From Hormiphora californensis (lineage: Eukaryota > Animalia > Ctenophora): DNA of 64,000 nt. The position numbers and the translations under genes were made by a program. Where the stretch lies: assembly GCA_020137815.1 (NCBI GenBank), contig CM035350.1:8556001-8620000 (forward strand). The letters are read 5' to 3'. The notes beneath the pieces are model-generated. The model was not told where the DNA came from and searched no databases. It was given only the letters and a program-made list of their open reading frames with translations. This document shows, piece after piece, positions 1 through 64,000 of the stretch; position 1 is the stretch's first letter, and every line of letters starts with the position of its first letter.

Positions 1-150
1 ATTACCCATGTAGGTAGTGTGTGTGGGGACAATGAGGCCAATTGCCCATGTAGGTAGTGTGTGGGGGGACAACGAGGCCAATTGCCCATGTAGGTAGTGT
101 GTAGGGGGACAACGAGGCCAATTGCCCATTTAGGTAGTATGTATGGGGGG
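1..150. repeat. ~40-bp minisatellite (about 4 copies, runs off the window start)
   Basis: Unit ATTGCCCATGTAGGTAGTGTGTGGGGGGACAACGAGGCCA repeated with small variations. Confidence 0.85.
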
Positions 151-1295
151 GCAGGGTCAATTGTGTTGTTACTAAATGTCACAGTAGTGCTGCAGTTAGC
201 TCCGCTGTTTTACCACGGTTTAAGACATACAGTTTGTCTCCTCGTTTCTGGATTGTGTTTGTAGTTTCACAACTTCGTAAATTCGTAATGAACTCTTTTT
301 GTAAATTCGTAATAAACTATTTTCCCCATTTTGACCAGGTGATACAGATGAGGGTGATAAAAAGCTGATGGAGTTCTGTGGTGGCATATGAGCCGGTTTA
401 TCAGAACAACAACATGGCATACAATACAGAGTACTTTTCTGTTCGGAGCAGGAGGGTAAATTATTTTCAAATATATTGCATTCTATCGCCTCATCCTAAT
501 ATCAATAATCCACTAACGTTCACTAACATACACTAACATCATCTCATTGGCTGTAGCAAGCCCTGGAGAGAGAGGTAAAGGCACAAAGTTGCCTGTATAA
601 TCCACCGGAGCAGCTGTTTCTGGATAAACCCGAGTGTGGAAATGCGATAGTGGAAGTGGAGAGGAGTGCGACTGTGGATCCGATGAGGATTGCCCCTTTC
701 TAGATCCCTGCTGTGAGGTAGGTGTGACGAGGATTGCCCCTTTCTTGATCCCTGCTGTGAGGTAGGTTTGTGAGATCTCATCCTTGATGTGGTGAGGAAA
801 CATTGAGCTGTTATTTGGTGTGAGGTAGGTTGTATTGTTTCAAACAATTTGTTTGAGCAGGCTTTGTGTTGAATACATGTCCTCTACTGCAAATAGTGAC
901 TGTTTAGGCTACTTTACTACTAGATAATAGAGTAGGGCTTGTTGGTATAATTGAATGACAAAAGGACCACGATGTATAAGGCTCGTCCCATTGTTCTCTT
1001 ATTTCTGTATCCCTCACAACACTGTATTGTGGAGAGGGGAGCGCGTATTCAGTATTGTGAGGGTCACTTCTGTACAGCTAGCTGCTAGACCCAATATGAG
1101 CTTGCCTGGCTAGACTGTGTTTCGGGAGGATTAGAACATAACAAATGTGAGCTAGTTGCTGCTTGAGTAATTGTGTTCGAAGGAGTCACAACTAACAACA
1201 GGCAGCCATCCCATTGTTGTAACCCATAGTAATCCATGGTAGCCAGTAGTAACCCATAGTAACCCATGACAGTAACCCATGGTAACCACACTCAG

Positions 1296-4200
1296 GTTGG
1301 AACCTGTAAACTAAAAGCAACCTCTAGTTGCTACACTGGCTCTTGCTGTGATGACAAGTGCCAATTGAAACCGAAAGGAACCATGTGTCGGCCCGAAGCA
1401 GAAGGTCTGGAATGCGACTTTCCAGAATCCTGTACCGGTATTGACCCTTATGTAAGTTGTTGGTCAAAGAGACAGAGACTGAGACCCTATATCCCCAAAT
1501 AATAGTTCATCCCTCTCTCCTATAGTGTCCCCGAGATACCTACAAACAAGATGGGCGGGAGTGTTCTGATACTAACGGCCACCAGGGATTCTGTTACCTT
1601 AGCGACTGCCAAACAAAGGACTCTCGGGCAAGGTTGGTGCCATTAAACCCTCTGAATCAATAAGTTGGCCAATCGGCTGTTTTTGAGTCGCATAAACTCT
1701 CTGATCAGTCAGTATACAGGCATTACTAGCTAGATGTAGAAGTTAGTATCCTGGTAGAGTGCTCGATCCGGGATGCGGAGAGCTTAACTATTGTGACAAG
1801 TGAAAACAAGTTTTTTTATACACATCAACAAATGTTCATCACGCGTAAATGCACCGGCTATTCAAAGAACAACGGAATGAAAATAAACGGTGGACAAGTG
1901 GGAAAAATTGTGAATATACTGGAACGTCACGCTCAACGCGAGACAGGAACCTTCAAACCATTTCCGAACCCAATAGCAACACCAACCTACGTGACAAATC
2001 CTCAAACCACACACCCACCTGTCTCCTGAAAAACAGTCCCAAGGGACCATACAGGACGCGCATGCAGTCTAATCGTCACGTCGGAGGAAAGATTCAATAA
2101 TGCAAGGATGTCTACCAAGAGTTGGTAAAAGTAGGATACAAAGCTGACATGAAGTTCACAAAAATTCAGCAAGGTGGAAACACCGGAAGAGAAAGGGCGA
2201 GAAAAATAATTTGGTTTCACCGCCGCCATTCTCCGAAAAATGTGGCTACGGATCTCGAAAACATTTTTTCGACCTACTGAGCTGCACTTTTCCTCCCCAA
2301 CACCCATTTCATTCACAACCGTCTCTTCACAAAAATACGTAACATTGTCCTCTCACTAACCATGATGAAACATGGACAGCATCGTCATGCTACCAACACA
2401 AGACGCTCCTGAAGAAGCAGAAGAGATTCTGAATGGAAGGGAAGTAATGCAAACTGCAGGGAAAGCCGAGTCATGCCCCGTAAATAAAAAAGGGTTGCCC
2501 TAACAACAGTATGGTATTGTCCGAGGGCTACGGTGTGTGAAGCAGGAAGGGGACAGGGGAAGCAAGTATCAAAAAGTTAAAGAGAAGAACGTCGTAATTG
2601 CCGATTACGTTTTTAAATACTCCAGACTGAACAAACACAAACTACATTCAGCACGACAGATACAAAATCTAGACAGAACTGTCCAAACTAGTCTGGAGAC
2701 TAAAGACATAGACTAAGACATGACATACCTGGTGCGATTATACCAAAGCTCGCACATATCAACCTGGTAATCAACCTGTAACTTGGTCTGTGGCGGAAAA
2801 GTACCACATCCTCTATGAATGACTGATAACCATAAGAGCGAACTGTTAAACAAGTGTCCTCACAAGAGGAAATATCCTAGCCGTTAAACCTCATAACGAC
2901 GGGGGAAAAAAAGAAGGAGCGAGTCCAACTTTATGAAGGAGCAGAGTACTGTTAACGAGTAACAAGTTTACATGTTTTTCCCCGCCCCCGGGTGAATGCC
3001 GAAGGCATTCACCCTATGCCTTTTGCAAAAAGGCATAGGTGTTTAGGAATTCTACAGTGTACATAATATTGAAGTGTCACGCTTTTTTTGTCCCGTGACG
3101 TACCCCGATTAGTTTGCGATGGACAACGGTGTTTGCTCCTTCATTCAAGTATTTCAATGCACGTTTTTCAGGAGATGTGAGCCGCCCAATGTGGCCACAA
3201 TTTAGTAACTCACTAAAAACCCAATGATTTGTTCTATACTGTGTGAGTGATTCATAAATGTCTGAGAATGTCTGGCCCCTCCGTCACATTAGATGGTTAT
3301 GAAAATAAAGTTTGGCGGGTAAACATAGCATTATGAAACATAATGCAGTTATTCTTGTTTCTTGTTAATCCTGACGATGGCATTCGCGTGAAACATTTGT
3401 TGATTGTGTAAAAAACTTGTTTTCACTTGTCACAATAATAATATACAGGCATACAATATTTCTACACTCCTTTTCTTATCAGTACCTGTTTGGTGATTTT
3501 GCGGAGGAAGGCCCGGCGGAGTGTTTTAAGAAAAACATGGATGGAAATTATGTAGGGAATTGTGGATATTTGGGGAAAGATACCTGAGTGCCAAACTGAT
3601 TATACAAGAAGTGTGACGATAAGTAAGAGAGTTGTTACTTTTGTTAAAATTGATGTAATAATTTACACGTGCCGTTACCCACACACTTTACTAAGCCTTT
3701 ACTACGTGTTTTAATCCCAGGAGCGCTTTCGCCAATTGTGGGACGTTGCAGTGCAAGATAGCAAATGATAAGAGAATTGATGCTAAGGATCACGTATCGA
3801 AACTTGTGACGAAAAGAATGATAGTCAAGTGATTGATGATAAACACATCTGTGTGTAAGTTATTGGTGATGCACGGTCTCTAGGCTTGGATCTATTCAAT
3901 TCGTATTACACTGAGACTGTGCGTACATTACATGATGTATACATGCAATGACGTCAGACGTACAAACCCTGATGACTCGGTTATCCCCGTATCTCACGTT
4001 GATATGACGTGTATCCAAGTTAATCAATATAATATAATGTGTGTTTCAGATCGATCAGATCGATTCCAGCTAAAGATGAAGAAAAGGGAGATGAGGTAGA
4101 TCAGTTTTTTGAAGATGCAGGTCAGACCTTGGATATACCTCCCTGTGTAATGAACCTGGGAGCCTTCTTACTGTCAAGAAGTGTGGGTCTTTCCCTCCCA

Positions 4201-7200
4201 ATTCACATACGATCAGCTATACTATAATATCGTCCCAAGATGTAGAATTATCAGTGCTTGTGACATCGCCATGTGTGATGCTACTGGGCAAGATGCCAAT
4301 GAATGAAGCCGCATTCCTGTTTATAATGAAGCTACATCTCCATGTTGTAGGTACCGGTGCACGTACAAGAACCCAACAGAGTGCCCCAAGATGAATGGAA
4401 CTGAGTGTGCAGGACACGGGCAGTGTAACAACCTCAATCAGTGTTTCTGTGATCGGGACTGGGGTGATGGGGTGTGTGCTCGTTATGATCCCATATCAGG
4501 TAATCAGTGGCAGATATGGACTTCTCATCACCCCAACCTTCCTTATCCCAATTACTCGACCCCACTCCCTAACCCCCTTCTACACATGCCCCCTGCCTTT
4601 TGCCTTTACCCAATTATCTATACTGTGGAGGCAATTGTTGTAACGTGATCCTGATGGCATAGATTAGTTGTAAAACACCCGATAGATCCTTCAATCGTAC
4701 CTGATTAGACTGAGAGCTCCTCTAATCGTGCAAGCTCTCATTTCTCGTTCATAGCTAATCGGTTGCCAGTCCTCGGATACGTGCTAGGGTGGTTCATCTT
4801 TAACGGTCTTGTTAACACGATTCTAGGAGGTCTCATGTCTCGTTTCAGTATACTAATCCCGTTCGGATCGGATGTCCGAGTTATCGTGATTGGGCCGTTC
4901 ATCTAACGGTGAAAGGTAGGTATAAAGGTCAAGGTCACAGAGCAACATCTAACATCATGTCTGCTTCATTACCCCTATCAGCTGCTCTTCGCAACGCTAC
5001 GGAGATCTACAACAGTGATTCTGACGGCTCTTTCCTTGATCTTCCTGCCACATCTTCTCCTGAAATCTTCTCCTCACCTCTTCTCCTCCCTGCACGCATC
5101 AGCGGCGGGGTGCTCAATAGGTAGAGGCAGGGACGCGAAACCCAGAGCTTGTCGGTGGCGAGCCCGGTCCTCGCCAGATATTTTCTAATTTTCCGCCCTA
5201 TTTAATCCTGAACAAGATCGCACACATTGATATCTCCTGAACCCTCTCCTTCTTCGTCTTCTTCTTCTTCGAGTGCGGTGTGAAACCCTAAAGAACTATC
5301 GCGACTTTCGTCATTGCGATTTGGTCCACACTGGTGTGAGTGCTCGTGAGTGAGACCTCTACACTTGTAATCTATATTCCAAGTAAAGGCAAAACTGTCA
5401 AAATCTGGGATAAACCGCAGTTTTGCTTTCGATATATTTATCGAAGGCAAAACTGCGGTTTACCCCAGGTGTTGACAGTTTTGCCTTGGGTCAGTTTTGC
5501 CTTTGATTCTAATTAGGTAATTTAGAGTGAAGGCAAAACTGACCCAAGGCATTATCGTACGTAATCAACCCTTCCCAACTCTCCCAACAGAGATATCATA
5601 CAATACGATAATAATAGTCCTGTGCGTGATGATCATACTTGTGGGCCTGATAGTCGGGGTAGTTGTGTTCGTGGTTAAACACAGGGTGGACATGAAGCGA
5701 CTAAACGAAATGGAGTCAAGGATGTGAGTATAATAGTTCATCAGGAGTCTTGCCAGATCACATCAGAACTCTGGAATCTTGCCAGAGCACAGAACTCTGA
5801 TTGAGAACACAGTACACACTCAGGAATGTGTCACTAGATGAGGCTTCCATTTTCCCACGTAACAAATGAATCCCCTACAAAGCTCTCTCTGTGTAACACA
5901 ATTTATTATTCCAGATCCCGAGGTATAAGAAGATTAAGTACTAGAGCCTTTAGTCGGCAATCATCGACCCGTTCCAACCGCTCAGAGGACTCCCAGTGAG
6001 TGAATGTGAAGATGCCTCGACCCAGAGTGAACAACAAATACTCCAAGTCAGTGTGGGGCAAGTAAAAATAAAATTGGTTTTTGTTTGTTGCGGGTTGGGG
6101 ACTGTTATACCTATAATTACTACTGTAGTTAGTACTGAGTTGTACCTATATATTGTGAGTCGTTACCCAGTGTATGTTAGTAGGGTGGCTCCCTACTCTA
6201 CCAGTGATCAACCAAGAGTGGTCAGAAAGGCCCCTCCCCGCCCCCCTCGAGCTACAATCTTAGAGAACCGATATAACGTGAGAGACAGTGGTAATGGTGT
6301 AGAGATAGTTCGGGAAGGTAACCCAAAAGCCGCCTGTGTGAGATTTGCGTGTTACTACTTCATGTGTCATGGGATTTATTGTTTCTAGAGCACACACGGG
6401 GTGTTTAATGTTTATTCAGCAAATATTTCTGTGTTTCTAAACTTTTTTGGGGGATTTCTGTGTTTTCTAAACTTTTTTGGGGGATTTCTGTGTTTCTAAA
6501 CCTTGTTGGGAGGTTTTTGTAACACCTTCCAAGGGGTAACACCTCTCAACAATATGTTACTCTGTCGTGACAGACCCATGTGACTCTTACATCTGTGTCG
6601 TGACATGTCTCTTACATTCCTCTGTGTCTCTCGTTTATGCGGCATATCTTATCATATATTATCGTTGGTGGGTCCCTTATATATTTAGTACTTCCGCCTG
6701 TCACGTCCTCCCCTAGACCATGTCTAATGTCATGTCCTCTCCATGTCTATCATATTACGAAACAACATACCACAGTTTTATATGACACAGTTCATCACCA
6801 AACTTACTCAAAGTAATTTTCACAAATAACCTCAATATTAAATTTTATATTTGTTTTACAATGTTAATCTTGGTATTCGGTGCATGGAGTGATAAACATT
6901 TTTCAATTTCCAATATACGTCTCCTCTTAGTACGGTGTATGTTTACCTTTCTACCGTGTCATTTGTCAAATTCCCTTCTCTATAGCAGCCTGGTAACGAA
7001 GTTTCCACGGAGACGCGATGGGTTATTATTTCGTGTCCCTAACTAACACCTATCTGCAGCCCCCTCAGAGTCAAGGATATCAAGCCAACCAGAGCCCCAC
7101 CAGCAGTACCCAACAAGCCAGCAGTGCCCAACAAGCCAGCAGTGCCCATGAAGAAACCAACTGTACCCACGAAACCAACCCAGAATATACCAATGTACGA

Positions 7201-10200
7201 TCCTGGAAATGTACCGTGTAGATTTTAGATCCTGCCACTGTGCTGTTTAGAATTTAGTTACAAATCAAGTTCCATACACATTCCATGTTGATTTACATGT
7301 CAGATTCTCCCTCAATCCCTTCAATTTGTGCTTTGTATTATATTGGGTTGTTCCACAATGATCGGGACTGTAGTGTAGCTAAAAAACTAGACACTTAGGG
7401 ATTCTGCCGACAGCATCGTGTTTTTGGGATATTTTTCTATTAGAACCTTCGTTAAGATCCTGTTGAGTTTTTATAGGACCAGGAAGTTTACTTTACAAAT
7501 TCTCACTTTTTTCAAACCGCTGCAAATAAAAAATTGGAATTTTTTTTTCAAGAAGCTCTGATGTCCCATAAAATCATAAATCAATCAAAAAACAGGTCTA
7601 ATGTTCGGATTGTCTGGGCTTAAACATAATCGATTATTCTTTTCATGAAGTTTGAAATTTGCTCGGCCGCAGAGTCATTTCCTCCTGTTGAACCTTAAAA
7701 TCCGAATTTTTCAAGAAACTATGGCCCTTGCCAGCCCATAGAGGTCCAAACCCAATCTGATAGCTAAAATTAGAGATTTGAACACGATTATCTTTGGGAT
7801 CCATCTTTAAACCTTGAAATGGTCATTTTTATACATTTTTGGGGTTTTAAAAAAATTGCTCCATCGCGCCACCGGTTTTAGCATTTTTTTTTGGCATTTG
7901 TGGGGAACTTTTGCCGATATTGAACAACTAATAAACCGATTTTTCCAACGACTTTCACACGAATGACTCGATTTAGGTCCCAGTCTACCCCTCCCGGCGT
8001 AAAAAAAATCAATTTCGGATTCGGTCCCTGATAAGGTACCGTAATTGGTCTATAATTGGGCGGGCACGGCGGGTATTTCGAGATATTGACAATTGGCCCT
8101 AAATCCGACACCAAACAGTGTAGCGACAACACTAATACTCAGTTTTTCCTTCTCAAATTAGTAATTGACCCTTAGTACCGTCCGTTTGATTCGGGTTGCA
8201 TATCGTGGTGTATAGCCCCAGTCCCAATCATTATGGAACAACCTAATATGTGTGTGTTACATTGAGTAGAATCGTGTTTACTTGTTACTGCAGATGTCCA
8301 AAAGTTTAAATAAAACCATTTTCCATCACTGTCACTTTGTCACCATCACCTTTAGGAACCGGCGATACCGGATATTTTTTTTCTCGATTCGATCTCGATC
8401 ATTTTTTGAACGACCAAAATTTTTCGATTCTATCCCGATTCGATCTTTGAGCAATCAAAAAATTTCGATTCGATCTCGATTCGATCTTTCGGCATTTTCA
8501 AAATATCGAGTCTATTCTCGATTCGTCGATCTTTTGGGGTAAGGGACATGAAGAAGAGAGGGATGAGTTAGAGGAAAGGAGCGGAGGAGAAAAGGGGAGG
8601 GTAACCGGGCTAAAAGCGAGGAGATTGTGGAATACAGGGAAGAGATCGAAATGATAGGAGTGTTAACCATTTTTCGATTCGATCTCGACTTTCCGATCTT
8701 TGAGCGATCAAATCCTCGATCGCTCTCGATTCGATATTTGAAGGGTTGAAAAACTTGCATATTCGATCTCGATTCTATCTTTTCGGTGTTCAAAATATTC
8801 TTCGATTCTCTATTCATCTCTGGCGAACAAACAATAGCGATTCGATCTCGATTCGATCTTTGTGTCCGAACAAAAAACTTTCGATTCGATCTCGTTCATC
8901 GATTTCTTTCTATTCGATCCCAGAATAGCGCACCCGGTTTCTAAGTCTCACTGGCTAGGAACCGACGATTCTTGATATTTTCTTCTCGATCCCGATTCGA
9001 TTTTTGGGCGACCGATCAAAATTTATCGATTCGATCTCGATTCCATCTTTGGGCGATTGGAAAATATCGATTCGATTTTTTGGGGTTCAAAAAATATCGA
9101 TTCGATTTCGATTCGATCTTTGGGTGATAAAAAACTTTCGATTCGATCTCGATTCGATCATTAAGCGTTCAAAAACTTTCGATTCGATCTCGATTCGATC
9201 TTTGGGCGATAAAAACTACTCGATTCGATCTCGATTCGATCTTTGAGGGTCCAAAAAATCTCGATTCGATCTCGATTCGATCTTTGGACGATCAAAAAAT
9301 CTCGATTCGATCTCGATTCGATCTCTGAGCTCAAAAAACTACTCGATTCGATTCGATTCGATTCGATCTCTCGATCTTTCGATTCGATTCGATATTATCG
9401 CCGGTTCCTAATCACCTTATAACTGCATTTAGCCACTACAGTCTCCATTTCTTCAGGCCGGTGATCAAGAGACCTCCACCGCCCCCACCTAAAGCTGGTT
9501 TTAGTCCCCCACGTCGACCTGTAACTACAGCCAATGATGATGCCCCTGTGTTTCTGAGAAATCTAAAGGATGGCTTGAAACCAACCCCCAGACAGGACAA
9601 CAGAACTTACAGTGATTCCATGAAACAGCCCCCTAAATTCAAACCTCTTACTAAAAACGGGGCAGCTGGCCAGGAAAAGCAGTCCAGCGAATCTAACCTT
9701 CCCAAGAAACTACTGACACCAAAAGGACTAGCAGGTATTGCTTCTATTACCGTGTTACTAGCAAGTGTTTTACTAAGTTGCCATGGTAACCCAACGTTGT
9801 TTCACAGGAAAGTCTCGTGAAGAAAGGAAACTGGAGATCTCTACCCCTCACTCAAGTACGGGTCATCTCCTAATAGGCCTAGACGGCAGACCCAAATCCA
9901 TTGCTACTGCACGTGACATAGAACAACCGTAAGTTTACTATCCCGCCTTCAATTTTCTGTTTTCGGTTTTCAGGTTTTTCGGGGCGCTCACCCCCCGTCG
10001 CGTCTAGGGGTTGGAACTCAGTGCAGGGTAGCAATCAGAGCATTGCTTCTTCAAGGTCAGAAAGCATTGGAATGATGACTGAACCCAAGATTCTCCCCGC
10101 CTATTTCCTATGATATCACTTTTTTACATTGTAATAATCAATGCGATCACTGAAGAGATCATTGAAATCAGAAATGATATCATTTTCAACAAATTGCAAA

Positions 10201-10356
10201 GGCCAAGCCCATAAAAGGGCATCGATTATTTCCACTCAAATAACAAACAAAGTAGGAACTAAATATCAACTCAAATAACCAATGTCTATCTATTTCAGAT
10301 CCGGTTTTAACAGTCCCGACTTCAGTTCAACCCGGGCCCTCTTTGATAAACGATGA
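1296..10356 (+). CDS. ADAM-family metalloprotease, 3' part (disintegrin, Cys-rich, EGF-like, TM, Pro-rich tail); multi-exon
   Basis: Exon 1296-1451 CKLKATSSCYTGSCCDDKCQLKPKGTMCRPEAEGLECDFPESCTG (disintegrin); ~1526-1631 CPRDTYKQDGRECSDTNGHQGFCYLSDCQ; ~3483-3850 GNCG..., NCGTLQC (with apparent indels); ~4352-4499 CAGHGQCNNLNQCFCDRDWGDGVC (EGF); ~5591-5722 TM; Pro-rich tail exons near 9458; probable last exon stop 10354-10356. Tail exon set is approximate. Confidence 0.85.
2975..3052. repeat. Double-hairpin interspersed repeat, copy 1
   Basis: GGGTGAATGC-CGAAG-GCATTCACCC followed by CTATGCCTTTTGCAAAAAGGCATAG; inverted copy at 49450-49526. Confidence 0.7.
3367..3405 (+). ncRNA. Minimal hammerhead ribozyme in the PLE terminal repeat
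   Basis: AATC-CTGACGA-TGGCATTCGCGT-GAAAC-ATTT-GTT-GATT: CUGANGA and GAAA boxes, stem I AATC/GATT, short stem III, GUU cleavage triplet. Confidence 0.6.
4690..5566. mobile_element. Remnant(s) of the non-autonomous DNA transposon family that brackets the Polinton
   Basis: Ends in GGCATTATCGTACGTAATC (5548-5566), identical to 49079-49097; GGCAAAACTG subterminal repeats; 4700-4740 resembles the reverse complement of 26915-26960. Left boundary uncertain. Confidence 0.55.
7343..8246. mobile_element. Tc1/mariner-type non-autonomous element
   Basis: Imperfect TIRs TTGGGTTGTTCCACAATGATCGGGACTG / CAGTCCCAATCATTATGGAACAACCTAA, flanked by TA. Confidence 0.75.
8353..9410. mobile_element. hAT-type MITE with dense TCGAT subterminal repeats
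   Basis: TIR TAGGAACCGGCGATA / TATCGCCGGTTCCTA; 8-bp TSD ATCACCTT (8345-8352, 9411-9418); second internal left-end copy near 8956. Confidence 0.9.
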
Positions 10357-11449
10357 ATGGACTGTGTATGATGAAATAGACACTAAATTCCTGTTAATGT
10401 TCGTTAAATAATGAAAGTTGTTGTTGTTATCTTCACACACAGACACTTTGAACCCCCTTTCTCTTATTTGATTTCTAATTTTCTTACTTATTTACATGTT
10501 TGGATAACTATTTGCCACAAAATCTGTGTCTTGTTTGGATATGGTCTAATTAGATCCGTCTAGGGAGAGGATGGAACAATCTTTAGTCCGGTCTCACACG
10601 AAATTCCGAGATACTCATGGGCGCTTTGTGCTCTGTTTGTTCAAATTACGAAGTCTACGTAGCGCGCGGAGACCAACTCGATGGGGGATGAGCGCGAAAT
10701 CGCAGCTCACATGGCTGATTCGGTACGCGCAAAACACACTCCGCGCTATCATTTGAAATTCCAAATATAACGCCGCGCATAACTGATCTCAAGCTCAGCT
10801 GAACTGGGGGTTTTCATTTTTTAAAAAAGCGGGTGGCAAAAAAAAAATAATAATAATAATATCGAACATTTTTATCCCGCTATCATGCGTTAAATATGAT
10901 AGTCCACTACTCGTATTACTCGAACTAATAGCTATAACTAAAAGAACACCGAGATTATCGTTAAGACTCTCACCGCGTCTATAGCGGCCATCTCAAAGCC
11001 AGAGTAAAGCCATAAATAATGCTTACTATGATTAAATTGATTAAAGATAAATAATTAGAGTAAAAAGATGATTAAATAATGAAATAAGTTGATTGGTATA
11101 AAATGAAGATGTAAATAAAAAGGGCTAAGTGAGGGACAATGTGCATGCTAACAGTTTGAACTAAATAAAAAGATAAAAAGGGGGATGGTGGGAAAATGCG
11201 GTAAAGATAAGAAGGAGATATAAAAATAAATAAGACGCCCGAAGGACGGGGTCATGAGTCAGGTTGAGATGATACAGTTAAAAAAATTAAAAGGATAGAA
11301 AATTGATTAAAAAATTATTAAATTGATTGATTGGTTGATTGATTGAGATTAAAATAGTATTATGATAATGTATAGTGTGGTGATTATGGATGATGCCTTG
11401 TCTTTGGGTCTTGCCTTTGGTCTTGTCTTTGGATTCAGTTTAGGATGCA

Positions 11450-14400
11450 TTATGGACAGGAAGGGTTTAGGATTCTAGTTTTCGTCCTCGGTGTTCTAGG
11501 CGCCTTTTTACAATCAGGATAGGCGATTGCGAAAAGGTACGACTTCAACATTGTCTTGAACATTTCGAGAGATGTCGCTTCTCTTAGATTCCTGGGCAGC
11601 TTGTTCCATATCTTAGGAGCACATACACTGAAAGCCTTCTGTGTACTAAGATATTTGTGGTCATGGCGTCTTTCCAATAGGGTCAGGTCCTCATCAAGAC
11701 GAACTTTTCTGGTCTTTGGTTGCCTGCGTGTAATCATTTCTGAGAGATACTCAGGCACAAGTCCATGAAGACATTTGTAGACCAAAAGGCAGATTTTGAA
11801 TTCGATTCTTTGCTCAACTGGCAAGAAGTGGAGTTTCATCCTCATCTCAGTAACACCACGTCTACCTTTTGAACCATAGATGAATCTGGTAGCACTGTTC
11901 TGCACCTTTTGCAGTCTTTGTAGATCACGCTTTGAGAGTCCTACTAATAATGCATTACCAAAATCAAGCCTGGAATGGACAAGTGCATGAACAAGCTGAG
12001 TTTTTAATTCCACAGAGAGTCCCTTCCTAATTCTCCACAGGTTCGCCAGCTGACTCCAACAAGACTGTATAACTCGGGATACGTGTGATGACATGGAGAG
12101 GGTTTGATCAAACCAGATTCCCAAATTACGAGCTTCTGTGGATGGTTCAGTCGGCTGACCATCGTTCTCTTGAAGAAGGATAGACATAGGGTTCGGTGTC
12201 TTATCAGCCTTGTTGTTGATAAAAAGCACCTCGGTTTTACCTGCATTCAGTTTTAGGTAGTTCGTCTTCATCCACCATTTAATGTGTTGCAGGCATTTTT
12301 GGACATTCTCAAAGATACTGTCTTGGTCCATTCTGTTGAAGCTAACATAGAGTTGGGTATCATCAGCATACATGTGAACTTGTAGGCCATATATACCTGC
12401 AATATCTTGGAGCTCTCGGGTATACATAATAAACAAGATCGGTCCAAGGATAGACCCTTGTGGCACTCCAATATCAATTTCGATTGATGGAGAGTTCTCT
12501 TCCCCGATATTTACAGATGTCATTCTGCCTGTAAGATAGGATCGAAACCATTCCAACGCAGTCAGTTTGATACCATAGTTAATACGTAGTTTATCTAACA
12601 GGGTGGAATGCTTGACGGTGTCAAAGGCCGCAGATAGGTCAAGCAGCAGAAGAATAACTTTTGATTTACTGTCCATTAGGAGAAGGATATCGTTGAATAT
12701 CTTCAGCGTTGCTGTTTCACAGGAATGGTACCTTCGGTATGCTGATTGCTTAGCTGGTAGGAGCTTGTTTTCCTCTAGGTATTCGATCAGCTGTATTGAT
12801 ACACACTTTTCAACAATTTTCGAGACAAAACTAAGGTTGCTTATTGGCCGGTAGCTGTTTAACTGTTCAGAGTCCAGATCTTTACCTTTAAACGATGGTC
12901 GGATAATGGCTTCTTTAAAGTCTTTTGGAAAAACACCTTTAGTGAGGCTATCGTTTACAATCCGAGATAGTGCAGGAATAAGCTCAGGAAGCGCATCACT
13001 TACCATACTTGAAGGCATTGGGTCCAGTGAACAGTGTTTCTTATTCATGTCACGGATAACTCTGACCAACTCCTCATCAGTTACTGGCCTGAACTTAGTA
13101 AGCGAAGATGTGCAAGCTGTTGGTGTAGGATGGATGCTGGGCATCGGCACGTCTTCAGCTTCAATCTCAGAGTAAATTGTTGTTACCTTTGATTTAAAGA
13201 ACTCGTTAAATCTGGTTGATAGTGGTATAATATCCGTGTTTGATGGTAACGTTGACGGGGTCTTTTCCTTTCCAAGCAAGCTATTGACTACTCGATTCGT
13301 GGTTTTCGGATCACCTTTAAGTCCATCAAGTTTTTTGCTAAAGAAGGTGACTCTGGCATTGCAAAGTACCTTAGATGCGTACTTACCGGTACTTTTCCAG
13401 CAGTGGAATTTCGTAGTAAGCTTCTTGGGGTCGGTCTTCTTTAATCGGGCACATTTCCAGCGTCTCTCCGCTCCTCTCCTTTTTCGGCGAGCATGTTGGC
13501 ATTCTCGTGTTCGTATCCATTGAGGTTGGTCAGGATTCTTAATCTTCTTTTCTTCTTCAGGTGCAACGTCATCCATAATTGATCGAAGAGTTGTGTTATA
13601 CAACTTAACACATTTATCCTGGTCAGTTGGTAGGGTTTTAGCAAGTTTGGAGGTTCCTATGAGGTCACGTAGATCCATTGGGTCAACTGCTTTGATATTC
13701 CTGCATTTTATCACCTGTTCATCTTCCTTCCTTTTTAGTGGTATACTTGCCATACATGTCACTAGGTAATGGTCTGGTGCAGGAGGGACAGGATATGAAT
13801 CTATGTCAGTAATTTCAATACCACCAGGAAGTCCCAGAAACATACTTGGTACCTGTTCTTCTGCTGATTCTTCAAGTCGGCTACAGAATGGGGTATTTAT
13901 CAGATGAGCGGATGGACATATAATTTCCTTTTCTTGGGTAAGGATCAGGTCCAGCGTCCCTCCTTTAACATGAGTCGGGCCTGTTATCTGATTTTTCCAA
14001 CCAAACTGGTTCAGAAGTTCCTTGAATTTCCGGGCTTGGGGGTCCGTATCATTCTCAACATGGATGTTAAAATCTCCACATATCAGGCATCGTTCTTTCC
14101 TTTCCGCTAACTTCAGAAACAGGTCCTCTAGTTCGTCTAAAAACATAGTAAACTGGCCTGAAGTCCCAGGACGATAAACAACAACTATTCGAGTGTTAGT
14201 GGGTTCCTTGAGAAGAACCTCGAGACATTCGAACTGTTTGAATTTGTGTGAGTATTTGCTCGTTTTTGTCCTCTTTCTGGTAATGATAGCTACACCACCT
14301 CCTCTGCCTTTGCGTGGCTGCGACACTATGTTGAAGCCTGCATCTTTGACAAGAGCACAGAGGGCACCATCATCTTTTTTCATCCACGTTTCAGTAAGAG

Positions 14401-14542
14401 CAAAAATTTCCAAGTCTTCATCCACTGCAAGTTCCAAGACATCAATTGCTTTGTTCCTTAGAGAGAAGCAGTTGAGTAGACCAAACTTCAGCCTTTTGGA
14501 CACAGTTAGTTTTTTGATAGGTACTGGAGACGGATTGGGCAT
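11450..14542 (-). CDS. LINE ORF2: APE endonuclease + reverse transcriptase
   Basis: LTETW, GGGVA, VYRP, GDFNIH, TLDL, DH (APE); YRPISNL, LDLSAAFDTV, GVPQGSILGP, YADD (RT); L2-like C-terminus LHFLPVEQRIEFKI. Confidence 0.97.
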   Translation of the reverse strand: MPNPSPVPIKKLTVSKRLKFGLLNCFSLRNKAIDVLELAVDEDLEIFALTETWMKKDDGALCALVKDAGFNIVSQPRKGRGGGVAIITRKRTKTSKYSHKFKQFECLEVLLKEPTNTRIVVVYRPGTSGQFTMFLDELEDLFLKLAERKERCLICGDFNIHVENDTDPQARKFKELLNQFGWKNQITGPTHVKGGTLDLILTQEKEIICPSAHLINTPFCSRLEESAEEQVPSMFLGLPGGIEITDIDSYPVPPAPDHYLVTCMASIPLKRKEDEQVIKCRNIKAVDPMDLRDLIGTSKLAKTLPTDQDKCVKLYNTTLRSIMDDVAPEEEKKIKNPDQPQWIRTRECQHARRKRRGAERRWKCARLKKTDPKKLTTKFHCWKSTGKYASKVLCNARVTFFSKKLDGLKGDPKTTNRVVNSLLGKEKTPSTLPSNTDIIPLSTRFNEFFKSKVTTIYSEIEAEDVPMPSIHPTPTACTSSLTKFRPVTDEELVRVIRDMNKKHCSLDPMPSSMVSDALPELIPALSRIVNDSLTKGVFPKDFKEAIIRPSFKGKDLDSEQLNSYRPISNLSFVSKIVEKCVSIQLIEYLEENKLLPAKQSAYRRYHSCETATLKIFNDILLLMDSKSKVILLLLDLSAAFDTVKHSTLLDKLRINYGIKLTALEWFRSYLTGRMTSVNIGEENSPSIEIDIGVPQGSILGPILFIMYTRELQDIAGIYGLQVHMYADDTQLYVSFNRMDQDSIFENVQKCLQHIKWWMKTNYLKLNAGKTEVLFINNKADKTPNPMSILLQENDGQPTEPSTEARNLGIWFDQTLSMSSHVSRVIQSCWSQLANLWRIRKGLSVELKTQLVHALVHSRLDFGNALLVGLSKRDLQRLQKVQNSATRFIYGSKGRRGVTEMRMKLHFLPVEQRIEFKICLLVYKCLHGLVPEYLSEMITRRQPKTRKVRLDEDLTLLERRHDHKYLSTQKAFSVCAPKIWNKLPRNLREATSLEMFKTMLKSYLFAIAYPDCKKAPRTPRTKTRILNPSCP

Positions 14543-15855
14543 TGTGGGGCGGCGGCGTTGTGATCATGTGAACCTGCTTGAATGGATGGATTAGATGATT
14601 TAGCACAGTTAGAACATTTAAAGCAGGATCTATCACTCTTACTAGGGCACTCTTTTCCAATATGGTTCTCAGAACAACGGAAACATGTTGGCTCACTCTC
14701 TCGACAATCAGCTGCTAAGTGTCCATAACACTGACACTTATAACATTGCTTTACAAACACTCTCTCTTCTACATGGCAGTTATAACTGCCAACATGAATG
14801 GAACCCCTACTAAGAATCAGGTCGCCAAGGGGCTTACTGACCTTCAACCCAATAGTGGCTTCGTTCACGTTTCGGTTATGTCTCTGAAACGAAACTACGG
14901 ACATCTCTTCGCCATTTTCCACCATCTCGGCAATCATTGGGTTCAAATCAACTATCGAATCTAAAATCATTGTATCTGTCTCATCTCTATCGGTCACATG
15001 TACAGGGATAAACGACACATCTGCTCCTTTAACAGAGAGTTTTGGTGCATGGACAAACTTCGTCACTCCAATATTCTCCGCTTTTACTTTCTCAGCTGCA
15101 CTGTTCATTTCATTAGCACTTTTGAACCAGTATTGTACAGACCCGTCACTTTGTTGTTTCCTATACTCTGTTGGGATCTTCTTGAAAATAGAGCTGGCCG
15201 TTTCGGTATCTTTTCCAGCGATTGTAAGCCTAGCTGGTGCTAGGTTCTTCTTTGCGACTTGGGAATAACTCACGTTTGGTTGTGCATCAGTAGCAGGCTT
15301 CGGATTTGGCTTCATTTGTTTGGAGATTTCTGCTGCAACCGTCACGGAAACGGTGGCCAGAATTTCATCTTGGAATTTCTTCAGGCGATCGTCGAGAGTT
15401 GGTTCTAGTGCTAGGTTACACTGCTCTACTTCTTGGTAGCATGGGGGACATAGCCAACACATTCCCCTTTTACTCACAGCTACTGTATCGTCATCAGGAT
15501 CTTCGGCTTTGCATCTCAGGCACGTCACCTTCACTGCTGCATCTTGAACGGACCGGGCCATAGCTTCTTCTGCTCTCTTTGATTCAGATCTCGTCAGCGG
15601 TCCGAGGGGGGTCATTGAGTCATGCTTCCTGAAACTCAAATTAATTTGTTTAAAGTAGTGTTGAAAAGTTTGAAAATGTTCGAATTCGAAATTCCTCTCC
15701 TTTGAAGTTTGAACCACGCGGTACGCAGTTTTAGCGGCTGTCTGAAACAGGTGACTAGACTGCAGTGTAGGCAACGGCTTGCTCCTGAGGTTGGAGCCCT
15801 CAGGAAAACTCTCATGGGTCGCAGTGCGTCGCACGCACTCGCCGGATCCTCGCAA
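14506..15855 (-). CDS. LINE ORF1 (gag-like; Cys cluster + zinc knuckles); true start may be the ATG near 15616
   Basis: CYKCQCYGHLAADC, CFRCSENHIGKEC, CSNC...H...C; N-terminal CLRC...WLCPPC. Confidence 0.9.
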   Translation of the reverse strand: MRGSGECVRRTATHESFPEGSNLRSKPLPTLQSSHLFQTAAKTAYRVVQTSKERNFEFEHFQTFQHYFKQINLSFRKHDSMTPLGPLTRSESKRAEEAMARSVQDAAVKVTCLRCKAEDPDDDTVAVSKRGMCWLCPPCYQEVEQCNLALEPTLDDRLKKFQDEILATVSVTVAAEISKQMKPNPKPATDAQPNVSYSQVAKKNLAPARLTIAGKDTETASSIFKKIPTEYRKQQSDGSVQYWFKSANEMNSAAEKVKAENIGVTKFVHAPKLSVKGADVSFIPVHVTDRDETDTMILDSIVDLNPMIAEMVENGEEMSVVSFQRHNRNVNEATIGLKVSKPLGDLILSRGSIHVGSYNCHVEERVFVKQCYKCQCYGHLAADCRESEPTCFRCSENHIGKECPSKSDRSCFKCSNCAKSSNPSIQAGSHDHNAAAPQCPIRLQYLSKN

Positions 15856-16006
15856 CGAGGGGCCATTCTAGCATGTGCGATTAACTTTTTCAAAAAGCAT
15901 GAACCCCGTCATTGAATAATGTACAGACAGGAAATTCTTCAAGTTTGAAGAGTAACCAAATTTAGTTCGGAGGTTTTTTTTTCTAAAGTTACCGAAACCT
16001 TAGCCG

Positions 16007-19000
16007 ATGGACGATGAACAAGGAATAGCTAAGTATCACGAGATCGAAAGGGACAACCTTATACAACTTCTAAAGTTATGTATCAAGAGTTTTATTGATT
16101 ATGCCTCTGTCGTTAAACTCCAGTCTCGAGGAGGAGCACTTCAACTCTCTATCAACTGTTCGTTGTCTTGGAAAAGGTAACAGCCACCTGGTGAGATGTA
16201 TGAAGTACCTATTCTTTAGACAATACCCAGTGCGACTTTTTAAGCTCATATATCATGTATTTTTTCAGATATTAAGTCATGGCCTTAGGGAGAAAACAGG
16301 ACTATTTAATAGCCGGACAGATTTCTTCAATGTGCTGCAAACGGCACTGAAAGATGTGACATGGACAAAAGAATTATTCGAGAGCAGTGTCAACATGCCA
16401 AATTTAAAGTGAGAACTCGAACACATAACTATTACAGTTTACAATGTTGGAAAGGACCAAGAGAAATGTTTTAACCACTAATTATTACAGGACTTTCAAT
16501 GGAAAGGGCCGAGCATTCCTTCGCCTAGTTATGATCCAGAAGAAATCTCACACTCTCTTTACAGATCTGTTAAACCAGTTGGACAAAGTAAGGTGAGAGC
16601 AAATCGAATTGTTTATGTTAATGATAGTCACCAACAATCAACATGCTGCTGTTTTATTAACTGTGTTCTATCATATCTCTTTATCAACCATGTGTTCTAT
16701 ATCTCTAGGTATCTTTATGAGACCCACGCCCTACTGCTATCTGAAGAGGCGTGTGTGATATCAGGTCTGTTAGTGGGGATAAATGTGATAGATTGTAATC
16801 TCTGTTTAAAGGAATCGGATCTGGACAATCTACCACAGGTATATGTAAATATGCATAACAATATCATACCTTGAAGAACACTGAACAATGCCCACACACA
16901 GTACACCATCACACGCCCTAACTGTATTATTCTCCTGTTATATGTCAATTCTATAATTCCCTCAGGTAATCCAACTGCGCCGGTATTTCCGTGATGGAAA
17001 CCATTTGGAGGTGGTCACCCCTCCCGGGTCCCCTCGTCTCTCTGACTCCAGCTATCAACAAGTCCTGGACCAGAAGAGCTATGTTGAAGAAATAAACGAA
17101 AAGCTAAAGTAAGAAACCGTTTGTAAGTAGATGGATTCTTGCCATGGTACGCAGTCTGTATTTCATGCGATGGAATATGGAAATAATTTGTCAAATGAAT
17201 TCACGGAAATAAGGAGAGAGATACAGTAAGAAAGGCTCCCGAAAGGCTGAATTCATCTTGCTAATTAGAAATTATCTATTTTAATTTATTTGATCTACTT
17301 CCTAGGTTGGATTATCAGTTAACAGAGAAAAAGAGTTTAATGTTCCAGGATGAAAATGAAGTTTTATCAAAAGAGGTATGCCATCGTTTTAACCACTCAT
17401 GTTCTTTTCTCTATTCTTAGTTGTCTGTGTTCATTGTTCTAGTCTTTAAACTCCTTGTTTTCGTTGCAAGATATTGGCAATCAAATCTGAACTAGAAGAG
17501 ATAACTTCTGAACGAGACTGTCTACGACAGAAGTGTAGTGAATCAGAGCACAGTTTCCAGCGTCGACTAACGGTTAGTAACACTTTTAAAATGGCATCCC
17601 AATGGGGGTATTACTAGCACAAAACTGTATCTATTGCTGCAGATTGAGAGGGCTGATATAGCAACAGAAAGGGAGACGTATGAGGCATCCAGGTCAGGTC
17701 TCAATGAGCTGTATCTCTTGGCAAAGGCAGAGCTGGCGGCTGCACAAGAGAGGATTTCCCATTTGGAAAGTGACTTAGATATGGAACACAAAATAAAGGT
17801 ATTACCTCTCCCTTTCTCTGTCTCTGTCTCGCTGTCTCTCTCTCTCTCTCTTTTGTCTCACTCTCTCTCTTTCTCTCTCTCCACCTATAGGAAGATGTCG
17901 ACAAGGCGAACGGGTTGCTTGAGAAGGAGCTGAGAGATAAAGAGGACACGATTGAAGCCCTAAGGAAGCAGTGCTCTGATGTTAAGAAACTCAACCTTAC
18001 CATGTTTAGTAAGGTCCAGGTAAGGACACATTAATTAATTAATTGAGTTTAGAATTAATTGTTAAAACTAACTTATCTAGGATGCAGATAAGAAGATTGC
18101 AGAGAAGACAGAGTCACTAAAAAACAGCGAGGCTAAAAGTGAGATGTCTACTTCAGAATTATCTGAGTTACAACAGAGGTATAGTTACTGGGATAGTTGG
18201 AGTACAATGTTTTGTTTCCCTATTTCAAAGTTTGGTCTGTTCAATTTGTGTTACATCAGGAACAAAGAGTTGGACGTGGAAAATGTTGACTTGAAGAAAG
18301 AACTTGACATTGCCAAAACGAAGCTCCTTCAATCAGAAACGGGCCTGTAAGTCTTAGAAAGAGAACATGTTCCTGAGTTAGATTATCAATGATTATGATA
18401 TTGTGATCATTATGTGATTTTCTAACATTGATCTTCTCCAGGGAGCAGGCACAGACAGGGTTTGGGGTAGAGAAGGAATGGAGGGAAAATCTACAGAAAC
18501 AGTGTACTGTGCACCGGGAGGAGATCTCTAAACTTCGTGCTGAGACTACCCAGGTAACCGTTTTAACCGCACTTTTGATACCATTTAACCTTTTTTCTTT
18601 TAGCTGAAGTCTGAACTTTTAATTTATTTGATCGCAATTGTCTTGGCTTCATCACCAATTATCGCCTAAAATCTAAATAGCTGCTCCGAGTCTGACTCCT
18701 AAACTACCTAACCCATGTCCAGGTAGCAGAGATGAAGAGTGCTTTGAGACAGCTAAAAAGAGAGAATGATGATCTAAAGAGGAGTTGCAGTGAACAAGAG
18801 AGAGCCCTTGTAGAACTTGGTGATCATCTTAGCAGGTAAATGGCAGTGAAATTTATCTAACATGTCTCAACTCTTTTTGTACTACATCCTAGATATCAAA
18901 ATTAGGAGGCCATTTTTCTTGTAGTCTGTTCTTTTGAGTTCTCGTTTCAACCCGGTTGTGTCTTAGATCGAAGGTAAAAGCAGAGGAACTGAAATTCACA

Positions 19001-19369
19001 GTTGAGGTTGCTAAAGACAATAAGTGGGTTGCTGATAATGAAGCTACGGAGTGTCAACAATGCAAAAAGAGCTTCTCCGTAGCAAGACGAAGGGTAAGGG
19101 ATTGTTTGTTTATAGATTATCACATTTTGTGTTAACTATTTTACAGTTTTAGTTTAGTTTTAGTGAATTTATTAATAAATTGAACTACATTGAACTACTT
19201 AATTATATTTATTAATAAATTGAACTACTTTCAGCACCATTGTCGTAACTGTGGAGGAATATTCTGCCACCAGTGCTCTGACAACAACATGCCCCTACCT
19301 TCATCCTCCCGACCTCTCCGTGTTTGTGATAGTTGTAGTGAGACAATTTTAAATAGGTCAATCAAATAA
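16007..19369 (+). CDS. RUFY: RUN and FYVE domain protein (RUFY1/2-like), multi-exon
   Basis: RUN: [64 protein letters not shown]; coiled-coil exons; [17 protein letters not shown]...[14 protein letters not shown]...RVCDSC. Two 1-nt insertions in exon 1. Confidence 0.93.
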
Positions 19370-19851
19370 ACTAGGGGGTTTTAATCAATTGATCAGTGTC
19401 TTTCAACTCACCCGACCTCTCTCTTTCTTTCCCTTTTTTATGGGTTTCCTGATCCAGCCCTCCTTCCGTCTAATGTTTTCTCCGATCTATCTGATTCCGT
19501 GAATTTTCAATTTCTGTGTTAATGCTTGTGTTTGTATGTTTAGGTCCAGGAATTTGTGTTTATCTCTCAGTTTGTTTTTGATAGTAAAATCCGAGATCAA
19601 CACTGTTTTTGATGAAGCCGAGTTTCTTTCATGTATGTAGGGCGCGGTGACCTTTCTCTGAACTTGTGCGCGCGGAAATACATGATTGTACACAACACAA
19701 CCCTGTACAATTGTACATCTTTTGTACCCATTTTGTATGTCATACACTCATCTTTTGAGCGGTATGAATACAATTTAATCCCCCTACCCCATCCCAGTAT
19801 TGTATTTTAGAGTGAACTATGAACTAATCCACTCCCCTTGTGTATAGATTC

Positions 19852-20678
19852 ATGGATTCTTCAGCCAGCGAACTAGACGTATCTATATCTGATTTTCTAC
19901 AATCAAGAAAAAGTGAGTTAATTTACAAGAAGTCACCTAACATCACTGTCACATAGATCTCAAAATTAACTTCCTACATTCTCACAGTTATTGGAAGAAA
20001 AAAGGCCCGACCTCCCCCTCCATTGAGTTTTGCCTGTGAGCCCCTGGACAATTCTCTCTATAGTCCTGACAAGACAGGGGCACTAGGAGCACCCCTTGAG
20101 GCATCTCTAGTCAGGGTCGAGGATCAAATTGGAAACTGGGTAAGAAAGGGGATGTAAGGAGGGGGTGTGCGTATGCAGAGTTTATTTTACTCGCTTATCA
20201 ATACCCTCAATAATCCAATTCTTGGTTTCAGATTTCCCCTGATAAGTTTGGTGCACCACCAACACGTCGTGGGAAGAAGAAGACTGGAAGAAATGCACCA
20301 GCAGATAGGACAAAATGTTGTAATCGCAGGGAGATATCAGCTCTCACAGAACTATCAGATTCAGACCTCCTGCTGCCGGTTGAACCCACCAGTAGCCCTT
20401 CAACGCCTCGCCAAGCTAGAGTAGTAGGTGCGTCACAGTGCAAATCAGCACGGCGCCCTGCTAAAGCCAGGAGAAGACCACCTCCCCAACTAATTGTCGA
20501 GGAGAACAGTTTATCAGATATGACATCATCGCCAGTGCACCGTGGTAAACGGACACAGTTTGCTAATGTGCTAGACACCCCTCCCTCTAGGGAGTCTGCT
20601 GTTGTGTATGCTACAAACACCCCTGATCACTTAATGGGAGTTTCCATGGCAACGCGACACAGAATAGCTAGGAGTTAG
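19852..20678 (+). CDS. Three-exon gene for a disordered protein, RHNO1-like (exons 19852-19912, 19988-20139, 20232-20678)
   Basis: GT-AG introns join in phase. Motifs KKARPPPLSFACEPL, NWISPDKF and C-terminal VYATNTPDHLMGVSMATR resemble RHNO1 conserved blocks. Not in the ORF track. Confidence 0.6.
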
Positions 20679-20745
20679 AGTCTAATAAGGAACTGCTGCG
20701 GACAGTACAAGTTCTCCCTGTGTTGGTAACAGAGTTTGTTTCACC

Positions 20746-22113
20746 CTAAAAAGAATCCTCTCGATGGAAGACTTTACTATCCTGTATCGTGGTATTATTA
20801 TTCATATTGGACACCCAGTGGCTCATTTGTGTTGATGAAAGAGAGGGAGAGGGCGTGACCTTGTTGCTGCGGGCTGAGGGTCGCTTGATTGGTTCCTGAC
20901 GGTAGTGTTTTATCAGATAACAGTTGATGGTGAGAATAATGGTGAGAAGAGTTACGGAGCTGGTGCTACCAATCACTATCGCCCACACACTCCTATCATC
21001 TATCTCCTGAGAAATTGGGGGGGTTTTAAAGAAAAGGAGAGAGACACGTTACAGAGAATCAGGCATCATGAAGTTCATTGGATGCAATCGATTGGAAGAA
21101 ATCTAACAAAATCTAACGATATCTACTCGGCTGTCAGAGCATTGGCCTGATATCTAATCCGAGAAGGACAACTACCTTGTATAGCTTGAGGAGGCACCCC
21201 TGATCAGTGATAGGACAGGTGTGAGACATTTTCAGTTTCTCATAGTCAGTCCCATCAAGACATCCACAGCAGCGCAGTCTATCTTCCAGAGTGTGCAGTA
21301 GGTCCAGAAACCTGTCTTGTCCCTCTGATAACCGGTCATAACACTCGCTTTCGATTATCACCAGAAGACTGAGGGAGAGTTATTATTGTGTGAGGGTACA
21401 AAATAAGTTTTCCCGATATTATGTAGCATATTACCTTTCCTTGTTGATGTAGAGAAAGAGTCCCAATCCAAGCTGGACAAGAAGAAATAGAATGACCGTG
21501 TAACAGTAAATCTGAGAGAGTGAGTTGGTGTCGAATTGAGTAACACACCGATAATGTTGTGAGTGTGCAGTGGGGTGTGAAGTCGGGTGTGCAAGGTGGT
21601 ACTGCCCGGGACAATCAGAGAGGGATTTTATTTCATTTTTCGTTGATATAATGATATTTTGTTACCAAACCCTGAATCACGCTCTATATTTATTGTGTTG
21701 GGTAGAGATGAGGGGGTAAGATGAGACAATTCTAGAACAATTCCTGGCACAGGAGGGTATAACAGTCCCGGCCCCTTGGTGTAATGGCTATAGACTGGGC
21801 ACTGCCAATAACTCGCCTCTAGAAGTTGTTTCCTTGCGCTCAGTACACCTGCCAAACTGAGTAGAGACAGGAGAGAGAGAAGACCTCCACCTGTCGCTAC
21901 AACTACCCTCCAGTCGAACAGCATGATCTCCATCCATAGCTCCTGGTAGGGCTCCAGGGACTCTGGTTTGGACATTCCATAAACCCCACAACCCACCAGG
22001 CCTAGTCCCACTAGCAGCTGGACAATGGACCACACAGCCACAACCAGGCTCAGACAGGAGGGTCCCCGGGGCGGAGGCTTTTGGTAGGCCCGTCCACTAG
22101 GTACACAATTCAT
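20746..22113 (-). CDS. Tetraspanin, multi-exon
   Basis: Two N-terminal TM helices (22113-~21820), CCG in the large loop (RLRCCGC...C...GC) and a last TM in 20746-21000. Confidence 0.88.
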
Positions 22114-22839
22114 GACAACCCCTAGAGTAGCAAGTGTGCAGCAGCGACGCGTGACAGGTTAAACAAAACAGCTAGCAGCAGCTGGGGTGATAGGGTCGAC
22201 TAGGGTGAAGTACTGGGAGAGAGAGGGAGAGAGAAAGAGAGAGAGAAATACAGTAATCCAAAGAAGCGAGAACAGAATCGTGACAGTATGTGTGTAACCG
22301 AATATCCAGAAATCCGCTCACTCCCCATACCCGGGAGGGGTTATCACAGGCCACTTTGTTGTGTTACTATATTGCCGCAGTAAGGTGACGATAATCTGGA
22401 ATAATCAGGGCACACCGCTGTCACAGTGATAATAATATTTTATTCTAACCCTTTACATCTCAAACGCCTCAAACGAGGGATTGAGTAAGTACAGCATCCT
22501 TTCAGGGAGAATGAGGTTTTGTGTTTATTGGTTTTGAAACATCAAACGACAACCGATCTCATTTTCTTTAACATAAATAAAAATAATCGTTTAGTAAAGT
22601 TATGTTTAGCTCTGTGAGCTAGCTAAAAAATTTAATAAATAAAATTAATTTCTTTTCACCCCTAAATTTGATTTATCGATCCCGAGGGATGCACTGCAAT
22701 CAAAAATAGCGTCTCCCCTAACAAAACAGCAATAATTGTCTCTCAAGTCCATTATCTCTACTTCTTCAGGAAGTTGTCTTCAGGAAATTAGAGTCCCCAA
22801 ATAGAGTCTCCCCTAACAAAACAATTGTCTCAAGACTCT

Positions 22840-24856
22840 CTACTTCTTTAGTTGAAGACACATGACCTTGATCCCCTCATCAACCTCCTTCAGGAACCGT
22901 GTTATCTCTTGGTAGGTGGAAGTGGTCAGGAAATGCAACTTGGGCTTCTTAGTATTCTGACAGTCCAGTAACACCCAATGAACTACAGAGCTCTGATGGA
23001 AATGGACGGGGTAGTTTATCCCACCCTTCTTCCCCCTCTTCCTGTCTTCCTCCATCGTCCGAAGGTCATAGCACGGGGTCTTGTTTACTAGACGGAAGAT
23101 TGTCTCCTGAGTCCCCCTGCTACAGTTTATCATGGGACACTTAGCGAAGAAGTGGATCATGTCCGTAGTTCTCATCTCATCCAGATCCCCGTTATAGTTC
23201 TGCTTGTTACGGAGGGACCAGAAGTGTGTGAAGTATCTGGCAGGCATGCTGGGAGAGTCCTCCACAAATGCTGTGGCGTGGAGGTGAGACAGAAAGTGCC
23301 CTGGTAGTTGTAGCACTTTGTTCTGAGCCCCCAGACATTTCTCCACCAGTGTCAGGTACTTGTGCCCCATTTCAAGAGGGTTCAAGCTTTCCGTGATTTG
23401 CCTGAAGAAATCCTGTGACATATAGTTGGGTTTGCCCCAGTTATTTACCCACGATATCGCCACTTCTAGCTTCACGAAGTCAGGATAGGAACAGTCGGGG
23501 CTACAGAACCGCCGAATCTCATTCTCAGATAGATCCCTCCAGTGGGCCAGAGCGGGCCGGTATTTAGTTTTTAGGGGAGGTTCCGGTGTCGGTAGGAGAG
23601 GAGGCGAATGACTTGCCGGGGGGTTGGTGGGAGGGGACTTCCTAGCTGGTTTTCCACTAACCTGCCACCCACCACTGTTCTCAACATTCTTCTGGTTTTT
23701 AGCATGCTCCCTGACAAAGGAATCCCAAGAGTATTGCTGGGTTGGTATAGTTGATAGGGAGGACAGCTGTTGCGTTGGTACAGTAGCCAGGGAGGAGAGA
23801 TGCTGCGTTGGTACAGTAGCACTAGTCAAGGCTGAGGGTATAGTTGCAACAGCAGCCAGAGATGAATGCGGTGTGGAAATAGTTGCCAGAGATGCGAGAG
23901 ATGAAGGCTGTGAGGGTATAGTTGCTAGGGAAGAAAGCTCGCTACCAAGACGGGATTCAGGGAGTGGAGTCTGTGTCGTGTAGTCACCTTGATTATGACC
24001 ACTCTTTTGAAAGTAGTTTGGTTGAATTCGTTGAGGTAGGTGGTTGTTAGGTTGGGCCGCAGCAGCAGCAGCGGGTTGATAACTGTAGTGTGGGGTTGAC
24101 AGGTCAGGTTGTGTGAGGGCACCGTTTCGAACTTGGAACCCAGGAGGAGGGGATGGTGAGGGGTGGATAGGATGGAAAGTACCGTTACTGGGGATCTGAT
24201 TGACTGGTTTCTCTACTGCAGCAGCAAACTTGTTGTTGTCATGGTTACTATTCTCAACATCGTTCTCCATTGAAGCACACAATGCATCCAAGTCGATGAA
24301 ATCTTCATCATCATACAGCTGAAAGTTTATATTGTCCAACAAATCCAACTGTCTCTCTACATCTCTCTCTACTTCCAGAGAATTGGCCTCCCTTGCAAAT
24401 CCCTTCTCACTCATCCAAACGACACAGATGTCAGTAAGGGACTGGATTCCAAACTGGATACCAAATCGGAGGCATGTTGATATGTTGTCAGTTGTGAGGT
24501 GTATCTCTCCACCGTATAGGAGGCTCAGTATCTGAAAACAGGGGAGAATTAGGGTGAATTTAGCAGGGGAACTGGTAGACCAGAACATATATCTAACTAA
24601 CATGGCGTATGGAACGGACAGACCGTACCTCTTTAACTTGATTGAGTTTCCCCAAGAACGACTTCCCCAGAATTATCTCATATGTCCTGGTGAGTGTTCG
24701 ACACAGCTTCTCGCTCCTTGACGCTAGAATTGTACCAGAACAGGATATTGTGGCTCCCCCTTCCACTTGTACAATAACACTCTCGTGGATGACTGGGGAC
24801 GTGGCGTGCTGTACAAATCGTGACAAGTCACCCAGAGGTTCCAACTTTATCAGCAT
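22840..24856 (-). CDS. BTB/POZ-domain protein, 2 exons (24856-24629, 24531-22840), ~639 aa
   Basis: VIVQVEGGATISCSGTILASRSEKL...|ILSLLYGGEIHLTTDNISTCLRFGIQFGIQSLTDICVVW is BTB-like; phase-0 intron; low-complexity middle with SSLATIP repeats. Confidence 0.75.
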
Positions 24857-26121
24857 CTGAAACTGTAACACGAGGGTTAGAAAAACGCGCTGATCAGATC
24901 GCGCGCAAAGGGTGAGGTGTACTTTTTATAGAAGTCAGGGGAGAGGAGACGGCGCGGGGTGAACTCTGTGATCAGAAGTTAGTTTCTTGCTAAAGGTTTG
25001 GCAGCCAACCGTATTTCTCGCATGCAGGGGGTGGCATCCAACCACTCCGTGAAATAAGTTGGTTGACAAATATATAGGTACCTGAATTCCGAGATGCCGG
25101 GGCGTTGTAGTTATTGGAACGTCTTCAAACCGACATAGAGAGCTAGAGAGGATGGAAGGGATTAGTGTGTTAGATTTAGGGAACATAATACGGAAAATTA
25201 AGACACATTCAAAATGATGAAAACTGCCTAAAAACGACGTGTAAAAGAACTGAGGCTTTCTCAAAATATGAATATTAAAAGTGATTATTCTCTAAAAAAT
25301 ATAACATCCCCGATTAATTAAAATATATCTTTGAAGAAATCAGTCAATAAAAATATTTTAAATGCTATAAAAATGTAAATGTCTTGATTTTAGTTTGTTG
25401 CTGGTCCATTGGTTGATGTCGTATAGCCCTTGCTAAACTCTTGCACAGATGATAGAACGGGGAACTGGTGATTAACAGGAGATCTAACAGGTACATGGTT
25501 ATACAACTCGTGATTTCGTAACCCCTGTAACAGGGACGTGGTTATACAGATGTAACAGGTGACATGGCTTGTATTGCGATGGTATAGAGTTTCAGAAAAT
25601 CATGGCAGCATATAGTGTGGATTCAGGATTTGTATTGTTCAAACTAGTCATACTGCGTGTCAAACAGCACAGCTGAAAAGTTATACCAGTTGTTACTTAT
25701 ATTATTAGGCGGGTGTGACTGATTCAATCACCAATCTGATTAAGGCAGAAGGCTTATCCTTATCTAAGTTTGAAATAAAAAGACGGTGTGAGCCACACAA
25801 AGTCGAGTAATATAACGTGGGTGGTGGTATCCCATCTCATCTACCAGATTCAAGAAACACCCAATCAGCTAAATTGGGTGCTAAAACCCTATTCTTATTA
25901 GAATGGACCTAGACCATGAAATTCAATACGTGTCTGTGTAAGTTACCACATCATCCTAATCTATGTCTGTATTCAGTTCAATTTAACGAAGTAAAAACAA
26001 TCGAAAGGGGGGTTTGAGAATGGGGTCTGAAGTTGTCTTGTTGTTCGTACACCCTGTATGAACAATAAACTCGCTGTATGACGGAAAAATAAAAGAGGTG
26101 GGCCATTATAATAATGTTTAT

Positions 26122-26350
26122 TATACCTGTGGAGAGTGGCAAGAGTAGCCACAACAATGGCACACATAGGGCCACTATAAATATACCTGTGGAGAGTGGC
26201 AAGAGTAGCCACAACAATGGCACACATAGGGCCACTATAAATATACCTGTGGAGAGTGGCAAGAGTAGCCACAAGAATGGCACACATAGGGCCACTATAA
26301 ATATACCTGCGGAGAGTGGCAAGAATAGCCACAAGAATGGCACACATAGG
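26122..26350. repeat. 60-bp minisatellite, ~4 copies
   Basis: Unit TATACCTGTGGAGAGTGGCAAGAGTAGCCACAACAATGGCACACATAGGGCCACTATAAA. Confidence 0.95.
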
Positions 26351-27038
26351 GTCGGTGTCCCCGGTGTATGTTCATGTGAATCTTCAGGTTGTATAATTGC
26401 TTGAATGTCTTCTTACACAGGCGACACTCCGGCTGAAATTAAGGGGTACACGGTGTACAAGCTGAAATAAAGGGGTACACATCATAGAAATATAGTGGAG
26501 AAACTCATTCTATTTCCTTGGTGAAGATAAACAAGAATAATTGCGGTATAATGCCATACCGCCTGATTTCCCCGCCAACCATGTGATCTGGCAGGTAGCA
26601 TACAATAATGCCTACGGTCAATAATGCCTACACCCTAAAACACCTAATTAGAAGTGGAGGGTAGGCAAAACTGCTTGTAGGCATTATCGTCAACACCAGG
26701 GGGGTAAACCGCAGTTTTGCCTACGGTACATAATGCCTACGATGTAGGAAAAACTGCGATTTTACTACTGATGTTGACAATAATGCCTACAAGCAGTTTT
26801 GCCTACCCTCCACCACAGGGTGTAGGCATTATTGCATTGCAGTTGACAACTCGCTAAGGATATCTCGATATATCCCATACCACGTATCCAATCCGACATG
26901 AGACATGAGAGTTGGGAGAGTTTAAGCCTTACCGATTAGAGGAGCTCTCATGTCAATCAGTTTACTCAAATAACTAACGAGCCATATCTCCTATATCGTA
27001 TTGGTGCTGCCCTCAGGGAAGCTTATTAGCAGTTATTT

Positions 27039-27628
27039 AGGAGACGATACGAGATATGGAACATGATTCGGGGAAGCCACTCAGGAGTGTTAGACAATAT
27101 GAGACACGATTCGGGAAAGGTTTCTATCCCTTTCCCCACTCGAGGTCGCTCTGTCTCCCTTCCTCTCTCTTTCTCACTCACCTTCTCCGAGGGAGATAGA
27201 GGGACATCGAATAAGAGATATACCCTTTTTACCGAGAGATAAAAGACACTGTTTAGCCATGCAAAATGAGTGGATGATATTTTCTTGACCTCCCTATCCC
27301 CTTCGAATCCGGTTTCTCTACCTAGACCGCCAACCTGCAAGAAACGACCGAGAGCCGCCTACATCTACCTGCTGGGAAAGCGGCGAAACCCATTCCCACG
27401 GAGCTCAACTGTCTTTCTGTCTCGGTAAAAAAGTTATGGGCATCTCTCTTTCTCCATATTTCTCCTTCTCCCTCAGAGAAAGTGAGAGAGAAGGAGACAG
27501 AGCGACACAGAGGGCATGGTCACATAAGGATAGAATGAGATAGAAACCTTCCGCGAATCGTGTCTCATGTCGTCTAACACTCCTGATTGGCTTCCCCGAA
27601 TCATGTTCCATATCTCGTATTGTCTCCT
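27039..27628. mobile_element. Foldback MITE with long imperfect TIRs
   Basis: AGGAGACGATACGAGATATGGAACATGATTCGGGGAAGCCA is mirrored by TGGCTTCCCCGAATCATGTTCCATATCTCGTATTGTCTCCT. Confidence 0.8.
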
Positions 27629-27640
27629 CAGGGTTACGTC

Positions 27641-27797
27641 AGTAGTATTTAAAATAGTGACGATGCCCCACGATTTTGGGAGTCACAACATTATTCCATA
27701 TTTGGGCATATCACGTGATGTTACATGATGTCACATGACATGGCATGATTGTGACGTCACACCACTGCGTCATAATCACGTGATATATCATATGATG
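27641..27797 (+). repeat. Polinton left TIR
   Basis: Reverse complement of 48650-48806 with no mismatch seen; contains CACGTG and TGACGTCA. Confidence 0.97.
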
Positions 27798-28231
27798 TGT
27801 CATATGACATTGAGTGAAAGCACGTGATTCATGTGAAATAATGTGGTGACACCAAAATCGTGGACAGCAGGAAGCTAGTGTAGGATTTTTCACGCATTGA
27901 CTGTATATCGCACATGCTGCTCGAGATATCTCGCTCCGCTCGACCAGTACGCGGCCTTGCGGAGCCGCACCGGGCCTTCGGCCCGCTGCGAAGAGGACGG
28001 TCTTATATGAGACAATGTAGGATGGGGTAGTGTTTGAAGCTTTCAAAAATTGCTGCGCGCGATGATCTGCTAGGACTATCGCGCCAAGGACCCTTCAAAT
28101 AAGCCAAAATCACCGCGCTCAGCGCGACACTTAGCAAGTACATAAAATGTATATACAAGAATTGTACAACACAATAGCTCATCGTTACTTCGCCTAACTA
28201 TATAAGTATCAAAATAAATCATTTTTTAACG

Positions 28232-28852
28232 ATGTTCAGCTACATTCTTTCCTATTTGTTCGCGAGCTCCTTTTTTGTGGAATTTGACAGCAAAAACTGT
28301 TCCACATTCTTAGCTTTGGGAAAACACGTTTTTTTATCTAGAAGACAAGATTACACGGAGCTAATGATCATGAATAACTCAGATTTTCAACAGTATACCC
28401 TACCTACTACAGATGTCTACAGTTTTGAATGGCCGTCCATGAAGTTAAATGGTTTTCCAATGATACCTGGTGTTAGTAAAGGAAGTCCTATTAACACCAC
28501 TACAGATCAAGTGACATTTTTCTGTCCTATTAAATTTCTATCAAATATTCGGGGTCAGGCAAGACCCACCGAATCGATAATATACAACACAACAGAAGAA
28601 AAAATCACCAACTTAAACTGCAGATGGGATGATACTTCAGCTGTTGGTTTATCGGCGCTTACCGCATTTATTTTTATTAGTTTTTACATGGGAAAGTTCA
28701 TGCCAGAACAACTTTCTTCTCTATATCATAGTATTCGTCGTACCCCTGACTCAGGACCTGAGGAAATAGAGAGTTTAGATGATTATAAAACAGAGGAAAT
28801 CCAGGAAACCGCTCAATCAAATTTGACAGTACCATGTTCTAGTCCAGTCTAG
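28232..28852 (+). CDS. Polinton predicted single-pass membrane glycoprotein
   Basis: Hydrophobic N-terminus, several NxS/T sequons, TM AVGLSALTAFIFISFYM, acidic tail; TATA near 28199. Confidence 0.7.
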   Translation: MFSYILSYLFASSFFVEFDSKNCSTFLALGKHVFLSRRQDYTELMIMNNSDFQQYTLPTTDVYSFEWPSMKLNGFPMIPGVSKGSPINTTTDQVTFFCPIKFLSNIRGQARPTESIIYNTTEEKITNLNCRWDDTSAVGLSALTAFIFISFYMGKFMPEQLSSLYHSIRRTPDSGPEEIESLDDYKTEEIQETAQSNLTVPCSSPV

Positions 28853-28891
28853 TCACCCTATATAAGACCAATTAAACCTGATTTTCGTAAA

Positions 28892-29632
28892 ATGGATTCA
28901 CATATAATCATCGCTACCAAAAATGGTGAAAATCCTCTTATTTCGTCAATTGATCCAGTTAATCAACAAAATTTAGAAATTGGAATCAAGTCTATATCAT
29001 ATGGGGAAATTTCGGAGTTTTACTTTGAGTTTTTGATCAATCGAAAACATTACATTATTCCTATTGTAAATTTGAATGAGTACGCAGATTTAGCAAAAAA
29101 ACCATCTAGACTTCAACTGCTTGACCATCTCTTGGAGCAGGTTAAAAAATTTGCTACTGATTTTATACTTCCAATACTTGTGAAACAACGTAAAGGGAAA
29201 GCTAAACAGGGCAAACCAGGAGTACAAATTTTGACTGGAACTGAGGGTGTTCAAATATTACATGTACCCCGTATCTTAAAACCTAAAAAAGTAATAAGCA
29301 AAATCGGTATAAGTGAATGGTACATCACAAATACGGCTATAGATTGGATATCGGAGTTGAAGCAAGTTTCTGTTCAACCTGGTTTCATTTATTGTAATCT
29401 TATTGAAAGTAGTTACCTTAATGGGTATAGATCAAAGTTACTTCAAGTGGTTCCTTTTGATATCGGACCGAATGCATACAAAACGTGGGAGGTTATAAAC
29501 CCAAACTACATTCCAATTCAAGTCAATCAATTTTCGTATCTTGAGTTTACAATCAGGGACCTAAAGGGAGAGTTAATTAAGTTTTCTTCATATCGAGATA
29601 TTGTGTTAACATTACATATTCGTGGAGTATAA
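28892..29632 (+). CDS. Minor capsid protein (penton, PX)
   Basis: C-terminal FIYCNLIE...LLQVVP...NPNYIPI...IRDLKGELIKF...LTLHIR typical of Polinton minor capsid proteins. Confidence 0.85.
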   Translation: MDSHIIIATKNGENPLISSIDPVNQQNLEIGIKSISYGEISEFYFEFLINRKHYIIPIVNLNEYADLAKKPSRLQLLDHLLEQVKKFATDFILPILVKQRKGKAKQGKPGVQILTGTEGVQILHVPRILKPKKVISKIGISEWYITNTAIDWISELKQVSVQPGFIYCNLIESSYLNGYRSKLLQVVPFDIGPNAYKTWEVINPNYIPIQVNQFSYLEFTIRDLKGELIKFSSYRDIVLTLHIRGV

Positions 29633-29695
29633 AAAGGAATATGTTTCGTAGAGTATAAAAGGATTTATTTGTAAAATAATTCATTTTCATTAATT

Positions 29696-30040
29696 ATGGA
29701 AGTTGTTTCACTTAGTAACACGCCTTCTTACCGTCGTATGATTTTACAACACGGGAAAGGATTAGATAAAGAAGGTTACTACGTTTACGATCAAAATGGT
29801 GAAGGGGTGGGTGCAGTGTTTTCGTCAATTTTACGTGGCGCTGTCCCAATAATCGCTCCTTTAGCGGCCGAGGGTGTGAAAAAAATTGTTGACACGGTAG
29901 TCAAGAAATCTATAAAAGGGGTAAGACAGACCCCGTCAGCAAATCATTCTTCGAAAAAACGTCGAATAAACAAGCGAGTTGCAGCTAATCGTAGAATCAA
30001 AAGACGAGTTACGCCATATCCAGTTAAAGCAAGAGTATGA
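29696..30040 (+). CDS. PM-like basic core protein
   Basis: QHGKG and QNGEGVGAVFSSILRGAVP motifs, Arg/Lys-rich tail; TGA overlaps the MCP ATG. Confidence 0.75.
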   Translation: MEVVSLSNTPSYRRMILQHGKGLDKEGYYVYDQNGEGVGAVFSSILRGAVPIIAPLAAEGVKKIVDTVVKKSIKGVRQTPSANHSSKKRRINKRVAANRRIKRRVTPYPVKARV

Positions 30041-31473
30041 GGACTTTTAAGAATCTCCCTGAAGCAATCTCAACAGACCTTCTGCTTTGGCAGAAACCGT
30101 CAACCAATGTATCCATTGATAATACATATGAACTTAAGGTCTATCCAAGGGAAACTTTTTCCGGAAATGCTCCAGCAAGTTTCACAGTTCCTCCCCAACC
30201 ACAGGGGATGCTTCAGGGAATAGATATTGTTACAAAATTCGAAATACATAAAGGCACCGTAAAAGCTCCTATCGCTGAAAATGTTTCCATTATTAACAAC
30301 TTTACTAATTCTCTCTGGGGATTGGTCGAAGTTAAGGTGTCCGATCGAGTAGACATTATGCAGAGCATGAGAAACAGTTATGCATACATGTCTTATTTTG
30401 ATATTGTTTTAAATACAGACCCGAATCGACTGGATAATCTAAGGAAAGATCAGATCTTTGTCATGGACTCCGGCATCTCAAAAGAAGACGCAAATGATGT
30501 GACATTTGCTGGTATTAGCAGAGATTATGGGATTAATTATGATGATCTAGATATTTACATCGATGCAGGTAAAGAAGCTGCTGCTGGCCAAACAGAACAA
30601 AAGGCGAAGATCGCAAGATATAGTGAAAACGTATCTGGCATCAAAAGAAGAAGGGCAACTTTTGAGGAAACTACAGTGGTCAGCAAACTCCATTGCCCTC
30701 TTTTCAACACCCACAAGGTTTTACCGCCAAATATGAGTATTAATATCAGCCTAACAAAGAATCTTGACAGATTTTTAATTCTGGCAAATATAGATACGGA
30801 TGATTATTCAGTAAAAATTACCGACGTTCACCTAATTGCTCGATACCTCCGTCCATCTGATGTATTTTTGAATCTTGTCGAGGAGCGGTTAGCAAAAGAA
30901 GCAGCACCTTATTATATTTCTAAACCAGAGATTATTGTCAAGCCTGTTGGCACACAGGGTCAGCATATTCGCCTAAATAACCTGTTTCCTGATAATAAAA
31001 TACCACATCATGCATTCTTTTGCCTGCAGTTTACAGAAGATTTTGAGGGACGCTTTAAAGGGAACCCATTTGCGTTTTTACCCATGGAACGTTTCCAAAT
31101 TCATCTTGATGGGAAACCATATTTTGCTGACCCTCTTACTACTGAAACTTATTTATCTAATGGTAAAAAAATATTCGATAAAAGTGGATCATTTTTACGG
31201 CAGCTTTATGCGAGTATTGGTAAAAGTGAACGGGGAACCTGTCTAATCAACTCTCTAAATTTTCAACAAAACTTCATGGTCGGTGTTTCTTTCCAGCCCG
31301 GAAGAAATGGGGAATCCATGCGTGGTTATCTATCACCTCAAATGGCTAGTTCGACTAGTTTGGAAATTGACACGAAAAAAACCTATAAAAGTGATATAGT
31401 TCTAATCATATATGCGGTTTACGATCGTTTGGTCAAAATCCATGGTGATAGATCTATTGATATTGTGGAATGA
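30037..31473 (+). CDS. Major capsid protein (double jelly-roll, PY)
   Basis: DLLLWQKPSTNVSI...YP...F, INNFTNSLWGLVEV, GNPFAF motifs; 478 aa; located between PM and the protease. Confidence 0.9.
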   Translation: MRTFKNLPEAISTDLLLWQKPSTNVSIDNTYELKVYPRETFSGNAPASFTVPPQPQGMLQGIDIVTKFEIHKGTVKAPIAENVSIINNFTNSLWGLVEVKVSDRVDIMQSMRNSYAYMSYFDIVLNTDPNRLDNLRKDQIFVMDSGISKEDANDVTFAGISRDYGINYDDLDIYIDAGKEAAAGQTEQKAKIARYSENVSGIKRRRATFEETTVVSKLHCPLFNTHKVLPPNMSINISLTKNLDRFLILANIDTDDYSVKITDVHLIARYLRPSDVFLNLVEERLAKEAAPYYISKPEIIVKPVGTQGQHIRLNNLFPDNKIPHHAFFCLQFTEDFEGRFKGNPFAFLPMERFQIHLDGKPYFADPLTTETYLSNGKKIFDKSGSFLRQLYASIGKSERGTCLINSLNFQQNFMVGVSFQPGRNGESMRGYLSPQMASSTSLEIDTKKTYKSDIVLIIYAVYDRLVKIHGDRSIDIVE

Positions 31474-31907
31474 ACAGTCGTGCTCTTAATCAGTTTTTAA
31501 AAAACAATGACTATACCAAAAGGTATTTTCTAGGGACTTATCCAGCCTGTAAGGCACCTGCATCTAGAAAGAAAGTATTTTGTTTCATAACAAATACAGA
31601 CGAACATGATAAACCAGGAAAACATTGGGTTGCATGGTTTGTTAGGGGTAAAGAAGTTACGTTTTTTGACTCATTTGGTCGTTCCCCGTTTAACAATGCG
31701 TTCCCGCATGATTTTGTGGACTTTTCAGAGAAATTTGAAAAGTGTAAATTTGTTTCTAACCCAGTACAAGAACCTGGTTCCCCATGGTGTGGGTTACATT
31801 GTATTCATTTTATTTTCATGATATGTGTAGGTCTAGATGTGAGAGATTTTTTGAAAAATTATAAAACCAGTAATATTATAAGTATTTTTAATCAAATTTC
31901 AAACTAA
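31470..31907 (+). CDS. Adenain-like cysteine maturation protease
   Basis: NTD...GKHWVA, FFDSFG, Q...CGLHC (His-Asp-Cys plus oxyanion Gln). Confidence 0.95.
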   Translation: MNSRALNQFLKNNDYTKRYFLGTYPACKAPASRKKVFCFITNTDEHDKPGKHWVAWFVRGKEVTFFDSFGRSPFNNAFPHDFVDFSEKFEKCKFVSNPVQEPGSPWCGLHCIHFIFMICVGLDVRDFLKNYKTSNIISIFNQISN

Positions 31908-31916
31908 ACAATCGTT

Positions 31917-32186
31917 TTACAATTCTAACCCAATTGACTTCAAAATTGAATAAACACGCTCATACTTGGTTAAAAACTTTCTCTTCTTCGTGTCCTTAAT
32001 AAATTGTCTGAAAGGTATGCCTAGATCCTCACCATTGTGGTGAATATTTCCATTCTCAATAAGAAACAATCGAGTACAAGCATTGATCAACGGATCCGTA
32101 CCGGTAGAAGGAGTGTACAGGTTTGCCGGGATATTAATTTCCTTACTTTTCCCATTATGCATGGGAACCAGAATATAACGACTCAT
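31917..32186 (-). CDS. Small Polinton protein, unknown function
   Basis: ATG ORF in the tightly overlapping - strand gene run. Confidence 0.55.
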   Translation of the reverse strand: MSRYILVPMHNGKSKEINIPANLYTPSTGTDPLINACTRLFLIENGNIHHNGEDLGIPFRQFIKDTKKRKFLTKYERVYSILKSIGLEL

Positions 32187-32454
32187 TTTGCAGAACTTTC
32201 CGGATGATTTCCGCCACTAGTTTATTATTTTTAATGATAACGTCTTTTATACCGCTCGAGTCTAACAACTTTTTGGAAATAGATTTTCTAATACCAAGTT
32301 TCAACGCTTTTCTACCAATTTCACGCATCAACGTGAAAAATACAGATGGAGCACCCTGAACTATGGCTTTTCGTTTTGACGGAGTAGTTCCAGCATACTG
32401 TTTTAGGATAAACCGATGTTTCTTTAGAGATATACGCTTACCCATGGATCCCAA
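32155..32454 (-). CDS. Small basic Polinton protein (PW-like)
   Basis: KRKAIVQGA...LMREI; directly downstream of the ATPase. Confidence 0.55.
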   Translation of the reverse strand: MGSMGKRISLKKHRFILKQYAGTTPSKRKAIVQGAPSVFFTLMREIGRKALKLGIRKSISKKLLDSSGIKDVIIKNNKLVAEIIRKVLQNESLYSGSHA

Positions 32455-33023
32455 AAATCTGTAATCACAGTCAATTCTTTTGGTAGTAGGGGCGAAAAAC
32501 TTAACAAAACAAATCCTCGTGGTTTATCTGACGCCCTTTTATACGCTTCCAAAATCCTATTGACATCTTTCCCAACAAAAACCTGTCTAGCCAGAGTGTT
32601 GATTTGACGAAAATTTCTCTGATTTTGAAAGAGAACATAATAGTGGGCGTTGGCTGACATAGTTCGAAACGTTTCACAATTCGGGAATAGATTTTGGGTG
32701 ATGAAAAACAAGCTGATCTTTCTATGGTGGGACCCCATGATAAACGCAGAAGCAACTTCTTTGTTTAGACTAAGCAACAGATCATCTATGACAAGCATAC
32801 TCGGTTTGCTAGTGTCGACCTTGGCAAAATCCAGACCCTCTATAAAACAAATTTCAGGGTGCTCGCTCATAAAGGGCTGCTCGACTGAATACATGTAAAA
32901 TATTCGGTCAGGGAATGGCTCAATTAGTCTTTCCCTAATCACACGTAAAATGAATTGAGTCTTTCCTGCTCCGGTTTGTCCATAAACTATGGTATTGTGG
33001 TTTGCTAAAAACTTGATAGGCAT
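32424..33023 (-). CDS. A32/FtsK-like genome-packaging ATPase
   Basis: Walker A GQTGAGKT, Walker B LVIDDL, SHHRKIS..ITQNLF. Confidence 0.96.
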   Translation of the reverse strand: MPIKFLANHNTIVYGQTGAGKTQFILRVIRERLIEPFPDRIFYMYSVEQPFMSEHPEICFIEGLDFAKVDTSKPSMLVIDDLLLSLNKEVASAFIMGSHHRKISLFFITQNLFPNCETFRTMSANAHYYVLFQNQRNFRQINTLARQVFVGKDVNRILEAYKRASDKPRGFVLLSFSPLLPKELTVITDFWDPWVSVYL

Positions 33024-34052
33024 CTAAAAAACTTCTTGATGATCTACCCAACTGTTGGCTGCGTCAGTGTATCCTTGCCACTTCACTAAATACTGTAGCT
33101 TTCCTCTCACTTTTCTCTTCCCGACAATTTTTTCAACTGGATAGATGCTGCTTGATGTATTCACTTTCTGGACCTCTACTTCATAGAAACTGCCCTTTAA
33201 TACATCGCCGTTATAATCTTTTATACTATACGTGACTGGGTCTGTGTTTTTAACCTTGTTGATACTAAATATTTCGTACTGCCATGTCTGCTCAGAACCC
33301 TTTTCAAATGGATTTTTCAGGCGAGTTATCCTGACACTATCGCCTACTGCAAGCTTAGGTGGTCGTTTTTTAGGACGTGGGGGGTATAGTATTTTGCGAA
33401 CTTTCTTCTCATTTTCCTGGGTCACGTCCACAGGTCTCATTTTAATGGATCTATGATAACTATTATTGTACCCATTCACCAAATCATCTAGTATATCGAC
33501 CCAACGAGGTTTACCCAAAGCAGTGAAGGCTCTTAACATACGCATACGTAAAGATCGGTTGACTCTCTCGACAATCGCACATTTGCGGTCCGATGAAACT
33601 GAATAATGATCCACATCGTTAGCGGCTAAAAAACGCTGGAACTTTTTGTTTAAAAATTCGCCTCCCTCATCCGTCTCAAACTTCTGGGGCTTATGTGTTT
33701 CAATCAGTGATTTCAGCGCGTTATAGACACTATTACCAGTCTTGTTTTTAATTTTAAAGGCCCACAGACGCTTAGAAAATGTATCAATCACAGTAATAAT
33801 CCACTTGAATCCGTCATTTACTGCAGAGTCAGAGCTCATATCAACCAAGTCTGCCTGAAAATGATAACCAATTCCCCGTGAATAGATTCTCCTAAAACGA
33901 CGTGGTTTTTGTGTTGGCTTATGCAATGTGTATGCGTTATTTCCTTCTAGAAATTTAGTCACATCAGAAAGTTTTCCTTTTCCAAGAGCCCGATGGAAGG
34001 CAGCTTTGCCAGTGAAGGCTCCGGGAAATTTGGGGTCTGTATAAGAATCCAT
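33024..34052 (-). CDS. RVE (DDE) integrase with C-terminal chromodomain
   Basis: YTLHKP, QADLVDM, IDTFSK, TDEGGEF, ERVNR; chromodomain YPVEKIV...YLVKWQGY..AANSWV. Confidence 0.97.
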   Translation of the reverse strand: MDSYTDPKFPGAFTGKAAFHRALGKGKLSDVTKFLEGNNAYTLHKPTQKPRRFRRIYSRGIGYHFQADLVDMSSDSAVNDGFKWIITVIDTFSKRLWAFKIKNKTGNSVYNALKSLIETHKPQKFETDEGGEFLNKKFQRFLAANDVDHYSVSSDRKCAIVERVNRSLRMRMLRAFTALGKPRWVDILDDLVNGYNNSYHRSIKMRPVDVTQENEKKVRKILYPPRPKKRPPKLAVGDSVRITRLKNPFEKGSEQTWQYEIFSINKVKNTDPVTYSIKDYNGDVLKGSFYEVEVQKVNTSSSIYPVEKIVGKRKVRGKLQYLVKWQGYTDAANSWVDHQEVF

Positions 34053-34111
34053 ATTAATAGCAGCTCTCTGCGAGGGTATAAATAGGTTTTTGTCTCCGAA
34101 TTTACCGAAAA

Positions 34112-34708
34112 ATGGAGTGCAAATTTTGTAAACAATCTTTCGAAAATTGGACGTCTTTGCTCCAACACGAAGAGCAGTGCACTATTAGTAGTACCGGTAG
34201 TACTAAAGAGGAGGTAACCAAACCACAGTCATCTAAATCACCGACTAAATTTGAAAGGCTATACAAAAACAAACTGAGGGATTGCCAGAGAATCAGCAAA
34301 GAAAGTCAGAAAAAGATCAAGATCTTAAACGATCAGTTAAAGGAGCTGAAAATTAATATTGATGACCCTAATTTTAATGCTTTTTCTAACCGTGTTGTAA
34401 ATAGTGAAACCGTGAAGGATTACTTCCGGATTTGTGAACTTGTGTCTGAAAGTCAAGTGGCTACGTTAAGCAAAAAGTTACTTACTTCATTCCAAAAACT
34501 GATTGTAGGCCTGAGTTATGGAGTTGTCCCAATAACGACACCACAGCGTATCCAGTTGACTAGTGAAGATCGAAATTTTATCGCCAAGATTGAAGATCTC
34601 TCACTCGCCAAGGTTAAGAATCTGGTCCTGAAAAATCGGAAATCTTTTATAAACATAATTAATATTTTACGAGAGAGTATTATATTTTTGAAAAGTGTCA
34701 TGAGCTAA
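34112..34708 (+). CDS. Polinton zinc-finger / coiled-coil protein
   Basis: N-terminal CKFC...F...L..HEEQC; TATAAAA near 34077. Confidence 0.7.
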   Translation: MECKFCKQSFENWTSLLQHEEQCTISSTGSTKEEVTKPQSSKSPTKFERLYKNKLRDCQRISKESQKKIKILNDQLKELKINIDDPNFNAFSNRVVNSETVKDYFRICELVSESQVATLSKKLLTSFQKLIVGLSYGVVPITTPQRIQLTSEDRNFIAKIEDLSLAKVKNLVLKNRKSFINIINILRESIIFLKSVMS

Positions 34709-34823
34709 AACAAAAGAGAATTTGTAAAAACAAGAAATGAGTGAATTTAAAAATACTGAACTCTGATTGGTCAGCATGTATACACATATAAAAAGGGGTT
34801 GACTTGTATACCTTTCATTCATA

Positions 34824-35222
34824 ATGTTGTTCCTGGAGAATGTTTGGCTTGGTGTCCTCTGCGACCGACTAGTCCAAAATGCAATGAAGATTTCTGAAAA
34901 AGAATGCCCTGGTCATAAGGAAAAGTTCAACTCCCCATTGCTACATCTATGTCGCCAACTTTCATTGTATGAGAAACTGGTAAAATACTTTGAACCAGCT
35001 AAAGGGAACTTGTTTAAAAAGTTGGAAAATGAATACACGTTGATTGAACATGTTGTACCCCATTCTGACAAACCCGAAGAGGACAAAAGGTATTACCTTG
35101 AGTTCGCAAGAAACTTTCTGCTGAGTGTGACTCCAGACGCTGTGTACTTTGGTAGATACATCTCTGAAGATAACGATCAAATAATTAGTTTGAAAAAGAC
35201 TAAAAAGCGTAAGAGTGCGTAA
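34824..35222 (+). CDS. Small Polinton protein with CxxH...HxC motif and basic NLS-like tail
   Basis: CPGH...LLHLC; KKTKKRK; TATAAAA near 34787 followed by TCATTC. Confidence 0.65.
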   Translation: MLFLENVWLGVLCDRLVQNAMKISEKECPGHKEKFNSPLLHLCRQLSLYEKLVKYFEPAKGNLFKKLENEYTLIEHVVPHSDKPEEDKRYYLEFARNFLLSVTPDAVYFGRYISEDNDQIISLKKTKKRKSA

Positions 35223-35470
35223 GAGTGTCAAGAAAAATAAAACAAAGTGATTTTGTAAAAATAAGTGATTTTTTTAAAAAAATAAAATATCTCGTTTTAA
35301 TTGTCTTACACTGTACACACTGTGTCCATGAAGCCTGGGCACAGTATCAATCACATGCATGAAGCCTGACAGTGATCTGTACTTAATGGTCATAAAAATT
35401 GTACAAACTGTGTGCATGAAGCCTGACCACAGTATCAATCACATGCATGAAGCCTGACAGTGATCTGTAC

Positions 35471-38400
35471 TTATCTAAGCTTGTAATGACCATAACTTAA
35501 CATATCTACACCATTGTTCAAGATATACTTCTTGTCATCAAAAGCAGATAATGCTCTCTTACATACATTCACAGTAAAAATATTGTTTTTCACTGTTCGT
35601 ATAGCTCTACTCGTGGCTAGGGAAGTACCACTCTCTTGAAGAATTGTCCTATAGTTCTCGTGAGTAATGTGCTTCTTTGCAGTACGTGATACACCCTTGG
35701 CCTTTGCTGTATGACCACATTCTGGACCAGTCAGCTTCTTTGTTAGGATCGAGTACATCTTTGGCTTCAGGGCAATCACTTCTCTGATAATCTCAGTAGG
35801 AAGCTCATCAGAAAACTTTCCTGGGACCTTTTTGTTCTCCATGTTTCGGAACTGTGACAGAGGAGTTCCTTCTTTGTACCCAGAGAGATCCATCAGATCC
35901 TTCATGTTGAAAAGGTCTTGATAGCTGTCCTCTGTTTGAACGGAATAGACGAAGGAGTCTGTAGTCGCTGAAGAGGAGCTTGATTTTGTCACCGTATCGG
36001 GGCTTTAGAACTTCGTACCAAAACTGGTACATAATGTGCTTGGCGTTTTCTAGCACCATGAAACCACAAAAAATGGGTTTGTTGAGCATAATTCTAGCCT
36101 TCGAGCACTGGACTAAGGTGATGTCTTTATCCAAGATATGGGCTCCCATATACTGCGGCTTTGATGTTAGCTTTAGCGCCGCTTTCTCAGTGGTAACTAC
36201 CTTGACATCAGTTCGCTTTCTTACTGACTCGATGAATTTTCCATAGACAGAGTTGTTGCAAAGCTTCCAAAAGTCTTTTGAGAAGTCATCAGTTGCTTCC
36301 TGCCGTTTTGCTGAGTTGAAGTTGATGTAAGGACTCATGAAATCCTCTTGGTCAGCAGTCAGAACTCTGTGGATCTTTGTCAACACAAGCCCGTGTTTCA
36401 AGAACAGCTGCAGATTTTTCAGAGAGCATGTGTATCTTTCTTTGGCGTATAGATCAGGAATAAGCTTTCGAGAGGAAGAAAACACCTCCCCGTGCTGCTC
36501 CAAGAACTGTTTGTTGTACTCCGAGAGCAGTGCTTCTTCTACCATTTTCCCTTCGACAGCTAGAGGATAGTCTGTGTGACTGTCGTGAAGGTGATCGGGA
36601 TAATCCAGGTCGACTTCAAAGATGTAGCACTTGTCTCCTTCCGGATCCAGCTTTTGGACATCTAGAGAGTCGATTTCTTCCTGGGATAGCCATTTGAAGT
36701 TCTTGGTTGGCATCTTGTTCTTCATGCTCGCACCATAAAGATTGTTGGCATCAATGTAGTTGATGAATGAAATGGGATCCTCCGGGTTGAAATCATCCAA
36801 GTATTTGTTGTTTGCCTTGGAATGTCGATGATTTACCGTGGTGACGCCTCCTCGAAGCGCTTTCTCGATGAAGGTGTACATCTCAATGTCTGTCAGGACC
36901 TCAAGTTTCACTTTTGTCATCCTCAGCATGGCATCCCAAGCAAAGGCCGGGAGACTGACATAGTGACAGGGATCAAGACCATGAGCCTCCAAACAGAGCG
37001 ACCGGAAGTTCTCGAAAACATCGCAGAGCTGTAGAGTGTCAGTCAGCACGTACAAGTGCATATAGTCACGTAGATTTTTACAACCCATGACTTTGTAGAC
37101 ATTTTGGGCTCGCTGATAATCCTTTTCAGAAATGTGGGACTCTGACAATTGACTGTAAAATGCTTCTTTGGGCGGAAGGTTCTTTTCTTCAAAGACACTG
37201 AACGAGGTGGCGTAGTCGTAAAAGAACACACCTTTTTCAGCTAAAAGTTCACACTTCTCAGGGAACTGTTTCTTTAGGCTAGGAAATTTGTCTATTCCTG
37301 ACTTCTTCAAGTTGCTTGTCAGGCGATCAAGAGAAGTGGACAAGAAAGCGAAGCTATCCAGAAACGTGAACTTGTCTGTGAATACGGCTTTGATTTTTTC
37401 TAAGTTCTCTGGAATTAAGCTGATAGGAGGTATGTTTGGTGACTCCAGATCAGCATCACGTTCATCATCTTCTTGGCAAAATCTGACCAAATCTCGCAAG
37501 AAGAGATTCAGGTCATACCCCTTCATATTGTGGGCGAATGCAGGGACTTTCTTTGTCCGGTTGAAAAAGTTAAGATTGCACTTGTTGCAGGCAGCACCTC
37601 GGAAATTGTTTGTCTTTTTCGAGTGGTCATGATCTCTCACAGGATAGTTTGACTTCGACTTCCAATCAAGATCTTTGTGACATATGTGGCATGATAATGA
37701 TGCCTGGAACTCTAGCTCGTCATCATCTGTCATATCGATGGGATGCTGGTTCTTCTTATAGCATTTCATCATGCTGTCGTGGATTCTTGACAGCTCTGTT
37801 ATGAATGTCTTAGACACCACGACAGGGTCTAGGTGACTGAAGACGACTGGTTCCTCCTTGAAATCTTTGAACTCTGACACTGCCACAATGGCAAACCCAC
37901 AGGGAATATGTTTTTGCACGAGTGTCGTCGATGAAGACTCTGGCATGCATGTCCTGTAGGGCATAGTGAGGCACTCAAAGTCGTAGTAAATTCTAAAGAG
38001 CTTTTTGTCTTGCTTGTGTTCTGCATCAAACTCGATGTATCCAGGCTTGGGCATGACTGGAATCTGGTTAATCCCCTGCATGCAGAAGACGGAATGTTGC
38101 TCCTGCTTGTCTTGAGCTACAAAACCATGAAGGCATTTCCTGCAGTAGAACATTGAGTTTTGATATTTTGTTCTATGTCGCATAAAGGCGTTGAAGTCTT
38201 TTATCAGCATAAAATGAGAGGTGTTGTTATCTTCGATATAAAGTAGATCTATTTGTTCGCCAACACCAGTGCCATGCTTCAGTGGGATGACATATTCTTG
38301 CCCAAACTCGCCTTCACACCACTGGAAGATCGATATAGAGAGCTCATTCAAGCGCTCAACTTTGGGAATATCATTCAGTTGCACAGGAAACTTGACTCCT

Positions 38401-39236
38401 CCCATGTTAAAGTTTCTGGTGTTTCCATTTTTGTCCACATGATTCCCTTTTTCATATTTTTTGTAGGAGCTATGTCTTTCAGAATGATCTTTTACTGGAA
38501 AGAGATGGGCTAGTATGCAGTAGAGGAAGCATCGGTTATCGTTGGACTTTATATTTAGTGTTGATTTCTTGTCGCTTAGTTTCTTTGAAATGGCGACAAA
38601 TCCGGAGCCTTCCAGTGGGGAATATTTGGCAATCTCAAGTTTAGAACATTTGTGTTGATCAAAATTCCATCCACTGCCATGTCGCTCATAGACTTCAACA
38701 CTGTGCCGGAGGATTATTCTAGCTCGTCTGAAAAAATAATCCATATTATCACCTACAAGAAGAGGCTCACACTGGGAACGAAAGACTTTTTCTGCTTCTT
38801 TTCTTTGTCCATCAGATTCTTTGTAAAAGGAAAGGCTTACTGTCAGTTGACACTTTACTGGGTGTCTCTGTACTGCAGCCTCCATAATCGGGCGAGCAGT
38901 GGAACAAACTTTTTCAAAGATTGAGTCATAGTCGTCCGAGCTTGTAAAGCGAAGATCATAAGAGTTGAAGAATCCGTTAACAGAGGAGCAATCTGACCTA
39001 TCCATGTGCTCATGGACACCAGAGACGCGGTTGCAGAGTGACTCGTCTAGATGGGCATGACATAGGACTCGATGGTTGAAAAATCGATCTTCTCTCACGT
39101 TCCTTTTGCATGTAGGACACTCAATCTTAGTGTTATGAGTAAGCAAATGTCTATTAAGGTTCCTTGAAAGTACATACTTTTGGCAGTGTATACATTTAAC
39201 TTTGTTCTTCTGATGTCTTGACTTGGACTTATTCAT
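35471..39236 (-). CDS. Protein-primed family B DNA polymerase (pPolB), split by one +1 indel at ~35963
   Basis: Exonuclease YYDFEC, HNMKGYD, DSFAF; polymerase YIDANNLYG, KLCNNSVYGK, (S)DTDS after removing 1 nt, KMYS, KAKGV; N-terminal zinc fingers and EndoVII-like CHIC...RDHDH...CNKCN. Joins ORFs 35808-39236 and 35471-35992. Confidence 0.97.
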
Positions 39237-39469
39237 TGCTTAATCCCTTGTTTAATTCCTTGTTTAATCCCTTGTTTAATTCCTTGTTTGATTCTTTGCT
39301 TGATTCCTTGTTTGATCCTTTGTTTGATTCCTTGCTTAATTTCTTGTTGAATGAGCAGTGCAGACATCAGGCACTAGCTTTTATAGCTCACAGTAACGCG
39401 TGACATTTTGTAAATATAACGCGTTACTTATGACGTCATGATAAAAATTGAGCAAACTTTTAGTATATA

Positions 39470-39642
39470 CAGTCGGACCTTGATTTACCAGGCTCCGATT
39501 TACCGGAACCCCGATTTACCGGAAGGATAATCTTCCCCCCGAAGTAGGAAATTAACAGTATTTGACCCCGATATACCGGGCACCCCGATTTACTGGGCAA
39601 AACGCTTTCCCCCGAGCATCACGGTAAATCGGGGTCCGACTG
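39470..39642. mobile_element. Tc1/pogo-type MITE inside the Polinton
   Basis: TA|CAGTCGGACC...GGTCCGACTG|TA. Confidence 0.9.
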
Positions 39643-40400
39643 TATTTGTAAACAAAAAATGACCCTAACTCCCGAGAGTTGCGCGGCATCGGTAAGGTGG
39701 GGATAAGGTAACGCTTTTCAATAAGTTGGTTTGGCCAAAGCTACACTGTTGTCCCTCCTAACGAAAGCGGAGTTGAAAACGCGCACTACGGGAATGCAGT
39801 TGGCATATGCTACATGCCCTAGGCGGAGTTGAAAACGCGCGCACTAGGGGACTGTAGCGTATGCCAAGGAGGCCAGCGTTAAAATCTGGGTGTTTCGTGA
39901 GTGCTGACAAACGGTTTTTTAGGGTTAGGGCTAAAGTAGGGTTAGGGTTAGGGTTGGGGTTCGGGTTGGGGTTAGGCCTTGACATTCCCTACCAGATAAA
40001 CTTTGAATTAGCCAAAACGGTTGAGTGGTTCGGCGGTTAGAGCCGTTTTAGTGAATCAACTTTTTTTGGCAGCGCACACCTGTAAACAGGCCACCAAACA
40101 CCCAGATCGTAACGGCGCCCTGCCAAGGACTACAGCGCATACCAATATATTATATGTTTGTAAAAGGAAAAAAATGGAATAAAAATTCGCGCGGCTTTTT
40201 TCCATTTTGCAGCCTCGCTTTGCAAAACAAATCTCGCGCGTTACATAATATTGCGCTGTAGAATTTTATAGCGCGCGCTATAAAACAAAAATTATTTCTT
40301 GAAAGTCCATACCAGCAAAATCGAGTGCAGTTGCAAATATCACGTGTGTACTCTCACTTCTCTCTGTCACTTCTCAATCTCAATAGTCAGCTCTGTCGAC

Positions 40401-41128
40401 ATGTTTTGCTCCACCAAAGTCTTTGTGTTCGTGATAATCATGCTGCATCCGTTTATCATCGCTTCAAAACAGGAGGTATGTATCGACAAGATCTGATTAT
40501 TCAAAATAGCTTGAACACTATTATAATCTGGTTGCCTTGCTGTCTTCTGTGCTCTATAATTAGACCAAACGACTACTACCATGCACCCAAATGACCAATT
40601 TGAGTATACTAAACATCATCTGATAGACATACATATTTTCAGTGCTGTATCAAGGATTATGATGCGGACAGGAGCGAAATAGACTATTTGATGCCAGATT
40701 TTTGTTCCAAATCCATGCGAATCAATGGAATAACTGGGTGGATCGAAATTACACCGTGTGGTGAGTAATTCCTATTTTTCCTATAAAATCTCTCCCATCT
40801 CTGCTAAATTACTAATTCATTATCGACATATTCAAACTTTCAACCTGTTTCTATCAAAGTCCTCTCTTCAGATCCTGAAGTGGAAACTTTGAAGCCCGAC
40901 CCAGAGCCTGAACTCAGAGCGGCTAGCGACATACCTCCAACTATGATAGCATGGGAAACAGAAGCTACCACTAACCAACCTCCGGAAAGAAAAAACAGAT
41001 TTAATGCTATACCTCTTGCAGTAGGGATAGGAATCAATCTTGTGTTGGTAATTGTCTTCGTGATTGGGGTGATAGTATATCTCAAAAAGAGAAAGGTCAC
41101 TCATGTCTACGAAGAAATCGATGTGTGA
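40401..41128 (+). CDS. Spliced Polinton gene: type I membrane protein, 149 aa (exons 40401-40475, 40643-40760, 40872-41128)
   Basis: Donors GTATGT and GTGAGT, TTTCAG/CTTCAG acceptors, phases 0 and 1 consistent; signal peptide, 4-Cys ectodomain, P/T/E stalk, TM, tail KKRKVTHVYEEIDV. Confidence 0.8.
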
Positions 41129-41694
41129 AGATAATAGTTTGAAGTTACGGATGTGAACTTGTTGTTTTTACATTGTGAGAGGGCTTGAAAGAGGTGAACT
41201 TATTGTTTTTTACATTTTCTGGGGGAACAGAGATGGCTCAACTGACGCCGAGGTGAACTCATATCTTGTTGTTTTTACACATTTTTTTGTGAATTTGTTT
41301 TTAAAATTATCATTTATTCCGTTATATAAGCATTATTCAATTTTTGTACTTTTAAAAGGAGAGATTTCATGAAACTCAAATAAATTAAAAAAATCCCCCC
41401 TCTATTGTTCACACAATAGGGTAATGCCTAGCTATTTGGAATGGCGATTCATTTGAAACGCCCCCTCTGCAGCCTAGCAGGTACAACAGGTTCGCATTTT
41501 TAGATATTAGTGGGTTTTGTTTGGGAGCTGACCCAGTACCCACTAATGTCAAGAAATCCAAATATGCTGTACTTGCTAGCCTGTAGCATGTAGAGGGTGT
41601 TTTAAATTATCCAAATAGAAATTCATTACGCTACAATATTCAATTGTCAAATTCTCTCCAGTCTCCATCTTGTCCATCCGTCTTGTTATACTTT

Positions 41695-42318
41695 TCAAAA
41701 CCCTATCTCGTAGAGGAACTGTCCTGTTCGGTCATCGTAGGTCAATAGCAACTGTTTAGCAATGTAGCTTGAACTACCATCGCAGTCAAATATCTAGGAA
41801 AATTGAGATGAGTATATTTTTGATATATGCAAGATAAGTATGGGGTGAGGACTCCTAACTGGAGGGGTGGGGCTGGGGTAGTGATGGAGTATGTTAGGAG
41901 GTTGAGGAAGATTTGAGCATATTAGGGACCATAAAAGTGTTTAGGGGTTATTCAATTAGGATATCCAGATTTTTCAAATTTCCCACTGTCAAATCCACCT
42001 CTGATGAGACTTTAAATTAGTTTTTTTTTTTGGTAGACCCCTGATCTACAAACAAAAACTAATTTAAAGTCTCATCAGGAATGGAGTTATGATCGTGGGA
42101 AATTTGAAAAATCTGGACGTCCTATTTGACGTCCTATTTGAAAGATCCCTTACCTGTAAAGCAAGTCTAGCTGCTTCGCATCCAGTCAAGCACATGATAT
42201 TTCCTGTTGGTACAATCAGCGTTGGTATGGAGACACCACCACAAATTGTCTCCACTATTACACCATGCTCCCACAGTCTGAAAACTTCCTCCATTGATAG
42301 TTGACATGAACAGAACAT
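41695..42318 (-). CDS. Spliced Polinton gene, 87 aa, unknown (exons 42318-42154, 41793-41695)
   Basis: CAG|GTAAGG donor, TTCCTAG acceptor, phase 0, open to TGA. Confidence 0.6.
41957..42124. mobile_element. Palindromic MITE inside the intron of the 87-aa gene
   Basis: TAGGATATCCAGATTTTTCAAATTTCCCAC / GTGGGAAATTTGAAAAATCTGGACGTCCTA; inner CTGATGAGACTTTAAATT / AATTTAAAGTCTCATCAG. Confidence 0.7.
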
Positions 42319-42373
42319 CTATCGAGTACGGAGTAGGGTTAGTTAGCGGTAGTTGGGAAGGGGGAGGTAGTTA

Positions 42374-42531
42374 CAGTCGGACCCCGATTTAGGGACACCC
42401 TCGGGGGAAAGGCTCTTGTCCACTAAATCGGGGTGTCCACTAAATCGGGGTCAAATAAGGTCAATTTCCTATATCGGGGGAAAAAAAATCCTGTCCCTAA
42501 ATCGGGGTACCACTAAATCGGGGTCCGACTG
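42374..42531. mobile_element. Tc1/pogo-type MITE
   Basis: TA|CAGTCGGACCCCGATTTAG...TAAATCGGGGTCCGACTG|TA. Confidence 0.92.
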
Positions 42532-42709
42532 TATAGGGAGTAAGTAGGGAGAGCTATAAGACTAGTAATTAACGGTTGACGCGCAAAACAAAGTAGGTAT
42601 TTTCAGCACTTGGGCGCGCGCCTTGTACATTTAATCGTATACAAAAAATGTATATTCTAGTTTTACTAGTTTTTTCTCAAACGGACTGGATGGATTGCAT
42701 AGTCATGTA

Positions 42710-42879
42710 CAGTCGGACCCCGATTTAGGGACACCCTCGGGGGAAAGGCTCTTTTCCACTAAATCGGGGTGTCCACTAAATCGGGGTCAAATAAGGTCAA
42801 TTTCCTATATCGGGGGAAAAATCCTGTCCCTAAATCGGGGTGCCACTAAATCGGGGGCCCCTAAATCGGGGTCCGACTG
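42710..42879. mobile_element. Tc1/pogo-type MITE, near-identical to 42374-42531
   Basis: Same TIRs and TA TSD. Confidence 0.92.
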
Positions 42880-43029
42880 TAGTAACAAGTCAACATTTTA
42901 AAAGGATAAATAGTGGCATTTAAAATATGTTAAACACAATAATCAAGAGAGAAACACGGATAATATAATGACACGCTCTATATCTACATGAACACATAAT
43001 CAAATTGTTTTTCTTTGCCTGGTCACATC

Positions 43030-43751
43030 TTAAAAAACAGTTCCCGGTGGGGAAACATCGTCCTGAAAACACTTGGCGCCCCAATAATTCTTAAGAATCA
43101 ACTTGATTTTATCAAGGGCACAGTATCTTGCTGAATGACGGAGAATACACCCCGAATATCCAGTCGAGCTGACTGAGCCCATCGTGTCTAACAGATCGAT
43201 GATCTGTGCATCTCCTGGTAGGGCGGCCGTGAGGAATATTTTCGATACACTCCCATATGTCCAGAAAATCTTCTCGGTCTCATATAATTCTCGTAGGGCA
43301 CTGTAGAAACCAGCTGAAAGTCATATTTTTAGATATCTGTTTCATGTACCATAATAAATTCAGCAAACGTCAAGAAAATTGAATGTAGTGAGATGCTTTG
43401 ATTTACCTTCTGTGTATGCACCATGGTATCCCCTGGGGTCAGCGACGCCCAAAGTTCGTATACAATATCTGAAGGTCGAGTTCCGTGGCAGGAACTCTGG
43501 TTCCACATACCCATGGAAAATTTTTGCTCTTTCGACCCTGTCTCTCGTAGCGGAGAATGCAAATTCGGTTACCACTAATCCTGAAAATATGGGAATATAT
43601 GAAACTCTGACAGGGAAGGGAGGGGGTCTGGTATATTCGGACTGGCCTGGACAGGGAGGGAGGAGGTAAAAACAACCAAAAAAACACCTGATTTATAGTT
43701 TATCCCATCAAGCACAACAAGATTCCCTCGGGGTAGTATGCAGTTGGGCAT
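43030..43751 (-). CDS. Spliced Polinton gene: MAEL/DEDD-fold ECHC-like protein A, 173 aa (exons 43751-43688, 43580-43407, 43313-43030)
   Basis: Two phase-1 GT-AG introns give one ORF: LVVLDGINYKSGLVVTEFAF...FHGYVEP...WTYGS...IIDL...CILRHSARYCALDK. Confidence 0.75.
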
Positions 43752-43838
43752 TGTAGAGGACTAGGTAAGTAGTAACCAAGTAACAAGTTGGAAAGTAGTT
43801 GTTTGAGTTATTTCAAGTTGGGAAGTGAAAATTTTCTT

Positions 43839-44680
43839 GTCGTTTTATAGTCTTCAGTCTGGTATCACGTGATCAGTCCTGACCTAACACCACGCTGTGA
43901 TCTAACACCATGCTGTGATCTAACACCACGCTGTGATCTAACACCACGCCTGATCTAACACCACGCTGTGATCTAACACCACGCTGTGATCTAACACCAC
44001 GCTGTGATCTAACACCACGCTGTGATCTAACACCAGTCGTTTTATAGTCTTCAGTCTGGTATCACGTGATCAGTCCTGACCTAACACCACGCTGTGATCT
44101 AACACCATGCTGTGATCTAACACCACGCTGTGATCTAACACCACGCCTGATCTAACACCACGCCTGATCTAACACCACGCTGTGATCTAACACCAGTCGT
44201 TTTATAGTCTTCAGTCTGGTATCACGTGATCAGTCCTGACCTAACACCACGCTGTGATCTAACACCATGCTGTGATCTAACACCACGCTGTGATCTAACA
44301 CCACGCCTGATCTAACACCACGCCTGATCTAACACCACGCTGTGATCTAACACCACGCTGTGATCTAACACCACGCTGTGATCTAACACCACGCCTGATC
44401 TAACACCACGCTGTGATCTAACACCACGCTGTGATCTAACACCACGCTGTGATCTAACACCACGCTGTGATCTAACACCACGCCTGACCTAACACCACGT
44501 TGTGTTCTAACACCACGCCTGACCTAACACCATGCTGTAATCTAACACCACGCCTGATATAACACCTCGCTGTGATCTAACACCACGTCTGATCTAACAT
44601 GACGTAACGTGATCTAACACCTCGCTGTGATCTAACATGACGTAACGTGATCTAACACCTCGCTGTGATCTAACATGACG
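43839..44680. repeat. 18/16-bp tandem array (CTAACACCACGCTGTGAT) with three higher-order units each containing a TATA box
   Basis: Roughly 40 monomers; header GTCGTTTTATAGTCTTCAGTCTGGTATCACGTGATCAGTCCTGAC at 43839, 44036 and 44196. Confidence 0.95.
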
Positions 44681-44810
44681 TGACGTGATAGGTGAAAGAG
44701 CGTGAATCACGCAATTTATTAGTATAAATAATCTAGGTCTCAGCGGGAACTTCACTTCGACAGTCAGCAAGAAACAAGAATATCCGAAAGAACAAGACAC
44801 AACAAGAATA

Positions 44811-45401
44811 ATGGCTGAGATTCCTAGTTCATCTCAAGACGTATGCGATTCGACCAGAGACCGTTTTGCTACTGTGATTTCAGTGATAAAATCGGATGAA
44901 TGGGACTGTCTAATTCTACTCATGCAGACCCAAAATGGGTTTTGGCAAGATATATGGATCACTAGACTTTTTAATGGACACCCCTTGTTTGATAATATTA
45001 AAAAAGGAAGAAAAGTTTATACAGAGGGCCTGAGATTCTCAAACACTTTCTTTAAGCTTTTAAAAATAGAAATAGTCGATTTTGAGAGTTGTTCTGTGTG
45101 TGGTAATTACTACCAAGGGGAATGCTTGCGATGTTGTGATGTCTCTAAAGACCCAGACGTTAGGAAGATAGATGGAGCTTGGGTTTTGAAACGTGTTACC
45201 AAAACCCCCCGTCATCAAACTTTTCTTTTTAAGAAACAAGTGACCCCAAACAATATTCCTGACGTGTTAGGAGTCGCAGTGTTTTCTGCCCAATACAAGT
45301 TTCTAAAGGAACCGGAAACTGGGCGTTGTTACTTTCTTGAAGGTTGGCAAGACAGGAAAACCAGAAAGAACAGTATTGTAATGTCGTGTCTATTAAAGTA
45401 A
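44811..45401 (+). CDS. Polinton 196-aa protein with central CxxC...CxxC zinc ribbon between two beta-rich halves
   Basis: ATG ORF after TATAAAT (~44723); CSVC...CLRC. Confidence 0.7.
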   Translation: MAEIPSSSQDVCDSTRDRFATVISVIKSDEWDCLILLMQTQNGFWQDIWITRLFNGHPLFDNIKKGRKVYTEGLRFSNTFFKLLKIEIVDFESCSVCGNYYQGECLRCCDVSKDPDVRKIDGAWVLKRVTKTPRHQTFLFKKQVTPNNIPDVLGVAVFSAQYKFLKEPETGRCYFLEGWQDRKTRKNSIVMSCLLK

Positions 45402-45553
45402 TCATGCTAATATTGGAATATTAATTATTAATGTAATAATATTATAATTTGAAACTGTTTAATTTAAGTATGTAGTATGTGAATGTCTGACTCCACCTTC
45501 CACGCTCCCTCCCTCATGATTCAATTACATTTTCCCGTATATAGGCTTTGAAG

Positions 45554-46119
45554 ATGAAAGTACTATTGACGACTGACGGTGTAAATCTCAAGAGAGGGTT
45601 TTACCCTCGTGAGTGTGTTCTATCTTATCGAAGATATGGTCGTGTATTTAGTAGGACTTTCTACATTTCTCCGCCAGGTAATTAAATCTCTCCATAATCA
45701 CTTGAAGCGAGATTCTCTCACTCAGACTGTGGACTATGCCTTTTACAACTAACATTTATTAATATTTCAATTGTTCAGATATAAAATTGACGCCCGGAGA
45801 CAAAAAAACTGTTTACTACACGACCCATGTACTAGGAGGTCTTGGCTTCAAGACTGTGAAAGACTCGATACCCTACGAGACCTTTGTGGGGATTCTCAAG
45901 AGACACTCGGGAGACGAAATAATGACCAACGGATCCACAGCCGTCCGCTTTGTGAGAGAGAATATTACCAGAAATGTGAAGGACCTCTTAGTGGAGTTGG
46001 ACATTGCAATTCCGAATACACTCCCTGTATTGTGCCCCGAGCAACACGAGAACAAATACTGTTCGATTACCAAACACGAGTTCTTCAAAAAGCTTTTGAT
46101 TGATGGACGAATGATTTAA
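45554..46119 (+). CDS. Spliced Polinton gene: MAEL/DEDD-fold ECHC-like protein B, 154 aa (exons 45554-45677, 45779-46119)
   Basis: CAG|GTAATT...TTCAG phase-1 intron; VLLTTDGVNLKRGFYPREC...IMTNG...VKDLLV...CPEQHENKYCSITK. Confidence 0.78.
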
Positions 46120-46221
46120 TATTTTCTTGTTAATGTTATTCTAAAAACAAACAGTTCTTAAATATTGTAAAATAATTAGATTTATAAATAATAAAATATT
46201 GTCTATTATGTCTATACCATG

Positions 46222-46842
46222 CAGGGGTGGCCCCAGTACGGATTTTTTGGGGGGGTGGTGTGGCCTTCGGCCACACTTCAAGTCCAAACCTAGCGACCGA
46301 GGTTCCGCGAAGCGGCGCCGAGGGAGCTGCGGCAGGGGGTTTGGGGGGCGCAGCCCCCCAACGGGGTCCAGGGGCAGAGCCCTTGGTGGGGGCCAGGGGG
46401 CGAAGCCCCCGGAAAATTTTAGTTTTTGATGAATTTTAAGCATTTTGGAACAACTTTTTTAACAATTTTCAGCAGTTTTAGAAAACTTTTTCAACGAGTT
46501 TCAGTCACAAGGGGCGAAGCCCCCCTGGAAATTTTAATGAATTAAAGCAATTTAGAACAATATTTTATCAATTTTCAGCCCTTGGTGGGGGCAAATTTTT
46601 TAATGATGTTCAGCCCCTGGTGTGGGTAAGGGGCAAAGCCCCCGGAAAATTTTAGTTTTTGATCAATTTTAATTAATTTAGAACAATATTTTAACGATTT
46701 TCAGCCCTTGGTGTGGGTAAGGGGCGAAGCCCCCGGAAAATTTTAGATTTTGATCAATTTAAAGCAATTTAGAACACTTTTTAAAGCTATTTTACCACCC
46801 CCAACAACCCCTGTTTGAAAAGTTTTGGGGGGGCCACCACTG
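46222..46842. mobile_element. hAT-type MITE inside the Polinton
   Basis: TIR CAGGGGTGGCCCC / GGGGCCACCACTG; 8-bp TSD ATACCATG; GGGCGAAGCCCC internal repeats. Confidence 0.9.
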
Positions 46843-46877
46843 ATACCATGGAGGTATAATCTCCCAAGATTGGATCA

Positions 46878-47433
46878 TCAGTAGTTAGACCCTGGGCTCG
46901 GAACTTCTTCTTTCACGTTACCCAGTATGGGCTGAACTATACACACAGGTCTATCCGATAGGATAGACCTGTGTGTATAGTTCGGCCCATACTGGGTGAC
47001 GTTGTGATCCGAGGTTACCTCTACAGAACAGTCCGGTGCATGAAGAGTCCGGTGCAGAGTCTGGTGCAGGTCCGATGCAGGTGGGAGAGGGCTGGGGATG
47101 GTGTTGGAGAGGGCTGGGGATGGTGTTGGCGGAGTGCCGTGCAGTGTGCCGATATCGAGCCAATCCCTGTCCATGGTCCCGTCATGTTGAGGTACCGCTG
47201 TGTTCTGAGGTGGTCCAGGGGCCGAGTTGTTATAGTTGATCGTCATGGTCTGCAAAAATGAGAATAGTTTAGAAAAATAACAGGGGGGAAGGGTGAGGAA
47301 GGAAATTCAAAATCAACTCGCATAACTAATGGTAGTGTGTAGCACTCATGGAAGTGGGTACCGGTAGTGCTGTTAGTGAGAGACAACTTACAGTCGCATA
47401 AAAGTATGTAGGGTAGGAAGATGCAGGGTCCAT
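46878..47433 (-). CDS. Spliced Polinton gene, 137-aa Pro/Ser/Thr-rich protein (exons 47433-47392, 47249-46878)
   Basis: MDPASSYPTYFYAT|GTAAGT...TTTTGCAG|TMTINY..., phase 0. Confidence 0.6.
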
Positions 47434-48052
47434 AGTAAAGTCGTAGGGTCGTAGTAAAGTCGCTCGCAACTAGAACTGGAACTGTACTGATAGTCTGAGA
47501 AAATGAGGGGTGTTGGTCATATATATAATACAGTAGGCAGATGGCTTACCAGCCAGACTAGGAGGTACTAATTGGTCACACTATGAGAGTTATAGTGAAG
47601 GAAGACAATGGAAAAACGAGTTGTTAGCCAGGCCAGGAGGTGTGATGCGTATTGTATGATGGTAGACGAGGAGGTAAGAAAAGTCGCACTATGATGTGAT
47701 ATATAGCGAAGAAAGAAGCTGGATCAGATCAAGGTACCCGCTACGAGTTGTTAACCAGGAGGTGTGATGCGTGTGATGGTAGTAGTCCTTTGTAAATGTG
47801 ATTGGACTTGGAGTAATGGAAGGTGTGGATTAAGAAGACTATGAACTGGAGCGTTGGGAGGTGAGAGTTGTTATCCAGGAGGTGTGATGTCCAACTGTTA
47901 TATGATAGTAGCAGGCGTTGTAAATGTGATTGGAGTAATGGGAGGTGCGACTAGATGTTGAAAATTATCTAATATAATCTGTCCCATATGAGAGTGATAT
48001 ATTAACAAGGAAATAAAACGAGGATTTAAAGGAAAATAAGAATTCACGTAAA

Positions 48053-48445
48053 TCAAAATTCCCATAAAATTTCTCTTTCTTTTCTCTTTCTAAAAAACTC
48101 TAATCTATCCATAAATTTAGCTTCTCCTAATACTTCTCTACCGTCGTATTTAAAATTTTCACAATCACATGTATGTAAGTAACCATCTAGTAATATTCCA
48201 CCTCTATCACGGCATACTGGTAAACCAGCACATTCATAAACTGCAAAGGTAACGCGTCGAAGATTTTTCTGTTTCTTCATATCAATATCTTTCTTATCAA
48301 GAAATTTATCACTGTTTGTCGTTATCCCAAGTTTAGCTAGTGCGTCTGAGAAATCGAGTGTAGGAATCACAATATCCTTTTTCTTTTTAGTCCCGGAAGA
48401 AATAGTTGAATTGTGTGTTGTCGACATCTTGATAATATAGTACAC
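48053..48445 (-). CDS. Polinton protein with RVxF PP1-docking motif (probable ATG at MSTTH)
   Basis: KNLRRVTF...MDRLEFFRKRKEREIL. Confidence 0.65.
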   Translation of the reverse strand: MYYIIKMSTTHNSTISSGTKKKKDIVIPTLDFSDALAKLGITTNSDKFLDKKDIDMKKQKNLRRVTFAVYECAGLPVCRDRGGILLDGYLHTCDCENFKYDGREVLGEAKFMDRLEFFRKRKEREILWEF

Positions 48446-48649
48446 TTTTTACAATTCAATCTATTGGATCGTATTTCGTCTAGTCTAGTTGGCGAGTCTT
48501 TTGAGGAATATCGGACTTTCAAGTTGGACATTGATCAATTGAATCAGAGTACTAATTGATTTTCAAACTTTTTTTTCGGTTTAAATAGTTATGTTCGTCA
48601 AAAACAACGCGTTACATATTATAGATCACGTGCTATATGCTATATGACC

Positions 48650-48806
48650 CATCATATGATATATCACGTGATTATGACGCAGTGGTGTGACGTCACAATC
48701 ATGCCATGTCATGTGACATCATGTAACATCACGTGATATGCCCAAATATGGAATAATGTTGTGACTCCCAAAATCGTGGGGCATCGTCACTATTTTAAAT
48801 ACTACT
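48650..48806 (-). repeat. Polinton right TIR
   Basis: Reverse complement of 27641-27797. Confidence 0.97.
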
Positions 48807-49449
48807 TACGTCGCTACTTAGTCGTTACTAATCGTGATCTGATGTTTTGACGCTTTTGCCTACACCCAATCACCCCTGTAGGCATTATTACCATATCAGC
48901 AGTAATTTTGACGCTTTTGCCTACACCCAATTATCTATGCTGTAGGCATTATTGCCCGTAGGCATTATCGTACTTTACTGTAGGCATTATTGCCATTGTA
49001 GGCATTATTGCTGTTTTGACGGTTTTGCCTACACCCAATTATCTATGCCCTTAACCCCTGTAGGCATTATTGACCGTAGGCATTATCGTACGTAATCATC
49101 TGGCATGTGCCAGTTGCCACACCTGCTTCTAATTGGGCACTGATACGTGAGCCGGTATAGCTGATGGGTTGCCTGAGCTATGTGATATCCTAGTAATAAT
49201 AAGTCGCAGTTCCGATCACAAATGCAGAACAATGTTCATTGCACCATGACGTAGGGCGCGATGACAAATCTATGAACATTTGTAATTGCAAGTGCAACAT
49301 AAAGGCGCCGCGCACATGCGCGCGAATTTCCTGTTGTGTTCAGTCAGTAAGTGACAGCATTCCGCACTGGATAGTTGCCAACAGCAACTCAGGAGGTTAC
49401 GTTACAGGAAAAGCGTGACACTTCACTAGTATGTAATTGTAAAATTGTC

Positions 49450-49526
49450 GAATTCTAAACCCCTATGCCTTTTTGCAAAAGGCATCTGGGTGAATGCCTT
49501 CGGCATTCACCCAGGCGGGGAAAAAA
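49450..49526. repeat. Double-hairpin interspersed repeat, copy 2 (inverted)
   Basis: Reverse-complement match to 2975-3052. Confidence 0.7.
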
Positions 49527-49583
49527 TGGAGGGTGTCAGTAGCCACAGATGGAAGAACGACTGAACTCAGACCTTACCAATTA

Positions 49584-49859
49584 CTAATTGGAAGATGTGG
49601 CAACTAAAACTTTTTCACAATTATCTACCTTTTGTTTGTGTGATGCGAGGCATTTCCTGAGTTGACCATCGTTCTCCCACCTCCGTGCACAGTAGTCACA
49701 CAACAGCCTATCCTCCAGGTGGGTACATGGCCCCTCCATCCCCACACACTCAACACAACTAGCGTGCTCTCTCTGGAGGTGCCGCTTGAAGTTCATGGCG
49801 TAGGTAAAAGATGCCGGACATAACTTGCAGTTAAATGGTTTCTTGCTTTGAGCGGTCAT
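49584..49859 (-). CDS. Small C2H2 zinc-finger ORF (may be a fragment)
   Basis: KPFNCKLCPASF...FKRHLQREH plus a degenerate second finger. Confidence 0.5.
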   Translation of the reverse strand: MTAQSKKPFNCKLCPASFTYAMNFKRHLQREHASCVECVGMEGPCTHLEDRLLCDYCARRWENDGQLRKCLASHKQKVDNCEKVLVATSSN

Positions 49860-51141
49860 TCTTCAGTCAATCACCCATTCCTAATTCCTTCAAGAGGGTA
49901 TTGCAGATTATTTATTTTGTCCTTGAAAATTATATGTTAACTAACCCTCATAATTTTTTAACAGGGACCTTAATTAAAAATCGCTACACCAAATAGATGG
50001 AGTATGGTCTCTAGAGCAAGTATAATGCCAAACTATAAGTTCGGTTCAAGTTCGGTTCAAGTTCGCATCATCCTACCGCAGATATAACTTTATTTTGTTA
50101 CGAATGATTGGTATTCTAAGCTGCCATCAAGCCATGCTGGTAATCTCACGTGACCTGATCACGTGATTACAACATGTGCTTTATTAAGAGATCAAGGGCA
50201 TCATCCCATCAAGTAGAATACTTGATCTTTTTTGTGCAATATGTTTCCCGTCTGATCTCGCAAGAAGGGACTATATTGCTGAGATGTCGATGCATCCAGT
50301 GGTGGCCACTGGCCACGACCCCCCCCCCCCCCCCCCCCCCGCCCTCCCCCAAAAAACTTTTCAGATAGGGGGTTGTCGGGGCGATAAAATGGTTCAAAAA
50401 TGTTAAAATCCATATAATAATTTCCAAAATGTTAGTCCGATAATTGTTTTCTCCCTACTCCTCCTACAGTTTTTGAGCTAGACCCCTGAAAATTTGTACA
50501 CTGGTACTTTGGACCAAGGCGGGTGTAAGTACGGGCTCAGATTTTTGATCCGATCTTTACAACAGTGACGTCACGGGGTGACGTCATTGCGCCAAAAATA
50601 CTTACATTTTTTCAAACGCTTCTAAGACCCTGAAAACGGCTCTAAATCAAAAAAACTAACGCAATAGTGGGGAAAGAGAATCGTTTGAACTTCATTTTAC
50701 ATTATAGCGATTTCCCGTAACTCAATGTTTAAGGGTCGTAAATCGCGTCGGGAAAGTTAAAAATGCCAAAAATACGATATTTTTCATCGTAGCCACCCAA
50801 AATCTTATCCAATCGATATGAAACTTGGTCGTTATGTGAACTTTAATGTCCTTTGGCCAGGGGTTCCCGGAAAACGGATTGGCAAGATGAGAACTGACCG
50901 GAGTTCTTATAATTCTAAATTCACGAATTTGGAATTTTTCGTCGACTTTTTTTTGGCGACATAAAACGCGAGGAAATTTTCAATGAATTTTAAAATTTTA
51001 CACTGCGCGCGTAATTCTAGGTTCCGCGCGCGGCGTAAAAAAGCAGCGCTTTTTTGGGAAAATTCGCGCGTTACAGTAAATGATTTACCCGCCTCGCCAA
51101 AATTGTAATGGCCGTTTTTTCAAAAACCCAAGGTGTATGAT

Positions 51142-51393
51142 ATAGTAGGAGCGGTTAGATCACCACGTGGTTAAAGTCGCATGCCACCCCTTTTTGCGCA
51201 TTGTCATAGCTCCTCGAGGTCGCATCCAATCATTATCAAGAAATGTCCCTCAAGTTTTCGCTTCTCCTTGAGGAGATCTACAGGTTTGATGAAGGTCACT
51301 TTTGGATTGGATGCAAAATGAAGCCGTGAGAGTAACCTGAGATTAGGGTGGCACGCGACTTTCTGCACGTGCTGATCTAACCGCTCCTACTAT
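51142..51393. mobile_element. Foldback MITE
   Basis: ATAGTAGGAGCGGTTAGATCA / TGATCTAACCGCTCCTACTAT, with further internal inverted matches. Confidence 0.75.
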
Positions 51394-51668
51394 GAGAACA
51401 AACAAATTATCTTTTAAAAATCAAACACAAATGTCACCGGTTATATGAGGATTAATTACCATTTACCAGGTCACGGGTTCCCAGCAAACGGGTACTCTAG
51501 TTCATCAAAAACAAATCAAAACGGAAAACTTTAGCGACTGCAACAATGAACTGTCTGGCGCCGCGACCCATCTGAGCGCACTGTCGCGATTTGAGAATCA
51601 AATTGGGGTCTGGCGCCGCCAGACAGACAATGAACAAACCGTCATACTCTCATACTCCCTCTCTCTGC

Positions 51669-51915
51669 TCACTTGTCTCGAAAGTCTACATCTTCCACAC
51701 TGACTGGGACAACCCTTCTCTTGGTTCCCCGAAGCGCAACAAGAGTTGATCTTAACAAACTGAATCGTGTCTTTTCTCGGATGAAGGACATGGTTTCAGC
51801 GTAACTCTCCTTGTGCCTGTCACAGATCTTCCTGGCCGCTCGCTCCAAAACCTTCTCTACTTCTCCGGCAAAACCTCCCGACGTGGAGAATACGAGGGGC
51901 GTGAAGGAACCCATC
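51669..51915 (-). pseudogene. 3' fragment of a CRE-like (RLE) non-LTR retrotransposon
   Basis: FTPLVFSTSGG...ESYAETMSFIR...FSLLRSTLVALRG resembles the CRE-clade C-terminus. Confidence 0.65.
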
Positions 51916-52417
51916 AAAAACTGAAATTTTCCGGTGGAACAGAAATTTTCTTCAAAAAACTGATGCAACTGACGCGAAGTTTTCAAAATAAAAAAGTTTC
52001 TCCTTGCGCTGCATTTCAAACGCGCGCGCGCAATGGCCGAAATGAAATGTCAACGCGAGAGAGACAACTTTCCAAGATGGCCGTTTTGTCATCCTGGGTG
52101 GAGCTGAGGGACTTAAGGTGACCTCCCTCCATCCTTTCATTGCATGGGCCTGATCTGACCCTTACTATTTTTGAAAACTAAAACAGATTTAGTATCAAGC
52201 ACGCAAGGCTGAAGGCCGCTTCCGGCTTCGTCTCAGTCCTCACGGAGCTGCACCCAGCACCGTGCCGAAGGAGAAGACAGTCGTATTTTAAAAACAACAA
52301 TAGCTTTAAAAAGCTCTGTCGGTGTAGTTTAACAGTTAAACAAGATGATTAGCGTACTCTTGCCCCATTAATTCCAGTCTTAAAAAGTTGCAGTAACTAG
52401 TTTTGTCCTGTTTAAGA

Positions 52418-55400
52418 ATGGATAGTGAAGATGGGGATAGTGACAAAGAAAATCGGGATCCAGCTCTTATGGAGCCTCTGATAACTCCACCCTCTGGGTC
52501 CCTGAAGCGGAAACACAAACGCCGTAAGCCCCGTTCATCACCTTCTCCCCATTTGGTTGCCAATGTAGAACATCATTGCTCTCTAACAGAAGTGAGTACT
52601 GGGTGCCCTTAGCTTACTGTTCATTTGATATTTTCATTTAAAATTTGACAGTTTATATTAAATTTGTGACTTTTGTTTCAGAATTCCTTCGTATTTGCCA
52701 AGTTTGTGGACATATGGGAGCCAGGCCGAGTGATACAGATGACCAGTCCCTTCAACATTGTCTGTTTCCGATTCCTCAAGGACGACATCGGCAGTGCATC
52801 TCAAACCAAAATCTGCTCCTTCCTAAAATATGGCTCTAAAGTGGACTTTGACCTACTGGAGTCAGACACAACGTATAGGAAGGGAATTATCAGTGCTGTA
52901 GCGGAGTTTGCTAATATCCACAGACCTGATCTGCTCCGAATGAGTGACAGAGACACAATGCTCCTTGATTGGGCGAGATTTGGGTTTATCGGTTGTAAGC
53001 TTCTTAAATCCCCGAAATCTGGTAAAGTCCTATTTCCCGACTCTACTCACGTCCTTTCCGAACTGGTAGAAAACTCAGCAGTAGAAGAGGAAAACCGTCC
53101 CACAACTAGTTCCCGATCATCCATCCCAATACCATCACCTTTGGTCCGTTTGGAGGGTACACCAAAACGCAGGAAGCTATCTTGTAGAACAGAAGACAGT
53201 GGTTACAGTTCACCGGTCATCACTCTGTCTGAGGTTGGGTGTTTTGTTATGGGCAAACTCAGGGGCTACGGATGGTGGCCTGGTAGGGTAAGTTGTTATG
53301 ATAACCGTCATTCTCTTTCTCACTCGCTATTTATATTTCACACTCTTGTGTTCTCTCTCTCCCTCTCTTTTAGAAACATTATACCCTCAGATTATAGAGC
53401 CCGAGAGAGGCCCCCGGCCCTGTGACGAGGGAGAGCGGCTGGTCAACTGGTTCGGGGACTGCACACATTCCATTGTCTCAACCAGGGATCTAGTGGGTGT
53501 TTCTGGGTTCGGGAAAGTATACCAACCAAAACGAAAGGGCCTCTATCGGGTAGCCCTGTATGATTTTCTATCGGATATTGCGTGGGAGGTGAACTATACA
53601 TCGGTTACAGCACCAGACACGGTCAATATAGATGAAGATGCCCTGGAGAAGTTGTTGCAGTGGGCTCAGGGAGGATTTAAACCGACTGGGCCACCACGGG
53701 AGTGGGCACGGGGCCAGAACTATACCAGGCATTTCTCTGGGTGTGCAAGTTGTGGGGGATCTGATGTGTCCCTACAACACCCCGTGTTCCTCGAGTTGAG
53801 GTTGTGTGATGGATGCAACGAGAGTTCTTCAGGTGAGTGTGTTCATGTATTGTTCACTGCTCACTGCTCATATTGTTAATTTCATCTCACTATTCACATA
53901 ATACCTTTCCACGTGAAAGAGTCTGAACAAGGCTCACGTTTGGAACTAAACCAGATTTAATCAGTTAATAATTCCCCCCCCCCAGGATGTCGTGTGTGCT
54001 ATAAAGATTCCACTATGATGCTGTGTTCTGAATGTCAGAGTTCCTACTGTCAGGAGTGTCTAACTCGTTACTCTATTGGCCCCTCCGATGACTACAGTGA
54101 CCCTTGGAGCTGCCCCCTTTGTGTACCTTACCCCAACATGACACCCCGTGCTGACATGGTAAATAACTGTTTTTATTCCTTGTTTGTTTTATCCATGCAG
54201 CCTAATTTTGGGTTTGTTTTTCATTATGTTGTTGCTAGAATTATCTTCCACCAGCTAACCCCTCCCTCGCAATATTTCAGGAAGGAAGTGAGGAGGGAGA
54301 AGAAGACGAGCCAGCAGCTGTGATTCTTGAGGAACTAGAAGGAGACATTTACCAGCCCTTTGTACCTCCACCTTTACCGAAATTCCGCAAAGCCCTCCGA
54401 GTACTATCGCTCTTTGATGGCATTGGAACGGGCATGGTGGCCCTCAAATCTCTCGGGTTCAAGGTGTGTTGTTTGTTATGTTTCTTGTCAGGGATGTATG
54501 TGTGTGTGGAGAGAGAGAGGGATGTGTGTGGAGAGGATGTGTGTGGACTGTGGAGACTGGAGGTGTGTGTGAATATGTGTGTGAAGATGTGGAGAGAGGG
54601 CTATGTTTGTGTTTGAGGTCCACGGAAGAACCCTATCTCGGCCGCATTTCTATTTTCCGACACATTATTATATGCTGTAACCTTGCAAAATTGAGTAGAG
54701 AGAGGGTGATAAACGGGGGCCACACTGTGTGTTGGGAGGTTGCCAAGTAGTAGATCTGGAGTGATTCATATTGGGAGGACTGAACTACATGTTATAAAAT
54801 CTCATTGAGTCCTGTGTGTGAACTCCCTTTATTCATTGGACTCGATAAACCGTACACTCATGATGGAATTATCATGGCACGAACAAAAACACCCATAGCA
54901 TAGAGTGAGAGAGAACGAGAGAGAGAGAAAGTTATATTTTAGAAGGCATATGTGTCTTGATCTGATAGACAATGCCCTGCCTCTCTGTTTAACAGGTGTT
55001 CCCCACCAGGTAAACTGTCTATTGCGTGGTGTCTAACACACACACCCCCCCCCTTACACTCGTCACACGCCCCTGATTTCTACAAGTATCTCTTCATATC
55101 TCCCCCTTTCTGTCCAGTTATCAGGATACATAGCTAGTGAGGTATCCCACTCTGCCCTAAACTCCACTATATTACCCTCTTTCTAGGTATCAGGATACAT
55201 AGCTAGTGAGATGTCCCACTCCTCTCCCGCCCTAAACTCCACTATACTCCCCTGTCCATGTATCACTGATGTGTCCCACTCCCCTCCCCCTACTCACTCC
55301 TTTCTGTCCAGGTATCAGGCTACATAGCTAGTGAGGTGTCCCACTCCCCTCCCACCCTCTAGTTACACTCCCGGGGGTGGCAGAAAGGAGTGGAAGGGAG

Positions 55401-57495
55401 CTCCCTTCCACTCCTTTCTGCCACCAGGTATCAGGATACATAGCTAGTGAGGTGTCCCCCTCCCCTCCCACCCTCTAGTTACACTTCACTCTTTCCTGTC
55501 CAGGTATCAGGCTACATAGCTAGTGAGGTGTCCCCCTCCCCTCCCACCCTCTAGTTACACTTCACTCTTTTCTGCCACCAGGTATCAGGATACATAGCTA
55601 GTGAGGTTGATATGGATGCTATCAGGGTGGTGACAGTACAACATAACGAGGTCATCCAAGTTGGGGATATCCAAAAACTCTCCTTTGAAAAGGTACAAGG
55701 GTGGAGTCGGGGATGGGGGGAGGGTGGAGTCGATATAGAGGGTGGTGGGACAGAGGGTGGTACGGGACGTGGATGGGATCAGCAGTTAGCTTGGAGTCGA
55801 TAAAAAGATCATGGTTGGGTGGGTGCCGGGTGGTATCAGTTTGGAGTCGAGGGTGGGGTTAGGATAACAGGATATTGCATATCATGAAAGTTAGTGGATG
55901 TTGCCTACCTATATCACACGTGTCACTAGGGGTGTAACATATATATGGGTTGACATTCACACACGCCACAATTCTGACTTATTGACAGTAGTACCTGCCT
56001 GACAAATTGGTAGACAGATAAACACTACACAGATATTACTGATCGGGGGGGGGGGGGATCTAACTGTCACAGCTATTGTATAGTTCTCAAATCCCAATCC
56101 GCTGTGTACAACATGAGGGTGACGCTTCTCTGTACATGTGTCCGTGTGTGTGTAACATTCACAGTCACTTAGTAGTTGGTACAACTAGCAGTATAATATA
56201 AGACAACAGGTGCTGCTGCGGACAATATATGCAGGATTATACAAACACACCGACAGACAAACTTCAAATATGGGGGAACGAATTTCTCAGAGTTGGATCT
56301 TTTCACCGGGTTTCAAGGATAATCCCTGATACATTTTAGGTTCGTGCCCTGGGTCCGTTTGATCTGGTAATCGGTGGAAGTCCCTGTAACGACCTAGCCA
56401 GTGTCAACCCACTAAAGAAGGGGATCTATGGAGGAAGTGGTCTCCTGTTCTTCGAGTTCTTCCGAATCCTCAGGTACAACCAGTCACCACTTGCAAAATG
56501 GGGGATATATCACCCATCTGTCTCGCGTTACCAAGAGAGAGAGAGAAACACTATAGAGACATGTTTGTCATTTGCTAGATCTTCTCTCTACCACCAGCAT
56601 TTAGTTACAGCTATCAAGATGGCCCTCTACCATGGCCCTCTTCTAATTCCTCTTATATCGTATGTCATGGATGTTACACATCTCCCCTGCCCTTCTCTCA
56701 TTTCTACTGCACAGTGTGCACACTGCACAATTCAACTTGCACTTCCCTCTCATTTCACTGAATGTTCCCCATGTGGCTATATACAATGAGCCCGTCTAGA
56801 CGCGTCTACTCAACCACAACTATTTGTCTCCAATATGGCTCATTCAGCTGTTGCCTGTGACCACGTATTATATAAAGATGTCCCCCCCCCCCCTCAGACT
56901 ACACTTACCAGTCACCAGACACCAGTTCCAACACCCCATCCCCTAATCCCACCCGGACTACACTTCTTACACCCCGTCCCCCAATCTCACCTACCCCGTG
57001 ATTTCAACCTCAAATCTACCTTCACTCCCTCTCTCTGAACTCCTGAATGGGATCTAAACATTTCAGCTACGTTCAGCGACAGGAGGGCCACGTGTTTTGG
57101 TTGTTTGAAAATGTCGTCTCAATGAGTGGGGATGATCGAACTACAATCAGCCGCTTCCTACAGTGTTCACCACTCAAAATCGATGCCAAACATTTCACGT
57201 GTATGAACAGGTAATTACCACACACACACAATATGGTTTGTTGGTGAGAGGATGCTTGGTGTTTTGTCATGTTATTCCCAGAGAGATTAATTTCCTATTT
57301 TCCAATGTGTGTGTGTATTGACTACTAGATCATAGCCCTGAGGGGTCTAACTATAATATTCCCCCTTTATCAGATGTAGATTGTTCTGGGGTAACATCCC
57401 CGAGCTGAAGAGACCGATCGTGCCAGTAGATAATCCTGTAACGCTCCAGGAGTGCCTGGAAACTCGGTGTGGCCGATCCGCCAGGTAGAGAAAGG

Positions 57496-57531
<36 letters not shown>

Positions 57532-58344
57532 AGGAATGGAGAGAGAGATTCAGTTAGTCTTACAACTCACTCGCTGCTCCTTTGTCTTTCGTTTTGGGAA
57601 CTTTATCTCTCTATGTCGGTAGCTCCATCTTTTCTTCTCCTAGCATCCCTCCCCTCTATCCCTTCACTCTATCCCCTCTCTCTCTCTTCATCTATATATC
57701 TTCACTCTATTTTCTCGGTGAGGCCACAGTGTGATTAACTCACCACACACAGGGTTGAGAAGATCAATTGTGTTACGAGTAGGAAGAGAACAGAGACCGC
57801 CCCTGCACCAGTCCTCATGGAGGGCCAAATGGATGGCCTCTGGACAACAGAGGTAAGAGAGAGAAGGGATCAGGGAGAGAGGGGAGAGGGGAGAGGGGAG
57901 GGCGGGAGAGAGAGAAGGAGAAAGCGCTATTGTTATAATCATAATTATGAAAGTTTGACACTATAGAGCCTAGCTGGCTTTATAGGTATCTGTGTGCTAA
58001 AATTACACTTGTGACTCCAGTCCCGAAACTAAATTGATCCCCTACTACATAATTATATTTTGCCATGATCCCCGTCATATTCTCTCAAGTGTCCCCCTCC
58101 TGATACCTCCATTTAGCTCCCCTGATTATTGATTACCATGATATTACTATGAACCGTGTTATCAACCTAACCCCTACCCCATTTGCAGTTGGAGAGAGTG
58201 TTTGGGCTGGGAACGCATTATACGGACGTAGGAAACATGTCCAACACAAGCCGATTGAAGCTCCTGGGAAAGAGTTGGAGTGTCCATGTTATGAAACATA
58301 TACTGGCACCACTGGAACGGTATTTCCTGACCGAGAAGAACTAA
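52418..58344 (+). CDS. DNMT3: De novo DNA (cytosine-5) methyltransferase 3, multi-exon
   Basis: PWWP ([13 protein letters not shown]...WFGD...WAQGGF), ADD Cys cluster, [56 protein letters not shown]...YTD...[11 protein letters not shown]. Confidence 0.95.
55110..55605 (+). repeat. Tandem duplications of a DNMT3 splice acceptor plus the first 24 nt of its exon
   Basis: AG-GTATCAGG(A/C)TACATAGCTAGTGAG near 55116, 55185, 55310, 55426, 55502 and at the real exon (55582). Confidence 0.85.
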
Positions 58345-58720
58345 ATGATGTATACTGATGAAGGGAGACACTAGAGATAGAGGTTTTGAAGCCCCGAGGG
58401 TTGTTGTTTTCATATGTTGTGAGTGTGGTTTGGAATGAATTTGGGATGTGGAGAAAGAGTGAGATGGAATGGATTTATGAGGAGAACTGTTTTAGCGCTC
58501 TTTTATTAATTACAGTACACTTATTTTACTCTTTTACTTTTTTTAGAATTTATGGAATGCTTTATAATATTTATCTCTGCGCAGAAAAACTTTCAAAAAA
58601 CTCTCACAATATCAGTCCAATTATCAAAGTCCTCAATCAACCGATCCTTATTCTCAGTCCATTTCCTGTTACCATGGTTACCATCACCATACCATACCAT
58701 GTGTGCCTGTGTTCACGTGG

Positions 58721-60172
58721 TTAATGTATGTGGCAGGTGTCCGGATGGTCATGGTTCTCCTCCTTGCTACCATCGTCACTACCTTTATCTGATGTCAGCA
58801 ACACGTCATCCACTTTCCGAATTTGTCCTCGTCCCCGTATCCCCGATCCCCCTGAGATCTTCCCACCTGGACTGTCGCCTGAGGGAGGAGCTTTTCCACC
58901 TCCCTTGCCGCCTTCTCCTGCGGGTGGGGCCTTTCCATCACCTCCCTTGCCGCCTTCTCCTGTAGATTGGGCCTTTCCATCACCTCCCTTGCCGCCTTCC
59001 CCTGTGGATTGGGCCTTTCCACCACCCCTTCCTCCTATACCGCCACCCGCTGGGTCACTTTCTCCGGTGCACTGAAAGTGGCAGTCGCTCCGGCACTGCA
59101 TATGTGATCCGCTACATCCACTCATACACGGGTCCATACATGCCTTATGGGATCCATCTCCGCCCCCAAATCCACCTCCTGGCATTCCAAAATCACCACC
59201 CATTCCACCACCCATTCCACCGCCCATACCGCCTGGGGGTGGAGGCATTTCACCACTACCGCCGCCCATTCCTCCACCAAATCCGCCGCCCATTCCACCG
59301 CCCATTCCGCCGCCCATTCCACCACCCATTCCGCCTGGGGGTGGAGGCATTTCACCACTACCGCCGCCCATTCCTCCGCCAAATCCGCCACCCATTCCAC
59401 CGCCCATTCCACCTGGGGGTGGAGGCATTTCACCACTACCGCCGCCCATTCCTCCTCCAAATCCTCCGCCGCCCATTCCACCGCCCATTCCGCCACCTCC
59501 TGGGTCACTTTCTCCGGTGCACTGAAAGTGGCAGTCGCCCCGGCACTGCATATGTGATCCGCTACATCCACTCATACACGGGTCCATACATGCCTTATGG
59601 GATCCATCTCCGCCTCCAAATCCACCTCCTGGCATTCCAAATCCACCACCCATTCCACCGCCCATTCCACCGCCCATTCCACCGCCCATTCCACCGCCCA
59701 TTCCACCACCCATTCCACCACCCATTCCTCCGCCCATTCCTCCACTCATTCCACCTGGGGGTGGGGGCCTTCCACCGCCTCCGTCGTCTGCAAAGAGACC
59801 AGGTCCACCACCAGTCCCGAAGATATTCTCAACAATTCCTTTCAGCCCACTCGAAATCGCCTCCTCCTTATCCCCTGTACATTTAAAGTGGCAGTCACCG
59901 TGACACGCTGAGCCGCTACATCTGTTCATACACGGCTCCATACAGGCCTGATGGTTTCTTTCATCGTCGGCTGCCGGTGGGGGAGGATGTTGGGGGTGGC
60001 CCTCCCTCTCAAAATCAGCCGAACAGGACGTATGACAGCTGGGAAAGCATGTCTCTCGATCTCCGCAACTACCGACACACCGATCCATACAGCTCTTCAT
60101 CTCGGAAGGGGGCCTCGCCCCTTGGCAGGTCCCCAAAACTACTAAAACGTACAGCAATCGCTTGAGTTTCAT
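58721..60172 (-). CDS. Secreted Gly/Met-rich protein with four 6-Cys repeats and polyproline; single exon
   Basis: Signal peptide MKLKRLLYVLVVLGTCQG; CxxxCxxxCx(4-6)CxxxCxxxC x4; (GGGM)n; PPPP; TATA near 60205. Confidence 0.88.
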   Translation of the reverse strand: MKLKRLLYVLVVLGTCQGARPPSEMKSCMDRCVGSCGDRETCFPSCHTSCSADFEREGHPQHPPPPAADDERNHQACMEPCMNRCSGSACHGDCHFKCTGDKEEAISSGLKGIVENIFGTGGGPGLFADDGGGGRPPPPGGMSGGMGGGMGGGMGGGMGGGMGGGMGGGMGGGMGGGFGMPGGGFGGGDGSHKACMDPCMSGCSGSHMQCRGDCHFQCTGESDPGGGGMGGGMGGGGFGGGMGGGSGEMPPPPGGMGGGMGGGFGGGMGGGSGEMPPPPGGMGGGMGGGMGGGMGGGFGGGMGGGSGEMPPPPGGMGGGMGGGMGGDFGMPGGGFGGGDGSHKACMDPCMSGCSGSHMQCRSDCHFQCTGESDPAGGGIGGRGGGKAQSTGEGGKGGDGKAQSTGEGGKGGDGKAPPAGEGGKGGGKAPPSGDSPGGKISGGSGIRGRGQIRKVDDVLLTSDKGSDDGSKEENHDHPDTCHIH

Positions 60173-60591
60173 AGTGTAGGGGACAGAAGGGAGATATTGG
60201 ACCTTTATAGCCGATCCGGGCCACTTTCAGTATGTTTACTTTGGCTGCTTGTCGATTAGTTCTCTGCTACGCCCTACATGATCAATCACCAGGTTTTAAT
60301 GGAAAGTTAGATGATTCTTAGGGCGTTACTTGTTCGATTAACCGGTCGGAGCTTTAGATGGCGACATCCTGTCACCTCAGATACTGCAGATACAATGATC
60401 CCCTCTTCTATTTTCAATGGGTGGGTGTTGTAAGTGTGGAATGTCTCCCTCTGCGTGCAGTTGTCACTTGTTTTGCAGCGCGCACACTAATGAAAGTACA
60501 GCGTCTTCATCAAGAGTTCATAACATGCCGCCAAGGACGCGCTAAAACAACGCCGCGCACATAATAAATTGTAGATCGAGAAGACAAAATA

Positions 60592-60735
60592 TAGTGGAAG
60601 CTCTTACGGTATTCCCACGACCGTGGGAAAAGAGAGATAGATAGAAATACTAAGAGAGAGAAAAAGCTCTTTCTTAGTATTTCTATCTATCTCTCTTTTC
60701 CCACGGTCGTGGGAATACCGTAAGAGCTTCCACTA
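60592..60735. mobile_element. Near-perfect palindrome / MITE between divergent genes
   Basis: ~63-bp perfect arms TAGTGGAAGCTCTTACGG...CCGTAAGAGCTTCCACTA. Confidence 0.85.
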
Positions 60736-60893
60736 ATATCAAAACGAAAAAAGTGAACACAAACGAAAAGAAATTTCAAAAAAACTGAACAGAGACGAAT
60801 TTAAAATTCGGAATTTTGCGACTTGGGACGACATTTTTGAAGTTTGAGCGTATTCAAAACACTCTCTATCCATTCCCCTACCAGATATGTATT

Positions 60894-63800
60894 ATGGATA
60901 ACGTTCCAGGAACATCACAGGATCGAAAACACTTTCTCAGCTCGTTTGATGACATTGACCACTTCCTGGAGGCGAGTGTTTCTGTTGCAGATGGCGAAAA
61001 CAAGACCGCCGACATAACTACCGATCTTGGTAGTAGTACCAGCATGCTAAGTCCGGTTTCCCCTATGCCAAATCTCAACAGATCCCACGGGCACGGTTCT
61101 CGGACGCTCTCAGGAGATCCGATAGCCGAGGTTGCTGTTGAGAATGAGCCCAGTACAGAGGAGAGTAGTAGCGATGGAAGGGCACCTAACGCAGACACTC
61201 CCATGCCCGGTATAGAGGATAAGGTAGAGGAGTCGGAGGAATCACCCCCGGCGGAGCAAACCTCATCAGATGAGATAACAGTTCATCAAGATAGCGATTC
61301 TCTAAACACGGAGGCGCTAAAACTGATGGCAGGCGTTCAGTCAACAGAGCGACAGAGTATTGACACCTCCACCAGCCCTCAGAAACCTGCAGTTGTGGAT
61401 CCTCAAGTTTCTGAACCACAGGTCTCATCGGTTGAACAGCCAGTTGTCGGTTATCTTGATCCAGCCGCAGCTCTGGGAGGAACAGCGGGGACACTACCTG
61501 GCGGGAATCTGATGGACAAAGGTAATGTAAACTGCTTGTCTCTTTGTAATTTTTACCTTTATGCTGAATATAGAATTCTGTACTTACCTCCCTCAGTGTC
61601 ATTTATGGAGAGCACGGCACAAAACAACTCTGCTATGATGGCAACTGGTGCCTCCCTCGCCGATCTGCCCCTGGAGGAAGAGGATGGTAGTAAGGGTGGT
61701 AGTAAGGGTGATGAGAGTGGAAGTAAGGGTGGAAGTAAGGAGGATGAGAGTGGAAGTAAGGGGGATGAGAGTGGGGAAGTGAGTGAAGTTGTGGATAAAA
61801 TATTAGAGGACATCAAATCATCAGGTATAGATTAGCAATGGTGTTATTCCTCTTTCAAGACCCCGAATATGACAGTACATGTATTTTGCAGTCGATTACA
61901 CACAACTTTACACATGTTTCTTCTCCTCAGAGAGGAGTTACTCGAGTGATCAGTTTGCCAGTGAGAGTGATAGTACTCCGACGGGAGAGGGGGAGGAGAA
62001 AACTCCAGAGAAGCCACCAGATAGCCTGGCTATTCCTGACCAGTCTCTCAACCCCTTTGAGTCCACTCCTATAAATGAGGTACGTATAGTTAATATAGTT
62101 TAATTCCCCATTTTTTAACCCTGCCCTGCTCTCCCCCTACTCTGATCTTTCCATCTACCCTTTCTTCCTCTCTTGTAGAAGGAATTCCACAAATCAGCCG
62201 GGTTCGACCTCAGTCCAGTGAGAGCTGAGCGAGACATGGCATTCTACCTGGCGAAGATCAAAGCTAAAGCAGCCCAGAAGAGCCAGGAGCTCAGGGCCAG
62301 TATAGAGAGCAGTCGGGCTACATCTGCTGACTCTAAATCTGAGTCAAGGACAGAATCTAAATCGGATATTATCAACACTACTTCGGAGAAAAAGGGTGTT
62401 TTTGTAAAGCCAAAAACTCCAGCAGCTAAGAAAAGTGCTATACCAAGTAATAAGAATGTTCGTCCAGTTACATCTGCAAAGAGGGCAACAACAACAAGCA
62501 CTGCCGTACCAACCAATAAAGGTAAACAAGTGGATTAGTCATGGTGGAAACTTAGTGACTGTCTGACACGGTCTGGTACTGTTTGTTAAATGTTGCCTTG
62601 CTTTACCAAATGTTGTCAAACTCAAGGGTTAGAAAACGACAATTAAAATGGTGTCCCTTCTCTAGGTCCCAAGGCTCGTGTAGCGAAGGGAGGGGTAGTG
62701 GCCCAGTCCCCCGTAGCAGCCTATATCAGGGGAGGAGCCAGTACTACAGCAGCGGCCAAGAAGAAGGCGTCCAGGGACACATCAAAACTGCAGAATCTGG
62801 GGAACACTTGGACCTCTGGGTTAGGGGACCAGAGCCTCATTGAGGTTATACAGTCTGATGGGTAAGAAAGTTAGTTGAGTTCAGTCACTGATCAGCACAA
62901 TTTCCCTTCGTTTTCAATTTCCATTTCCCCTTTTTTAACCCGGAACTGACACTTTGTTTTCAATTCCCCCTTTCTGACACAGTGTTTTTCAGTGACGTGG
63001 AGGCCTGGAAGGAGTTGTATAAGAGAACACAAGCTGAGCTGAGGTTGGTTCAGGGCCAGCTAGAGACCAAGCAACACGACCAGGTATGGTATCAGGGATC
63101 AATTTTAATATAGATCATTAATTTATTTATTTACTAGGGTCATGGGATGATTCTCTGTCACTATTAGTTTTCTGCTGCATGTAGTCATAGTATTATGGTC
63201 AAGGAAGAGAGACCAATAGGAAAACCACATATATTGCATATTTGAAGGTCGCACGTGCATATATCTCGATCACATCGCATGTTTTATTAACTCGGTGTTC
63301 AACCACATGATAAACATGTCACGTTTGTCACTAAAGGATTGTACACAATAACCACACTCTCTATCTCCAGGTCCAAGAGCTAGAGGTGCTAGTCCGGGGT
63401 TACCAGTCTGAGAATGAGAAGTTGTGCCATCAACTGAAGCTGCTTCGCCTGGACCAGGGGGTTGAGCAGAACAAGGGACTGGCAGAGAGACAGGAGTTAG
63501 CTAATAGTAACATTGCTCTGAAACAAATGCTGGAACAACAGGAGGTAATGATGGTCTCGACAAAATTTGTTGCCTAGATAGTGTATTGTGTATCCCCCTC
63601 GCTCTTTGTTCCCCAGACATTACTATCCCCCTCCTATTCCCCAGGCGACTATTAGGAAGTTGCAGCAGGCCCCCCTTATCATTCCCCCCGAGGGGGCTGC
63701 CCCTGCTGACGATGATGATAGTCAAGTGGCAACACTAGTGAGACAGCACAAAGAGGAGAGGGACCGGCTCTATACCCGACTAGAACTCCTCCTCAGAGAA

Positions 63801-64000
63801 AACAACGAACTCCGATCAGAGCGACAAGTTGCCGATCTGAGGGATGAGCGGATGACACAGATGCAGGATAAGATACGGGCTTTGAGCAGTGTTGAACATG
63901 AACAGCAGGTCGTCTCAGCTCACACCGCCTCTCACCTATCTACAATATCCGACTTGAGACGACAGGTTGGGGAGTTGGAGGCAACGATCAGGAAACGAGG
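60894..64000 (+). CDS. CEP162-like centrosomal coiled-coil protein, 5' part, multi-exon (continues past the window)
   Basis: Acidic disordered N-terminus, then VQELEVLVRGYQSENEKLCHQLK, recalling CEP162 QETLLQGYQQENERLYNQVK (from memory). Confidence 0.6.

Follow-up and report, generated by a model that had tools for sequence, protein, structure and literature searches.

What should be made of intron-bearing genes in a Polinton, a type of element usually annotated as a set of intronless ORFs, in which genes with introns are taken as host cargo? The question is raised by a locus of the ctenophore Hormiphora californensis (GCA_020137815.1, contig CM035350.1, positions 8,556,001 to 8,620,000). This stretch of 64,000 nucleotides is the window to which all coordinates refer. 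It contains a Polinton of 21.2 kb with the hallmark boundaries. The left terminal inverted repeat (TIR, 27641..27828) starts with AGTAGT, the right one (48625..48806) terminates with ACTACT, i.e., AG...CT ends, and the two are 94.7% identical over 188 columns. A 6-bp target-site duplication (27635..27640, identical at 48807-48812) encloses both.

The core (28232..39236) is intronless and comprises capsid candidates, protease, ATPase, integrase and pPolB. The integrase with chromodomain (34052-33024) is of the retroviral type (PF00665, E 7.8e-13). The adenain-like C5 protease (31470-31907; PF00770, E 4.4e-4) and the packaging ATPase (33023-32424; PF02456, E 6.5e-4) match under the curated cut-off; they are 30-42% and 45-63% identical, respectively, to ORFs in related contigs. 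The candidate major capsid ORF (30037-31473, 478 aa) and the candidate minor capsid ORF (28892-29632, 246 aa) are labelled by their location, their size and the fact that related contigs conserve them in the expected place; neither has a Pfam match, and a viral_contigs scan with the MCP-like ORF had no match. pPolB (39236-35471) matches polymerase ORFs of contigs L003 and L007. A Pfam search of pPolB returned no PolB match. Its translation displays motifs which we take to be those of PolB. Since pPolB is frameshifted near 35960 and MITE-like insertions are present (42372-42533 and 42708-42881, spanning 42372..42881, and a third at 39468-39644, all outside predicted exons), this copy is probably non-autonomous.

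The right arm of about 8 kb carries five candidate spliced genes, A to E, and two intronless ORFs, F and G, in the strand order +,-,-,+,+,-,-. The five spliced genes had been proposed in a sequence-only reading; when the exact exon models were recomputed, every one proved to be GT-AG bounded, in phase and stop-free. The seven introns measure 93-360 nt, and six contain stops in the read-through frame; intron 1 of C is stop-free with a length that is not a multiple of 3. The contrast between an intronless core and an intron-bearing arm is likewise supported. The donors were described as strong, which applies to four of seven; the remaining three are GTGTTT, GTAAAT and GTAATT. Of note, the flanking host DNMT3-like gene (8 introns) has GTAAAT, GTAATT and GTGTGT among its own donors. 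All seven arm donors rank within the top 54 of 1156 GT sites in the arm, and the acceptors rank 2-294 of 1075, using human-type weights. The arm introns show the GT-AG ends, in-phase exons and host-like signals of spliceosomal U2 introns. Self-splicing group I introns (RF00028-type) were considered and rejected, with no Rfam match at gathering score in 27600-48850, as were identical repeated introns, the seven having no common sequence in a self-BLAST of the arm. One TATAWAW each is located 92-122 nt upstream of exon 1 of A, C and E, and nuclear Pol II transcription may start from such per-gene TATA boxes. No arm piece has a Pfam match at E<=0.05. Taken as a reading of DNA, genes A-E are likely split by host-type GT-AG introns and spliced by the host.

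When shuffled sequences were scanned for splice signals only, the real versus mean shuffled locus counts were 2/0.33, 3/0.35, 9/1.35 and 1/0.08, and the real counts were reached by 4, 1, 0 and 5 of 60 shuffles, a modest result for a test of signals only. Among the listed joints of DNA contigs none falls at a predicted intron. These contigs show presence only, and in run X5 gene B, ORF F and most of C are uncovered. A run guessed to be RNA (X9) touched dispersed repeats only and has no bearing on expression; runs X7 and X8 are small-share marine metagenome rows and are not taken as evidence of habitat.

Homology is stronger evidence for splicing than the signal-only test, and it is available for D and C, which belong to one family with an ECHC motif and a predicted DEDD fold. 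Gene D (45554..46119, plus strand; exons 45554-45677 and 45779-46119) encodes 154 aa, gene C (43030..43751, minus strand; exons 43751-43688, 43580-43407 and 43313-43030) 173 aa. A family profile was built from 7 unbroken homologs and searched against 2641 six-frame pieces of the window. Ranks 1-3 are D exon 2 (E 2e-22), C exon 3 (2e-8) and D exon 1 (0.005), followed by a piece at 1.5; the match of D exon 2 is by construction, those of C exon 3 and D exon 1 are independent. Profile positions 3-40 correspond to D exon 1 and 41-153 to D exon 2, and they meet exactly at GT and AG. The joined D, its junction residue written as X, reaches 88.0 bits versus 68.0 for exon 2 alone, and the junction is gap-free. 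The database proteins P0001, P0002 and P0003 are 88, 52 and 50% identical to D and cluster with it in a tree (support 97/95). Their similarity to D starts at F-S-[DE]-I, the reading of a TTTTCAG-type acceptor; as these relatives are known as proteins only, the acceptor is read from residues, not from DNA. D is the firmest of the five spliced models, and its predicted splicing is close to certain. Both of the two changes in D listed in run X5 are non-synonymous; a metagenome_contigs search with D exon 2 alone had no match.

Gene C is an old, diverged paralog of D. The score of the end-to-end alignment of C and D is reached by only 3 of 2000 shuffles. In a forced-global profile test with exon 1, exon 2 or both shuffled, the real score was reached in 0, 1 and 0 of 150 trials. 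In local HMM scoring exons 1 and 2 add nothing (31.3 vs 31.4 bits), BLASTP does not match D exon 2 to C exon 3, and C forms a very long branch in the tree. Intron 1 has a weak donor and an exon-like GC content. Splicing of C is nevertheless very probable. A tandem array with a 17-18-nt unit (43845..44690) separates the promoter of C from that of the ORF at 44811, which points the other way; within the array the sequence surrounding the TATA box of C recurs.

Gene A (40401..41128, plus strand; exons 40401-40475, 40643-40760 and 40872-41128; 149 aa) has the predicted layout of a type-I membrane protein: a signal peptide, an ectodomain piece with 3 Cys, a Pro/Glu/Thr stalk and a transmembrane helix, followed by a basic stop-transfer and a YEEI tail. 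Hydropathy peaks at residues 2 (2.09) and 116 (3.03). Run X5 lists 13 changes in 351 coding nt versus 5 in 614 intron/3' nt (Fisher p 0.002), comparing two contigs which may derive from different copies. Twelve of the 13 coding changes are non-synonymous, one is synonymous and none is a stop; dN versus dS alone (12/269 vs 1/73, p 0.31) is not significant. The sequence-only reading had looked to a dN/dS below 1 in the exons, and A does not conform: with mostly non-synonymous changes between copies, purifying selection is rejected for this gene. Exon 3, with which a viral_contigs scan had no match, carries one extra nucleotide in one X2 contig. The likely product of A is a cell-surface protein whose cytoplasmic part has a tyrosine-based motif and which evolves under diversifying selection; splicing of A is probable.

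Gene B (41695..42318, minus strand; exons 42318-42154 and 41793-41695) encodes a Cys-rich protein of 87 aa. Its donor is the best in the arm, its acceptor is ambiguous with six candidates, and the signal scan chose another stop (41742). The intron contains a 178-nt foldback repeat (41952-42129). With exon 1 a viral_contigs scan had no match and an Atlas search retrieved unnamed clusters only (0.85). The spliced model of B is weakly supported, its chance of being correct slightly below even. Gene E (46878..47433, minus strand) joins a 42-nt exon 1 (47433-47392) to exon 2 (47249-46878), the product being a Pro/Ser/Thr-rich protein of 137 aa; an 88-nt hairpin (46915-47002) lies within exon 2. Three codons into exon 2 there is a further ATG. 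A TATAWAW precedes exon 1 and none is found ahead of the exon-2 ATG. In contig record 6 of run X2 the ATG and donor have no listed change, one inserted and one deleted letter in exon 1 cancel out, and two isolated changes are synonymous; length changes are located upstream. This supports the spliced model of E moderately, and splicing is somewhat favored. ORF F (44811..45401, plus strand, 196 aa) has a homolog in the Polinton-type contig L012 (E 5.5e-6) and none in a word-based search; its fold model is unusable (pLDDT 36). For ORF G (48053..48427, minus strand, 124 aa) run X5 lists a stop-creating variant. The arm had been called invisible to ORF calling. This is true insofar as ORF-based annotation loses spliced genes: the database calls for P0001-P0003 are truncated relatives of D which start just before the acceptor position. 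It does not extend to the intronless F and G, nor to exon 2 of E, which alone is a 122-aa ATG ORF.

What, then, do C and D encode? The fold model of the family homolog P0006 (pLDDT 93) has a DnaQ-like fold, with VIA Z values of 11.3 for Pol III epsilon (1j53; rmsd 2.9 over 133 residues), 10.7 for Maelstrom and 10.3 for Lassa NP, i.e., Maelstrom and several ordinary DEDD nucleases score alike. The nearest named Atlas cluster is Maelstrom (feature score 0.86, a lead only). Sequence columns of 23 rows, C and D included, contain the ECHC motif of Maelstrom (E 23, C 23, H 22, C 23), and the model places Glu in strand 2 and the Cys/His residues ahead of the final helix. PMC7968707 presents the motif as peculiar to Maelstrom and arenavirus ExoN; the family has it at the same secondary-structure places of a DEDD fold as the MAEL domain (PF13017) and the arenavirus NP exonuclease (PMC4408791, PMC7968707, PMC3429428). 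The family does not possess the D-E-D-D(h) residues of an active DEDDh exonuclease: by a column assignment based on MAEL numbering, Asp occurs in 0 of 23 rows at the first catalytic Asp column and is replaced by K in 23 of 23 at the last. The inactive Bombyx MAEL has similarly lost its catalytic aspartates and has a basic residue, R306, at the matching position four after the last Cys (PMC4408791), whereas the arenavirus NP, as described in the same set of papers, retains DEDDh and is active. The family differs from these in other respects: its proteins have about 150 aa and no HMG box, and identity is 11-18%. Six of them have no PF13017 match at E<=1, and family profiles run against PDB sequences had no match below E 0.25. 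The C/D product is thus predicted to be a zinc-stabilized, catalytically dead nuclease of Maelstrom-like fold which likely, if putatively, binds RNA. It is at best MAEL-domain-like in action and is not classed as Maelstrom.

A related label exists. Adintovirus maps name at least 4 genes 'MAEL' (PMC8502044, supplementary Fig S2; the main text is silent on the label), and Foldseek matches the P0006 model to a protein of Drosophila-associated adintovirus 2 (BFVD A0A7D4ZHK6, TM 0.75). These Maelstrom-like genes of Polinton/adintovirus genomes very likely are the C/D family. Because this supplement (Starrett) shows the label, we make no claim of novelty for the resemblance; the source, as far as accessible, gives a label and does not describe introns, duplication or catalytic-residue loss. 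A literature search encountered no main text in which Maelstrom or DEDD genes are connected to Polintons; supplements (Widen; Buck 2024) may already name the family or its introns.

Are the arm genes host cargo? A core free of introns beside an arm that has them is already on record for nematode Mavericks, where a variable subterminal region carries intron-containing wasp proteases and krma kinases (bioRxiv 10.1101/2022.07.12.499685). That region has 2-5 kb and one cargo gene read as host-derived, whereas the Hormiphora arm has about 8 kb, five candidates and two Polinton-family genes with lineage-specific intron sites. The precedent, together with splice signals and intron sizes like those of the host DNMT3-like gene, speaks for capture from host loci with introns, and A, B and E, which have no Polinton homolog in 12 metagenome loci, may be such genes. 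C and D, on the other hand, have as closest relatives uninterrupted genes of Polinton-type contigs and proteins of adintoviruses and ichnoviruses. Of the 12 loci (near-copies L003/L004 and L005-L007 among them), 8 carry an uninterrupted family gene, 2 a partial one and 1 a copy that runs off the contig; in the remaining locus, L008, an 81-nt GT-AG intron at a site of its own, containing two stops, divides the gene. Nine of the 12 also match another gene of the Polinton. A viral_contigs scan with the family alignment had no match. L008 adds a fourth site to those of C and D, and all four differ. Because most relatives are intronless and the sites differ, gain is favored over loss, and the C/D introns are likely gains inside a viral gene family. 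Capture of the arm genes is rather unlikely. Spliceosomal introns were also gained in dinoflagellate eupolintoviral proviruses, mostly post-integration, there by intron-generating transposons, the introners (PMC12166617), unlike the mutually dissimilar arm introns. Intact vertebrate Mavericks share TIRs, 6-bp TSD, pPolB, integrase, ATPase and protease, and are reported to lack introns in all their genes (PMC8097293). The same study notes that Genewise takes insertions in eroded Mavericks as introns (Barreat and Katzourakis). In this damaged copy, with dispersed or foldback repeats in C intron 1 and the B intron and a modest signal test, GT-AG ends might have been fitted to mere insertions. This is improbable: set against the profile, D is interrupted by precisely a GT-AG segment, the break is found again in relatives with as little as 50% identity, all exons are open, and repeats avoid them save for one hairpin in E.

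The arm had further been likened to an E3/E4 cassette of adenoviruses. A subterminal position and the layout of A, which resembles small E3 membrane proteins, fit a single alternatively spliced early unit. Yet the five genes face both ways, A, C and E have their own TATAWAW, and Pfam reveals no adenoviral homology; the arm is hence not one such unit, an idea of very low probability. Its supposed role in host interaction is supported by A, which has the predicted anatomy of a host-facing surface protein, and is not evident for C and D, which elsewhere are conserved, intronless and located among core-region genes; for these a host-modulating role is only inferred. They may instead serve the Polinton's own replication or RNA processing, e.g., as a nucleic-acid-binding cofactor. 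The family is widespread and often stands beside pPolB and the ORF34824 homolog, and its fold is equally near to DNA exonucleases, yet ECHC is shared with two RNA-related proteins, and an accessory function would agree with C having been duplicated and having diverged fast; we consider this an unlikely but serious alternative. The mechanism we prefer, somewhat less doubtful though tentative, is that C and D by non-catalytic RNA binding would blunt host small-RNA or dsRNA surveillance of the Polinton. The most probable account, with fair confidence, is that the arm consists of separate small host-spliced genes, in which C and D represent a duplicated, intron-gaining family with a dead, Maelstrom-like and likely RNA-binding fold.

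The arm points to a widespread, unnamed Polinton protein family which combines the zinc motif of Maelstrom and arenaviruses with a dead active site, and ORF calling truncates real Polinton genes. A viral-family gene with introns at several sites would be a datable system for intron gain, and the family is a testable candidate for how Polintons cope with germline RNA silencing. A bolder, rather improbable idea is that animal Polintons carry a dead Maelstrom mimic against piRNA/dsRNA silencing, whose gene repeatedly gains and keeps spliceosomal introns. It counts the four intron sites as independent, one of them held across 50% protein divergence. Introns might be kept because spliced transcripts would look like host mRNA and evade a surveillance directed at foreign genes without introns. 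If true, the arm would be a hidden, fast-evolving anti-host module which ORF-based virus annotation has missed across animals.

The Polinton spans 27641-48806 (21,166 bp), ends with AGTAGT and ACTACT and is bordered on each side by an identical 6-bp duplication; its terminal inverted repeats (TIRs) are 94.7% alike over 188 columns. The core consists of intronless ORFs: a C5 protease, a packaging ATPase, an integrase with chromodomain, two ORFs designated capsid-like on grounds of position and conservation, and pPolB. The latter is frameshifted near 35960, and this copy is probably non-autonomous. Within pPolB, residues 509-555 (37570-37712, minus strand) resemble Endonuclease VII (PF02945, E 1.8e-4). 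At the left end an ORF (28232-28852, plus strand) carries a weak hydrophobic segment. A short TTAGGG-like repeat run lies between pPolB and gene A (39918-39975).

Between pPolB and the right TIR the sequence-only reading had placed five spliced genes, and this observation is a real feature. The exon models of genes A (40401-41128), B (42318-41695), C (43751-43030), D (45554-46119) and E (47433-46878) are in phase and stop-free; their seven introns, all GT-AG, measure 93-360 nt. The strong donors claimed are present in four of seven introns; the other three (GTGTTT, GTAAAT, GTAATT) resemble donors found among the eight introns of a host DNMT3-like gene (GTGTGT, GTAAAT, GTAATT). Judged by signals alone, with human-type weights, the real arm exceeds shuffled sequence only modestly: its count is reached by 4, 1, 0 and 5 of 60 shuffles at four thresholds. 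That the arm is invisible to ORF calling held in part: the three closest relatives of D are truncated gene calls, yet E exon 2 by itself forms a 122-aa ORF, and the arm also carries the ORFs F (44811-45401) and G (48427-48053), both intronless.

The DNMT3-like gene (52739-57852, plus strand) starts about 4 kb from the right end of the Polinton and is an open chain of 9 exons with methyltransferase motifs and hints of PWWP and ADD domains; it marks the host as an animal. Within its intron 4 the start of the following exon is repeated in tandem (55100-55607). Elsewhere in the window are an apparently intact LINE (11450-15615, minus strand; 369-aa ORF1, 1030-aa APE-RT ORF2) and a repeat ORF of 483 aa, rich in Gly, Met and Pro, that carries a leader peptide as well as repeated Cys/His modules (58721-60172, minus strand).

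Gene D (junction 45677/45779) is the best-supported model. A HMMER search of 1.84 billion proteins with D exon 2 returned eight matches, four of them unbroken full-length proteins of 148-167 aa whose first approximately 40 residues match D exon 1. Six-frame translation of the window gave 2641 pieces; scored with a profile of unbroken homologs, D exon 2 came first, C exon 3 second and D exon 1 third, the first by construction, the other two independently. Profile positions 3-40 correspond to D exon 1 and 41-153 to exon 2, and the meeting point is GT and AG; with X at the junction D has a profile score of 88.0 bits versus 68.0 for exon 2 alone. The three closest relatives of D (88, 52 and 50% identical) have a similarity that starts at F-S-[DE]-I, the translation of a TTTTCAG-type acceptor, and group with D at 97/95 support. 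From these protein-level data we infer that the D intron is probably old and shared with these relatives.

Gene C (junctions 43688/43580 and 43407/43313) aligns with D end to end, a score reached by 3 of 2000 shuffles. Local HMM scoring detects exon 3 only; a forced-global profile test backs exons 1 and 2 (real score reached in 0, 1 and 0 of 150 shuffles), and the 12-residue spacing from the motif-I acid to the conserved Glu is preserved across junction 1. Against the model speak the weak first donor, the lack of a stop in intron 1 and the great length of the C branch in the tree. Between gene C and the divergent ORF F a 17-18-nt tandem array with CACGTG-like boxes also contains repeated copies of the C TATA region (43845-44690), possibly an enhancer or origin.

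The C/D family is encoded at 12 metagenome loci, some of them near-copies of one another: continuous in eight, cut by the contig end in one, partial in two and intron-split in one. Nine of the 12 also match another gene of this Polinton, and two (L003, L009) each contain capsid-like, protease, ATPase and integrase genes. Some loci may be integrated elements; in L006 an 840-aa ORF (3512-6034) beside a polymerase fragment looks like a retroelement insertion and suggests an integrated copy. Weak homologs of the left-end ORF adjoin the family gene in L001, L005 and L006. The split gene (L008:183-710), directly upstream of a capsid module, has its own phase-1 GT-AG intron (430-510, 81 nt, two stops). 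In the numbering of the unbroken homolog P0006, introns fall near residues 13 and 70 in C, at 38 in D and at 81 in L008. That the four sites differ, in a viral family whose genes mostly lack introns, suggests separate gains rather than capture from the host.

AlphaFold predicts a DEDD exonuclease fold for P0006 (pLDDT 93). The structure matches of this model, Pol III epsilon (Z 11.3), Maelstrom (10.7) and Lassa NP (10.3), are all tied; among viral proteins the best matches come from ichnoviruses and adintoviruses, at TM up to 0.75. ORFs on ichnovirus (polydnavirus) segments of Glypta and Apophua wasps have the fold of the C/D family, and a Polinton-to-polydnavirus link is possible. Atlas placed P0006 among unnamed clusters, most of them from arthropods, with Maelstrom, as a lead only, the nearest named family (0.86). 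The E-C-H-C motif, described as common to Maelstrom and arenavirus ExoN (PMC7968707; ExoN active-site residues, PMC3429428), is retained in 23, 23, 22 and 23 of 23 aligned rows, C and D included; the first catalytic Asp is missing from all 23, and in each of them Lys takes the place of the last. The pattern is that of Bombyx MAEL (E137, C290, H293, C302, R306), which is inactive and binds ssRNA (PMC4408791): E-C-H-C kept and the last catalytic position basic. On this basis C and D are predicted to be zinc-stabilised pseudo-nucleases.

Gene A (junctions 40475/40643 and 40760/40872) encodes a hydrophobic leader in exon 1 and a predicted transmembrane helix with a tail ending YEEI in exon 3, presumably an SH2-type or sorting motif. 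In two contigs of run X5, from another study, 13 of 351 coding positions are changed, against 5 of 614 in introns or 3' sequence (p 0.002); 12 of the 13 are non-synonymous and none makes a stop. This fits a real, fast-evolving, predicted surface protein. The dN/dS below 1 proposed for the exons failed here; dN compared with dS by itself does not reach significance (p 0.31). In one contig of run X2 exon 3 carries a 1-nt insertion. Neither the C/D-family contig loci nor, with exon 3, viral contigs yielded a homolog.

TATAWAW occurs within 200 nt of genes A, C and E, ORF F and 8-9 of 10 tested core ORFs, ATPase and integrase excepted. For E (junction 47392/47249) it lies at -94/-92 of exon 1 and is absent ahead of the exon-2 ATG (chance expectation, 0.165 per 200 nt). 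Among the changes listed for E in X2 contig record 6, none affects ATG or donor, exon-1 indels cancel, two are synonymous and length changes lie upstream. Exon 2 is of low complexity with a hairpin inside. The B donor (junction 42154/41793) is the best among 1156 GT sites, with six candidate acceptors; the C/D-family contig loci, viral contigs and Atlas (with B exon 1) yielded no homolog. Immediately before the B ATG lies a stretch that resembles an acceptor (42319-42370, minus strand; two CTAAC, pyrimidines, AG) and suggests a 5'-UTR intron or trans-splicing site.

The integrated Polinton is likely transcribed in the nucleus from one TATA promoter per gene, and the host spliceosome likely removes the arm introns. 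C and D would supply dead nuclease folds that bind RNA, and A would have its role at the cell surface. We tentatively prefer that C and D blunt small-RNA or dsRNA surveillance; an internal role in replication of the element is a close second, and each of the two is less likely than not.

For nematode Mavericks, a core free of introns is already described together with 2-5 kb of subterminal sequence whose genes contain introns and are interpreted as host-derived cargo (bioRxiv 2022.07.12.499685). As far as the accessible portions go, intact vertebrate Mavericks lack introns (PMC8097293), dinoflagellate elements gain introners (PMC12166617) and PMC12220804 treats group I introns only. Adintovirus maps carry the label 'MAEL' four times in the supplement and not in the available text (PMC8502044). 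The accessible parts of 10.1101/2023.08.22.554363, PMC11296320, 10.1101/2024.03.25.586562 and PMC11131425 hold nothing bearing on the arm findings. To these systems the locus adds a Polinton-family Maelstrom-like gene that has apparently been duplicated and has gained introns repeatedly, together with a predicted surface-protein gene with a diversifying pattern.

What the first reader, a model, noticed from the sequence alone, without database searches (positions are those of the whole stretch)
43030..46119. Two Maelstrom-like (ECHC, DEDD-derived) paralogues in the Polinton: possible piRNA/RNA-silencing antagonists
Seen: both spliced proteins share DG(I/V)N, a Glu (VVTE / FYPRE), FHGYVEP / TFYISP, a Gly after a beta strand (WTYG / MTNG), (I/V)xDL(L), and C-terminal CxxxHx4C (CILRHSARYCAL / CPEQHENKYCSI). 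Known: the MAEL domain of the piRNA factor Maelstrom is an RNase H/DEDD-fold domain that lost the DEDD residues and binds Zn through Glu-Cys-His-Cys (as recalled, FLPCE...FHSFINP...VEDLVV...CKWHE..CAL). Inference: an endogenous virus/transposon encodes two mimics of a transposon-silencing protein, acting as decoys or RNA nucleases. Related small proteins may already sit unannotated in other Polintons.
Basis: partly seen in the sequence, partly recalled or inferred. Interest (0 to 1): 0.88.

Follow-up and report, generated by a model that had tools for sequence, protein, structure and literature searches.

The report
Polinton's twin Maelstrom-like pseudonuclease genes
A virus-like jumping element in an animal genome carries two very different, likely spliced copies of an accessory gene that virologists already label MAEL; the proteins are predicted to resemble the transposon-silencing factor Maelstrom with a disabled cutting site, and they may blunt host RNA silencing, which is untested.

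Summary
A 21.2-kb Polinton (27641-48806; AGTAGT ends, 6-bp target duplication) carries two divergent genes, A (43751-43030, minus) and B (45554-46119, plus), with predicted GT-AG introns. A profile of 18 full-length homologues finds B exon 2 (E 4e-21), A exon 3 (2e-7) and B exon 1 (0.01) as the top three of 2641 window segments. A homologue folds confidently (pLDDT 91) as a DEDDh/RNase H domain; Maelstrom, Lassa NP, DnaQ and DinG exonuclease tie (Z 10-11). Counting from the aligned ends, A and B keep the E-C-H-C zinc residues but only one catalytic acid; the last Asp is an invariant Lys (Arg306 in Bombyx Maelstrom). They are probably pseudonucleases.

This is not new in kind: adintovirus maps already label a 'MAEL' gene (Starrett 2021 supplement; two 2026 preprints), and this scan noted it before on other DNA (e1-9234740). 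What is distinctive here: two copies, 20% identical, with introns at different places. Splicing, zinc binding, RNA or PIWI binding and anti-silencing activity are unshown; descent from host Maelstrom is not established; A's N-terminal half is weakly supported.

The parts
27641..48806 (.). Polinton/Maverick (adintovirus-like) element, 21,166 bp
   Evidence: AGTAGT...ACTACT ends, 6-bp target-site duplication TACGTC at 27635-27640 and 48807-48812; integrase, packaging ATPase and protease matches
27641..27828 (+). left terminal inverted repeat
   Evidence: first 157 nt identical to the right repeat, about 188 nt alignable (pair I1)
48625..48806 (-). right terminal inverted repeat
43688..43751 (-). 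gene A exon 1 (ATG; strand beta1 with V-L-D-G)
   Evidence: weak family support
43581..43687 (-). gene A predicted intron 1, 107 nt, phase 1
   Evidence: GT..TTTTCAG; ranks 3rd of 31 forms
43407..43580 (-). gene A exon 2 (beta2 Glu, predicted zinc ligand)
43314..43406 (-). gene A predicted intron 2, 93 nt, phase 1, 29% GC, contains in-frame stops
43030..43313 (-). gene A exon 3 (C-x3-H-x4-C, Lys at C+4, stop)
   Evidence: profile E 1.7e-7; hhalign 96%, E 2.1e-9; helix-strand-helix-strand-helix model pLDDT 77
43843..43849 (-). TATA-like box upstream of gene A, followed by an initiator-like TCACTT
   Evidence: sequence; function inferred
43880..44675 (.). tandem array of an 18-nt unit (about 45 copies) between the divergent promoters
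44811..45401 (+). 196-aa Cys-rich ORF of unknown function between A and B
   Evidence: no Pfam, NCBIfam or PDB match
45554..45677 (+). gene B exon 1 (T-T-D-G, beta2 Glu)
   Evidence: profile E 0.0099; best splice form of 68
45678..45778 (+). gene B predicted intron, 101 nt, phase 1, CTAAC branch-like motif 30 nt from the 3' end
45779..46119 (+). gene B exon 2 (C-x3-H-x4-C, Lys at C+4, stop); AATAAA at 46190
   Evidence: profile E 4.1e-21; 8 homologues in 1.84 billion representatives
35471..39239 (-). protein-primed DNA polymerase B, split over two reading frames near 35.8-36.0 kb in this copy
   Evidence: ORFs 35808-39239 and 35471-36004; name from polymerase motifs read in the sequence (recalled); Pfam gave only an endonuclease VII-like stretch
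33024..34181 (-). retroviral-like integrase with chromodomain
   Evidence: rve E 9.5e-13, Chromo E 5.5e-10
32424..33023 (-). packaging ATPase (FtsK/A32/IVa2-like)
   Evidence: Adeno_IVa2 E 6.5e-4, Pox_A32 E 0.017, both under cut-off
31461..31907 (+). adenovirus-type cysteine protease (adenain)
   Evidence: Peptidase_C5 E 4.9e-4, just under cut-off
30028..31473 (+). putative major capsid protein
   Evidence: 478-aa ORF; no family match; assigned by size and position only

Best explanation
Genes A and B are two old, divergent, likely spliced members of the Polinton/adintovirus 'MAEL' accessory family, predicted to fold as small zinc-stabilised DEDDh domains that have likely lost exonuclease chemistry and would act as RNA- or RNP-binding decoys that dampen host small-RNA silencing of the element. 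Shown: the genes, motifs, family membership and Polinton context. Predicted: splicing; the fold (from a homologue); the E-C-H-C zinc site; the dead active site (first Asp replaced by Val/Thr, general-base His by Tyr, last Asp by Lys, no fixed third acid). Inferred only: that the proteins bind guide-target RNA duplexes or PIWI complexes as Maelstrom does, and so compete with it without recruiting silencing effectors (they lack the HMG box and the C-terminal tail).
For: Family. Fold: AlphaFold2 of homologue P0005 on a 21-row alignment, pLDDT 91, pTM 0.87, order beta1-beta2-beta3-alpha-alpha-beta4-alpha-beta5-alpha; top Foldseek PDB rows are DEDD-type exonucleases; VIA-align Z 10.4, rmsd 3.1, 149 aligned to Maelstrom in the SIWI-piRNA-target-GTSF1 complex 9nhc_F, Z 9.2 to 4ybg, 8.7 to 5af0. 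Register: counting without gaps from the aligned ends, model positions 7/9/141/145 fall on Bombyx Mael D122/N124/C302/R306 (residues named in PMC4408791), 7/9/145 on DnaQ D12/E14/D167, 7/9/140/145 on Lassa NP D389/E391/H528/D533 (PMC3429428). At these columns the family has no Asp at 7 (0 of 18), E/D at 9 (17 of 18), Glu at 21 (18 of 18), Cys 130 and 141 (21 of 21), His near 136 (20 of 21 in column), Tyr at 140 (18 of 21), Lys at 145 (21 of 21); A and B read V/T, D, E, C, H, Y, C, K. A basic residue at the last Asp is shared with inactive, RNA-binding Bombyx Mael. ESM Atlas: the first named family among feature neighbours of P0006 is Maelstrom (0.86, a lead only) and a structure neighbour cluster is 46% viral, Preplasmiviricota. 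Viral relatives: Drosophila-associated adintovirus 2 protein, E 6.9e-8, TM 0.79, and ichnovirus segment ORFs. Maelstrom contacts the target RNA in PIWI complexes (PMC13618286; PMC13269885) and its MAEL domain alone suffices for nuclear function in OSCs (PMC12526068).
Against: The fold match to Maelstrom ties with DinG, DnaQ, Lassa NP and TREX1 (Z 9.5-11); E-C-H-C is also in arenavirus NP (PMC7968707). No Pfam Maelstrom match in 21 members and no PDB sequence match. The domain is about 50 residues shorter than the matched Mael span (157 model residues against 117-319) and spacing is C-x3-H-x4-C against C-x2-H-x8-C. The structure is a homologue's (29% identical to B, 25% to A), not A's or B's; A exon 3 folded alone gave no meaningful PDB match (best Z 4.5). 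A is a very long branch and its N-terminal half is weakly supported. No binding or functional data exist here.
Confidence: 0.42

Rival explanations
1. They are dead DEDDh domains that shield viral or element RNA from innate RNA sensors or general RNAi, or modulate some other host defence, by analogy with arenavirus NP exonuclease, with no special tie to PIWI or Maelstrom.
For: Lassa NP ties or slightly leads in structure (4g9z_A Z 11.0, rmsd 3.6, 143 aligned) and shares E-C-H-C; arenaviral ExoN suppresses innate signalling (PMC7968707). Relatives lie on ichnovirus segments, whose genes usually act in the parasitised host's soma (recalled).
Against: NP needs its catalytic DEDDh residues, which A and B lack; the basic residue at the last Asp is Maelstrom-like.
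Confidence: 0.22
2. They serve the element's own life cycle (binding its DNA ends or transcripts, regulating transcription or splicing, or as protein adaptors) and the Maelstrom likeness is only shared ancestry of a fold.
For: The family is conserved across many Polintons and marks one subgroup linked to hexon variants (Pannagram); neighbours in L020 are protease and another conserved Polinton ORF; net charge varies from -4 to +9, with no consistent basic character.
Against: It is absent from the cupiennin/gasderminX subgroup, so not core; kept in non-replicating ichnovirus segments (biology recalled); two highly diverged copies look more like host conflict than housekeeping (inference).
Confidence: 0.22
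3. They are active nucleases that use a rebuilt site (the retained acid, the invariant Lys, Arg and Tyr) or the zinc centre.
For: Invariant K145, near-invariant R139, E/D9, T52, Y55 suggest a conserved pocket; a paper title reports endoribonuclease activity for Drosophila MAEL (Matsumoto 2015; title seen in reference lists only).
Against: Four of five DEDDh positions lack the catalytic residue; Bombyx Mael with a like pocket was inactive.
Confidence: 0.09
4. Only B is a working gene; A is a decaying or mis-spliced copy.
For: A's long branch (4.9 changes per column), weak N-terminal score, loss of the P-x-x-L-P motif.
Against: Open frame through three exons, canonical splice ends, all four zinc residues and the Lys kept, TATA and initiator-like motifs; a marine-metagenome contig covers 43179-43359 with 2 differences.
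Confidence: 0.12

Closest known systems
Adintovirus/Polinton 'MAEL' (mael) accessory gene: Starrett et al. 2021 (PMC8502044, Suppl. Fig. S2), Pannagram (10.1101/2025.02.07.637071), leafhopper adintoviruses (10.64898/2026.07.28.741253)
   Same: Small accessory gene of animal Polintons with Maelstrom likeness; best viral structural match of the family is a Drosophila adintovirus protein.
   Different: Here two copies, 20% identical, each with predicted spliceosomal introns at different positions, in a host whose DNA relatives occur in marine metagenomes; the published mentions that I saw are labels in insect elements without residue analysis or function. No labelled sequence was compared directly.
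Metazoan Maelstrom MAEL domain (Bombyx 5af0/9nhc, Drosophila 4ybg; Pfam PF13017)
   Same: DEDD fold, E-C-H-C in equivalent places, dead catalytic site with a basic residue at the last Asp.
   Different: About 50 residues shorter, C-x3-H-x4-C spacing, keeps the second acid rather than the first, no HMG box or C-terminal tail, no Pfam match.
Arenavirus nucleoprotein C-terminal exonuclease (Lassa 4g9z/3r3l)
   Same: Viral DEDDh domain with E-C-H-C zinc site; tied structural score.
   Different: NP keeps D389, E391, D466, H528, D533 and digests dsRNA; it is a domain of a nucleocapsid protein in an RNA virus.
Canonical DEDDh exonucleases (DnaQ epsilon 1j53, RNase T, TREX1, DinG exo) and protist EhMael
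   Same: Fold and register.
   Different: All keep the catalytic acids; A and B keep one.

Membership tests
Polinton/adintovirus element | terminal inverted repeats with AGT ends and 6-bp target-site duplication | tested here: met
Polinton/adintovirus element | integrase, packaging ATPase, protease, pPolB, capsid genes | tested here: met
   integrase clear; ATPase and protease under cut-off; PolB by motifs, frameshifted; capsid by size and position only
Adintovirus 'MAEL' accessory gene | homology to proteins at this locus in adintoviruses | tested here: met
   family model matches Drosophila-associated adintovirus 2 A0A7D4ZHK6, E 6.9e-8, TM 0.79; homologue beside Polinton protease in L020
Adintovirus 'MAEL' accessory gene | direct sequence match to a gene that the papers label MAEL | not testable with these tools
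   labelled sequences not retrievable; Suppl. Fig. S1 (slides) unreadable
MAEL domain (Maelstrom family) | DEDD/RNase H fold | tested here: met
   homologue model, Z 8.7-10.4 to Mael structures; not A or B themselves
MAEL domain (Maelstrom family) | E-C-H-C residues at equivalent positions | tested here: met
   C141 = C302 by register, Glu on beta2 within one residue of E137, C and H in the preceding loop
MAEL domain (Maelstrom family) | tetrahedral zinc coordination | not testable with these tools
MAEL domain (Maelstrom family) | sequence match to Pfam PF13017 or closer kinship to Mael than to other DEDDh | tested here: inconclusive
   0 of 21 members match at E up to 10; Atlas score 0.86 is a lead only; structural scores tie
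Metazoan Maelstrom orthologue | N-terminal HMG box and C-terminal tail | tested here: not met
   A and B are about 173 and 154 aa and consist of the core domain only
Metazoan Maelstrom orthologue | RNA binding and PIWI-complex association | not testable with these tools
   needs experiment
Active DEDDh exonuclease | D-x-E, D, H, D catalytic set | tested here: not met
   V/T-x-D, no fixed third acid (position only approximately placed), Y, K (register)

The most novel reading that the evidence does not exclude
Animal Polintons carry a captured, stripped-down MAEL domain that works as a dominant-negative Maelstrom, occupying target-engaged PIWI-GTSF1 complexes so that the element escapes piRNA silencing; this element keeps two diverged, intron-bearing versions that would cover different PIWI proteins or compartments. 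It would be a transposon-encoded protein inhibitor of the piRNA effector step.
Probability: 0.17. Interest if true: 0.9.

Novelty: new member of a known kind. Interest (0 to 1): 0.42.

Why it matters
Whether animal transposons encode proteins that block the piRNA pathway is an open question. The Polinton MAEL gene is an obvious candidate that, in the texts I saw, has only been labelled. The residue map given here (zinc ligands kept, catalytic site dead, Lys where Maelstrom has Arg306) and the existence of a Maelstrom-PIWI-target structure (9nhc) make the decoy idea directly testable. The spliced, doubled form also shows that ORF-based annotation misses these genes.

Tried and rejected
No whole genome was held, so copy number and host Mael/PIWI genes could not be examined. 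Single-exon searches: B exon 2 gave 1 hit in the word-index search; A exon 3 gave none; no close homologue of A was found. Pfam, NCBIfam and PDB sequence searches were blank for exons and homologues. IMG/VR scans with B exon 2, capsid, P0019 and PolB found no relatives; a motif scan gave 4 viral loci, none real, and 43 metagenome loci, 3 real. RNA: no RNA holder was listed; one guessed-RNA run laid no contig on 42950-46200, which is no evidence on expression. Folding A exon 3 alone gave a partial model (pLDDT 77) without a meaningful PDB match; weak top viral rows were the same ichnovirus group (E 0.04 and above). A second Atlas query did not complete. A tree places B with three partial homologues (100/99) and A on a long branch; A+B as one clade is borderline rejected (p-AU 0.043), unreliable given the long branch; I read it only as 'no recent duplication'. 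No complex prediction was run: no PIWI sequence was available. Rejected: ordinary active DEDD DNA exonuclease (catalytic set missing); chance motifs (profile statistics). Literature: 'adintovirus'+'maelstrom' 0 papers; 'Maelstrom'+'Polinton' 4 papers, seen as listing only, none on this by title or abstract start; searches showed no functional study of the viral gene in their listings; subscription journals and bioRxiv supplements were not searchable.

Full report
Setting. The finding lies in a Polinton at 27641-48806 with AGTAGT/ACTACT ends, a TACGTC target-site duplication and terminal repeats identical over the first 157 nt, so the insertion is probably young. It encodes an integrase with chromodomain (clear Pfam matches), a packaging ATPase and an adenain-type protease (matches under cut-off), a putative capsid (size and position only) and a protein-primed polymerase B that is split over two frames near 35.8-36.0 kb in this copy (name from motifs, recalled). 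The host is an animal by inference: LINE reverse transcriptase and a DNMT3-like gene flank the element. No whole genome is held.

Observation. Gene A runs 43751-43030 on the minus strand in three exons, gene B 45554-46119 on the plus strand in two. The introns are 107, 93 and 101 nt, GT-AG, all phase 1. The genes point away from each other across an 18-nt tandem array (43880-44675) and a 196-aa ORF (44811-45401).

Family. B exon 2 found 8 proteins among 1.84 billion representatives, four of them full-length single-ORF proteins of 148-167 aa; a profile search gave 19 proteins among 861 candidates. A profile of the 18 full-length outside rows of alignment A4 (the window row and two partial rows were dropped) ranks B exon 2 (E 4.1e-21), A exon 3 (1.7e-7) and B exon 1 (0.0099) first to third of 2641 window segments. 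B's splice form is the best of 68. Three partial homologues start with S-D or S-E exactly at B's acceptor, a hint that the intron is shared by relatives down to about 50% identity (their DNA was not seen). For A the C-terminal exon is secure; exons 1 and 2 get modest support (10 of 500 and 14 of 1000 shuffles reach the score; form ranked 3 of 31), though a multiple alignment places its D-G, Glu, Pro, Thr, Tyr and Leu on family columns. A and B are 20% identical, no closer than to outside members, have introns at different positions, and do not group in a tree of 23 rows: not a recent duplication. One homologue sits beside a Polinton protease in metagenome contig L020 (3 of 47 motif loci were real).

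Fold and sites. The spliced proteins could not be folded, so homologue P0005 (29% identical to B) stood in: pLDDT 91, pTM 0.87. The Foldseek PDB list is led by DEDD-type exonucleases. VIA-align ties DinG exo (Z 10.6), Maelstrom in the SIWI-GTSF1 complex (10.4; rmsd 3.1; 149 aligned), DnaQ (10.3) and Lassa NP (10.1-11.0). Counting without gaps from the aligned ends gives one register in three structures: model 7, 9, 141, 145 = Bombyx Mael D122, N124, C302, R306; 7, 9, 145 = DnaQ D12, E14, D167; 7, 9, 140, 145 = Lassa D389, E391, H528, D533 (ranges; residues from PMC4408791, and PMC3429428). This is a deduction from end points, not a residue-level superposition. The family and both window proteins keep Glu, Cys, His, Cys and one acid at 9, but have no Asp at 7, Tyr at the His position and an invariant Lys at the last Asp. 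That predicts a zinc-stabilised pseudonuclease. Bombyx Mael, with Arg there, is inactive and binds ssRNA, while EhMael with DEDD is active. E-C-H-C is also in arenavirus NP, so it does not prove descent from Maelstrom; Pfam gave no Maelstrom match in 21 members and the Atlas neighbour scores 0.86, a lead only.

Mechanism. I commit to a dead, RNA- or RNP-binding domain that dampens small-RNA silencing (0.42). Maelstrom joins target-engaged PIWI with GTSF1 and its MAEL domain suffices for nuclear function; a bare viral domain could compete there. All of that is inference. Rivals: shielding from other RNA defences (0.22; ichnovirus relatives), a role in the element's own cycle (0.22), a rebuilt nuclease (0.09); A may be decaying (0.12, not exclusive).

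Prior knowledge. Fig. S2 of Starrett et al. 2021 and not in its main text; Pannagram defines 'mael-associated' polintons; a leafhopper preprint lists 'Malestrom (MAEL)' among adintovirus ORFs. The best viral structural match is a Drosophila adintovirus protein. I did not compare with a labelled sequence directly. What I saw of each paper: PMC4408791 parts 1-2 of 4 of the text; PMC8502044 passages, section 3.2 and the text of Fig. S2 (Fig. S1 slides unreadable and may give the basis of the label); passages only for PMC7968707, PMC2628886, PMC3429428, PMC13618286, PMC13269885, PMC12526068, PMC8363768 and the two preprints (their supplements closed); Matsumoto 2015 title only. My searches listed no functional study of the viral gene.

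Verdict. Real and well supported as a family assignment; a new member of a known but unstudied kind, distinguished by two diverged intron-bearing copies. Interest 0.42, carried by the testable anti-piRNA hypothesis.

Noticed in passing
window 52400-57000 (+): Host DNMT3-like gene in exons: PWWP, ADD and C5-methylase pieces in that order (each under Pfam cut-off), starting about 3.6 kb from the Polinton's right end; whether the element sits inside its 5' region was not checked.
   Followed up: partly
window 44811-45545 (+): Gene B has no well-placed TATA box; an in-frame acceptor at 45545 and phase-0 donors at 44841 and 45378 in the upstream ORF would allow B to be made by alternative splicing from the upstream promoter, or as a fusion. 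No RNA evidence.
   Followed up: partly
window 44811-45401 (+): 196-aa ORF with CxxC...CxxC-like cysteines, no database match; a marine-metagenome contig differs at 20 listed places, 10 at third codon positions.
   Followed up: partly
window 43841-44690: The array includes three copies of gene A's TATA-containing promoter segment and E-box-like TCACGTGA motifs, also frequent in the terminal repeats with TGACGTCA.
   Followed up: no
window 39468-39644, 39870-40121, 42372-42521, 42708-42881: Small high-copy host repeats (MITE-like) inserted in the element's accessory region; very high contig depth in host runs.
   Followed up: no
window 35808-39239 (-): The polymerase carries an endonuclease VII-like stretch at residues 510-556 (E 1.8e-4), and this copy is frameshifted near its C-terminus.
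   Followed up: no
window 40808-41128 (+), 46878-47306 (-), 48053-48448 (-): Further accessory ORFs: a single-pass membrane protein exon, a Thr/Pro-rich exon, and a small Cys-containing ORF beside the right repeat; probably spliced; no family match.
   Followed up: no
window 58721-60226 (-): Host ORF of 501 codons with a signal-peptide-like start, repeated Cys-rich modules (CMDPCMSGC...) and GGMGG repeats; no Pfam match.
   Followed up: no
window 8400-9340: Array of 41-nt repeats with a TCGATCTCGATTCGATC core.
   Followed up: no
L020 1306-3119; L012 2199-2675: Single-ORF MAEL-family gene next to homologues of the window's 34803 ORF and protease, a different gene order from this element.
   Followed up: yes
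BFVD hits A2PZZ9, S5DRE3, A2PZT5, S5DMS0: Several banchine ichnovirus segment ORFs share the fold, suggesting reuse of the gene by wasp polydnaviruses.
   Followed up: no
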